Source of the DNA: Nemertoderma westbladi | Lineage: Eukaryota > Animalia > Xenacoelomorpha | Assembly (NCBI GenBank): GCA_032718475.1 | Contig: JAUCBJ010008176.1 | Span: 1 to 64,000 of the forward strand | Direction of reading: 5' to 3' | Length of the DNA: 64,000 nt | In this document: piece by piece, positions 1 to 64,000 of the stretch | How the letters are laid out: each line of letters begins with the position of its first letter | How positions within the stretch are numbered: the first letter of the stretch is position 1 | Translations under genes and position numbers: made by a program | The notes under the pieces: model-generated | What the model saw: the letters and a program-made list of their open reading frames with translations, nothing else | Told to the model about the DNA's origin: nothing | The model's database searches: none

Positions 1-557
1 GTTTATATAAATAAAGCGCCACGTCCTAAAGGAACTGTTAATATTCCCTAAGGTGAATAATATTGTCAGAGATTATATAATACTGTCAGTCGAATAATAC
101 ATTAGGCTTACATAGCAATAAAATTAAACCGTCGAACCCAATCTCCCGGGAATATCCAGCGGGTGAATGATCGCGCACAGATTGGTTTCGACTAGTGTAG
201 TGAATCAAATACTTGTCATAGGCTAAAAAGCGATTTAATATCTAGAAGACATCTTAATTTGGCGGATTAAACTGCCAAAGGTCTGAAAGCGCGAACATTT
301 GGTTTATTATTTTGGTAAGGGTTAGTTGCTGGTCATGCTTCAACCATAATTAAAACTTTTATTTCTTTACTTTTATTCTGTTATTATAAATTATTTCTGT
401 CTTATAATCTGTACATACATATACTAATTCGTTTATTGCTTTGGTTAAATTCAGCCCTTCTGTAACCTGTGGTTTTGGTGAAAACCTTGGTATTCTTATA
501 TGGGGGTAACTGCAAAGTGAAATATAACGGCAGAAAGTCTGGTATTCTTCACGGGCC

Positions 558-732
558 ATTAAAACTGTATAATCATAACACTAAGTCATAATCAAAGAAA
601 TTTAGTGGAATTTCTGACATAATTGCCAGCTGTGCCCGAAGGGCGTTAATCTGTTAATGGCAATAATGTCAGAAATTCCGCTAAATTTCTTTGATTATGA
701 CTTTAGGGTTAGGGTTACATGACAGTTTTAAT
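558..732. mobile_element. Short hairpin MITE-like element
   Basis: ATTAAAACTGT...AAGTCATAATCAAAGAAATTTAGTGGAATTTCTGACATAATTGCCA is mirrored by TGGCAATAATGTCAGAAATTCCGCTAAATTTCTTTGATTATGACTT...ACAGTTTTAAT. Confidence 0.55.
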
Positions 733-1299
733 TAGGAGGCCGCCACTACTGTAACCAGCGAGTTTCATACAGTATAAAAACCAATGGCCATGAAAGGCAG
801 GCTTTTCTAACCAGACTGCCAGAGCAATAAATGATACATCATATGCAGTACAGCAGTACCGGTACTGTATCATTTATTATTATTTTTTTTATTAACAAAT
901 ATTATTAAGAAATGAAACAATAATTGAGGGAGACCACCAAAGGTAATGACACTAACATGGTGGAATTCACAAAAAAACATTCCAAATAAAAATACTAAAA
1001 GACAACTAGTTAAGACAATAATATACAGTATAGGGCCCACAATAAAAACATGCAATTTTAATTCGAGATTAAAAATAATTAATTAAAAATTTTAGGTTTT
1101 TACGATAGTTTTTACATTAAACTGTTAAATACGATACAAATTAATTTACAATACGCTTTTTATAAAAAAAAATAATAAAAATCATCGATGATAAAAAAAG
1201 AACGGATAAAATTAAAGTAAAAAAAGAACCATTTAGAATAGAATAGAATCATTTAGAATAAGGAAAGAAGCAGTAGGCCTACAGCAGTAGTTTGGCCGC

Positions 1300-2048
1300 G
1301 GTCCTAATAAAAACCGCAATTTACCGCAACTTACCGCAATTTACCGCAACTAAACGCAATTTACCGCAATTTACCGCAACTAGTTGTTATTTTCAAGCAG
1401 CTGCATGGTCCTAGTGGAGAAATTCCTGGGCTTCTAATTAGGAGAGGCCCATGTTCGATCCCTTGCTGCCTTGACCATGTAGCACTGTTTTCTGTTTGTG
1501 CAGTGTTTTAAAAACGGTCCTACGAATTTCCCCAAACCAAAATACTATTTTGGGATAGGCCTAATTCGTAGGACCCTCTAACAGTTTAATGTTAACATAT
1601 ATTGGTTGTATATTGCTCCAACTCCCTCTGTTTGCGTGGTGGCCGGCGTCCCTGGAGGGCGCTGGGCTTTGGGGATGGCGCGGGTCTGCGGGGGAATGAC
1701 CTCGCAGACCATTATTAATTCACGGTGCACCATTTTTAATTGTATGTTAAATTTTATTGTCTTAATTGTTTTGTTCTGATTGGTGGTGGGATGCTGGTGC
1801 AGTTTTATATTTAATTTTGGTTTTATGGAATAATAAATAAAACAAATAAATAATATATTGATCACATTACAGCATTAATTATAAATTTTGACGTTTTTAA
1901 AACACTGCAAAAACAGCGTTGCCTAGTCAAGGGATCGAACCAGGTCCTCCTACGTGGAAGCCTAAGGTTGTCACCACTAGCAGACTAGACCATGAGGCTG
2001 CTTGAAAATGACAATTAGTTGCGGTAAATTGCGGTTTTTAGTAGGACC
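1300..2048. mobile_element. Foldback/MITE-like element with long TIRs that contain tRNA-like sequence
   Basis: Ends GGTCCTAATAAAAACCGCAATTTACCGCAAC... and ...GTTGCGGTAAATTGCGGTTTTTAGTAGGACC; imperfect inverted arms of about 150-200 bp; internal mini-element GGTCCTACGAATT...AATTCGTAGGACC at about 1516-1575. Confidence 0.65.
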
Positions 2049-2137
2049 CGTACAGCAGTAGTCTGTACAGTAGGATGGCTAAGACGTCTGACCTTATCTG
2101 ATCTGATCTGATCTGATCTGACGGTATCTGACACATT

Positions 2138-2400
2138 GCGCACATTGGTGTAGTGGTTACATTGAATTCACATATCTCGGAGGTTGTGAGTTCAACCCCG
2201 GCGTGGGGGCCAAGGTAGTTTTCGTTTCGGCACGAATGTTTTGAAGGGTTTAGCGAGGCATCTCTGCCTTGCATCCTTAAATGGTAGCTAAATGAGTACT
2301 GGACTTTCTGCCTATGTCGACCAGCATGTGAAGTTTCCCCGGTCTTCCCCTTAAACCCGGGGGGGGGGGTCAATATAACACCTCCCGCTCTGAAACTAAC
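2138..2400 (+). mobile_element. tRNA-derived SINE-like element
   Basis: A-box TGGTGTAGTGG and B-box-like GAGTTCAACCCC at tRNA spacing without an intact cloverleaf; preceded by (ATCTG)n; 3' end approximate. Confidence 0.45.
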
Positions 2401-2504
2401 GATACTAACTAAAAGACGAACTGAAACGAACTAAAAGGAATTCAAATAAAATAAGCTAGAAATCTTAAATTTGTTTTTAGCGGCTGGTGCCAAATTTTGG
2501 TGCC

Positions 2505-2830
2505 GGCCCATGTGAAGAATACGGCCCATGTGAAGAATACCAGGATTTCACTTTTCGGTCGACTTTTACTGGAATTTTATATAAGATTTTAATTCTTTTT
2601 TAATTTATCTTTATTGAGTGTATTATAGAGCTTATTTATGTCTTATAACCTGTAAATATCGTGTATTCGTTTATTGTTTTGGTTATATTCAGCCGTTCTG
2701 TAACCTGTGTTTTTGGTGAAAACCTGGTATTCTTCACATGGGGGTAACTGCAAAGTGAAATATAACGGCTTAAAGTTTGGTATTCTTCGCCCATGTAAAG
2801 AATACTAGGATTTCACTTTTCGGTCGATTT
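2505..2830. mobile_element. Dispersed MITE-like repeat (GGCCCATGTGAAGAATAC termini)
   Basis: 2600-2790 is homologous to about 355-560; terminal motif CCCATGTGAAGAATAC recurs directly and inverted; related fragment at about 50745-50785. Confidence 0.5.
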
Positions 2831-3142
2831 TTTATTGGTCCATATTATTAGGGTTCAACAGAAGGCACTTTATGGGGCCGAACCGAACCGAAGCAGTGCC
2901 AACTTCGGGCCAAACCGAACCGAAACCGAACCGAAGTTCAGAAAGTTAGCAAGTTATTGTCATAAATTCGTATTTACGTCACTATACTGGCTGACTGGCA
3001 GTGGCAGACTGGTACCTACAGTATTTTGGTCTGCGGACTTAGCGAGAAAGCTATGATTAATTAAAAAAATAAGTACTACAAAATAAAATAGCAATATTTA
3101 CATTACATACTGTACATTACTAACCTAAACTACTGTCTGATT

Positions 3143-4790
3143 GTGGGGCGAGCCACGAAGTTGGCGGAGCCTTAGCGAATTGACACTAAGTTGGCGGAGC
3201 CTTAGCGAATTGACACTGTTAGGGGGTGGGTCAATTTATGCAAATAGTTGTCGTCGTCGTCGTTGTCGTCGTCGTCGTCGTCGTTGTCGTCGTCGTCGTC
3301 GTCGTCGTTACGATTTTGACATGCTAATAACTTTGTCGGATTTAAAGCTGCCAAGTTGAAAATTTGTAGGTATCAATATGAGCAAAAGTTGAGATTTTTG
3401 AGAGACTTTCAGACACCATCAGTGCAATGGTCTCCCGCTAGAGGGCCACATGTCTAAACATTAAATGCCCTCCCATTTCTTTGCTTTTAATCCGTTTAAG
3501 CTGAAACTTGGCAGATATGTATTAGACCATTAGCTGTGACTTTCAAAGGAGGCGAATCCATCTGCAGTTCTCCAGTCTGCCGCTAGAGGGCCAAAGGTCT
3601 GAAAGTGAAATCGTTGTCGTCGTTACGATTTTGACATGCTAATAACTTTGTCGGATTTAAAGCTGCCAAGTTGAAAATTTGTAGGTATCAATATGAGCTA
3701 AAGTTGAGATTTTTGAGAGACTTTCAGACACCATCAGTGCAATGGTCTCCCGCTAGAGGGCCACATGTCTAAACATTAAATGCCCTCCCATTTCTTTGCT
3801 TTTAATCCGTTTAAGCTGAAACTTGGCAGATATGTATTAGACCATTAGCTGTGACTTTCAAAGGAGGCGAATCCATCTGCAGTTCTCCAGTCTGCCGCTA
3901 GAGGGCCAAAGGTCTGAAAGTGAAATCGTTGTCGTCGTTACGATTTTGACATGCTAATAACTTTGTCGGATTTAAAGCTGCCAAGTTGAAAATTTGTAGG
4001 TATAAATATGAGCTAAAGTTGAGATTTTTGAGAGACTTTCAGACACCATCAGTGCAATGGTCTCCCGCTAGAGGGCCACATGTCTAAACATTAAATGCCC
4101 TCCCATTTCTTTGCTTTTAATCCGTTTAAGCTGAAACTTGGCAGATATGTATTAGACCATTAGCTGTGACTTTCAAAGGAGGCGAATCCATCTGCAGTTC
4201 TCCAGTCTGCCGCTAGAGGGCCAAATGTCTGAAAGTGAAATCGTTGTCGTCGTTATGATATTGACATGCTTATAACTTTGTCGAATTTAAAGCTGCCAAG
4301 TTGAAAATTTGTTTTGTTGAAAATCAGTTCAACAGTCACCCGCTATAGGACTACTTTATGCCTGAAAGTGAATAGATTCTCCCGTCTCATTGATTTTAAT
4401 CAGTTTAAGCTGAATCTTGCCATATATTCTGGACCACATGCTGCGTCTTTGTGGGAGGGGGGGGGGGAGATTTAATCGGTCTGCCGCTATACGACGAAAT
4501 TTCTGAAAGTGAGATCCGTCTCTCATTTCGTTATCCGTTATTCAAGATGAAACTTGGCCGATGTACGTATGTACTATTCATCCATAGGCTGTGTCTTTGT
4601 GGGGCTGGAGACCCTAATCCATCTTCAGTTCTCACTATACCGCTAGAGTCAGAAATGTCTGAATTGAAATGAAAGAGGTAAAAAGTGATTAGGCGAAATC
4701 TGCTTAAAATTTGCTAATACAGTAATACTTTCGAATTAGTACTTAAATTAAATTTAAGTCACGTGCTGCGCGAAGGCCCCACTTCGTGTA
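3143..4790 (+). mobile_element. DINE-1/HINE-like non-autonomous rolling-circle element with internal 315-bp tandem repeats
   Basis: 5' GTGGGGCGAGCCACGAAG, (CGT)n microsatellite at 3250-3308, near-identical 315-bp units starting 3306, 3621, 3936 and 4251 (partial), 3' CACGTGCTGCGCGAAGGCCCCAC; same termini elsewhere in the window. Confidence 0.6.
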
Positions 4791-4918
4791 TACTTACTGT
4801 ATGCACCACATTTTCACCCGTAGCAAGCTGTACAGTAGTGACATCAAATTTAGAAAACCTCACTAAAATTACAGGTACATAGTCTTTGTAATACTATTTA
4901 TATGAGGTAGTAGGTGTA

Positions 4919-7134
4919 CAGTCCCGCTCTCAAAAAGCATTCCTTTGATCAAACATTGATCAAACTTTGATCAAACATTGATCAAAGTTTGATCAAATAT
5001 TGAAATGAACCAGGCTTATAAATCCTGCCATTGAGTTCTACCAAAGGCGCTGCACTTCAAAGTCTAGATTCCCACTGAGCCGTGTGTCAATCAAGCAGCC
5101 CTCTCTCTCTCTCTCGCTCTCCCTGTGTGTGTAATGCTCCATGTTCTCTGTAGGATGTCTGCAGAGCACACAGGACACGTTCGTGGGGACTTCGCGCAGC
5201 ACGTAGTCGGCAAGCCTTGGCATACGGTTCATATAGAGCAAATGGGGCATGTCTAGTTTGGACCCCATATCCCATGCTATAAATGTATTCATTCGATATA
5301 CAATCATATGTTAATCCGCTAGGTGGTGTCAAATTGTTATTCTGCAATTTCGTACTTACCAGTGCAGCACTGTACAGCAGTACCGTACCGGTAGGCCTAT
5401 GTCATTACTTCTGAGACTCTAGCGGATCCCCAATTAAATGTCTTAACTTTTCAATTTCGTAAAAGATAGACTTCATGATTCTCTACAGGCCACCAAAATT
5501 TCAGCTCAGGAAAATGAGGCCTTCCCGAGAAATTTAACATTTTCTAAAAACCACATAATCTGTCGTAGCTGACGTCAGACTGCATGATTTTTCACCAAAC
5601 TTTACAAACTTTCTAAACTTTCTCTCTACTACTTACTTACTAAGTTTGGTTCAATTCCGAACGAGCGATGCCGAGAAATTCGCGTTCAAACATTTACCAG
5701 ACAGACGGACAGACAGACAGACGGACAGACGGACATGCCCCATTTACCCTATATGAACCGTATGCAAAGGCTCGCCGACTACGTGTCTCGCCCCACACCA
5801 CGTCCATATCATACCATAGGTTTGTACGCTATAGCCGTTATTTAAACCGGACCACCTAGGTTATAATAATTTACAGTGATTATCAGAAAATACCAGCCGC
5901 AATTGAATCTCCACTTGGCGGTGTGGTGGTAATGAAAGCAAGGGCGGGTAGGGGCTGTGTGGAGTTTAATTCTGAGTTACGCAATGTGTTGGGTGGATGG
6001 CTACAATACATTATAATGGGGGGCGGGGGGGGGGGCAACTAGCGTACCGAGCGAGGGGGAGGCCATACTGAAAAACCCTTTCCAGTTGAAATGAGAAAAA
6101 AAATAATATATATATTAAAGATCCACATTCCAAATTTTCTGAAACAAAACCATTTTTCTAAACAGAAAGCTTCGCATTGTAACCTGGCTGGCCAAGGGCT
6201 AGATCCTGGGGGGATGGTTAAAACCCTCCATTAATTAAAAATGAATGAGCATAATTTAATAAGTATTACTAACCCAATTTGATTTGTAATATTTAAACAA
6301 TTATAATTACAATACGTTAAACTGAGATAAAAAAATACGTAACTAATGATGTACATACCATAGTTTACTTTAAAACAAATTAGGTTTTCAATAAAATTAC
6401 CTTATCAGAGTATTAAAATTTAATTACGTAAATTTTTAGAAGGTATTTTAGGGGGTGCGCTGGCGCTAGTGCTTGGATTTATTTATTTCTTTATTTACAT
6501 TTATTAGTATAATTAGAGACAGGGGCAGGAAGGAAGCTTGTCGAATTTACACAATTACTGTATAAGCAAATGCAATGCAACGGCAGCCATCGCGCTGCTA
6601 CGTCAATGGAGGTCTTTGACCTTGATTCTGATTTAAGGAACATTGAAACTAATTTCTAATATAACAATAATTTAAAAATATTCCAAAGGCTGTTTTTCTG
6701 AACTAGTTGTTGGTGTAATAATAGGCCCTGCCCCAAAAGAACAAGACTCAGTCTGGGACACTACCACAACACTGCCATGTAAATCCAATCGCGGTCCATC
6801 CACAAAGTCAAGCAAGCTCCATCCACTGCCCTGTCAATCACATAGCGACTTGGCCATTAACAAAAGCCAGTCCTCGGCGGGAATCTGAGTTCAAAGGCAT
6901 GCCGCAGAACAGCGATGTAAACTGTTACCTTGAAATCATTTCAATGTCATTTCAATATGAGACAGAAAGTCTGGAATTTCGGTCCATCGATTTCAAGGTC
7001 ATTTCAATATGCCATCAATGTCATTTCAATGTCAATGCTACTTTCAATGATATTCTATGGACACATTTTGATCAAACTTTGATAAATGTTTGATCAAAGT
7101 TTGATCAAAGGAATGCTTTTTGAGAGCGGGACTG
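4919..7134. mobile_element. Non-autonomous TIR transposon with TA target duplication (Tc1/mariner-type)
   Basis: TIR CAGTCCCGCTCTCAAAAAGCATTCCTTTGATCAAAC at both ends; TA at 4917-4918 and 7135-7136; paralogous empty site GTAGGTGTATTTTGTATTATG at about 8931-8951. Confidence 0.8.
5175..5797 (-). mobile_element. DINE-1/HINE-like element nested in the TA transposon
   Basis: About 50-bp subterminal inverted repeats (5202-5252 vs 5732-5784); (GACA/GACG)n microsatellite at 5700-5733 (GTCY on the - strand); family termini GTGGGGCGAG and CGTGCTGCGCGAAG. Confidence 0.6.
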
Positions 7135-7149
7135 TATTTGGTATTATGC

Positions 7150-8823
7150 TTCACACTACAGCTGAGCAACAGGTATGAGGTTCTTGCCTCTGAGGCGGCA
7201 GATCACTGTGAGGGCTATACTGCCTTCACATAGGCAGTTAAGTTAGCAGCTGCCTCAACAGTTCCTGTATACCCTCGAAACAGGAAACGGGCCCCCTGGA
7301 CTGACAACAAAATTCATAAGTGCCGAAATGACATCTACAAGGCGCAGAAAGAGTCCCGACTCAAACAGACTACAGCGACCAAGAATGCAGTTAAGGCTGC
7401 ATCTAGGTCCCTGAACAGGCAGTACTCTGTTAATCTACAGGAGCTAATAAACCAACAGGTTGACGCCATCAATGGTTCTGACAACAGCAGGCAATCATCC
7501 CAGGCATGGAGATCAATCAACTTGCTTAGTGGTCGAAAAAGCCAACCAACCACCAAGGTTAAGGCTGAATCACCAGCCGATCGCCTCAATGGTTGGAAGG
7601 CCCACTTTGAAAAGCTCCTCAATAATGACAGGGTATTGCCTGATAACTTTATAGAAGTAAACGTGTCTGAGTCTGTACTCCCAGATATTCCCATTGGTGA
7701 TATCTCCTTTGCAGAAGTGAAGGCTGCTGCAAAGAGCATTAAGACCAATCGTGCCAGTGGAGTAGATGGTGTTCCCCCTGAGGTCTTTAAAATACCTGAG
7801 TGTTTAAAGCTCATCTATCCCATCATAGTAGACATGTACCGAACAACAAGAGTCCTACAAGAAATGAAAACAAATAAGTTGGTGCCAGTTCCCAAGAAGG
7901 GCAACCTAACACTCATGGTTCTTTTCGGGGAATCTCATTGATCTCGATTGCTACAAAGCTATACAATCTTCATGTTCTACGCATGTCCTTAGATCGTCAT
8001 AATTATGATGTGGTGATGATAACTCCACCTACTGGCTCCAGAAGTCGAGGAAATCCTGCCAAGTACCTAACTGATCTAAACTTTGCTGATGACTTAGGAG
8101 TACTCTCAGAATCACTAGAGGGAGCCCAACGGCTCCTCAGCTCATTAGAACATGCTGCTTCTAGTATTGGTCTTTTTATTAACTCCAGAAAGACCAAAAT
8201 TTTGACAGTTAACTTTGAAAGTCCTCAGCAAGTCTCTGATCGGATGAGCATAAGCTCAAAAGATGCTATGCTTGAGCATGTGGATGACTTCTGTTACCTG
8301 GGATCATGGGTCCGGAAGTCAGGTGAGGACCTTCGAATACGTAAGGGAAAGGCATGGGCAGCCTTGAATAGGCTTTCCAGGATTTGGAAGTCACCGAGAA
8401 TTAATCGGAAACTTAAGGTCCGATTATTTAGAGCAGCAGTAGTTCCAGTAGTACACCAAATCTCTGGATGGCACATTCACAAGAATGCTACGCCGGGTTC
8501 ATTGTGTCAAGTACAATGCACACATCTCCAACCAGACACTATATAACATTGGAGATGTCTCATTGGTTCCCCCAAGCTTGACACTAGAACAAAATCGCCT
8601 CCGCTTTGCAGGACATTGCTTTCGCCGTGAGGACCAGCCAGTGAATAATCTTGTACTTTGGCAGCCTCATGGAGTGAATAAGCATGGTGGACAGCCCATG
8701 ACTTTCTTGAGACGCATCTTAAAGGACACTGGCCTTGAAGATGCGGATTATCTAGCAAATGCCATGGGTGATAGGGAGTTGTGGCGGTGCAATTTTTTCG
8801 ATAAGCCGGCACAGCATTCTTAA
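7150..8823 (+). mobile_element. Degenerate RTE-clade non-LTR retrotransposon (reverse transcriptase, frameshifted and internally deleted)
   Basis: ORFs 7522-7941, 7938-8546 and 8485-8823 carry RASGVDGVPPE, LVPVPKKGNL, LTDLNFADDL, DFCYLGSW and RLRFAGHCFRR motifs. Confidence 0.85.
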
Positions 8824-10176
8824 AAATGCAGCTGCAATGCAGCATGCCGATCCTAGTAGTAACATCAAATTTAGAAAACCTCACTAAAAGTACAGGTATA
8901 TAGTCTTTGTAATACTATTTATATGAGGTAGTAGGTGTATTTTGTATTATGTGTCAAAGTTATGATTAATTAAAAAATAGGTACTACTGTACAAAGTAAA
9001 ATGGCAATATTTAGCCTAACCTAAACTACTGTATAGTGGGGTCGCTTAAGGTGAAAATCGTTAATTACCGGACAAAAGCATGAAAATGTCACTTTATATG
9101 TAAAAAAATGTGTAGATTAATCTGAGCCTGTGTACCAAAAAATTGACAACTTCCCTAGCAAAAGGGTGACTATTTTATAGCAACCGGGTAAAATTGGTCG
9201 TTTCTGTTATTTCTATTGACCAGTCAGTCGGACGGTTAGTAAGAAGGTGGGTGTAAACAAGCTGCCGCGGTAACATATTCTCCTTTCCCTCAATTGGTAG
9301 GTAACAAAATCGTTTATTGTTTTGGTTAGAAAACCCTGTCTGGGTAACCTGCTCCTTTCCCTCCATCTGTAGGTAAAACGTCGTTTATTGTTTTGGTTAG
9401 AAATTACAGCCGCTGTAACCTGCTCTTTTCCTTCAATTGGAAGGTAACAACAGCGTTTATTAATTCCCACATTCCCATCCACCTTCCCATATTCCTTCAT
9501 CGTCTGAGTATAAACTCCACTGTATCAGCTGACAATATGGGGCATGTTAAGTGTTTCGTCATATACACACTACACAGTAGGCCTAGAGAGATACCCCTTC
9601 CTGCCTTCCCTTTAGCTGTTTTAGCGTAACAAACAAACAATAAATATTTGAAATGTAATGAGTATGTAAATGTAATAAGTATCATTACTTAATTAATAAT
9701 ATTAATTATAATTAATATAATTAACTTTAACTATTAATAATGATAACTATTAACAAGAAAGATTTACGAAAATATTGCAGCAAAGGCTGTATTGTTTTTA
9801 ATAAATGTTTAATGTTTCAACACCAACTAAATCTACGAAAGTTGTTTACATCTGAAACTATCAATCTTTGCTGGGACAATCACACAACCTTCATACCCGG
9901 AATCCTTCATCCTATATCGCATTTTTAATAGGTGTCATATATAATAATAAATAGGTATAATAATAATATGCCTTTGTGCGTTAGATGCATACCGGTATGC
10001 CTGTACTGCTACGTCATATGATGATACTGATACATAAACAGGCAACCTGAAACGTGATCCCCTATTCAGCTATTGGCTATTTACCTAACAGACAGTTATG
10101 TAAATATTATATCTCTTTCTCCTGATTGGTTATAGGATCAGATGCTGTCAGATCAGATAAGGACAGACGTTTTATT

Positions 10177-11224
10177 CACGAGGCGTTAAAGTCTATACAA
10201 ATCAATCCAGGTTTCAGCCAATCACAAAGGAGATGACGTAGGCCTAACCGAATGTGGATTGATTTGTATGGGCTTTAATGACCACCCACGTTCTGTTAGA
10301 ATCTATACATTTCAATTTTTTTACTTATAATTTAAATTATAAGTTCAAGTCAACTGTATAGGCTATATGAAAGGATATGAAAAATCTTTGCTAGACACTC
10401 TCATACTTGTTCTACATTATTATAATTATAGGTACATATGTTATGCTTATAGTAAATTAACAGGTTAATCATACAGTAGCAAACCATTATCTGAAAGCCG
10501 CAGAACATTTAATCATACGTACAGTATAAAATGTACAGTCAGATACAGTTAGTTAATGCGTAATCATGATCGCGGCCCGGTCCAATTACAACCGGCTGCA
10601 ATCGATTGAGATTTGCAGACATACTATTTTGTTCCATGTTATTCGGTCTTAGGTATTTCTTCTTTTTTCTAATTTGTTTTTTTCGCGTTGTGTACAATTG
10701 CCGTCGGATTGAGGAAATTCGGCGGTTCTGGGTGATAATTCGTTTATTATTAGGCGACTTTGTGAGTAGTGGTAATCGATGTGTTAAGGATTTTATAATG
10801 TTGTCAATGGCATTGTGAGCCATTAATTTATTGCTGTGCGTAATTTGCGGGTTGTGCAATAAAGCATTCAGTTTGTTCAGACGAGGCAGGGGGTACCCTA
10901 CCTCCTTAGACGTAGACATATGGCGGAGGTAGCCTCCCAGAACGGGTAGGGATTCCAGAATCTTCTTAGACCATCTTCCATCTAAGACCAGAAATTTAAG
11001 ACCGTTCTAAGACCATCTAACTTACTTTAGTACTATTATGGGAAATAGTAGTGGGAAAGCAGTATTTAAATGAAAATAATTGAAATGTATAGATTCTAAC
11101 AGAACGTGGGTGGTCATTAAAGTCAATACAAATCAATCCACATTCATTTGTAATAGGCCCTACGTCATCTCCTTTGTGATTGGCTGAAACCTGGATTGAT
11201 TTGTATAGACTTTAACGCATTGTG
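10177..11224. mobile_element. Non-autonomous DNA transposon with about 140-bp TIRs and CAC...GTG ends (CMC/EnSpm-like, tentative)
   Basis: 10183-10315 is the reverse complement of 11078-11218; ends CACGAGGCGTTAAAG and CTTTAACGCATTGTG, flanked by TT on both sides. Confidence 0.7.
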
Positions 11225-11815
11225 TTTTATTCTACCTCAGTAGTCTGACAGTGTATTTGGAGTGTATTGCAATTAGGTCTGTAGGTACCGAGTTCAATCA
11301 CTCTTTCCGGTTAATTTTGTTGTTGTAAGAAATGGGGGACCAAATCCGCTAGCAGATTTGGTCCTAGGGAGACAAAATCTGCTAGCCGAATTAGTCCGGG
11401 GGGACTAATAAATCCGCTGCGCCATTCTTCTGGTACTGAATCCGCTGTTACACCGGTACAATGCACATGTATCTATGTTATTTAAGTTAATTTTATATAA
11501 TGATTTGGTTATACTAGGCCTACTGTCTGACTGTCCTTTACGGTGTTGATTGGCTGATTGGTGTTACAAGAAAATAAGTTTCTTTTTGTTTGGTCTCTCA
11601 AATTCAAGCGGGTCCTGGGGTCCCAGTCCCATTCGTCTAGAATGATATATTTTTCTGGGAGTTCATCAGTTATTTTATGTTCCATAGAGTCATTATGTTC
11701 CATAGTAAAGTACCTAGTACTGTAGTGTAGTCTGTAGTAGGCTACACAGTCAGGCAGTAGGTGTCACCGTCACGTCAGCACGTGACTTGCAGTACTACCT
11801 AACTGCAGAACTGCG

Positions 11816-13048
11816 ATGGAGGCGGAAGACAAAATTGACGAGGATGACAATATTGTCACCAATGGAACAGATGGAGCCCTGGAAGTTATAGATTTAAGTG
11901 AAATTGAAGATCAATCTCTTGCTTCTGAGATTTTAGAAACATTAGAAGATAATATTGAAGACGGCGACCAAGCAAACGATGAATGCAATGGGGAAGTCGA
12001 TGATTCTGTACTGACATTCAGTCAGCATATAGATTCGGTATTTTGCGTTCGTCTCGACCCCGTCAGCCAATCGTTATGTTTGTCCGGTGGACAGGATGAC
12101 TTCGCTTACGCGTGGCGAGTTGAAACTGGCGAGGTTGTATTCCGTTGCAATGGACACAAGGATTCCGTAACGCAGGTTGACTTCAGTCCGGATTCGAAAT
12201 ATGCAGCTACTGGCGACTTGGGCGGCTCCGTTAAGGTTTGGAATGTCCCCGACGGCCAACTCGTGTGGGAGTTCCAACTGTGCGGCGACTTGGAGTGGCT
12301 GCGGTGGCATTCCCGCTCCCACGCGCTCATCGCCGCCACAGCCACCGGACGAGTCTGGCTGTTTAACATCCCGTCGGGAGCGTGTAAAGTAATGGAGGGC
12401 AACGGGGTCGGGTGCGGCGTCGCTCGGTTGCTAGGCGACGGTCTACGCTTATTGGCGGGGTATATGGACGGGAGCTGCCGACTCTGGAACCTAAAGACTG
12501 GCGGTTGTCTGGCGAATCTATCTCTCGTTGACAAATCGGATTCGGTTGGAATGGACACAGATTCCGACCCCGATAACTCCCGAAGCGTTACGGCCGTTGC
12601 CGCGCAATCAGACACGTCTCTTGTTGCTATGGGTACAGCGAACGGGACAGTCTCATTGATTGTAACCCATGACGACGTTAAATTGGTTGACTCGTTCTCG
12701 GTTGGTGCGGGAGACAGTGTTGAGTGTCTGGAGTTCTCTCGATTGCACCCTTTCCTCGCGGTTGGAACACTGAGTGGAAACGTCGCAGTCTGGGACTCAT
12801 CGACCAATCAGCTTCGATATACGATAGCCACCCAATCGGGTGTAGTTGCAGTCTCCTGGTTGCCTAGCGACCGATTACTCACGGCGTCCCTGGACGGTGA
12901 CCTCCGGCTATGGGACGGTCGATCTGGAGTCTACCAGCGCTCCTACCGTGGTCACACAGACTCTATACTCGCTATGAACGTGTCTCACACTGGTGACGTC
13001 ATAGTAACTGCTGGTGATGATTCCAAATTAAAAGTGTTTAAAATTTAA
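11816..13048 (+). CDS. AAMP: Angio-associated migratory cell protein (WD40 repeat; Sqt1/uL16 chaperone family), single exon
   Basis: 410-aa ORF with acidic N-terminus, then DDSVLTFSQHIDSVF, SGGQDDFAYAW, GHKDSV, ATGDLGGSVKVW, DLEWLRWH, LRLWDGRSG, YRGHTDSIL and VTAGDDSKLKVF, matching AAMP; AATAAA at 13452. Confidence 0.93.
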   Translation: MEAEDKIDEDDNIVTNGTDGALEVIDLSEIEDQSLASEILETLEDNIEDGDQANDECNGEVDDSVLTFSQHIDSVFCVRLDPVSQSLCLSGGQDDFAYAWRVETGEVVFRCNGHKDSVTQVDFSPDSKYAATGDLGGSVKVWNVPDGQLVWEFQLCGDLEWLRWHSRSHALIAATATGRVWLFNIPSGACKVMEGNGVGCGVARLLGDGLRLLAGYMDGSCRLWNLKTGGCLANLSLVDKSDSVGMDTDSDPDNSRSVTAVAAQSDTSLVAMGTANGTVSLIVTHDDVKLVDSFSVGAGDSVECLEFSRLHPFLAVGTLSGNVAVWDSSTNQLRYTIATQSGVVAVSWLPSDRLLTASLDGDLRLWDGRSGVYQRSYRGHTDSILAMNVSHTGDVIVTAGDDSKLKVFKI

Positions 13049-14264
13049 GTTAAGTGTAGTTTCGCCGATGGTCTTTACCAGCGGTATTTGTTGCGGTTTG
13101 TATTGTGCTAGGGATCTTTATTTCTATGCTGACCTGAAGCAGGGAATTAATCGTTAATGGCGTTCGTGTTGTAGTTCCTGATGAATGCGTACATTAGCTT
13201 GGCGGTTCACTATTGCAGTTGATCTCAACTTTCAGGCGTTTTTTGCAGTTTTCGCCATGGCGGTTTTCTAGTTTTGATTTTGTTAACTGAAAGACATCTG
13301 TCGCGTTTTAACTTCAATGTAACAACTTGTACCGGAGTCATTAGCTGTTTGACATCATCGAACAATTAATAGATCACGTAATGATACTAACATTTTGTTA
13401 TTATATAGGTTTTTAAAATCAAGAAAATTATTACCTTCTAAATATGAAAATAATAAAAAATATGAAAGCGCAAGTACATAAAGACGTTATACTAAATATA
13501 GCGCTACGTTTCTCGACCTACACGTATGATACTAACTGGATTTGAGGAATTCTAGTTACATGTCTAGCTGCATGGCCTGTACTAAAGGACGCCTTGGTGT
13601 AATGTCAAGCAGTACATCATTAATATATCGTATCTACAGTATAGGGCCTCTGTCCTCAATCAATCCAGGCTAAGAAAGAACTCAGGCTAATTGAAATGTA
13701 AAGGCTTAGGTTTCGTATATATGAGACGATTGTACAAGTACATTATATTGGTTGCTCCGATGTTTTTATTAGGCTAACTGAGAATGTATTAGGTATAAAT
13801 AATTCGTGTTCTTTATTTTATTTATCTCATACAGAAAGACCCCTCCGCAGAATAAACTGCTCTTTTGGGCCGTTTCCCAGGTTGCGGGTATGGGTAACAT
13901 TTCACTCATCGCAGTAATTGTGATTATGATTTGTGTGCCTCGGCGAATTTGTATTACATTCGATGGGAGGCAGTTTTCTGGTTGATGCAAGTCATTCTTG
14001 GTTTGCATCTTCCAATCCCATCTGTTTCTTGGAGTCTGTGTAAGACAGGTTCGTTTAAAGCCATCTTGATGGCGTTCTAGTACTATTCAATGCTAATTGT
14101 CTACAAGCACCAACCCATAGCTACGCAAGTAGCAGTGTCTGGGTCTGCTACTGTAGTACTGTAAAGTCGTTCTTATGGTTACATAATATTCAAAAGATTA
14201 AATAATAACAATTTGGATGTGTAATTCAAAATTGTGACACAAACATTATATTGTTTTGTGTGTC

Positions 14265-15488
14265 ATATCATTGTCTCATAAATATAGGACCCAACGAACA
14301 TATCATTGTCTCATAAATATAGGTCCCTACGATGCTACGAACATTTCATTGTCTCATAAATATAGGACCCTACGAACATATCTTTGTCTCATAAATATAG
14401 GACCCTACGAACATATCATTGTCTCATAAATATAGGACCCTACGAACATATCATTGTCTCATAAATATAGGACCCTACGAACATATCATTGTCTCATAAA
14501 TATAGGACCCTACGAACATATCATTGTCTCATAAATATAGGACCCTACGAACATATCTTTGTCTCATAAATATAGGACCCTACGAACATATCATTGTCTC
14601 ATAAATATAGGACCCTACGAACATATCATTGTCTCATAAATATAGGACCCTACGAACATATCATTGTCTCATAAATATAGGACCCTACGAACATATCATT
14701 GTCTCATAAATATAGGACCCTACGAACATATCATTGTCTCATAACTATAGGACCCTACGAACATATCATTGTCTCATAAATATAGGACCCTACGAACATA
14801 TCATTGTCTCATAAGTATAGGACCCTACGAACATATCATTGTCTCATAAGTATAGGACCCTACGAACATATCATTGTCTCATAAGTATAGGACCCTACGA
14901 ACATATCATTGTCTCATAAATATAGGACCCTACGAACATATCATTGTCTCATAAATATAGGACCCTACGAACATATCATTGTCTCATAAATATAGGTCCC
15001 TACGAACATATCATTGTCTCATAAATATAGGTCCCTACGAACATATCTTTGTCTCATAAATATAGGACCCTACGAACATATCATTGTCTCATAAATATAG
15101 GACCCTACGAATTAAGGTCCCCATATCATTGTCTCATAAATATAGGACCCTACGAACATATCATTGTCTCATAAATATAGGACCCTACGAACATATCATT
15201 GTCTCATAAATATAGGACCCTACGAACATATCATTGTCTCATAAATATAGGACCCTACGAACATATCATTGTCTCATAAATATAGGACCCTACGAACATA
15301 TCATTGTCTCATAAATATAGGACCCTACGAACATATCATTGTCTCATAAATATAGGACCCTACGAATTAAGGTCCCCATATCATTGTCTCATAAATATAG
15401 GACCCTACGAACATATCATTGTCTCATAAATATAGGACCCTACGAACATATCATTGTCTCATAAATATAGGACCCTACGAACATATCA
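14265..15488. repeat. 35-bp minisatellite, about 35 copies
   Basis: Unit ATATCATTGTCTCATAAATATAGGACCCTACGAAC, highly homogeneous. Confidence 0.95.
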
Positions 15489-15489
15489 T

Positions 15490-16222
15490 GTAGGCCTACC
15501 CAGAACATGACCACAAGGGATGTAGGCCTACCAAGAACGTGACCTCAAGTGACGTAGACCTACCCAGAACGTGACCACGGATGAAGGCCTACCCAGAACG
15601 TGACCACGGATGTAGGCCTACCCAGAACGTGACCACAAGGGATGTAGGCCTACCCAGAACGTGACCACAAGGGATGTAGTCCTACCCAGAACGTGACCAC
15701 GGATGAAGGCCTACCCAGAACGTGACCACGGATGTAGGCCTACCCAGAACGTGACCACAAGGGATGTAGGCCTACCCAGAACGTGACCACAAGGGATGTA
15801 GTCCTACCCAGAACGTGACCACGGATGAAGGCCTACCCAGAACGTGACCACGGATGTAGGCCTACCCAGAAAGTGACCACAAGGGATGTAGTCCTACCCC
15901 GAACGTGACCACAAGGGATGTAGGCCTACCCAGAACGTGACCACAAGGGACGTAGGCCTACCCAGAACGTGACCACAAGGGATGTAGTCCTACCCAGAAC
16001 GTGACCACGGATGAAGGCCTACCCAGAACGTGACCACGGATGTAGGCCTACCCAGAACGTGACCACAAGGGATGTAGGCCTACCCAGAACGTGACCACAA
16101 GGGATGTAGTCCTACCCAGAACGTGACCACGGATGAAGGCCTACCCAGAACGTGACCACGGATGTAGGCCTGCCCAGAAAGTGACCACAAGGGATGTAGG
16201 CCTACCCAGAACGTGACCACAA
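15490..16222. repeat. 29/32-bp minisatellite with 122-bp higher-order period
   Basis: Units GTAGGCCTACCCAGAACGTGACCACAAGGGAT (32) and GAAGGCCTACCCAGAACGTGACCACGGAT (29); GGATGAAGG variant at 15579, 15701 and 15823. Confidence 0.9.
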
Positions 16223-16261
16223 AACACCATTTTCAACCTGCCTCTGAAAGGATATTAATTA

Positions 16262-17172
16262 TTTTCTAGTTTAAGATTTAAATAATTATACTTAAAAATT
16301 ATACAACTACTCCCCATACCACATTCCATTATAGTTTTTAATTATAGTTCAAGAGATTTGCTTTAAGAAATGTGTTTTAAATTGATCTAATCGTAATTAA
16401 CTTATTAAAATGCCCCGTCTTCAGCTATAGCTCCCTCCTTCGTTGGCATGCCTAGCCTAGCTTGGAAGGGGAACCAGTCCAACCACACCTCACCTCTACT
16501 CAAAGGCAGCATTGTAATAAGCCAGACTAATAAGCCAGCTTGGTCATTGTGTTTAGCTTACAAAGTTATTGGCCGAGTACTTAATCGTCATTCTTCAGAA
16601 TAATTAGCTAAATAATTTCGTTGAGGTGTTGACATGATAAATTAATATTCAGTATCAATACTATCGGCATAAGGTAAGTTTTATATTTCTTACAAGTTGG
16701 GTCGCCTCCTCGCCTAAAATATTTAATATATTACTTTATGAGTTTAACATGTTACCAATAACATGAGTTTATTGATTTCTTTGTAGGTTAAGTAAATTAA
16801 ATAATATGCGATCTTTAATTATTTTTGGTAGAAATTTGTGCTGTTTGTATATTTGTGAATCGCTTCCAGTTTTATTTTGTGTTATATTAAAAATAAATAT
16901 AACATATTACTTTTAAAACACAAATTTTATGTTAATACCTCTGCCTTTCATCAATCCTGTGTGCGCCTTTGGGTTAGGGGTGGTGCAGATTGAGAGGGAG
17001 GTTAAGAGGGGGGGTGTGTGGGGGTTGGGGGTTGGGCTTTTCCCGTTCTTTGATTTACTGGTGTTTGGTTAAATTTTTTAGATACCGAGTTTGTGATACA
17101 GTAGAATCGCTCAATATTAATCTGTATCTCATAACTGAACCTCGTGCTGCGCGAAGGCCCTACGAACGTGTC
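16262..17172 (+). mobile_element. DINE-1/HINE-like element, 3' part
   Basis: 16262-16650 and 17040-17172 are reverse-complement homologous to 51036-51575; ends CTCGTGCTGCGCGAAGGCCCTACGAACGTGT. Confidence 0.65.
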
Positions 17173-19479
17173 TGCCTGTTATCATCAAAAACACGTAATG
17201 AATGACTTTCAAGAGCAATGTGGTCCATGCAGCCCAGTCCGGCATACAGTCCAGTATGACGGCTAATTCAAAAGTTTTATCACTCCCTGCAGCGTAATTC
17301 GTTGTTAAAAGAAATTACTTTTCTGGTATATACATATAAAATAAGTTTTAATTCCATTAACCATCTCTAAATATCGAATAGCACGTATCAACCAAATTCA
17401 ATGCGGACACTCGCGGCACGAAAGTCTTACCTTTTATAGTACCAGCGAGTACGAATGTCTACAACTCCCTAAAACTCTACAGGGTTACGTAATGAAATAC
17501 TATAGGTAAACAGTGGACAACAAACAGTCATAATTTTTGAGGAATTTACGTAATATAACAAGCTATACCTAACACGAGAGTTACTACGGCTAATATAAAT
17601 AAATATACATATGTATTATATACATGTTTTACTACGTAAACAAAAATACATTATAACAAGAAATCCTCTACCAAAACCCACAGGACAAATAAAAGGTAAG
17701 TACGTGATTCACAATCACAACCAAGCATCACACAAAAAAAGCATTAAAAACAGGCCGTCATGTTAATAATAGAAACGATAGCACATCGGATAGTGATAGT
17801 AATTACATTCTGCGCCCTGCGCAATAAATGGTAGTTCGTTAAATTGTCATGTGTTGTCATGGAGATTATTTTGTACAAATGGGGAACTCATATTTACATC
17901 AAAGGATTATAATTCAATTTCTATAAAATAATAATATGGTTGATGGGGGGGGGGGGCGCAATATTAATTGCTGCAGATGCCATCAGGGCCAATAGTGTTA
18001 ATTATAAATTTAAGAAACAGGAACCATAACGAAGGACGAAAACCGCAGGTTATAGTTTCATTTTGGGCAAAACCCATCGGGTATTTGAATCGATTTTATT
18101 CAATTTTGCTGCGAAGTCGCCCCAATTTCCTATTTAACCAACACGTAGAATCCTGATAATAATGGTTAAAACATTAATGAAAAAGGAAAGGGAATCAAAA
18201 TCACAGTTACAGGAAAAGTTTGAGGGCATCCATAAACGAAATCCTTTGTGGCCATGTCCGTGACATGGTAGTAGATCCACTGGGAATATAATATTAACAT
18301 TACAGTAATATATTGCGCGTTGATTTTAGTGTTTGACATTCAAAGTGGAGGATATTTAAAAAAAATCCTTCGATAATTGAACAGTGGGATCGGAGATCTT
18401 CGATGGATACTCTCTAACTATAACAATGAACGGTGTAAAATGTGGGTTATTAGGTTTCCTCAACAACAATTAGGACATAAACATGATAGTTAATAACATT
18501 ATTCAGGGAGATCCAGGAAGGTTACATTTAATATTTTGCCCAAAAATACTATAGTTACAAACATTCTACAGAAAACGAAGATTATATAAAATAGAAGACC
18601 CCAGATATGAAAGTAAATATAAAGGAACCTAACCACCAAGCAGATGTGTTATAATGTGAAGGTCTAGGGTATAGAGACAAACTCAACTGTTTGTGGGTAT
18701 GGTCATATAAATGCCACAACTTTCTGAAAACTTTTATCTGCCGATAATGCGTAAATAATAATATTTAACAGGTTATTATAAAATTCAACAACATGGACTA
18801 TCTCGGGAAAAGCTACCAAAGGCCTGACTATCATCTGTAATATACATACTCAGAACTATTACTATAGCAACGCGAATAAGCACCAATAGTCTCTTGAAAG
18901 TGTCAAAATATTGTAAGTGGTGGTCACCTTATAGAAGAGGCAGTTAAATTGGCTAAAAAACATCAAGATTACAATCGGACTTAAAAAAAACACATCAAAT
19001 TAGCTGACCCAACATCAGTTAGTAGACACCTTTTATAACAATTAAAATAAAATTATACTTAATGGCACATTTTTACTCTGAGCATTTTTGAACCCTACAC
19101 AATACTAATGGTAACCTTAGAGACGAAACGTCACACTTCAAACTCATGTAAATGTAAGTTGAAACTTATCAGCACAAATATAAATATAACAAATATCAAT
19201 AATCTATTTTTCTACATGTCTAAACATCCCGCATTCTGCTTCAGCGTAACTTATTCTACAATAAAAACAAATACTAGTAAAAGCACCTTCAATGCTGTCC
19301 GTATAAAATCTAACCCATACTGAAAAAAGTAGAGTGTAATATAAAGAGTATCAACTGTCTGGTAAAGTACCTCACGCCAATGATACTGCGAGTCGACTAT
19401 ATTCGAATACATATTTAGTTCGAACCAGAGTTACTTGCATGTCCGACGTTATAAATGTCCGAAGTTTTTATGTCCGACG

Positions 19480-19577
19480 TTATATCTGCAGACTAAGTCC
19501 GGCTTTAGCCTTCCCTTTCATTGTGGCACTTAGAACGCTGTTGATGTAAGCTTCGGTATTTCCTGCGATATGTCTCC
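19480..19577 (-). CDS. CREBRF: CREBRF coding exon 7 (terminal)
   Basis: Acceptor TTTCTTGTAG; encodes GRHIAGNTEAYINSVLSATMKGKAKAGLSLQI*, similar to CREBRF VAGQTSEFVNQVL. Confidence 0.85.
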
Positions 19578-22500
19578 CTACAAGAAATAGAAGAAACAAA
19601 ACATTTCAGAAAGGGGAAGAATAAATTACTACTAAATAAACCTACTCGTAATTTTCCAACCCGTTAACATCTCGTCGTGTTTCTGCACTATGCTGACTGC
19701 AAACAAAAATGGCAATAGCCTCTTCTTTCTGAATAGTCATACCGCCGCATTTTTTCCAACAAAGGCGCCATGGAAAAAAATTCCTTAGGGTTGCTTCCAC
19801 TTTTCGTATTCCACGTTAACCATATTTTACTTTACATCACTACTCTGTTACTCCATGGCTGCGGACGAGCGATCTCTTCCACTAGATAGGCGCGACACTT
19901 AAGCAGATACCCTAACTACATTAGTGGTCCTGACCCGGAATCGATGCGGGGATCTCACAGCTGGAGCCGTAACCGGTACCGGTAATAAAACATACATAAC
20001 TTTATTGTTCCACTCTAAGAACAAAGTGACTATTTACAGTACTAATATCAAATCTATATTGTCTCGTACTGCCGTATATTTACTATACTTATTATTTTGG
20101 TTATCAATAATAATTTAAGTTGGTTAGTATATTTATTATCTGACTACAGGAAATACCATATGGTGTGGCGATATTCCCAATGTTCTTTGACACCCAATAG
20201 GCTGGATAGCCGGAATGACATCTGTCAATGGGGTTAAACATACGAGAGTAAAAGTAATAGATCGATAAGGATACTGACTGACTCACCGTGCATTGCCGAT
20301 GTCATCATATTAGCTAATTTTGGTTCCAAGGCGTCTCTATGGCGGCCTTGCGATCCCTCCGTATTGCATCCTTGCCCCGGCATTGGCTTATCAGTCAATC
20401 TATGAATCACCTCGTGTCTAATAGATTTCAGTACTTCGTTCATTAACCCTGTAAATAAATTTGCAAATTCGAATTCCAAAAATTAAGTTGCTTTAAGGTT
20501 ACGTCAGTGGGGGGGGGGGGGGGGTTATTACGTGACGTCACGTTCACGTTTACCGATAGTGGGGGATGGGGGGACTTTAGACGGAATCAGTATTCATCGC
20601 CCTCCAGTAGAAAATTGACAGAAATAACAGCTGATTACTCCCAAAATTTAAACTGTAACCTGTGCTATTGACTTTCGTGTGTATTGGTTTGATTATCGAT
20701 ACAAGCCAATGCAACCTGTTCATTCCCCTTAATTAATAATTTAACATAGACGATTAATTCACCGATATGGGATTTGCGTCAGGTCCCCCACCCTACGTTT
20801 TGGCGCCCTTAAGTCACCACGCTTATAGAATTTCCCACCTAAATAAATATTTGTTACTAATTAGGCAGTAATAATTTTGTGACAATTTAAATAATATCTA
20901 TTACCGGTACTACAGTATCACTTGCTGTATACGATAGACTGGATAGTTTACTCTTTGGATGTAATCTCCATGGTTTTATACAATAAATAAGTTCTTAAGC
21001 TGATATAACGCAGTGTAAGCGTGTAACGCTTGCGATCGGAATATTATATTCAGACATTTGTCTTTATAGAAATGCAAACCAAATGCTGTTATATATAAAC
21101 CATGTTAGTTAGGCGCCATCAAGTCTGGTGGGATCAAGAATATTAATCAATAAACACTAGTTTCACAGCCAATATTATAGGCATAAAGTAATCAGGCAAG
21201 TAGTAATCTCCAGAGTACAACAGAAACACACATTGAGGAGTTTGATAGCTTTATTTCCGTGAAGTTCACTATAATTTATTGTTCAGTAAAATGTATCCCT
21301 TGCTTAAAGATAAAAGGGGCACGGTACATATACAAGGATATAAGGGGCAAGGTACATATACAAGGATATAAGGGGCCCGGTACATATACAAGGATATAAG
21401 GGGCACGGTACATATACAAGGATATAAGGGGCACGACGGTACATATACAAGGATATAAGGGGCACGGTACATAAGGATATAAACTTCAAACCCTAGCTAG
21501 AATGATTTCATTGAACTTATTGTATTTCAACTCACCAACCTACATATGGTTGATTTTATATAAACGCTCATTGAACTTATTGCATTTCAACTCACCCACC
21601 GACATAAGTTGATTTTATATAAACGCTCATTGAACTTATTGTATTTCAACTCACACACCTACATAAGTTGATTTTATATAAACGCTCATTGAACTTATTG
21701 CATTTCAACTCACCCACCTACATAAGTTGATTTTATATAAACGCTCATTGAACTTATTGTATTTCAACTCACCAACCTACATATGGTTGATTTTATATAA
21801 ACGCTCATTGAACTTATTGCATTTCAACTCACCCACCTACATATGGTTGATTTTATATAAACGCTCATTGAACTTATTGTATTTCAACTCACACACCTAC
21901 ATAAGTTGATTTTATATAAACGCTCATTGAACTTATTGTATTTCAACTCACCAACCTACATATGGTTGATTTTATATAAACGCTCATTGAACTTATTGCA
22001 TTTCAACTCACCCACCTACATATGGGTGATTTTATATAAACGCTCATTGAACTTATTGTATTTCAACTCACCAACCTACATATGGTTGATTTTATATAAA
22101 CGCTCATTGAACTTATTGTATTTCAACTCACCAACCTACATATGGTTGATTTTATATAAACACTCATTGAACTTATTGCATTTCAACTCACCCACCTACA
22201 TATGGTTGATTTTATATAAACGCTCATTGAACTTATTGCATTTCAACTCACCCACCTACATAAGTTGATTTTATATAAACGCTCATTGAACTTATTGTAT
22301 TTCAACTCACCAACCTACATATGGTTGATTTTATATAAACGCTCATTGAACTTATTGCATTTCAACTCACCCACCTACATAAGTTGATTTTATATAAACG
22401 CTCATTGAACTTATTGTATTTCAACTCACCAACCTACATATGGTTGATTTTATATAAACGCTCATTGAACTTATTGCATTTCAACTCACCCACCTACATA

Positions 22501-25500
22501 AGTTGATTTTATATAAACGCTCATTGAACTTATTGTATTTCAACTCACCCACCTACATATAGTTGATTTTATATAAACGCTCATTGAACTTATTGCATTT
22601 CAACTCACCCACCTACATAAGTTGATTTTATATAAACGCTCATTGAATTTATTGTATTTCAACTCACCCACCTACATATGGTTAATTTTATATAAACGCT
22701 CATTGAACTTATTGTATTTCAACTCACCCACCTACATAAGTTGATTTTATATAAACGCTCATTGAACTTATTGTATTTCAACTCACCCACCTACATATAG
22801 TTGATTTTATATAAACGCTCATTGAACTTATTGCATTTCAACTCACCCACCTACATAAGTTGATTTTATATAAACGCTCATTGAATTTATTGTATTTCAA
22901 CTCACCCACCTACATAAGTTGATTTTATATAAACGCTCATTGAATTTATTGTATTTCAACTCACCCACCTACATATGGTTAATTTTATATAAACGCTCAT
23001 TGAACTTATTGTATTTCAACTCACCCACCTACATAAGTTGATTTTATATAAACGCTCATTGAACTTATTGCATTTCAACTCACCCACCTACATAAGTTGA
23101 TTTTATATAAACGCTCATTGAACTTATTGTATTTCAACTCACCAACCTACATATGGTTGATTTTATATAAACGCTCATTGAACTTATTGCATTTCAACTC
23201 ACCCACCTACATAAGTTGATTTTATATAAACGCTCATTGAACTTATTGTATTTCAACTCACCAACCTACATATGGTTGATTTTATATAAACGCTCATTGA
23301 ACTTATTGCATTTCAACTCACCCACCTACATAAGTTGATTTTATATAAACGCTCATTGAACTTATTGTATTTCAACTCACCAACCTACATATGGTTGATT
23401 TTATATAAACGCTCATTGAACTTATTGCATTTCAACTCACACACCTACATAAGTTGATTTTATATAAACGCTCATTGAACTTATTGCATTTCAACTCACC
23501 CACCTACATAAGTTGATTTTATATAAACGCTCATTGAACTTATTGTATTTCAACTCACCCACCTACATATAGTTGATTTTATATAAACGCTCATTGAACT
23601 TATTGTATTTCAACTCACCCACCTACATATAGTTGATTTTATATAAACGCTCATTGAACTTATTGCATTTCAACTCACCCACCTACATAAGTTGATTTTA
23701 TATAAACGCTCATTGAATTTATTGTATTTCAACTCACCCACCTACATATGGTTAATTTTATATAAACGCTCATTGAACTTATTGTATTTCAACTCACCCA
23801 CCTACATATGGGTGATTTTATATAAACGCTCATTGAACTTATTGCATTTCAACTCACCCACCTACATAAGTTGATTTTATATAAACGCTCATTGAATTTA
23901 TTGTATTTCAACTCACCCACCTACATATGGTTAATTTTATATAAACGCTCATTGAACTTCTTGTATTTCAACTCACCCACCTACATATAGTTGATTTTAT
24001 ATAAACGCTCATTGAACTTATTGCATTTCAACTCACCCACCTACATAAGTTGATTTTATATAAACGCTCATTGAATTTATTGTATTTCAACTCACCCACC
24101 TACATATGGTTAATTTTATATAAACGCTCATTGAACTTATTGTATTTCAACTCACCCACCTACATATGGGTGATTTTATATAAACGCTCATTGAACTTAT
24201 TGCATTTCAACTCACCCACCTACATATGGGTGATTTTATATAAACGCTCATTGAACTTATTGCATTTCAACTCACCCACCTACATATGGTTGATTTTATA
24301 TAAACGCTCATTGAACTTATTGTATTTCAACTCACCCACCTACATATGGTTGATTTTATATAAACGCTCATTGAACTTATTGTATTTCAACTCACCCACC
24401 TACATAAGTTGATTTTATATAAACGCTCATTGAACTTATTGTATTTCAACTCACCCACCTACATATGGTTGATTTTATATAAACGCTCATTGAACTTATT
24501 GCATTTCAACTCACCCACCTACATATGGTTGATTTTATATAAACGCTCATTGAATTTTCATCGGCCCAATCAATTCACTATCATTAGGCAATTTATCATT
24601 AAGCGTATTTTTTCCATCTTTCCAAACAGTCTGGGAAACTTCTTATGGGGTATTTTGGTATTCACGTGCTGCGCGAAGACCTTTATTTTTTGACTAGTTT
24701 TTGTAGATTAAATTGAAATGTGGGGAGAAAGGAATGTGGGAAAATGGGAATGTGGGAAGATGGGAATGTGGGAAGGTGGATGGGAATGTGGGAAGGTGGA
24801 TGGGAATGTGAGAAGATGGGGAATTGGGAAGACGGGGATGCAGAAAGATGGGAATGTGGGAAGATGGGAATGCAGGAAGATGGGAATGTGGGAAGATGGA
24901 TGGGAATGTGGGAAAATGGATGGGAATGTGGTAAGATGGATGGGAATGTGGTATGGTGTCTAGATGGGCATGTGATGGAAGATGGATTGGAATGTGGGGA
25001 GATGGATGGGAATGTGAGAAGATGGGGAATTGGGAAGATGGGAATGCAGGAATGTGGGAAGATGGGAATGCAGGAAGATGGAAATATGGGAAGATGGGAA
25101 TGCAGGAAGATGGGAATGTGGGAAGACGGAAATGTGAGAAGATGGGGAATTGATAAGACAGGAATGCAGGAAGATGGGAATGTGGGAAGACGGGAATGCA
25201 GGGAGATGGGAATGTGGGAAGACGGGAATGCAGGAAGATGGGAATGTGGGAAGACGGGAATTGGGAAGACGGGAATGTGGGAAGACGGGAATGTGGGAAG
25301 ATGGGAATGTGGAAAGATGGAAATGCAGGAAGATGGGAATGTGGGAAGACGGGAATGCAGGAAGATGTGAATGTGGGAAGACGGGAATGCAGGAAGATGG
25401 GAATGTGTGAAGACGGGAATGCAGGAAGATGGGAATGTGGGAAGACGGGAATGCAGGAAGATGGGAATGTGGGAAGACGGGAATTGGGAAGACGGGAATG

Positions 25501-28500
25501 TGGGAAGACGGGAATGCAGGAAGATGGGAATGTGGGAAGACGGGAATTTGGAAGACGGGAATGTGGGAAGACTGGAATGTGGGAAGATGGAAATGTGTGA
25601 AGATGGAAATGCTGGAATATGGGAATGTGGGAAGTCGGGAATGCAGGGCGACGGGAATGTGGTAAGGTGTCTATATGGGCATGTGATGGAAGATCGATGG
25701 GAATGTGGTAAGGTGTCTAGATGGGCATGTGATGGAAGAAAGATGGGAATGTGGGAAAATGGATGGGAATGTGGGAAGTTGGGGAATTGGGAAGACGGGA
25801 AAGCAGGAAGATGGGAATGTGGGAAGACGGGAATGCAGGAAGATGGGAATGTGGGAAGACGGGAATGCAGGAAGATGGTAATGTGGGAAGATGGGAATGC
25901 AGGAAGATGGGAATGTGGGAAGACGGGAATTGGGAAGACGGGAATGTGGGAAGACGGGAATGCAGGAAGATGGGAATGTGGGAAGACGGGAATTTGGAAG
26001 ACGGGAATGTGGGAAGACTGGAATGTGGGAAGATGGAAATGTGTGAAGATGGAAATGCTGGAATATGGGAATGTGGGAAGTCGGGAATGCAGGGCGACGG
26101 GAATGTGGTAAGGTGTCTATATGGGCATGTGATGGAAGATCGATGGGAATGTGGGAAGATGGATTGGAATGTGGGAAGATGGGGAATTGGGAAGACGGGA
26201 ATGCAGGAAGATGAGATTGTGGGAAGACGGGAATGTGGTAAGGTGTCTAGATGGGCATGTGATGGAAGATGGATTAGAATGTGGGAAGATGGATGGGAAT
26301 GTGAGAAGATGGGGAATTGGGAAGACGGGAATGCAGGAAGATGGGAATATGGGAAGACTGGAATGTGGTAAGGTGTCTAGATGGACATGTGATGGAAGAT
26401 GGATTGGAATGTGGGAAGATGGATGGGAATGTGAGAAGATGGGGAATTGGGAAGATGGGGAATTGGGTAGACGGGAATGTGGTAAGGTGTCTAGATGGGC
26501 ATGTGATGGAAGATGGATTAGAATGTGGGAAGATGGATGGGAATGCAGGAAGATGGGAATATGGGAAGACGGGAATGTGGTAAGGTGTCTAGATGGACAT
26601 GTGATGGAAGATGGATTGGAATGTGGGAAGATGGATGGGAATGTGAGAAAATGGATGGGAATGTGGGAAGATGGGGAATTGGGTAGACGGGAATGCAGGA
26701 AGATGGGAATGTGGGAAGACGGGAATGCAGGAAGATAATTTGGGTTCTGATTATTTCTACAGATTCTCGCAGTCGTACCGGTCTCATACAGTTTGACACT
26801 GTTGACGATGCTGTTACAGCTGTGTTGCTAGGGAATGTGGTAAGGTGTCTAGATGGGCATGTGATGGAAGATGGATTGGAATGTGGGAAGATGGATGGGA
26901 ATGTGAGAAGATGGGGAATTGGGAAGACGGGAATGCAGGAAGATGGGAATGTGGTAAGGTGTCTAGATGGACATGTGATGGAAGATGGATTGGAATGTGG
27001 GAAGATGGATGGGAATGTGAGAAGATGGGGAATTGGGAAGATGGGAATGTGGTAAGGTGTCTAGATGGGCATGTGATGGAAGATGGATTGGAATATGGGA
27101 AGATGGATGGGAATGTTAGAAGATGGGGAATTGGGAAGATGGGAATGCAGGAAGACGGGAATGCAGGAAGATGGATGGGAATGTGGGAAAATGGATGGGA
27201 ATGTGGGAAGATGGATGGGAATGTGGGAAGATGGATGGGAATGTGGGAAGATGGATGGGAATGTGGGGAAATTGATGAGAATGTGGGAAGATGGGGAATT
27301 GGGAAGATGGGAATGCAGGAAGACGGGAATGCAGGAAGATGGATGGGAATGTGGGAAAATGGATGGGAATGTGGGAAGATGGATGGGAATGTGGGAAGAT
27401 GGATGGGAATGTGGGAAGATGGATGGGAATGTGGGGAAATGGATGGGAAGGTGGGAAGACGGGAATGCAGGAAGATGGGAATGTGGGAAGACGGGAATTG
27501 GGAAGACGGGAATGTGGGAAGGTGTCTAGATGGGCATGTGATGGAAGATGGATTGGAATGTGGGAAGATGGATGGGAATGTGAGAAGATGGGGAATTGGG
27601 AAGATGGGAATATGGTAAGGTGTCTAGATGGGCATGTGATGGAAGATGGATTGGAATATGGGAAGATGGATGGGAATGTGAGAAGATGGGGAATTGGGAA
27701 GACGGGGATGCAGAAAGATGGGAATGTGGGAAGATGGGAATGTGGGAAAATGGGAATGTGGGAAGACGGATGGGGATGTGAGAAGATGGGGAATTGGGAA
27801 GATGGGAATGCAGGAAGACGGGAATGCAGGAAGATGGATGGGAATGTGGGAAAATGGATGGGAATGTGGGAAGATGGATGGGAATGTGGGAAGATGGATG
27901 GGAATGTGGGAAGATGGATGGGAATGTGGGGAAATGGATGGGAATGTGGGAAGACGGGAATGCAGGAAGATGGGAATGTGGGAAGACGGGAATTGGGAAG
28001 ACGGGAATGTGGGAAGACTGGAATGTGGGAAGATGGAAATCTGTGAAGATGGAAATGCTGGAATATAATGTGGGAAGACGGGAATGCAGGGCGACGGGAA
28101 TGTGGGAAGACTGGAATGTGGGAAGATGGAAATGTGTGAAGATGGAAATGCTGGAATATGGGAATGTGGGAAGACGGGAATGCAGGGCGACGGGAATGCA
28201 GGAATATGGATGGAAATGTGGGGAAATTGATGGGAATGTGGGAAGATGGGGAATTGGGAAGATGGGAATGCAGGAAGACGGGAATGCAGGAAGATGGATG
28301 GGAATGTGGGAAAATGGATGGGAATGTGGGAAGATGGATGGGAATGTGGGAAGATGGATGGGAATGTGGGAAGATGGATGGGAATGTGGGAAGATGGTAA
28401 TGGTGGGAGATGGGAATGTGGGAAGACGGGAATGCAGGAAGATGGGAATGTGGTAAGGTGTCTAGATGGACATGTGATGGAAGATGGATTGGAATATGGG

Positions 28501-31500
28501 AAGATGGATGGGAATGTGAGAAGATGGGGAATTGGGAAGACGGGAATGCAGGAAGATGGGAATGTGGGAAGACGGGAATGCAGGAAGATGGGAATGTGGG
28601 AAGACGGGAATGTGGTAAGGTGTCTAGATGGGCATGTGATGGAAGATGGAATGGAATGTGGGAAGATGGATGGGAATGTGCGAAAATGGATGGGAATGTG
28701 GGAAGACGGGAATGTGGTAAGGTGTCTAGATGGGCATGTGATGGAAGATGGATTGGAATGTGGGAAGATGGATGGGAATGTGGGAAAATGGATGGGAATG
28801 TGGGAAGACGGGAATGTGGTAAGGTGTCTAGATGGGCATGTGATGGAAGATGGATTGGAATGTGGGAAGATGGATGAGAATGTGGGAAAATGGATGGGAA
28901 TGTGGTAAGATGGGGAATTGAGTAGACGGGAATGCAGGAAGATGGGAATGTGGGAAGACGGGAATGCAGGAACATGGGAATGTGGGAAGACGGGAATGTG
29001 GTAAGGTGTCTAGATAGGCATGTGATGGAAGATGGATTGGAATGTGGGAAGATAGATGGGAATGTGGGAAAATGGATGGGAATGTGGGAAGACAGGAATG
29101 TGGTAAGGTGTCTAGATGGACATGTGATGGAAGATGGATTGGAATGTGGGAAGATGGATGAGAATGAGGGAAAATGGATGGGAATGTGGGAAGATGGATG
29201 GGAATGCGGGAAGATGGATGGGAAAGTGGGGAGATGGATTGGAATGTGGGAAGATGGATGGGAATCTGGGAAGAAGGATGGGAATGTGGAAAGATAGATG
29301 GGAATATTGGAAGATGATAATGCGGGAAGACGGGAATGTGGTAAGGTGTCTAAATAGGCATGTGATGGAATATAGATGGGAATGTGGGAAGATGGATGGG
29401 AATGTGAGAAGATGGATGGGAATGTGGGAAGGTGGATGGGAATGTGGGGAGATGGATGGGAATGTGGGGAGATGGATGGGAATGTGGGAAGATGGATGGG
29501 AATGTAGGAAGATGGATGGGAATGTAGGAAGGTGGATGGGAATGTGGAAATAAGGATGGCAATGTGGAAAGATGGATGGGAATGTGGGAAGATGGATGGG
29601 AATGTGGAAAGATGGATGGGAATGTGAAAAGATGGATAGGAATGTGGAAAGATGTATGGGACTGTGAGAAGATTGGGAATTGGGAAGACGGGAATGCAGG
29701 AAGATGGGAATGTGGGAAGACGGGAATGTGGTAAGGTGTCTAGATGGGCATGTGATGGAAGATGGATTGGAATGTGGGAAGATGGATGGGAATGTGGGAA
29801 AATGGATGGGAATGTGGGAAGACGGGAATGTGGTAAGGTGTCTAGATGGGCATGTGATGGAAGATGGATTGGAATGTGGGAAGATGGATGAGAATGTGGG
29901 AAAATGGATGGGAATGTGGGAAGATGGGGAATTGGGTAGACGGGAATGCAGGAAGATGGGAATGTGGGAAGACGGGAATGTGGTAAGGTGTCTAGATGGG
30001 CATGTGATGGAAGATGGATTGGAATGTGGGAAGATGGATGGGAATGTGGGAAAATGGATGGGAATGTGGGAAGACGGGAATGTGGTAAGGTGTCTAGATG
30101 GGCATGTGATGGAAGATGGATTGGAATGTGGGAAGATGGATGGGAATGTGGGAAAATGGATGGGAATGTGGGAAGACGGGAATGTGGTAAGGTGTCTAGA
30201 TGGGCATGTGATGGAAGATGGATTGGAATGTGGGAAGATGGATGAGAATGAGAGAAAATGGATGGGAATATTGGGAAGATGGATGGGAATGTGGGAAGAT
30301 GGATGGGAAAGTGGGGAGATGGATTGGAATGTGGGGAGATGGATGGGAATCTGGGAAGATGGATGGGAATGTGGGAAGATAGATGGGAATATTGGAAGAT
30401 GATAATTCGGGAAGACGGGAATGTTGTAAGGTGTCTAAATAGGCATGTGATGGAAGATAGATGGGAATGTGGGAAGATGGATGGGAATGTGAGAAGATGG
30501 ATGGGAATGTGGGGAGATGGATGGGAATGTGGGGAGACGGATGGGGATGTGAGAAGATGGGGAATTGGGAAGATGGGAATGCAGGAAGACGGGAATGCAG
30601 GAAGATGGATGGGAATGTGGGAAAATGGATGGGAATGTGGGAAGATGGATGGGAATGTGGGAAGATGGATGGGAATGTGGGAAGATGGATGGGAATGTGG
30701 GGAAATGGATGGGAATGTGGGAAGACGGGAATGCAGGAAGATGGGAATGTGGGAAGACGGGAATTGGGAAGACGGGAATGTGGGAAGACTGGAATGTGGG
30801 AAGATGGAAATCTGTGAAGATGGAAATGCTGGAATATAATGTGGGAAGACGGGAATGCAGGGCGACGGGAATGTGGGAAGACTGGAATGTGGGAAGATGG
30901 AAATGTGTGAAGATGGAAATGCTGGAATATGGGAATGTGGGAAGACGGGAATGCAGGGCGACGGGAATGCAGGAATATGGATGGAAATGTGGGGAAATTG
31001 ATGGGAATGTGGGAAGATGGGGAATTGGGAAGATGGGAATGCAGGAAGACGGGAATGCAGGAAGATGGATGGGAATGTGGGAAAATGGATGGGAATGTGG
31101 GAAGATGGATGGGAATGTGGGAAGATGGATGGGAATGTGGGAAGATGGATGGGAATGTGGGAAGATGGTAATGGTGGGAGATGGGAATGTGGGAAGACGG
31201 GAATGCAGGAAGATGGGAATGTGGTAAGGTGTCTAGATGGACATGTGATGGAAGATGGATTGGAATATGGGAAGATGGATGGGAATGTGAGAAGATGGGG
31301 AATTGGGAAGACGGGAATGCAGGAAGATGGGAATGTGGGAAGACGGGAATGCAGGAAGATGGGAATGTGGGAAGACGGGAATGTGGTAAGGTGTCTAGAT
31401 GGGCATGTGATGGAAGATGGAATGGAATGTGGGAAGATGGATGGGAATGTGCGAAAATGGATGGGAATGTGGGAAGACGGGAATGTGGTAAGGTGTCTAG

Positions 31501-34500
31501 ATGGGCATGTGATGGAAGATGGATTGGAATGTGGGAAGATGGATGGGAATGTGGGAAAATGGATGGGAATGTGGGAAGACGGGAATGTGGTAAGGTGTCT
31601 AGATGGGCATGTGATGGAAGATGGATTGGAATGTGGGAAGATGGATGAGAATGTGGGAAAATGGATGGGAATGTGGTAAGATGGGGAATTGAGTAGACGG
31701 GAATGCAGGAAGATGGGAATGTGGGAAGACGGGAATGCAGGAACATGGGAATGTGGGAAGACGGGAATGTGGTAAGGTGTCTAGATAGGCATGTGATGGA
31801 AGATGGATTGGAATGTGGGAAGATAGATGGGAATGTGGGAAAATGGATGGGAATGTGGGAAGACAGGAATGTGGTAAGGTGTCTAGATGGACATGTGATG
31901 GAAGATGGATTGGAATGTGGGAAGATGGATGAGAATGAGGGAAAATGGATGGGAATGTGGGAAGATGGATGGGAATGCGGGAAGATGGATGGGAAAGTGG
32001 GGAGATGGATTGGAATGTGGGAAGATGGATGGGAATCTGGGAAGAAGGATGGGAATGTGGAAAGATAGATGGGAATATTGGAAGATGATAATGCGGGAAG
32101 ACGGGAATGTGGTAAGGTGTCTAAATAGGCATGTGATGGAATATAGATGGGAATGTGGGAAGATGGATGGGAATGTGAGAAGATGGATGGGAATGTGGGA
32201 AGGTGGATGGGAATGTGGGGAGATGGATGGGAATGTGGGGAGATGGATGGGAATGTGGGAAGATGGATGGGAATGTAGGAAGATGGATGGGAATGTAGGA
32301 AGGTGGATGGGAATGTGGAAATAAGGATGGCAATGTGGAAAGATGGATGGGAATGTGGGAAGATGGATGGGAATGTGGAAAGATGGATGGGAATGTGAAA
32401 AGATGGATAGGAATGTGGAAAGATGTATGGGACTGTGAGAAGATTGGGAATTGGGAAGACGGGAATGCAGGAAGATGGGAATGTGGGAAGACGGGAATGT
32501 GGTAAGGTGTCTAGATGGGCATGTGATGGAAGATGGATTGGAATGTGGGAAGATGGATGGGAATGTGGGAAAATGGATGGGAATGTGGGAAGACGGGAAT
32601 GTGGTAAGGTGTCTAGATGGGCATGTGATGGAAGATGGATTGGAATGTGGGAAGATGGATGAGAATGTGGGAAAATGGATGGGAATGTGGGAAGATGGGG
32701 AATTGGGTAGACGGGAATGCAGGAAGATGGGAATGTGGGAAGACGGGAATGTGGTAAGGTGTCTAGATGGGCATGTGATGGAAGATGGATTGGAATGTGG
32801 GAAGATGGATGGGAATGTGGGAAAATGGATGGGAATGTGGGAAGACGGGAATGTGGTAAGGTGTCTAGATGGGCATGTGATGGAAGATGGATTGGAATGT
32901 GGGAAGATGGATGGGAATGTGGGAAAATGGATGGGAATGTGGGAAGACGGGAATGTGGTAAGGTGTCTAGATGGGCATGTGATGGAAGATGGATTGGAAT
33001 GTGGGAAGATGGATGAGAATGAGAGAAAATGGATGGGAATATTGGGAAGATGGATGGGAATGTGGGAAGATGGATGGGAAAGTGGGGAGATGGATTGGAA
33101 TGTGGGGAGATGGATGGGAATCTGGGAAGATGGATGGGAATGTGGGAAGATAGATGGGAATATTGGAAGATGATAATGCGGGAAGACGGGAATGTTGTAA
33201 GGTGTCTAAATAGGCATGTGATGGAAGATAGATGGGAATGTGGGAAGATGGATGGGAATGTGAGAAGATGGATGGGAATGTGGGGAGATGGATGGGAATG
33301 TGGGGAGATGGATGGGAATGTGGGGAGATGGATGGGAATGTGGGAAGATGGATGAGAATGTGGGAAGATGGATGGGAATGTGGAACGATGTATGGGAATG
33401 TGGGAACATGGATGGGAATGTGGGAAGATGGATGGGAATGTAGGAAGGTGGATGGGAATGTGGAAATAAGGATGGGAATGTGGAAAGATGGATGGGAATG
33501 TGGGAAAATGGATGGGAATGTGAGAAGATGGATGGGAATGTGGAAAGATGCATGGGAATGTGGGAAAATGGATGGGAATGTGGGAATGTAGGAAGATGGA
33601 TGGGAATGTGGAAATATGGATGGGAATGTGGAAAGATGGATGGGAATGTAAGAAGATGGATGGGAATGTGGAAAGATGGATAGGAATGTGGGAAGATGGA
33701 TGGGAATGTGGGAAGATGGATGGGAATGTTGGAAGATGGAGGGGAATGTGGAAAGATGGATGGAATGTGGGGAGATGGATGAGAATGAGAGAAAATGGAT
33801 GGGAATGTGGGAATATGGATGGGAATGTAGGAAGATGGATGGGAATGTGGAAATATGGATGGGAATGTGGAAAGATGGATGGGAATGTAAGAAGATGGAT
33901 GGGAATGTGGAAAGATGGATAGGAATGTGGGAAGATGGATGGGAATGTGGAAAGATGGATGGGAATGTAAGAAGATGGATGGGAATGTGGAAAGATGGAT
34001 AGGAATGTGGGAAAATGGATGGGAATGTGGGAATATGGATGGGAATGTAGGAAGATGGATGGGAATGTGGAAATATGGATGGGAATGTGGAAAGATGGAT
34101 GGGAATGTAAGAAGATGGATGGGAATGTGGAAAGATGGATAGGAATGTGGGAAGATGGATGGGAATGTGGAAAGATGGATGGGAATGTAAGAAGATGGAT
34201 GGGAATGTGGAAAGATGGATAGGAATGTGGGAAGATGGATGGGAATGTAGGAAGGTGGATGGGAATGTGGAAATAAGGATGGCAATGTGGAAAGATGGAT
34301 GGGAATGTGGGGAGATGGATGGAAGGTGGAAAGATGGATGGGAATGTGGAAAGATGGATGGGAATGTGGGAAAATGGATTGGAATGTTGGAAGACGGATT
34401 GGAATGTCGGAAGATGGTAACGGTGGGAGATGGGAATGCGGGATCCAACTCCAGGCCAAGTTTGATTTCATATAAACTCACTATATTCCAATTCCAGTCC

Positions 34501-37500
34501 CTGCAGATTGATTTTAAATAAACTCACTGCATTCCAACTCCAGTCCTTCGAGGTTGATTTTATTTATATAAACGCACTGTATTCAAACCACAGTCATTAG
34601 AGGTTGATTTTATTTATATAAACTCACTGTATTCCAACTCCAGTCCTTAGAGGTTGATTTTATTTATATAAACTCACTGCATTCCAACCACAGTCCTTAG
34701 AGGTTGGTTTTATTTATATAAACTCACTGTATTCCAACTCCAGTCATTAGAGGTTGATTTTATTTATATAAACTCTTTGTATTCCAACCACAGTCCTTAG
34801 AGGTTGATTTTATTTATATAAACTCACTGTATTCCAACCACAGTCCTTAGAGTTTGATTTTATTTATATAAACTCACTGTATTCCAACTCCAGTCCTTAG
34901 AGGTTGATTTTATTTATATAAACTCACTATATTCCAACCACAGTCCTTAGAGGTTTATTTTATTTATATAAACTCACTGTATTCCAACTCCAGACCTTAG
35001 AGGTTGATTTTATTTATATTAACTCACTTTATTCCAACTCCAGTCCTTAGAGATTGATTTTATTTATATAAACTCACTGTATTCCAACCACAGTCCTTAG
35101 AGTTTTGATTTTATTTATATAAACTCACTGTATTCAAAGCACAGTGCTAAGAGGTTGATTTTATTTATATAAACTCATTGTATTCCAACTCCAGTCCTTA
35201 GAGGTTGATTTTATTTATATAAACTCACTGTATTCCAACTCCAGTCCTTAGAGGTTGATTTTATTTATATAAACTCACTGTATTCAAACCACAGTCATTA
35301 GAGGTTGATTTTATTTATATAAACTCACTGTATTCCAACTCCAGTCCTTAGATGTTGATTTTATTTATATAAACTCACTGTATTCAAACCACAGTCATTA
35401 GAGGTTGATTTTATTTATATAAACTCACTGTATTCCAACTCCAGTCCTTAGATGTTGATTTTATTTATATAAACTCACTGTATTCAAAGCACAGTGCTAA
35501 GAGGTTGATTTTATTTATATAAACTCATTGTATTCCAACTCCAGTCCTTAGAGGTTGATTTTATTTATATAAACTCACTGTATTCCAACTCCAGTCCTTA
35601 GAGGTTGATTTTATTTATATAAACTCACTGTATTCAAACCACAGTCATTAGAGGTTGATTTTATTTATATAAACTCACTGTATTCCAACTCCAGTCCTTA
35701 GATGTTGATTTTATTTATATAAACTCACTGTATTCCAACTCCAGTCCTTAGAGGTTGATTTTATTTATATAAACTCACTGTATTCCAACTCCAGTCCTTA
35801 GAGGTTGATTTTATATATATAAACTCATTGTATTCCAACTCCAGTCCTTAGAGGTTGATTTTATTTATATAAACTCACTGTATTCAAACTCCAGTCCTTA
35901 GAGGTTAATTTTATTTATATTAACTCACTTTATTCCAACTCCAGTCCTTAGAGGTTGATTTTATTTATATAAACTCATTGTATTCCAACCACAGTCCTTA
36001 GAGGTTGGTTTTATTTATATAAACTCACTTTATTTCAACTCCAGTCCTTAGAGGTTGATTTTATTTATATAAACTCACTATATTCCAACCACAGTCCTTA
36101 GAAGTTGATTTTATTTATACAAACTCACTGCATTCCAACTCCAGTCCTTAGGTTGATGTTATTTATATAAACTCACTGTATTCAAACTCCAGTCCTTAGA
36201 GGTTGATTTTATTTATATTAACTCACTTTATTCCAACTCCAGTCCTTAGAGGTTGATTTTATTTATATAAACTCATTGTATTCCAACCACAGTCCTTAGA
36301 GGTTGGTTTTATTTATATAAACTCACTTTATTTCAACTCCAGTCCTTAGAGGTTGATTTTATTTATATAAACTCACTATATTCCAACTTCAGTCCTTAGA
36401 AGTTGATTTTATTTATACAAACTCACTGCATTCCAACTCCAGTCCTTAGAGGTTGGTTTTATTTATATAAACTCACTTTATTTCAACTCCAGTCCTTAGA
36501 GGTTGATGTTATTTATATAAACTCATTGTATTCCAACCACAGTCCTTAGAGGTTGGTTTTATTTATATAAACTCACTTTATTTCAACTCCAGTCCTTAGA
36601 GGTTGATGTTATTTATATAAACTCACTGTATTCCAACCACAGTCCTTAGAGGTTGATTTTATTTATATAGACTCACTGTATTCCAACCCCAGTCCTTAGA
36701 GGTTGATTGTATTTATATAAACACACTGCATTCCAAATCCAGTCCTTAGAGGTTGATTTTATTTATATAAACTCACTGTATTCAAACCACAGTTCTTGGA
36801 GGTTGATTTTATTTATATAAACTCACTTTATTCCAACTCCAGTCCTTAGAGGTTGATTTTATTTATATATTTAAACTCACTGCATTCCAACTCCAGTCCT
36901 TAGAGGTTGATTTTATTTATATAAACTCACTACATTCCAACCACAGTCCTTAGAGGTTGATTTTATTTATATAAACTCACTTTATTCCAACTCCAGTCCT
37001 TAGAGGTTGATTGTATTTATATAAACTCACTGCATTCCAACTCCAGTCCATACAGTTTGATTTTATTTATATAAACTCACTTTATTCCAACTCCAGTCCT
37101 TAGAGGTTGATTTTATTTATATAAACTCACTGTATTCCAACCACAGTCCTTAGAGTTTGATTTTATTTATATAAACTCACTGTATTCCAAACACAGTCCT
37201 TAGAGGTTGATTTTATTTATATAAACTCACTGTATTCCAACTCCAGTCCTTAGAGGTTGATTTTATTTATATAAACTCACTGCATTCCAACCACAGTCCT
37301 TAGAGGTTGGTTTTCTTTATATAAACTCACTGTATTCCAACTCCAGTCATTAGAGGTTGATTTTATTTATATAATCTCACTGTATTCCAACCACAGTCCT
37401 TAGTGGTTGATTTTATTTATATAAACTCACTGTATTCCAACTCCAGTTCTTAGAGGCTGATTTTATTTATATAAACTCACTGCATTCCAACCACAGTCAT

Positions 37501-40500
37501 TAGAGGTTGATTTTATTTATATAAACTCACTGTATTCAAACTCCAGTCCTTAGAGGTTGATTTTATTTATATAAACTCACTTTATTCCAACTCCAGTCCT
37601 TAGAGGTTGATATTATTTATATAAACTCACTGTATTCCAACCACCGCCTTAGAGGTTGATTTTATTTATATAAACTCACTGTATTCCAACCACAGTCCTT
37701 AGAGGTTGATTTTATATATATAAACTCACTGCATTCCAACTCGTCCTTAGAGGTTGATTTTAATTATATAAACTCACTGTATTCAAACTCCAGTCCTTGA
37801 GGTTGATTTTATTTATATAAACTCACTGCATTCCAACCACAGTCCTTAGAGGTTGGTTTTCTTTATATAAACTCACTGTATTCCAACTCCAGTCATTAGA
37901 GGTTGATTTTATTTATATAAACTCACTGTATTCCAACCACAGTCCTTAGAGGTTGATTTTATTTATATAAACTCACTGTATTCCAACTCCAGTTCTTAGA
38001 GGTTGATTTTATTTATATAACCTCACTGTATTCCAACCACAGTCCTTAGAGGTTGATTTTATTTATATAAACTCACTGTATTCCAACTCCAATCCTTAGA
38101 GGTTGATTTTATTTATATAAACTCACTGTATTCCAACCACAGTCCTTAGAGGTTGATTTTATTTATATAAACTCACTGTATTCCAACCACAGTCCTTAGA
38201 GGTTGATTTTATTTATATAAACTCACTGTATTCCAACTCCAGTCCTTCGAGGTTGATTTTATTTATATAAACTCACTGCATTCCAACCACAGTCATTAGA
38301 GGTTGATTTTATTTATATAAACTCACTGTATTCCAACTCCAGTCCTTAGAGGTTGATTTTATTTATATAAACTCACTGTATTCCAACTCCAGTCCTTAGA
38401 GGTTGATTTTATTTATATAAACTCACTGTATTCCAACTCCAGTCCTTCGAGGTTGATTTTATTTTTATAAACTCACTGCATTCCAACCACAGTCATTAGA
38501 GGTTGATTTTATTTATATAAACTCATTGTATTCCAACTCCAGTCCTTAGAGGTTGATTTTATTTATATAAACTCACTGCATTCCAACCACAGTCCTTAGA
38601 GGTTGATTTTATTTATATTAACTCACTGCATTCCAACCACAGTCATTAGAGGTTGATTTTATTTATATAAACTCACTGTATTCCAACTTCAGTCCTTAGA
38701 GGTTGATTTTATTTATATAAACTCACTGCATTCCAACCACAGTCCTTAGAGGTTGATTTTATTTATATAAACTCACTGCATTCCAACCACAGTCATTAGA
38801 GGTTGATTTTATTTATATAAACTCACTGTATTCCAACTCCAGTCCTTAGAGGTTGATTTTATTTATATAAACTCACTGTATTCCAACTCCAGTCCTTAGA
38901 GGTTGATTTTATTTATATAAACTCACTGTATTCCAACCACCGCCTTAGAGGTTGATTTTATTTATATAAACTCACTGCATTCCAACCACAGTCATTAGAG
39001 GTTGATTTTATTTATATAAACTCACTGTATTCCAACTCCAGTCCTTAGAGGTTGATTTTATTTATATAAACTCACTGTATTCCAACCACAGTCCTTAGAG
39101 GTTGATTTTATTTATATAAACTCACTGTATTCCAACTCCAGTCCATACAGTTTGATTTTATTGCTCTCGTGTTGTGCCTTTTTCTTGAGCCGACAAGCCC
39201 GACTTGCTAGTCTGTTTTTCTCACGACGGACCGCGTCAGATTGTTTGGATCCCGCACCCTGTGGCTTTGGTTCAATTGCGTGGAGTTGGTCGTTGATTCG
39301 TTGTAGCTCATTTCCTAGTAACAGCAGTCTTCGGGGATTGGGCACAAAATCTTTGCTGGAAATATTTGACACTTCGGAGAGATGACGTTGTCGAGAATAT
39401 TTGCTTGAGGCCTCCGATAGGTGGCGCTGCCGAGATTGCTGACCTATTATAATATTGTTCCAAATATAATTTTATGTATTGAATCTCTAATTTAATATTT
39501 GTTAATTTTCATATTTATATATTTTATCATCAAAGGTGGGCTAAATGTAATTCGTAAAGGTAGTTCGGGCAGTGGTGTGGTGGTGCTTGGTGGCTACCAT
39601 ACCATACTACTACGGGATGCCAACTACACTAGTTACGAATTGCGGACCATTTTTTCCAATATTACACGTAGAGTCAGCTGGACTTATTTTTGCAATAATG
39701 TCTTAAATTTGAAGGTTGTAAAACAAGGCATAACATTCCATTAGTTTGTTTTACACTTTATGTTAAAAATTAATAAAAATAACCATCACAAAAATATAAG
39801 TGGGTGGGGGACTCTTATAATTCATCCCACTCCAGGGGAAAATATACACCAATAACTAACAGCGGGCAATTCAAAACTGAAACAATACAAAACTGTCTAT
39901 GTAATCCGAATTTTCCTTATTTGTTCTGCCGTATATTTTCAACAGTTTTGGTTAGAATTAAGTGCTACTGCACAATGTAACCTGCTCCTTTCCCTACAAC
40001 AATAGAACAACTTACCTAAAATATCGAGGGACCCGAATGACTGACAAGCCGAGTAACAACTACTAGATTCCGAATTATTGCGATTGCGTCTCTCTGTCTT
40101 TGTTCGCGTTTTATAAACTTTAATATCCCAAAGTTTAGCGACCACTGAAGGGTGCTTTGTGTCTGGAGTTTCCATGGATGACTCAACAGGGTCTGGGATA
40201 GTAAGAATATGTATATAAATATATAAGGCCAAGAGGCCAAAGAAAGAAAGTTAGAAACCATACCCAAAATAGAAAAATAACTTTATTACGAAAGAAACAA
40301 TTAATTAATCGTCTTTAGGTTCACATCTTCAGGCCATTATCACAACATTCCTTCTACGGGGTATTCTGGTTGCCATCGTGATAGGGAATGCCGCCCTCAT
40401 CACGGCTATGACAGGCTCTTCGTCAAGGGAGTAATAATTTATTGAATTCCAGGGTCCAGTTTAAAGCGTTTAGTTAACAATGAGAACTGATTTCAATTGT

Positions 40501-43500
40501 TATATTGAATTAATTAATTACAATAGTCGGTCGAAGCCGGAGGCAACCCAAACAAAAAGGCTACTTCTATAAATTAATTATGAATAATATAGGTATATTT
40601 AATATTTATCTCAAATAAAAAATACATACAGCTATGATAACTGTGTGTATAATCTGTCCCATGTTGTATCATAGCTGTACGTTTAGTCTGTCCCATGTTG
40701 TATCATAGCTGTATGTTTTGGGTCCCATGTTGTATCATAGCTGTATGTTTAGTCTGTCCCGTGTTGTATTATAGCTGTATGTTTAGGGTCCCATGTTGTA
40801 TCATAGTTGTATGTTTAGTCTGTCCCATGTTGCATCATAGCTTTATGTTTAGGGTCCCATGTTGTATCATAGTTGTATGTTTAGTTAGGGTCCCATGTTG
40901 TATCATATCTGTATGTTTAGGGTCCCATGTTGTATCATAGTTGTATGTTTAGTCTGTCCCATGTTGTATCATAGCTGTATGTTTAGGGTCCCATGTTGTA
41001 TCATATCTGTATGTTTAGGGTCCCATGTTGTATCATAGTTGTATGTTTAGTCTGTCCCATGTTAGCTGTATGTTTAGTCTGTCCCATTTTGTATCATAGT
41101 TGTATGTTTAGTCTGTCCCATGTTGTATCATAGCTGTATGTTTAGGGTCCCATGTTGTATCATAGCTGTATGTTTGTTTAGTCTGTCCCATGTTGTATCA
41201 TAGTTGTATGTTTAGTCTGTCCCATGTTGTATCATAGCTGTATGTTTAGTCTGTCCCATTTTGTATCATAGTTGTATGTTTAGTCTGTCCTATGTTGTAT
41301 CATAGCTGTATGTTTAGTCTGTCCCATGTTGTATCATAGTTGTATGTTTAGGGTCCCATGTTGTATCACAGCTCTATGTTTAGTCTGTCCCATGTTGTAT
41401 CATAGCTGTATGTTTAGTCTGTCCCATTTTGTATCATAGTTGTATGTTTAGTCTGTCCTATGTTGTATCATAGCTGTATGTTTAGTCTGTCCCATGTTGT
41501 ATCATAGTTGTATGTTTAGGGTCCTATGTTGTATCACAGCTCTATGTTTAGTCTGTCCCATGTTGTATCATAGCTGTATGTTTAGTCTGCCCCATGTTGT
41601 ATCATAGCTGTATGTTTAGTCTGTCCCTTGTTGTATCATAGTTGTATGTTTAGGGTCCCATGTTGTATCATAGTTGTATGTTTAGTCTGTCCCATGTTAG
41701 CTGTATGTTTAGTCTGTCCTATTTTGTATCATAGTTGTATGTTTAGTCTGTCCTATGTTGTATCATAGCTGTATGTTTAGTCCGACCCATGTTGTATCAT
41801 AGCTGTCTGTTTAGGGTCCTATGTTGTATCATAGTTGTATGTTTAGTCTGTCCCATGTTATATCATAGTTGTATGTTTAGTCTGTCCCATATTGTATCAT
41901 AGCTGTATGTTTAGGGTCCTTTATGTGGGGCAGGGCGGTGGGACATTGCGGTGGGACAGGGCGGTGGGACAGGGCGGTGGGGCAGGGCGGTGGGGCAGGG
42001 CGGTGGGGCAGGGCGGTGGGACAGGGCGGTGGGACAGGGCGGTGGGACAGGGCGATGGGGTAGGGCGGTGCGACAGGGCGGTAGGGCAGGGCGGTGGGGC
42101 AGGGCGGTGGGGCAGGGCAGGCGCAGAGAGGGGGAGGGGGGGGGGGGGGGGGGAGGCAGCCCCCATACACCTGGCCTCGTACGCCTATATGGTTAGTAGT
42201 ATGAATAATATAATTTAAAATGAAAGTAATTGACAGTAATGTATGTACGGCAGTATAATTGCTCACCATCCCCTAAGATTTCCTCACTATCGTCGCTTAT
42301 GTTATCATTATCTTCGGATAAATCGTCTATTGAGTCCATATAACTCGATGCGCTCGTGCTGTAATTACCGCTGTCATTGCGACAACGATATGGGTGTATG
42401 AGGGGAACTACAGTTGTCGGGGAAGTTAATGTCTGTAAAATAATAAAGAACCAGGTTTCACTACAACTTTAGTTAAGTACATAGTTCTGCAACGTTATTC
42501 ACATTATTCAATATGCATATGATATGAAGTGTGGCCTTCGCGCAGCATGTGAGACTAATTTATGACAAGTAACAACTCGAAAGGATTACATAAAATATGA
42601 GAAGATTCCATCTGATAAATTATTTTTCGCTCTCCATTTTCCCTCTAGACTTTGTAACAGCAGTGGAAGAACGTTTAATGTTTAGACCTTCAGCCCTCTG
42701 CCTCTAGCGTGAAGTCTGTTGAACTGATGGTGCCTAAAATCTGTCAAAAATTTCCACTTTTGGTCCTATTTATGTCTAGTCTACAAATTTTCAACTCAAC
42801 AGATGTAATCACACATTATTGTCCCTACTACTACTACTACTACGACCACCCTAATACGTGTCTCCTTAAAGAATGAACCGATACTATGACTTAGATCCAT
42901 AGACAGACATGGAGAGTAAATAGAACACGCTGTTCCTTTCCCACCACAGATTGATGGAATTAATAAAATAATAACAAAAGAAGGATTAGTCTGAGAAATC
43001 AAATATAGTGATAATTAATTATAATTATAATATACACCCCCACTCGGGGTAAATTAAACATAAGAAACAGTAAGAGTTAAACAGTAAGTAACAGTAACCG
43101 GGAGTATACACTATGCAGAAATAATACACGTACGTAACGGGGACACAGTAATTGAAACAGTAAGTACAGTATACATACCGGGAATATATAACAATATAAT
43201 TAATAAACCTACTGTAGTAAGTTGATGTAGGTTGTAGCTGTGAGAGTGAGTGTAGCAGTTAATTTTGGTGTGTGTCAGTGTTTGGTTGTGTACCGTTTTT
43301 GATGGGTGACAGTAATTTGGATTATGTATGTAGTGTGTGAGTGGGGCGGTCTATGAGGCAAGCTGAGAGAGCGAGGGGACGTTGGGGCAGTCAAGGACGT
43401 GATATCGAAAGGCACAGGAGTTGTGGCAGTATTTGCATTGGCAGTCCGGTGTTAGTTCGTGGAATGGCTTGTTGTTAAGACACAATTTATGGTGAAAGCC

Positions 43501-46500
43501 GTGTGCTGTAGTTCTAGTAGTGATGTGACGGTTTTTCTGACCAGGAAGCTTCCAGGTATTGGAAGTGAAGGCAGGACCGAGAATGTATTGTTCTATGTTA
43601 AAGTTGTTAATGCGTTCGAGCCTGTGCTGTCTGTATTGGGATTGGATTTCGTTGTCGAATATGTTAGGATGTTTTTCTATAATAGATTCTACTAGTGTTG
43701 GTTCATTTACAAGTTTTAGTGCCAATGTGGTGGATGTCGAAATATGTAGACCTAACAGACGTTTAATAAATGTAGCTTTGATTTTGTCAAGTTCCTTTAG
43801 GTGCTTTACTTTTAGAAATTTTGCGAAAACTGGGAGGGCATATTCTATAATGGGTGCTATTTTTACGTTGAATATTTTAAGGCCTGTTTCTACCGAAAGT
43901 AAGGGTAACATATTGAATGAACCGATGAGTTTGAAAGCTTTTTCCTTTTTAGACTTAATGTGGTTCGTAAAGCAGAGTGTTGGTTGTAGAATTACTCCTA
44001 AGTATTCATATTGATTTACTATTTTGATGTTTTCGTTTCCGTATGTGAATGTGTCTGTAAGAGCTAGTCTACCCGATCGTCTGAATTTTATTATTTTAGT
44101 TTTTGTTAAGTTAACTACCATGCCGTTTGAAGTGCACCAGTCATGTAAGATATTTAAACCAAGTTGGACATGTTCACGGTTGTTTGAGTACAGTACGAGA
44201 TCGTCAGCATAGAATACAAACCTAAGTAAAGATATTGTTCGTCGTAAGAGGTATGCGAGATCGGCTATAAAAATAATAAATAATGTAGGTGATAGGCAGT
44301 CCCCTTGTAAAACCTTGTAATATAGTGATAATAATGATGCATTCGTATAATAGACGCGGCATCAATAAACAAGTTATCCAGTATCCCTCCAATAACTGGC
44401 GTATCTTTCCAAATTAATATTTAATATTGTTGCCAATTGCAATTCCACTTAATAATAAAGATAATCTCACAATCACTATCCAATCCACTGCCACTCCCCG
44501 GCTCAGATAGGGGGGGAAACTGGACGCAATAAAATTCATCCCTCTACAGGGGAAATTGGACGCAAATAACAGAGGATTACTCTCAAAAATAAAACTGTAA
44601 CCTGTTATATTGTGTTTACACTGTTTAGTTTATTGTTTTGGTTAAAATAACGTGCCACTGTAACCTGCTCCTTTCCCTAAATTGAAAAGGTCAGTGAGAA
44701 CCCTTGAACGCAATGGCACTCCGTCAGTGAGAACCCTGAACGCAATGGCACTCCGTCAGTGAGAACCCTGAACGCAATGGCACTCCGTCAGTGAGAACCC
44801 TTGAACGCAATGGCACTCCGTCAGTGAGAACCCTTGAACGCAATGGCACTCCGTCAGTGAGAACCCTTGAACGCAATGGCACTCCGTCAGTGAGAACCCT
44901 GAACGCAATGGCACTCCGTCATTGAGAACCCTGAACGCAATGGCACTCCGTCATTGAGAACCCTGAACGCAATGGCAACTCCGTCAGTGAGAACCCTGAA
45001 CGCAATGGCACTCCGTCAGTGAGAACCCTTGAACGCAATGGCACTCCGTCAGTGAGAACCCTGAACGCAATGGCACTCCGTCATTGCGAACCCTTGAACG
45101 CAATGGCACTCTGTCAGTGAGAACCCTGAACGCAATGGCACTCCGTCATTGAGAACCCTGAACGCAATGGCACTCCGTCAGTGAGAACCCTTGAACGCAA
45201 TGGCACTCCGTCAGTGAGAACACTTGAACGCAATGGCACTCCGTCATTGAGAACCCTGAACGCAATGGCACTCCGTCAGTGAGAACCCTTGAACGCAAGG
45301 GCACTCCGTCAGTGACAACCCTTGAACGCAATGGCACTCCGTCAGTGAGAACCCTTGAACGCAATGGCACTCCGTCAGTGAGAACCCTTGAACGCAATGG
45401 CACTCATTCAGTGAGAACACTTGAACGCAATGGCACTCCGCCAGTGAGAACCTGAAAGCAATGGCACTCAGTCAGTGAGAACCCTTGAAGGCAATGGCAC
45501 TCCGTCAGTGAGAACCCTTGAACGCAATGGCACCCCGTCAGTGACAACCCTTGAACGCAATGGCACCCCGTCAGTGAGAACCCTTGAACGCAATGGCACT
45601 CCGTCAGTGAGAACCCTTGAACGCAATGCCACTCCGTCAGTAAAAACCTTGAACGCAATGGTACTCCGTCAGTGAGAACCCTTGAACGCAATGGCACTCC
45701 GTCAGTGACAACCCTTGAACGTAATGGCACTCCGTCAGTGAGAACCCTTGAACGCAATGGCACTCCGTCAGTGACAACCCTTGAACGTAATGGCACTCCG
45801 TCAGTGAGAACCCTTGAACGCAATGGCACTCCGTCAGTGAGAACCCTTGAACGCAATGCCACTCCGTCAGTAAAAACCTTGAACGCAATGGTACTCCGTC
45901 AGTGAGAACCCTTGAACGCAATGGCACTCCGTCAGTGAAAACCTTGAACGCAATGGTACTCCGTCAGTGAGAACCCTTGAACGCAATGGCACTCCGTCAG
46001 TGAGAACCCTTGAACGCAATGGCACTCCGTCAGTGAGAACCCTGAACGCAATGGCACTCCGTCAGTGAGAACCCTGAATGCAATGGCACTCCGTCAGTGA
46101 GAACCCTTGAACGCAATGCCACTCCGTCAGTGAAAACCTTGAACGCAATGGCCGATTCCTGGCATTCCATTTTTTGATTCTCTTCTGCCGGTTAAAAGTG
46201 ACAGTTTTAATTAAGTTTTTTTAAAAGTTTTTAATTAAAGTGACCTTTTAATTTTATGATTTTTGATTTTAATTTGTTTGTGTTCGGCAAAGATGAATTG
46301 AATCACACTACAAACAAAATAAAGATACAAAGAGAGATAGAGAGAGATAGGACAAACTTACCATTCGCCTCACCGGACTTCCTGTACCCCGGAGGTCCGC
46401 TCGCCTCACCGGACTTCCTGTACCCCGGGCGTCCGCAACAAGCTGGCCTTTTGGTCTATCGAGACTGCCGAGTCGAGGTCTGGGCGGCAGACGGGGTCGG

Positions 46501-46977
46501 GGCGCGTCGAGGCTGCACACCCGTGGCCGGGACCACGGCGACGGTGACGAGGGACTCATGGATGTGTCGGGGAACCCGGGAGGGTATGCGGCGGGCGGCC
46601 CGTCCGACGGACAAAAGCGCTCCTCCGGGAAGTCCTCAAGTTGCAGCCGCATCGTCTGGGATGTTTGCTGGAATTGAGGCGGCGGCGGTCTGCACTGGAA
46701 CTCTGATGGCGGTTGTCTGTACGACTGAGACTGCAGGCAGAACGGTTGCTGTGAATTCTGGGAAATCTGCATTTCTTCGGTCTTGAAATAGGATGTTTGC
46801 TGTACATATTGCTGAAATTGCTGTGCAGGGAACTCCTGCTTGACACGCTGCTGTTGTAATTCGTGATTTATTTTCTGATGTCTCTGTAACTGCTCTTGCC
46901 GCTGCAGTTGTCTCTGTTGCTGTAGCTGCTGTTGTTGCTGATGTTGTTGCTGTTGCTGCTGTTGCTGTAGCTGCTGA

Positions 46978-47021
<44 letters not shown>

Positions 47022-48257
47022 TTGTTGTTGTTGCTGTAGCTGCTGATGTTGTTGTTGCTGCTGTTGTTGCTGCTGTAGCTGCTGATGTTGTTGTTGCTGC
47101 TGTTGTTGCTGTTGTAGCTGCTGATGTTGTTGTTGCTGCTGTTGTTGCTGTTGTAGCTGCTGATGTTGTTGCTGTTGTTGTTGTTGTTGATATTGTTGCT
47201 GTTGTTGTTGCTGTTGTTGTAGCTGTTGTTGTAGATGTTGCTGCAGGACATCACGATTAGGTTGAAGCGAACGCTCGGGATGTTCAGATGTAAACTTCCG
47301 AACATGTTCTCCACAATTTTGGACTTCTAAATCCAATGCAGCCTGCGCGAGGGGTCTTGGTTGTGTGACTATATGGGAGCTACCAGTTCCGGACCGCTGT
47401 TTGTGTTTAGATGCCGCTGAGATGACGTAGATGGGATTGTTTGTCTGCGGGTCGGGTTTGCCTACCTCGACGAGGAAGTGGGTCGCGTTCGGAGCTGCCG
47501 GCGAGACGAGATAGGCTGTTTGTCCTCCCTGCAGGGATGGGTCGCTCCCTTTGGAGACCGCGGTTATATAATGGGTAACATTACGCACTAGACCCGTGAG
47601 TCCAGACGCGGGGACCAGTTTGGCAACCGAGGGGTTGGGCAACTTAGTCGCTTCCTTCTCCTGTAGCGTTGGATCATTAAGTTGCGTTAGTGTTGGACCT
47701 GGATCGCCCTTGAATGTCGGCTCATCCCATGGGTCCTCCGTAGATAGGTCGAACATATCTGTCGTCCACGGTTCACTGATATCCGATTGTGAGTCTATGA
47801 TTTTTATTAATTCTTGAATGGAATAGTCCTTGTAGGGATTCACTCTTCCGTCATTCTAGAGATATTCAAAAAATTTAGTCATCAACATTATTGTTTTCAC
47901 ATGTTATTATAAATTATCGTGTACAAATACGACACTACAAAATTTTTGCCTACCAAATTAAATTCTTCCAATACCAAATATTTCGACATACGAATTATGT
48001 TTATTGTTAATTAAGTTTCAATTACAGTTTGGGCTGTTAAATCAAATTTAAATTTGTATTCGTATTATATTTTGTAGGCCATTAAATGGTAGCCCAAATA
48101 TTATATAATTTAAAAAATTAATATAAAGGAAGCGAATGTTCATAGGGACGCTTACCTCCTCCAGACTGTCTAGAGACAGACCCTGGTTGAGTTGGTCTTC
48201 CTCTATACTCCTGGCATAAGGGAAGGGACCGCTCCCAATGCCATACAGTGTAGCCAT
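19480..48257 (-). CDS. CREBRF: CREB3 regulatory factor / REPTOR ortholog (bZIP), 7 coding exons: 48257-48156, 47855-46362, 42432-42267, 40192-40016, 39443-39126, 20448-20287, 19577-19480; 2517 nt, 838 aa
   Basis: PNPRRLLLLGNELQRIN...[48 protein letters not shown]...IAGNTEAYINSVL matches the CREBRF bZIP and C-terminus; all introns GT-AG; phases 0,0,1,1,1,1 join into one open frame. Confidence 0.9.
20287..20448 (-). CDS. CREBRF: CREBRF coding exon 6
   Basis: Acceptor TTATTTACAG, donor G|GTGAGT; encodes [18 protein letters not shown]...KLANMMTSAMH. Confidence 0.85.
21314..21480. repeat. 28-bp minisatellite, about 6 copies
   Basis: Unit AAGGGGCACGGTACATATACAAGGATAT. Confidence 0.9.
21505..24556. 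repeat. 59/60-bp satellite, about 51 copies (CREBRF intron 5)
   Basis: Unit TTGATTTTATATAAACGCTCATTGAACTTATTGTATTTCAACTCACCCACCTACATATGG. Confidence 0.95.
24715..34440. repeat. 9.7-kb purine-rich complex satellite (16/20-bp GGGAATGTGGGAAGAT[GGAT] core) with a 2771-bp internal duplication
   Basis: Direct reading; identical ORF translations offset by 2771 bp (27794/30565, 28932/31703, 29680/32451). Confidence 0.95.
26763..26839 (+). pseudogene. Isolated exon of an hnRNP L/Smooth (or PTB)-like RRM protein embedded in satellite
   Basis: Unique island with acceptor TTATTTCTACAG| and donor GTG|GTAAGG; encodes (D)SRSRTGLIQFDTVDDAVTAVLLGNV, resembling RRM4 of hnRNP L/Smooth; no other exons identified. 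Confidence 0.55.
34441..39162. repeat. 50-bp satellite, about 90 copies, derived from the CREBRF exon 5/intron 5 junction
   Basis: Unit AAACTCACTGTATTCCAACTCCAGTCCTTAGAGGTTGATTTTATTTATAT; the last unit is the exon end itself. Confidence 0.95.
39126..39443 (-). CDS. CREBRF: CREBRF coding exon 5 (bZIP basic region)
   Basis: Acceptor ATAATAG|, donor TACA|GTGAGT; encodes KDFVPNPRRLLLLGNEL...[33 protein letters not shown]. Confidence 0.93.
40016..40192 (-). CDS. CREBRF: CREBRF coding exon 4
   Basis: Acceptor TACTATCCCAG|, donor TAG|GTAAGT; 177 nt, phase 1-1, open frame DPVESSMETP...GSLDIL. Confidence 0.75.
   Translation of the reverse strand, partial: TLLSHPWKLQTQSTLQWSLNFGILKFIKREQRQRDAIAIIRNLVVVTRLVSHSGPSIF
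40653..41920. repeat. 32/34-bp minisatellite (CREBRF intron 3)
   Basis: Unit GTCCCATGTTGTATCATAGCTGTATGTTTAGTCT with TAGGGTCCC variant. Confidence 0.92.
41925..42153 (+). repeat. 13-bp G-rich minisatellite plus poly-G (G-quadruplex-prone)
   Basis: Unit GGTGGG(A/G)CAGGGC, about 15 copies, followed by a G-run. Confidence 0.85.
42267..42432 (-). CDS. CREBRF: CREBRF coding exon 3 (acidic)
   Basis: Acceptor TTATTTTACAG|, donor ATG|GTGAGC; 166 nt, phase 0-1; TLTSPTT...MDSIDDLSEDNDNISDDSEEILGD. Confidence 0.78.
43351..44314 (-). mobile_element. 5'-truncated non-LTR retrotransposon (RT C-terminal part plus Cys/His knuckle) in CREBRF intron 2
   Basis: Open frame VLQGDCLSPTLF...FYADDLVL...NLTKTK...YEYLGVIL...CKYC...HVLDCP*. 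Confidence 0.85.
44510..44685. mobile_element. Dispersed MITE-like repeat (TTTATTGTTTTGGTT...GTAACCTGCTCCTTTCCCT family)
   Basis: Reverse-complement copy at about 48890-49040; related pieces at about 9270-9460, 20570-20670, 39975 and 51950-52020. Confidence 0.55.
44690..46152. repeat. 32/33-bp minisatellite, about 44 copies (CREBRF intron 2)
   Basis: Unit GTCAGTGAGAACCCTTGAACGCAATGGCACTCC. Confidence 0.95.
46362..47855 (-). CDS. CREBRF: CREBRF coding exon 2 (includes long polyQ region)
   Basis: Acceptor TCTCTAG|AAT, donor ATG|GTAAGT; 1494 nt open; contains PGPTLTQLN, resembling the CREBRF N-terminal PTLAQLN motif. Confidence 0.82.
48156..48257 (-). CDS. CREBRF: CREBRF first coding exon
   Basis: Kozak GTCACCATGG; 34 codons; donor GAG|GTAAGC in phase with exon 2; acceptor TTTTATAG at 48301 implies an upstream non-coding exon or trans-splicing. 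Confidence 0.72.
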
Positions 48258-48604
48258 GGTGACAGTGCCTTACAAGGCTCTGTCACACCCACAAACACGT
48301 CTATAAAATAAAACACCAAAATGGCAGACGATAATTTATGATGTTGGTATTCACGGTAGATACAATACAATGATACGTGATGGATCAAATTATAAACCGA
48401 ACCCGACCAGGAACCGACCCGAACAGGACGTGCAATATTATAATAATAACAAAAAATGGTTCCATATCAGGCGTCTTATCCCAGATGGAACAAAACATAT
48501 TATTCTTAAAGATATTCCGAGGGGTACTATTTACTATTTGCACAATAAACACGTTCTTGATTAAATCAAGAAAGTATAGGTGCCAGTAAAGTAGACCAGC
48601 CAGT

Positions 48605-48675
48605 GAGTGACTCAGTCAGTCTCCCAAACTAGACAACGAATGATGGTAAACGCGATAACACTATCACGTGAACCA
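48605..48675. promoter_or_regulatory. Candidate AP-1 (TGACTCA) and E-box/CLEAR-like (TCACGTGA) sites upstream of CREBRF
   Basis: TGACTCA at 48608-48614 and TCACGTGA at 48664-48671; motif match only. Confidence 0.25.
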
Positions 48676-49408
48676 ACCTTTCTGAATCTGGTAGGTCATT
48701 AAACTTTGCTTTGTATTTATAGTTACGTCCGCAAAGTTATCTAACATATCAATAGTTCAGCACTCTAGCTTTCTCCTATCCCGAACCCATTAATTAATAA
48801 ATCTTTTATGTTCTCGAGAGAGACAGGGGGGTAAACTGGACGCAAGTCCCATCTTGACGAAATAATATCCCGCCTCAATGTTAAACTCTCAATTTAGAGA
48901 AAGGAGCAGGTTACAGTGGCACGTTATTTTAACCAAAACAATAAACTAAACTCAATAGAACAGGTTATAGTTTTATTTTTTATAGTAATCAACTGTTATT
49001 TGCGTCAAATTTCCCCTGGGGAGGGATGAATTTTTATTGCATGAATTTGATGGATGAATTTCTTTCGACGCAATAAAAGTTCATCCCTAAAATCGACGCA
49101 AATAACTGCTGAGAAAGTTGCATGTTGAAAGTTGAAAGCTCATTGTGTGACCCGGGCCTAATAATGAATTGTATCACCTAACATTAACCGTACACCAATT
49201 ACACTATGCTAATATTTATACTCTCAGGTATTATTTATACTAAATTAATACAAAATACAATGAATAAGAATATATTTTAGCAATATATTCCTCAGCAAAC
49301 TGTTCCTTTTTGTAGAGTTTAAATACTATACTGCTTTACCCTATAAAATTGGGTTGGGGCTGGTTTACTGGTACTCAACCTCAACCAAGTAGTCAACCCA
49401 TTGCCTAG

Positions 49409-49793
49409 CAGAGGCGTAGCGAGCCCTTCTGGCGCCCAGGGGAATGAAGCTGAGATACCTTTTAAATATTATATAACAGAATATAATATTTAAAAAAACA
49501 TCTAAAAAAACAGTTTACTAAAAGTATATAACTATATCAAATCTATTATACAAAAGTTTGATATACTGAAATTATAATACTGTATATTTAATGGCGAGCG
49601 AAACGAGTAGAGAAAATTTTTACATTTTTCGCTTATGACACATGTCCTGTAAATACTGTATCACAATCCCTGAATTTTCACTGATTTGTCTTATTTTTAC
49701 AAGAATACTGACATTTGCCGGGCATTTCAGCGCCACCGGGTGAGTGCGCCCGGCTGCCCGGGGGAACATCCCCCCCCCCTCGCTACGCCTCTG
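49409..49793. mobile_element. hAT-type MITE
   Basis: TIR CAGAGGCGTAGCGAG / CTCGCTACGCCTCTG with perfect 8-bp TSD TTGCCTAG (49401-49408 and 49794-49801). Confidence 0.9.
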
Positions 49794-51035
49794 TTGCCTA
49801 GCAGTTAAATAAGATGGATGCTATTAAGGTATGTGTGTGTACTGAATTTACATCCCCGCTTGGACTGCTGCTACAATAATGGACTGCATCGATATATTTC
49901 TGTTTTCACAATTGGGCGCAATGCCTCAACCATGCATGACAGTGTATGCCTATTACAGAATACTCAGAAGTCAGGAAGTCAGAACTCACCATGTGAAGGA
50001 AGAGTTACATCAAACCAATATGCGTATGTAAATATTCTTGTAATTTGCAACGTCAAAAAATGTAATATTATTAGAAAGTAAGTTGAACTTCCAAATAAAT
50101 ACTACAAGGAATTCTATTTTCCATCTAAATAAGCAGTGGACGGAGCAGGCAGGCTTTAACAAAGGGAATAATGGACAGCCAGTAATAAGAAAGAGTTCCA
50201 CAAAACAGCTGGTGTTTCATACTGACCAATGAGGAACGCGCATATTGGTTGTCCCAACTGGCGGCTGGATTTCCTGGTCATTCAACCCAATGATAGTAAC
50301 AGTGTTAGTGCAGCACTGCTGTACAGGATCAATTGGATAGCGTTTGGCTTGGCCGCCACGACTTTGGATAATGGATCAACCATATCACCAGCTGCAAGGC
50401 TATTAAGGATGAAACAGCCCCTCAGGGTTTGTAACAGGAAAGTTAACAAGCAACCTAAAAAGCATGATTCATCAAGGACGATGGAGAATCTTGCCACGTT
50501 TATTGAAGGGGATACAACTGGTTATCTATGTATGTTACACGAAATAGTGCAGTAGCAATGCCAGGTCATTCCACAATTATTCACATTTAAAATATGGCTA
50601 TGCTATTATGTTACCTTGTGACGTTCCCTAGCACCCACGCACCCACCTAAACAAATTTGAATATAGTCCCAAAATGCAATGCACTTGTGCCGAAGGCCTA
50701 TACAGATTCGTCATAAATATAAAATATAACTTCTATATGATTTCGGCCGAAAAGTGAAAACCTGGTATTCCGTATTCTACACATGACATGTAATTCTTTA
50801 GGGGTATTGATGTATAAATCCGGCGCTCCGGGGAAGCCTAATTATTAAGGAAATTATATAATTAAAGGGAAACACTAATTAATTAAAGATTAAGTAATTA
50901 TTCAATTGTAATTATAAACAAGTGATTAGATATGACCGACCTAATTAGATATGACCAACCATCCCAGTCCTACACTTTATTGTGTCGGCAGTCCGGCAGA
51001 AACAAGGCCGCCCCCAATTCATTCGGTCATCAATA

Positions 51036-51717
51036 CACGTTCGTGGGGCCTTCGCGCAGCACGAGGCTTAGTTATGAGATACAGATTAATATTGAGCGAC
51101 TCTACTGTATCAGAAACTCGGTATCTAAGAAATTTAACAAAACACCAGTAAATCAAAGAGAGGGAAAAGTCTTTATAATATGATATTAATTTATCATGTC
51201 AACACCTCAACGAGATTATTTAGCTAATTATTCTAAAGAACCATGATTAAGTACTCGGCAATCATTTTGTAAGCTAAACACAATAACCAAGCTGGCTTAT
51301 TAGTCTGGCTTATTACAATGCTGCCTTTGAGTAGAGGTGAGGTGTGGTTCGACTGGTTCCCCTTCCAAGCTAGGCCAGGCATGGCCTAGCTTGGAGGAGG
51401 AGGGAGCTATAGCTGAAGACGGGGCATTTTAATAACTTAATTACGTTTAGATCAATTAAAAACACATTTCTTAAAGCAAATCTCTTGAAGTAATTAAAAC
51501 TATAATGGAATGGGGTATGGGGAATACAGTTGTATAATTTTTAAGTATAATTATTTAAATCTTATACTAGAACATAGATTTCATTAACATTTGGCGTTAT
51601 TTGGCATTTATTAACGTTTAAAATTGAACACGACAGAACAATAGAACGACAGACACACCGATTGAGTTACTGGTGCCCGTATGCTAAGCTCGCTTACTTT
51701 CGTGGCTCGCCCCACAC
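51036..51717 (-). mobile_element. DINE-1/HINE-like element with both termini
   Basis: The - strand starts GTGTGGGGCGAGCCACGAAAG and ends CTCGTGCTGCGCGAAGGCCCCACGAACGTGT; body homologous to 16262-17172. Confidence 0.65.
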
Positions 51718-53185
51718 TTTCAGAATAAGTCCACTATCTACACTGGTTACTATAGCAATAAGCTGAAAGCTTTAAGTGGCGGGATTGCAGGTTGTACCTG
51801 GATTTTGGGGTGGGTTGGCTACGCCCAAAAATTAAACTATACTCTGTGCTCATGACTGTCCTTTATTGTTTTGCTTTGCTTTGATTTCCAGCTGCCCCTG
51901 CAACTATAATATATTCCTTGGCAAAGGCGACTGACCGAACCCATTGCCATTTAAAGGAGCAGGTTAGTAAAGGAGCAGGTTACAGAGACGTGTTGGGGGA
52001 ACCAAAACAATAAACGAAAGTTAACACATGTTAAACGATTAAGGGTCCGGTCAATAATACACAAGTAAAATATAAATCAGATATAAAGCTTCAATACGGT
52101 ATTTAAAGGGTCCGGTGAATGGGTCCGGTCAGTAGCCACTTCCCTATTCCTTTCCTTTAATTGATAAATTAACATTGTTGATTCGCCAAATGGTATTTGT
52201 AACTGAACTCATACCTGTATCAAATTCAGGTCGTATTTAGCCAATCGCAACTCACAAATGGGACAACATGATAATAATATAGGCCTAGGCTTTCCTGGAC
52301 TTTCAATTCATATTTATCAGACGGTTTCCATCCATCAGCAGAGGTTTCTCCATCACAATCCATTGTGTTATTTATTTTGTGAGAATTATCTATTATATGA
52401 AACTCTGAAAGGGTGCTGATGTTGTATGCAAAACAAAAAACGAAACTCAACACAAGAACACGAGTTATAGTTTATTTTAAGTTTTTCGGGCTTTCGTTGG
52501 GCTCTAACGGCTTGTTTAGTTTCCCAACCATTGTATATCCGACCCTCCCTTCCAATTTTGTATGAAGTTTCTAATCCACCACAAGTAGGTTTACTTATTC
52601 CTTTGGGATTTTGCAACATAATTACGGCATCTATGACGCTACTGCAGTGAACAGTACAGTGGGAAATTGCGGAACGGAAATTAGCAGAAACCTGAAGTGA
52701 CCTTTTCTGCCTATCTAGCACTTGTCGGCAATAAATCACAGGTTAATGTGCCAGCCGCAGTCAATCATCAGCAACTTGGGTTGAATTTTCGGACGAGCTG
52801 CTTATTAACTTAATGTATCTTTCTCTCTCAATCGCCATCGGCCTACTACAGTTCAAATAAATGGACCAGTGGATATATTATTGTTAAGGATTATTGTTAA
52901 GAGGGTAAACGCTACGCCTACAACTACGGTAAGCCCACTGCCTGACTGTTGATTCTCAAGCTGTTTATTTATCAATTAAATTGGCTTTTCTACTGTAGTT
53001 CTAACTCTCGTTTATTGTTTTGGTTCCTTTCAACTCGCCTCGGCAACCTTCTGCCTACAAGTAGGTGTAGCGTGTAGGTGTGTAGGCGTGGCCATTTACC
53101 CCCTATTGTTAATTAATTGTAGAAGGTGTCGTCCCGTTACGGCAAATTTTTTGAGAGATTAGCCGTAACGCGACTTTCAAAGTCG

Positions 53186-54596
53186 CGGTACGGCTACTCT
53201 AAAAGTCGCGTTACGGCTAATCTATTGTCTTAGTTTTACATAGGGAATCATTATCAATAGTATTCTATTGTGTTTACGTACAGATGAGAAAGGTTCGAAA
53301 AATTTAATGTAATAATGTTTTACAGCATGGGAGTCTCCGGGGGAGGGGGGGGGGGGATTTTACCGTCTTTCATACTGTATGTTTTTCGACAACCTCACAT
53401 TCAATATAATACTGTATTCTATGGTATTCTTAGTCACAGCCTCAAGCACAGGTACCGAATACAGCCAATAATAGCAGCCGAAGAAGCAATGAGTGGTTTT
53501 GTGGAACATATTCCACTACTTCATATCGATGTTGTTAACCAACGCCTGGCTCGCTACCTGGACCATATGGCGTTCTGTTTGGGGACTGACAAGCAGGCAA
53601 TGGCCGTCCTTCCAGCCGCCGATCACCCAGTTGAAGGTCCAGCTGCATTGGGAGGGGGTGGTGATCCCGACTGGTATGTTGGTGTATTGAACCACCCCTT
53701 CGCGGCCGAACCATTTCTTCCCAACCCACCCCCGAACCACCCCTTCGCGGCCGAACCATTCCAACCCACCCCACCACTGAACCACCCCTTCGCGGCCGAA
53801 CCATTTCTTCCCAACCCACCCCCGAACCACCCCTTCGCGTCCGAACCATTCCAACCCACCCCACCACTGAACCACCCCTTCGCGGCCGAACCATTTCTTC
53901 CCAACCCACCCCCGAACCACCCCTTCGCGGCCGAACCATTCCAACCCACCCCACCACTGAACCACCCCTTCGCGGCCGAACCATTTCTTCCCAACCCACC
54001 CCCGAACCACCCCTTCGCGGCCGAACCATTTCTTCCCAACCCACCCCCGAACCACCCCTTCGCGTCCGACCCATTCCAACCCACCCCACTACTGAACCAC
54101 CCCTTCGCGGCCGAACCATTTCTTCCCAACCCACCCCCGAACCACCCCTTCGCGGCCGAACCATTTCTTCCCAACCCACCCCCGAACCACCCCTTCGCGT
54201 CCGAACCATTCCAACCCACCCCACCACTGAACCACCCCTTCGCGGCCGAACCATTTCTTCCCAACCCACCCCCGAACCACCCCTTCGCGGCCGAATTATT
54301 CCAACCCACTCCACCACCGAACCAAATATCATACGCGGCGATGACTGGCTAATTCAAGAGCTTTTAATTTCTTTTAATTTAGTAATTATTGTATTATTTT
54401 TGTACCACAGTACACAGTACCATATAGGTAAATTGGTCGAAAGTATACCTGTATCAGTATTTTGCCGAAATATGGCACTTTGAATTTATCATTATAATGG
54501 TACTGTGTACTGTGGTACAAAAATAATACAATAATTACTAAATTAAGTTTTTACTATGAAAATTAGCCGTAACGCGACTTTAGCCGTACCGCCACT
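53186..54596. mobile_element. TIR-bounded element carrying a 45-bp tandem repeat ORF
   Basis: GCGGTACGGCTA...AAAGTCGCGTTACGGCTAAT at the left end is inverted to ATTAGCCGTAACGCGACTTTAGCCGTACCGC at the right end; perfect inverted repeat of about 49 bp at 54375-54423 and 54497-54545. Confidence 0.5.
53689..54322. repeat. 45-bp minisatellite, about 14 copies (two alternating variants)
   Basis: Reads NHPFAAEPFLPNPPP / NHPFAAEPFQPTPPL in ORF 53315-54352. Confidence 0.92.
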
Positions 54597-57151
54597 GCGC
54601 CATTGTAGAATTCCCATAACTGTTGCCATGGAAACTCCTATAGAATCCTCATATATGTAACATGATTTAGTGTGTTACTTACAAAGCTTGTAAGTTTGGG
54701 TGTTCTCGTTGAGTAACAATAAGGGGGTGTACAGATTATCACGGGATTTATATCTATATTTTACGGGATTTAGTGCGTTGTTACGGGATGGAGTCTCTTG
54801 GTGTTACGGGAATTAGTGTTTTCGTTGTGTAACAGGTTTCCGTGTCTTTGCAATTGTTACATGGCTTAGTGCGTTACAAGGATTGGTTGTTCAGTAGGTA
54901 CCATACTGACCTGACACAGTATACTAGTCGCAGACACAAACATGCGACTGCGATAAGCAGATCACCCTAGGGGTTATTCTCTCTCCTATCCATGTTACTA
55001 TCCCCCTCCTTCATTAGGATCATCTCTCTCCCTCACATATTAACCACGCATCTCTCAAGGATACTGCGGGCGGGAACCTCTGATGCGATCGATTGGTCAC
55101 AGTCCTCCAGTATCGTCGCGTCAGTTAGTCCAACTCAACCGAGACTTACTCTAACCGGATAGTTGCGGGTGGGATAGTTGCTGCGGCAGCCAGCAGCCGG
55201 CACACGCAATGATAAAAGCTCTAATAAATATACCGCACCCTGCGACCAATGCTTATTACAGTACTCATCGATATTAACAATAAAAATAATGGATGCCTTT
55301 GTAAATATTATATGGCGATAGAAATGAGTTAGTTATATAGGTTAAGAGTTACTAGTATTGAATTGTTTAATGAAGATAAGAATGAATAAATATCACAATT
55401 ATAAGCATAGAGTTTTGCTTGGATCAATGACATTCGTTTTCTAATCTTACGAGATGGAAAATAATCCTTCAGATCTATGAATCCCTTAATCATGTATGAC
55501 ATCTTTATCATTATAAATCATGACGGTTACCAAATTATTATGTGTATTAATCACCACGGCAACGCTTTCATAAACACAACCATAATCACTCTGTCGCATT
55601 GATAACTAGTTTTATTTTACAGCCAGGGCCATAAACGTATAGTTGAATAAACTAGCATATATCATCGCCCAGTAATTAAATACAAGTGAAGTGTGTCAGT
55701 CCTTTTGTGGGCCGTAGGAGCGCACATATTATTTGGCACTCATTTTAACAGGATGAGTCGTCGTCACTCCTCTGTCCTGTACACTTGGCCATGATATTTA
55801 CGTATCCCTCCGGTGGAAAGCAAACACAGAGAAGTAATATTCATTGCCAGTTCCGATAATGATTGACACATGATTGGCAATATCAGATATAATAATTCTA
55901 TAACGGGTTTCCTAATCACCTTGCTACGATTACATCACCAAGTTCTGTTATATTGGAAGACAAACAGCGCGAAACATAGTTTATTGTTTATAATAGACAT
56001 AGCGTTGCTAGGAAATAAAAAATATGCAGATCTGAGGGTGAGAGGATACAGATCAGGTTTATTCGATAGGTTTTTCCTGGTTGCGATAAGTCGATGGGTG
56101 GATAGGGTGTGATGGCGATGTGAATATGTACTCAATTGTACTGTTGTTATACGAATATAACTAATAAATGTATATACAATAGAAAGGTTGCTAGGCAGCC
56201 ATAGAATGCCGGACGTTAAACAATTCTACAGTATACTGTATTAATAACTCAAGAAAACTGTCGCGTCACTGCCTTTTCTTTATATCATATTTATGAACAT
56301 GACGACGAGGGCAAGCGAGCCAATTGTTATATTTCGAGTTTGGACTCTAAGATAAGAATATTGTTTACTTATGTAAAACTTCATCTCTGCACTCGTTCGG
56401 TACTTTAATACACTCGAGTCATGTCGTTGAAATTGCTACTTTTCACACAACGATGTAAATAATAATATCACTTGAGTGAGTTGATAATATAATCCAATGC
56501 TACATAACTACAATGTAACGAGATACCGCTACATCGAGAACTCTTCAACAGCTGTTATTAATCTCAACCTTAGCATGTTACCGAGGTGGTGTTGCTACCT
56601 CGAATTAAAAGTCCCATGTGGTCGTGTAAGTCATTATCCCCAGCATCCAAGAAATTGAGGAATTATTTTGAGGAAATGTCCGCTAATTTAATATATATAT
56701 TTAGAGCGAAGTGCGGCAACCAGCAAATACAGTGCTGAAATGGTATTGGGTGGTGATGCAATATTACTCAAAAACATAATACAAACCGTACCCCCCCCCC
56801 CCCCCCCCCCCCCAAGCCGCACAGGGGGCCATTGGACAACTTTTATCGGACTTGTGAGTTGCGCCAGGGGGCCGGTCTTGCCCCACTGAACATCTCTCTT
56901 AAATTAACATAACCAGTAATAACAACCTAAAAAAATAATACTAAATGAAACTCAGTGGAATTAAACTTAATTAAGAATTCAATATTTATGAAATTCATAC
57001 ACCTATATTCTACAACATCCGAATTTTGTGGTTAAAGACGGCCAAGTACAGTATGATTGAGCACAGTGGAAGCAGATGTTTGTATTGACAGATGCAAGGC
57101 CATGAGGAGGTAAATTGCGGACATACAAGGAATCAGATAGTATTTCCACCT

Positions 57152-57225
57152 GAGCCGCTAGCTGAATGGTTAGAGCGTCAGACTTCCAACCCGGAGGTCA
57201 CCAGTTCGATCCCACCTGTACGTCA
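57152..57225 (+). mobile_element. tRNA-derived SINE head or tRNA pseudogene
   Basis: A-box TAGCTGAATGG, loop CTTCCAA, B-box AGTTCGATCCC; anticodon and acceptor stems broken. Confidence 0.5.
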
Positions 57226-59723
57226 TTGCTTTGCAAAGCTGTACCCCAGTTATAATAATAACCACTCATTCACCCGATATGAAACCACTCATTCACCCAT
57301 AACACCCATAATATATTACAATAGCTTATCATCAACGTCAGAATTAATTGTGCAGCAATCTGTAAAGTTCTACTTTTCACTTTCATGTTTCGGTATTACG
57401 AGGGTAGGGCCTTTCAGGATTTACCAGTGCGCTGATAAAGTTGACAACTATGTCAACAGAAAAACACAGACATAAACTAACCTTAGATAATCTTGAGAAT
57501 ATCACTGGTAGTTGAGTTCCATCAGCCGGTAGGTGGTGCTGTGCAATCCGTAGGTCTATTTCCTACATTCGGATTTAGCGAAAGACTTGTCAGCAACGGT
57601 GTCTTGGATACAGTACAACTTATGGGCAGTTAGTGTTCGAAACGGATGGTTTATTTCAATCGTATGTATTTGGTCAGTTATATTCAACATTGAAACACAA
57701 GTCAAATAGGCATACACCGGTAAGTACTGTCTATTTGCTGCTACTTTTCATGTTGTCTTGACCTACGGTACAGAAATTGATTGCGTATTTCTTTAGATGT
57801 ATTTCAATATATAGGTATAGGAAGGAATTATTCTATGGAGATTAAGAAGGAGATTGAGTGAAAAGTTGAATAATAGCATAAATATGTTACACTTCACTTG
57901 GTAGGGGAAAGAAACATAACAACAAATATATAGCCCGCCGGGGCTATAAAGGAAACTAGCCAGGTCGCTAATTTATAGCTAAATAAGTAATGGGTTTCCT
58001 CTGGGGAGTAAAGTTCTGGGGGGCTGCAGGATACCTCCCCCCAGAACTATGCGATTTTGTACGTATTCCCTGTCCCGACGGCCGAAGAAAACTTTAATTT
58101 ACTTTTTCCAGCCTCATCAGCACAGGGAAATCAAATAAAGCACATTTCAAACTATAAATGCGGAATTCGGGGTTAATAATAATGTACAGTCTTGCGGTTT
58201 AATAGTTGACGTCCAGCTACAAAAAAAAACAGAAACTGTACCGGTGCTCTCTGTTTCTCGAATTTCAACAAAGCGCCTAACGAACCTGACTATTTCCAAA
58301 CCCATTCCTTTCACAAGTTTAAAGGAGCCACATGTTAACCCTTACACAGTAATAACCTTACTTAACAATAATAGAGTTACATTAAAATTATATATTTATA
58401 TACATGACGCAGCGTGATAATTCCGCGCAATTCTACTGTAAAATTGACATAATTTGCTTTAAAATATTAATTAATCGTTCTCACTCCTCAGAACAGGCCT
58501 ATCTAAGTGCCTAGTTATAAAAAACCTGTATTTATCATTTTATGTACATTCGTATCCAATTCCTTTGCTTTATATAAAACCTTGAAAGGTAGAACAAGAC
58601 ACAAGTAGTACTTGCCAAGGCATTGCTTGTGATAGCTGGCCCGTCATTGGCTACATTTCTCAGCTGAATTTGTTTACAATTTAATTATCCTTGCCACAGC
58701 CAGCCACCGCCATTGGGATAACCGGGAGGACATTGCTTATTTGACCGGAATATAAAAGGTGAAGGGTAGAAATAGTACAGCTTATTGTGTCTGCATATTG
58801 AATATTCATGAAAATTACTAGAATCAATGCTGCTACTGGTTAACATATCGATGTACACCTCAGAAACTTTTATATTTTACTGCAGATAATTATGTAATTA
58901 AAATATAGCTAAATAGACATTGCTACCTCCAACATAATGGTCTGCACCAGGGAATATAGATCGAGGGTCCAATTAAATACAATTTGCCAATGCCAGTTAA
59001 AAGGCTCAGCTGTGTTTCCAGGACGACTCAATTCTAGGAGTGACATTGCCAGAAACTTCCCATGCTGGTATAAGTTGTACATACATATTCCGAGAAAGCT
59101 GCTTTAGATGGCTGATTAATCAGAAATATACCATATTTTCCCGAAACCGTATGAGAGATCTTTTGGCTCCGCCAGTACATTATAATTGCAGTTGGTTAGT
59201 GCGAGGTTGGGGATATTAAATTTTCGTGTGTTTAATAATTATTGGAGATTGAGCTGGGTATGAACCCTTTTGGAAATGGTACCTCTTGAACTGCATGGAA
59301 CACATGGGGGATGGGATGGTTCAATATTGTTAGTTAGCTAGTTAGTCGGATTTTGTATTCTTTGAGGTTAATGACCCCTCTTGAGATTGTGAAATGAATT
59401 CAAATAACCCTGTGCAATCTACTACTTATTAATTTATCAAGAGCTAAGAACACACAACTACACCTCCGAAGGCTAATTAGAGTGATAGAGCAGCGTGTTG
59501 CCATATGAATGTTATATAGGCCAACTGCGTCTGCGGGCGTTACGTTGCGAGAAATATATAATGCAGAAATAATAATAAATAGATAATAATACGATAAATC
59601 TGCTTTATGTCGTTGGTTCTATTCAGTTTCAGGTTTATATAACTGACAGCAACGATACAGCCTGTACTTTTGGTGATATATTATTATGTTGTAATGTCCC
59701 AACAGAGCGACTTTGCAGCGCAT

Positions 59724-59789
59724 CCGTTCAATGCAAGTGAACCTGAAACTATAGCTATTCGTAGTTTCAGGTTCACTTGCATTGAACGG
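59724..59789. repeat. Perfect 28-bp inverted repeat with 10-nt loop
   Basis: CCGTTCAATGCAAGTGAACCTGAAACTA-tagctattcg-TAGTTTCAGGTTCACTTGCATTGAACGG. Confidence 0.9.
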
Positions 59790-61061
59790 TTACCACATAA
59801 ACAATAATTGGTATTTATTATTAATTGCCTGATAGCCAGGTAGGCATACTATATTACCTACCGGTAGCTATTAATAACCAGTAGCTACCTATAGTATTAA
59901 CATGGCTCCACGCCACTATAAACATAAGCTAACTTATTTATAACATAATTTATGTCATTTTTACATTTATTTATAAAGCAACTAATATAATTTGTGCAGT
60001 TTCTATCACTTATAATATATATACAATATTTCGTAATGTTACAAATTTTGGAATAAAACTACATACATACTTGTTGCAAAGTACTTTACAGTGTTCTGGT
60101 CCTCGTGGCTTTATTTTCACTCACTCACTAACGTTCGTTCGTGTAAGAAAACACTCGGATCAGCACACTGTAAATTGCCACTTTACACACAAGTATGTAA
60201 TTATTACATACTTGTTTGTAAAGTAGCACTTTACAGTGTGTGTATTTCTGTGCAATGTAAATAGTTATTACAAAAAATACCAAACTAAGAAGGACCTGCG
60301 TTATTATATTCACCTACATTTATAAATTCTCATTCACCTTATATTCACCCTGTAAGGAGAAACCCCTAGATGCAACTGAAGTTGCAGATCAATAGAAGAT
60401 CCTTGTAACATTATCGAACATTATAACAGCTGCACGAATAATGCTGTAGACTACCCCGAAGGATCGAGTTGTGACCAAATCGATAGACTCTCCAGTTAAC
60501 ATGGGGTGCAGCCACACTCCAGGAAATATCAGGAAACAAATAATCTTGTTTTAATCAAGAAAAGCAATATTAACGAAAAAATAAATAAACCCATATTACG
60601 TTTCGATATATTACAAAATAATCATCTTCAGCCAATTATTTAAAATACAAACTCAAAATGTAAAATATTATACAATATATTAATAAGTAATTAAACAGGA
60701 CTAAGGATGATCCAACTCTATAGTCTATAAAGTCTAGAAAATGAGGAAAAAATTATACAATATATATTATATATACATAACCCTAGAGATGTTAATAAAT
60801 AGTATAAATTGAGCATTTGAGTAATGGTTGTACAGTACAGTTAGGACATTGATAGACACATGGAAACTATTTATTCTAGCATACGGTATAAATTGCTTAA
60901 ATTGAATTAGAAGATTGAAAAATAAACTGCGAAAAAATATATGATTACCAGAATATTTTAGGAATATTCAGTAGAGAGTTTACCTAAAAAAAAATGCATT
61001 AAGTAATCTGTAGGAACAACTACAGTAAGGGAGGGGCTTAGAAATTATACAGTATACATAC

Positions 61062-61310
61062 TTAGAACACGTGTAGAGGAAAAGAGGTACCTTGAACGTT
61101 AAGAGTTGGTCGATGCATAGCAATTAGTAAACTTTATTTAATGAGAAGGTCGTAGTTAGTAGGTGCATGAGCGAGGGACGTAAAGTCTTCTATAGAGAAG
61201 GGATGGTCGGCCTCTGTGGCATGTACCCGCACAGTAGAGTGTTTAGGGGCCACTGTTTTCCCGGTTCGTGGAGATAGACCTAAGTGCTCACAGATTCTGA
61301 CCTTAAAATA
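61062..61310 (-). mobile_element. Penelope-like retroelement 3' fragment (C-terminal half of GIY-YIG endonuclease)
   Basis: FKVRICEHLGLSPRTGK...HSTVRVH...DHPFSIEDFTSL...LLIK*SLLIAMHRPTLNVQGTSFPLHVF*, with a stop at the conserved E. Confidence 0.75.
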
Positions 61311-61357
61311 TATAGTATCATCGCAGATGATACTTACATCAATTATATATATAAGAT

Positions 61358-64000
61358 TTCCATCTTGCACGAGCTCTCGCGCCACATCCCACGGGTTCCA
61401 TCATCTCAGCTGTATGAACACCTCCATCTTCCACGATCACTCGCGCCACATCCCACGGGTTCCATCATCTCAGCTGTATGAACACCTCCATCTTCCACGA
61501 TCACTCGCGCCACATCCCACGGATTTCATCATCTCAGCTGTATGAACACCTCCATCTTGCACGAGCTCTCGCGCCACATCCCACGGGTTGCATCATCTCA
61601 GCTGTATGAACACCTCCATCTTCCACGATCACTCGCGCCACATCCCACGGGTTCCATCATCTCAGCTGTATGAACACCTCCATCTTCCACGATCACTCGC
61701 GCCACATCCCACGGATTTCATCATCTCAGCTGTATGAACACCTCCATCTTGCACGAGCTCTCGCGCCACATCCCACGGGTTGCATCATCTCAGCTGTATG
61801 AACACCTCAATCTTCTACGATCACTCGCGCCACATCCCACGGGTTCCATCATCTCAGCTGTATGAACACCTCCATCTTCCACGATCACTCGCGCCACATC
61901 CCACGGATTTCATCATCTCAGCTGTATGAACACCTCCATCTTGCACGAGCTCTCGCGCCACATCCCACGGGTTGCATCATCTCAGCTGTATGAACACCTC
62001 CATCTTCCACGATCACTCGCGCCACATCCCACGGGTTCCATCATCTCAGCTGTATGAACACCTCCATCTTCCACGATCACTCGCGCCACATCCCACGGTT
62101 CCATCATCTCAGCTGTATGAACACCTCCCTCTTCCACGATCACTCGCGCCACATCCCACGGGTTCCATCATCTCAACTGTATGAACACCTCCATCTTCCA
62201 CGAGCTCTCGCGCCACATCCCACGGGTTCCATCATCTCAGCTGTATGAACACCTCCATCTTCCACGAGCTCTCCCGCCACATCCCACGGGTTCCATCATC
62301 TCAGCTGTATGAACACCTCCATCTTCCACGATCACTCGCGCCACATCCCACGGGTTCCATCATCTCAGCTGTATGAACACCTCCATCTTCCATGATCACT
62401 CGCGCCACATCCCACGGATTTCATCATCTCAGCTGTATGAACACCTCCATCTTGCACGAGCTCTCGCGCCACATCCCACGGGTTGCATCATCTCAGCTGT
62501 ATGAACACCTCCATCTTCCACGATCACTCGCGCCACATCCCACGGGTTCCATCATCTCAGCTGTATGAACACCTCCATCTTCCACGATCACTCGCGCCAC
62601 ATCCCACGGGTTCCATCATCTCAGCTGTATGAACACCTCCATCTTCCACGATCACTCGCGCCACATCCCACGGGTTCCATCATCTCAACTGTATGAACAC
62701 CTCCATCTTCCACGAGCTCTCGCGCCACATCCCACGGGTTCCATCATCTCAGCTGTATGAACACCTCCATCTTCCACGAGCTCTCCCGCCACATCCCACG
62801 GGTTCCATCATCTCAGCTGTATGAACACCTTCATCTTCCACGATCACTCGCGCCACATCCCACGGGTTCCATCATCTCAGCTGTATGAACACCTCCATCG
62901 TCCATGATCACTCGCGCCACATCCCACGGGTTCCATCATCTCAGCTGTATGAACACCTCCATCTTCCACGAGCTCTCGCGCCACATCCCACGGGTTCCAT
63001 CATCTCAGCTGTATGAACACCTCCATCTTCCACGATCACTCGCGCCACATCCCACGGATTTCATCATCTCAGCTGTATGAACACCTCCATCTTGCACGAG
63101 CTCTCGCGCCACATCCCACGGGTTGCATCATCTCAGCTGTATGAACACCTCCATCTTCCACGATCACTCGCGCCACATCCCACGGGTTCCATCATCTCAG
63201 CTGTATGAACACCTCCATCTTCCATGATCACTCGCGCCACATCCCACGGATTTCATCATCTCAGCTGTATGAACACCTCCATCTTGCACGAGCTCTCGCG
63301 CCACATCCCACGGGTTGCATCATCTCAGCTGTATGAACACCTCCATCTTCCACGATCACTCGCGCCACATCCCACGGGTTCCATCATCTCAGCTGTATGA
63401 ACACCTCCATCTTCCACGATCACTCGCGCCACATCCCACGGGTTCCATCATCTCAGCTGTATGAACACCTCCATCTTCCACGATCACTCGCGCCACATCC
63501 CACGGGTTCCATCATCTCAACTGTATGAACACCTCCATCTTCCACGAGCTCTCGCGCCACATCCCACGGGTTCCATCATCTTAGCTGTATGAACACCTCC
63601 ATCTTCCACGAGCTCTCCCGCCACATCCCACGGGTTCCATCATCTCAGCTGTATGAACACCTTCATCTTCCACGATCACTCGCACCACATCCCACGGGTT
63701 CCATCATCTCAGCTGTATGAACACCTCCATCGTCCATGATCACTCGCGCCACATCCCACGGGTTCCATCATCTCAGCTGTATGAACACCTCCATCTTCCA
63801 CGAGCTCTCGCGCCACATCCCACGAGTTCCATCATCTCAGCTGTATGAACACCTCCATCTCCCACGAGCTCTCCCGCCACATCCCACGGGTTCCATCATC
63901 TCAGCTGTATGAATACCTCCATCTTCCACGATCACTCGCGCCACATCCCACGGGTTCCATCATCTCAGCTGTATGAGCACCTCCATCTTCCACGAGCTCT
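61358..64000. repeat. 64-bp satellite, more than 41 copies, runs off the window
   Basis: Unit CGCCACATCCCACGGGTTCCATCATCTCAGCTGTATGAACACCTCCATCTTCCACGATCACTCG. Confidence 0.95.

What the first reader, a model, noticed from the sequence alone, without database searches (positions are those of the whole stretch)
34441..39162. Splice-donor satellite: the CREBRF bZIP exon end plus its 5' splice site is tandemly amplified about 90 times
Seen: on the sense (-) strand exon 5 ends AAT AAA ATC AAA CTG TAT GGA CTG GAG TTG GAA TAC A|GTGAGTTTATATA. The next 4.7 kb of intron consists of about 90 copies of this 50-nt junction (37 nt exon plus 13 nt intron), nearly all keeping GTGAGT. Most copies carry AAC CTC TAA in place of AAA CTG TAT, so the Tyr codon has become a stop. 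Reading past the real donor reaches a stop at once (AGT GAG TTT ATA TAA). Inference: the pre-mRNA presents about 90 U1-binding sites like the true one, and any downstream donor gives a premature stop before the zipper exon (NMD target or truncated bZIP). It could act as a splicing rheostat, a U1 sponge or telescripting platform protecting the giant intron, or a copy-number-tunable regulator; it could also be neutral.
Basis: partly seen in the sequence, partly recalled or inferred. Interest (0 to 1): 0.85.

Follow-up and report, generated by a model that had tools for sequence, protein, structure and literature searches.

The report
Splice-donor "mirage" repeat in CREBRF intron
The end of one exon of an animal's CREBRF gene, splice signal included, is copied about 94 times into the next intron, but the one spliced transcript assembly seen uses the first signal, so this is likely a harmless, large example of a repeat type already known from lancelets and human genes.

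Summary
There are 94-95 copies of a 50-nt unit (37 nt exon, 13 nt intron) at 39162-34441 on the minus strand, and 82 of 95 keep GTGAGT. Contigs from a second sample and study also hold the array. The gene is CREBRF/REPTOR.

The regulatory reading is not supported. The only transcript-like run gives one spliced contig, which joins the first donor (39126) to exon 6 (20448), and it has no repeat contigs. GT is no better kept than other positions (+1 G ranks 44th of 50). The intron is ancient: 16 related loci have it at the same position, none with an array.

Two points are new. A 60-nt array at the far end of the same intron (51 copies) is a diverged sister that has lost the ancestral donor in all 51 copies. 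The 50-nt array also holds 94 AATAAA poly(A) hexamers, so it adds as many poly(A) signals as U1 sites.

This is a "mirage" or exon-intron minisatellite (lancelet Adh3 and globins; human F7, CBS, IFI6), likely neutral. The scan has already reported many such arrays, some larger, elsewhere in this genome (unchecked notes).

The parts
39126..39443 (-). CREBRF/REPTOR coding exon 5 (318 nt): basic region and first turn of the zipper, ends in a phase-1 junction after Tyr
   Evidence: Homologues named CREBRF/REPTOR; Pfam bZIP_2, E 8.7e-05; covered by the spliced contig of X4
39113..39162 (-). Unit 1 of the array: 37 nt of exon plus the true donor ACA|GTGAGT (GT at 39125-39124). The weakest of the gene's six donors by predicted U1 pairing (-5.7 against -8.1 to -10.5 kcal/mol)
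39112..39114 (-). In-frame TAA reached on read-through (S-E-F-I-stop); formed across the unit 1/unit 2 border
34519..39112 (-). Units 2-93 of the 50-nt array, 0-6 differences from consensus; most begin with AATAAA and end with the donor copy
37018..37067 (-). Unit 43, the only internal unit with all three exon-type letters (remnant of the seed or conversion from unit 1)
34441..34518 (-). Degenerate terminal units 94-95, partly exon-type, abutting the next satellite
   Evidence: the unit 93/94 junction is also in run X2
24717..34417 (.). Unrelated 16-20-nt purine/pyrimidine-skewed satellite (9.7 kb) between the two sister arrays
   Evidence: no match to exon edges
21508..24554 (-). 59-60-nt array, 51 copies, homologous to the junction unit. 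Ancestral donor position reads AT or AG in 51 of 51; a new GTGAGT stands elsewhere in 51 of 51 and TAG|GTGGGT in 37
   Evidence: Local score 38 against 18.1 +/- 3.5, 0 of 600 shuffles reach it
20287..20448 (-). Coding exon 6 (162 nt), rest of the zipper; acceptor of the 18,677-nt intron
   Evidence: X4 contig covers exactly this exon, and its loose end is the exon-type end of exon 5; in register with homologues
17302..19577 (-). Last coding exon (stop at 19480) and 3' UTR; the end is estimated from the contig length, ATTAAA near 17350
40016..48257 (-). Coding exons 1-4 (48257-48156, 47855-46362, 42432-42267, 40192-40016); the seven exons give an open 838-aa frame
   Evidence: junctions 3/4 and 4/5 seen in X4; junctions 1/2 and 2/3 predicted only

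Best explanation
A 50-nt piece spanning the end of CREBRF exon 5 and its splice donor is tandemly repeated about 94 times into the intron, and the array is likely a neutral passenger because splicing takes the first donor and removes the copies with the intron. Shown: the repeat, its seed in conserved coding sequence, an older intron, first-donor use in one transcript assembly, decay of the copies. Inferred: (1) a duplication across the junction put every extra copy inside the intron, so it escaped selection. (2) Unequal exchange or slippage expanded and homogenised the array, leaving the far edge degenerate. (3) An early offshoot became the 60-nt sister array, now separated by a 9.7-kb unrelated satellite, and lost the ancestral donor. 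(4) The first donor wins through exon definition and 5'-to-3' order, as shown for human F7. (5) Rare use of a later donor would give a premature stop and likely decay. (6) The donor copies may incidentally mask the AATAAA in each unit.
For: Spliced contig of X4 (3727 nt, depth 156.8) joins 39126 to 20448 with the exon-type letters; it is the only record on exon 6 (1 of 1), and none of X4's 5 laid records is a repeat unit. GTGAGT identity 0.976 against 0.948 for the rest (0.967 without two dimorphic columns, median 0.978), rank 16 of 50 windows; +1 G rank 44 of 50; derived alleles per position 1.0 against 1.05 (units 2-92); intact GT rank 36 of 50. Only 10 of 94 units are free of stops in the exon frame. 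The sister array has no GT at the ancestral site in 51 of 51. The same phase-1 intron, with the zipper exon resuming 57-3036 nt later, stands in 16 of 23 donor-like loci, none with an array. 42% of the window and 94% of this intron are tandem arrays, and 5 of the gene's 7 intronic arrays are unrelated to exon edges; chance of at least one junction-seeded array among 6 is about 0.25. Precedent: F7, where only the most upstream site was used with up to 12 monomers (PMC1557585); lancelet mirages do not disturb splicing (PMC3087553).
Against: The RNA evidence is one run, as contigs, labelled 'DNA?' in the listing; contigs drop rare forms and NMD would hide downstream use. The true donor is the gene's weakest and is matched by 47 of 93 copies with an identical 11-mer. 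In CBS and IFI6 the next two sites are used (as cited in PMC1557585). GTGAGT is slightly above the mean, and homogenisation makes the conservation test weak. The sister array carries a new, stronger donor-like motif in 51 of 51 units (-10.4 kcal/mol for the commonest), which neutrality explains only as chance. Unchecked earlier notes report many such arrays in this genome, which may exceed chance.
Confidence: 0.8

Rival explanations
1. U1/poly(A) switch. Each unit puts an AATAAA 13 nt behind a donor copy. When U1 is plentiful the signals are masked; when it is short the transcript would be cleaved in the array, giving a stable mRNA for a CREBRF that keeps the basic region but lacks most of the zipper.
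For: 94 AATAAA in 4.7 kb against 9 in 5,347 nt of the gene's non-repeat introns; spacing of 13 nt in 71 cases. In the sister array both the ancestral donor (51 of 51) and most AATAAA (6 left) are gone. Telescripting as defined in a passage of PMC7544216.
Against: AATAAA comes from the Asn-Lys codons of the exon and is not specially kept (rank 15 of 50). No repeat-bearing contig in X4, although 94 copies would pool their words. The UGUA element present in the exon version is lost in most copies (5 in the array).
Confidence: 0.07
2. Splicing rheostat. Later donors are used at some rate, the products carry the S-E-F-I stop and are degraded, so copy number or splicing state tunes CREBRF dose.
For: The donor is weak and 47 copies have an identical 11-mer. 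The stop lies 198 nt upstream of the last junction for donor 2, an NMD geometry by the recalled 50-nt rule. CBS and IFI6 use two further sites (cited in PMC1557585).
Against: Only the first donor is seen. In F7 the number of monomers did not change the choice. GT is not conserved above background. Early stops on read-through are common without arrays (11 of 23).
Confidence: 0.07
3. On origin only, compatible with neutrality of function: this genome has a mutational process that targets exon edges (for example transcription- or splicing-coupled breaks repaired by duplication), rather than random duplications that merely survive there.
For: Earlier notes, unchecked, report junction arrays in at least 11 other genes of this genome. 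PMC3087553 calls the generating mechanism unclear and possibly general in lancelets.
Against: In this gene one seeded junction of 12 is within chance (about 0.25). The notes come from windows picked for this feature. No genome was held for a count.
Confidence: 0.35
4. Assembly artefact: a short duplication inflated by the assembler.
For: No spanning read was seen; depth ratios in sample S1 (38) are below 94.
Against: 56 distinct unit sequences among 95; repeat contigs and the far-end junction stand in a second sample and study.
Confidence: 0.02

Closest known systems
Human F7 intron 7 37-bp VNTR, with the IFI6 (6-16), CBS intron 13, lamin B2 and PDGF arrays it cites (PMC1557585; parts 1 and 3 of 6 read)
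   Same: First unit spans the exon-intron border; identical donor copies follow; the most upstream site is used (F7, lamin B2, PDGF).
   Different: 5-25 copies there against 94 here; 37 nt of exon copied here against 4 nt in F7; a diverged sister array and an AATAAA in most units here; CBS and IFI6 use two further sites, not seen here.
Lancelet 'mirage' minisatellites: Adh3, globins BflGb6 and BflGb9, troponin C, PGBD5 (PMC3087553 and PMC3902484; matching passages read, supplements not seen)
   Same: Tandem copies of an exon-intron boundary, many but not all with splice signals, normal splicing, homogenised interior and divergent edge units.
   Different: 2-7 copies in the globin and PGBD5 cases against 94; another animal (lineage not determined); length polymorphism shown there, not established here.
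Intron gain by tandem duplication of a proto-splice site (Rogers model, as described in PMC3087553)
   Same: A duplicated piece of exon lies inside an intron, and TACAG stands at both ends of the intron.
   Different: The intron is older than the array: same position and phase in 16 related loci without arrays.
U1 telescripting against intronic polyadenylation (one passage of PMC7544216; otherwise recalled)
   Same: U1-type sites next to poly(A) hexamers in a long intron.
   Different: No binding or cleavage evidence here; the array itself supplies the hexamers.

Membership tests
Mirage / exon-intron-spanning donor minisatellite | Tandem unit spans a real exon-intron boundary, first unit being the exon end | tested here: met
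Mirage / exon-intron-spanning donor minisatellite | Many but not all copies keep the splice signal | tested here: met
   82 of 95 GTGAGT, 86 of 95 GT
Mirage / exon-intron-spanning donor minisatellite | Regular splicing is undisturbed; the most upstream donor is used | tested here: met
   One spliced contig in one run, 1 of 1 records on exon 6; minor forms cannot be excluded
Mirage / exon-intron-spanning donor minisatellite | Homogenised interior with divergent edge units | tested here: met
   Units 2-93 differ by 0-6, units 94-95 by 12 and 24; block repeats of 3-5 units
Mirage / exon-intron-spanning donor minisatellite | Copy number varies between alleles or cells | tested here: inconclusive
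   Depth ratios 38, 38 (S1) and 77 (S2) differ, but contig depth is no copy number
Intron gained by tandem duplication (Rogers model) | Intron is absent at this position in other lineages | tested here: not met
   Same phase-1 intron in 16 of 23 donor-like loci; many of them are close kin of each other
Splicing-regulatory tandem repeat (rheostat) | Downstream donors are used, or copy number changes splicing | tested here: inconclusive
   None seen in one run of contigs; no raw reads, no NMD block
Splicing-regulatory tandem repeat (rheostat) | Donor motif kept better than the rest of the unit | tested here: not met
   Rank 16 of 50 for GTGAGT, 44 of 50 for +1 G; 36 of 50 for GT
U1 telescripting / intronic polyadenylation cassette | U1 binds the copies and poly(A) ends appear in the array when U1 is short | not testable with these tools
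   Only motif counts and absence of repeat contigs in one run

The most novel reading that the evidence does not exclude
The array is a self-shielding poly(A) switch: about 90 interleaved pairs of U1 site and AATAAA just before the zipper exon let U1 supply decide between full-length CREBRF and a stable, zipper-less isoform. More broadly, donor-type mirages can grow so large in this genome because their own U1 sites mask the poly(A) signals they copy, and the sister array that lost its donor also shed its AATAAA and gained a new donor-like site.
Probability: 0.07. Interest if true: 0.65.

Novelty: new member of a known kind. Interest (0 to 1): 0.27.

Why it matters
As it stands it is a clean natural test of splice-site choice: a weak donor wins over about 80 near-identical copies and over 51 stronger sites further down the same intron, extending the F7 result beyond mammals and to more copies. 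The two sister arrays record how such a repeat ages, losing the donor without visible harm. If the poly(A) switch were real, it would be a repeat-built way to make a truncated nutrient-sensing transcription factor. The larger open question, why this genome has so many junction arrays, needs the whole genome rather than this locus.

Tried and rejected
Whole-genome search: no genome held, so no genome-wide enrichment test. Run search: no RNA holder listed; run X4, labelled 'DNA?', proved to hold a spliced contig covering exons only, so I treat it as transcript-derived (inference). Special RNA structure: six units fold no better than shuffles (z -1.44, 15 of 200 shuffles as good). Intron creation by the duplication: rejected. 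Satellite-first origin of the exon end: rejected, since N94, K95, K97, L98, G100, L101, E104 are invariant in 14 aligned homologues. Backup-donor function: rejected, since every later donor gives a stop. Coding constraint on copies: none (derived alleles 10, 11, 15 by codon position). Other arrays of the gene as mirages: 5 of 7 show no match to exon edges. Related loci: 8 of 80 lacked my motif and were dropped, duplicates were merged to 53, of which 30 show no donor (likely transcripts or intron-less); L001 is a likely transcript counted among the 23; L037's single recurrence is one 4-mismatch match, not an array. Literature: searches returned no paper on a CREBRF junction array or on mirages carrying poly(A) signals; PMC10078293 (passages) and PMC6934747 (passages) added nothing specific. 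Most subscription papers and all supplements were not seen. Earlier-findings look-ups by words and near this place returned nothing.
Full report
OBSERVATION. The minus strand from 39162 shows a 50-nt unit repeated head to tail. Tandem Repeats Finder reports 94.1 copies at 34461-39162 with 90% matches. Segmentation gives 95 units, 56 of them distinct; units 2-93 differ from the consensus at 0-6 positions and units 94 and 95 at 12 and 24. GTGAGT is intact in 82 of 95, GT in 86, and TAA at positions 16-18 in 84. Unit 1 differs from the consensus at three positions and is the end of a coding exon. The array is real DNA: summed contig depth on unit 1 is 38, 38 and 77 times the unique flank in runs X1, X3 and X2, and X2, from another sample and study, holds the junction of units 93 and 94. 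The tool warns that such depth is no copy number, and no record spanning the array was seen.

THE GENE. The exon's 105 residues hit 158 proteins, many named CREBRF or REPTOR, and Pfam bZIP_2. Seven coding exons give an open 838-residue frame, and exon 6 continues the zipper in register with 12 homologues. The copied codons are ancestral: N94, K95, K97, L98, G100, L101 and E104 are invariant in 14 aligned sequences. So the satellite came from the exon, not the reverse. The animal's lineage was not determined.

THE INTRON IS OLD. Of 80 metagenome loci, 8 lacked my motif and the rest merged to 53 distinct; 23 show a donor-like motif at the same phase-1 position. In 16 of the 23 the zipper exon resumes 57-3036 nt later; many of these are near kin, so the number of independent lineages is smaller. 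None has an array at the junction. A fish protein, P0078, also breaks off from the family right at this point. The intron here is 18,677 nt and 94% tandem repeat. The duplication therefore did not create the intron.

WHICH DONOR IS USED. No run was listed as RNA, but X4 holds a 3727-nt contig (depth 156.8) that skips the 572-nt intron 4, covers only exons and goes from 39126 straight into exon 6. I infer that X4 is transcript-derived. On exon 6 it is X4's only record, and its loose end carries the exon-type letters of unit 1. Unit 43 shares three of those letters but differs at position 35, so it is excluded. All 5 records of X4 laid are accounted for (this contig and four pieces of a dispersed repeat), and the depth on unit 1, 119.2, equals 38/50 of 156.8. 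So no repeat-bearing contig was seen. This is one run, and contigs drop rare forms; products destroyed by NMD would not show.

IS THE DONOR KEPT BY SELECTION? In units 2-92 (units 1 and 93-95 left out) GTGAGT averages 0.976 identity against 0.948 for the rest, 0.967 without two dimorphic columns, median 0.978. It ranks 16th of 50 windows, the essential +1 G ranks 44th of 50 (lost in 8 of 91), and derived alleles per position are 1.0 against 1.05. Intact GT ranks 36th of 50. Homogenisation weakens this test, but it gives no sign of selection. Only 10 of 94 units are stop-free in the exon frame. The stop on read-through is ordinary: 11 of the 23 related loci stop within 20 codons.

(a) A second array at 21508-24554, 51 copies of 59-60 nt, is homologous to the junction unit: local score 38 against 18.1 +/- 3.5, reached by 0 of 600 shuffles, and its best exon-edge match is donor 5. 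At the ancestral donor position none of its 51 units has GT. A 9.7-kb unrelated satellite lies between the two. This argues that the donor is dispensable in such copies. Against that, all 51 units have a new GTGAGT elsewhere, predicted to pair with U1 better than the true donor (-10.4 against -5.7 kcal/mol for the commonest; U1 end recalled). Four of its six letters are inherited from the exon's Glu-Leu codons, so chance is plausible. The intron thus holds 133 GTGAGT, none but the first seen used. (b) The unit starts with AATAAA, from the Asn-Lys codons: 94 hexamers in the array against 9 in 5,347 nt of non-repeat intron, 13 nt behind the preceding donor copy in 71 cases. The array therefore adds as many poly(A) signals as U1 sites. 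AATAAA is not specially kept (rank 15 of 50).

MECHANISM. Most likely a tandem duplication across the junction placed its extra copy in the intron, where it was free to expand by unequal exchange or slippage (inferred from block repeats, and degenerate edge units). Splicing takes the first donor (seen once), plausibly through exon definition and 5'-to-3' order. The window is 42% arrays, and 5 of the gene's 7 intronic arrays have nothing to do with exon edges; a rough calculation gives 0.25 for at least one junction-seeded array among six. No function is needed to explain this locus. Confidence 0.8.

KNOWN KINDS. PMC1557585 (parts 1 and 3 of 6 read) describes the human F7 intron 7 VNTR, whose first unit spans the boundary: only the most upstream site is used, and adding or removing monomers did not change this. 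It cites IFI6 (25 pseudo-sites) and CBS, where two further sites are used, and lamin B2 and PDGF, where none are. PMC3087553 and PMC3902484 (passages) describe lancelet 'mirages' that do not disturb splicing, show divergent edge units and have an unclear origin. I was led to the mirage papers by earlier notes of this scan and read the passages myself. This array meets four of five tested features of that kind; length variation is inconclusive. It has more copies than the published cases read, but unchecked notes report arrays of 400 to 2,100 copies in other genes of this genome.

VERDICT. Real, correctly described, a new member of a known kind, likely neutral. Interest 0.27. The boldest reading not excluded is a U1-controlled poly(A) switch for a zipper-less CREBRF (probability 0.07, interest 0.65 if true). 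Whether this genome duplicates exon edges more than chance allows is the better question and could not be tested without the genome.

Noticed in passing
window 21508-24554 (-): 37 of 51 units of the 60-nt sister array contain TAG|GTGGGT, an acceptor-like AG directly followed by a strong donor-like site. The upstream pyrimidine share (0.50) is within the low end of the gene's true acceptors (0.45-0.82). Use as intermediate (recursive) splice points would not show in mature mRNA.
   Followed up: partly
window 46365-46436 (-): A 36-nt duplication at the end of coding exon 2 gives two in-frame CCG|GTGAGG donor-like sites just before the predicted donor ATG|GTAAGT. It could be a two-copy mirage or a coding duplication; which donor is used was not checked.
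   Followed up: no
window 39145-39151 (-): All three differences between the exon and the array consensus fall on third codon positions; about 1 in 27 by chance, noticed after the fact.
   Followed up: no
window 37018-37067 (-): Unit 43 carries all three exon-type letters in mid-array; units 41, 82, 87, 94, 95 carry some. Suggests conversion from the exon or remnants of the seed.
   Followed up: partly
window 46870-47250 (-): Coding exon 2 holds a glutamine-rich run of over 100 residues with internal higher-order repeats.
   Followed up: no
window 43351-44361 (-): 5'-truncated reverse transcriptase frame (Pfam RVT_1, E 2.5e-15) in intron 2, on the gene's strand: a LINE-type remnant.
   Followed up: partly
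window 39809-39856, 39945-39996, 20495-20541: Short pieces of a dispersed repeat at high depth with many different flanks in the runs laid; likely a small non-autonomous element.
   Followed up: no
window 11819-13020 (+): An open frame of 400 residues with WD40-like repeats, converging on CREBRF's 3' end; it resembles AAMP by recollection only, not searched.
   Followed up: no
window 61134-63995: A 64-nt array (41 copies, runs off the window end) abuts and overlaps an 88-residue frame that recalls a Penelope-type endonuclease fragment from memory; Pfam found nothing.
   Followed up: partly
window 14264-16222, 40633-42118, 44690-46152, 53689-54324: Further unrelated minisatellites (35, 32, 34, 13, 33, 45 nt), often in abutting pairs; arrays cover 42% of the window.
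   Followed up: partly
window 39319, 39586, 40291, 40338: Single-letter differences between runs, so the locus is polymorphic; 39319 T>C is shared by X3 and the spliced contig of X4.
   Followed up: no
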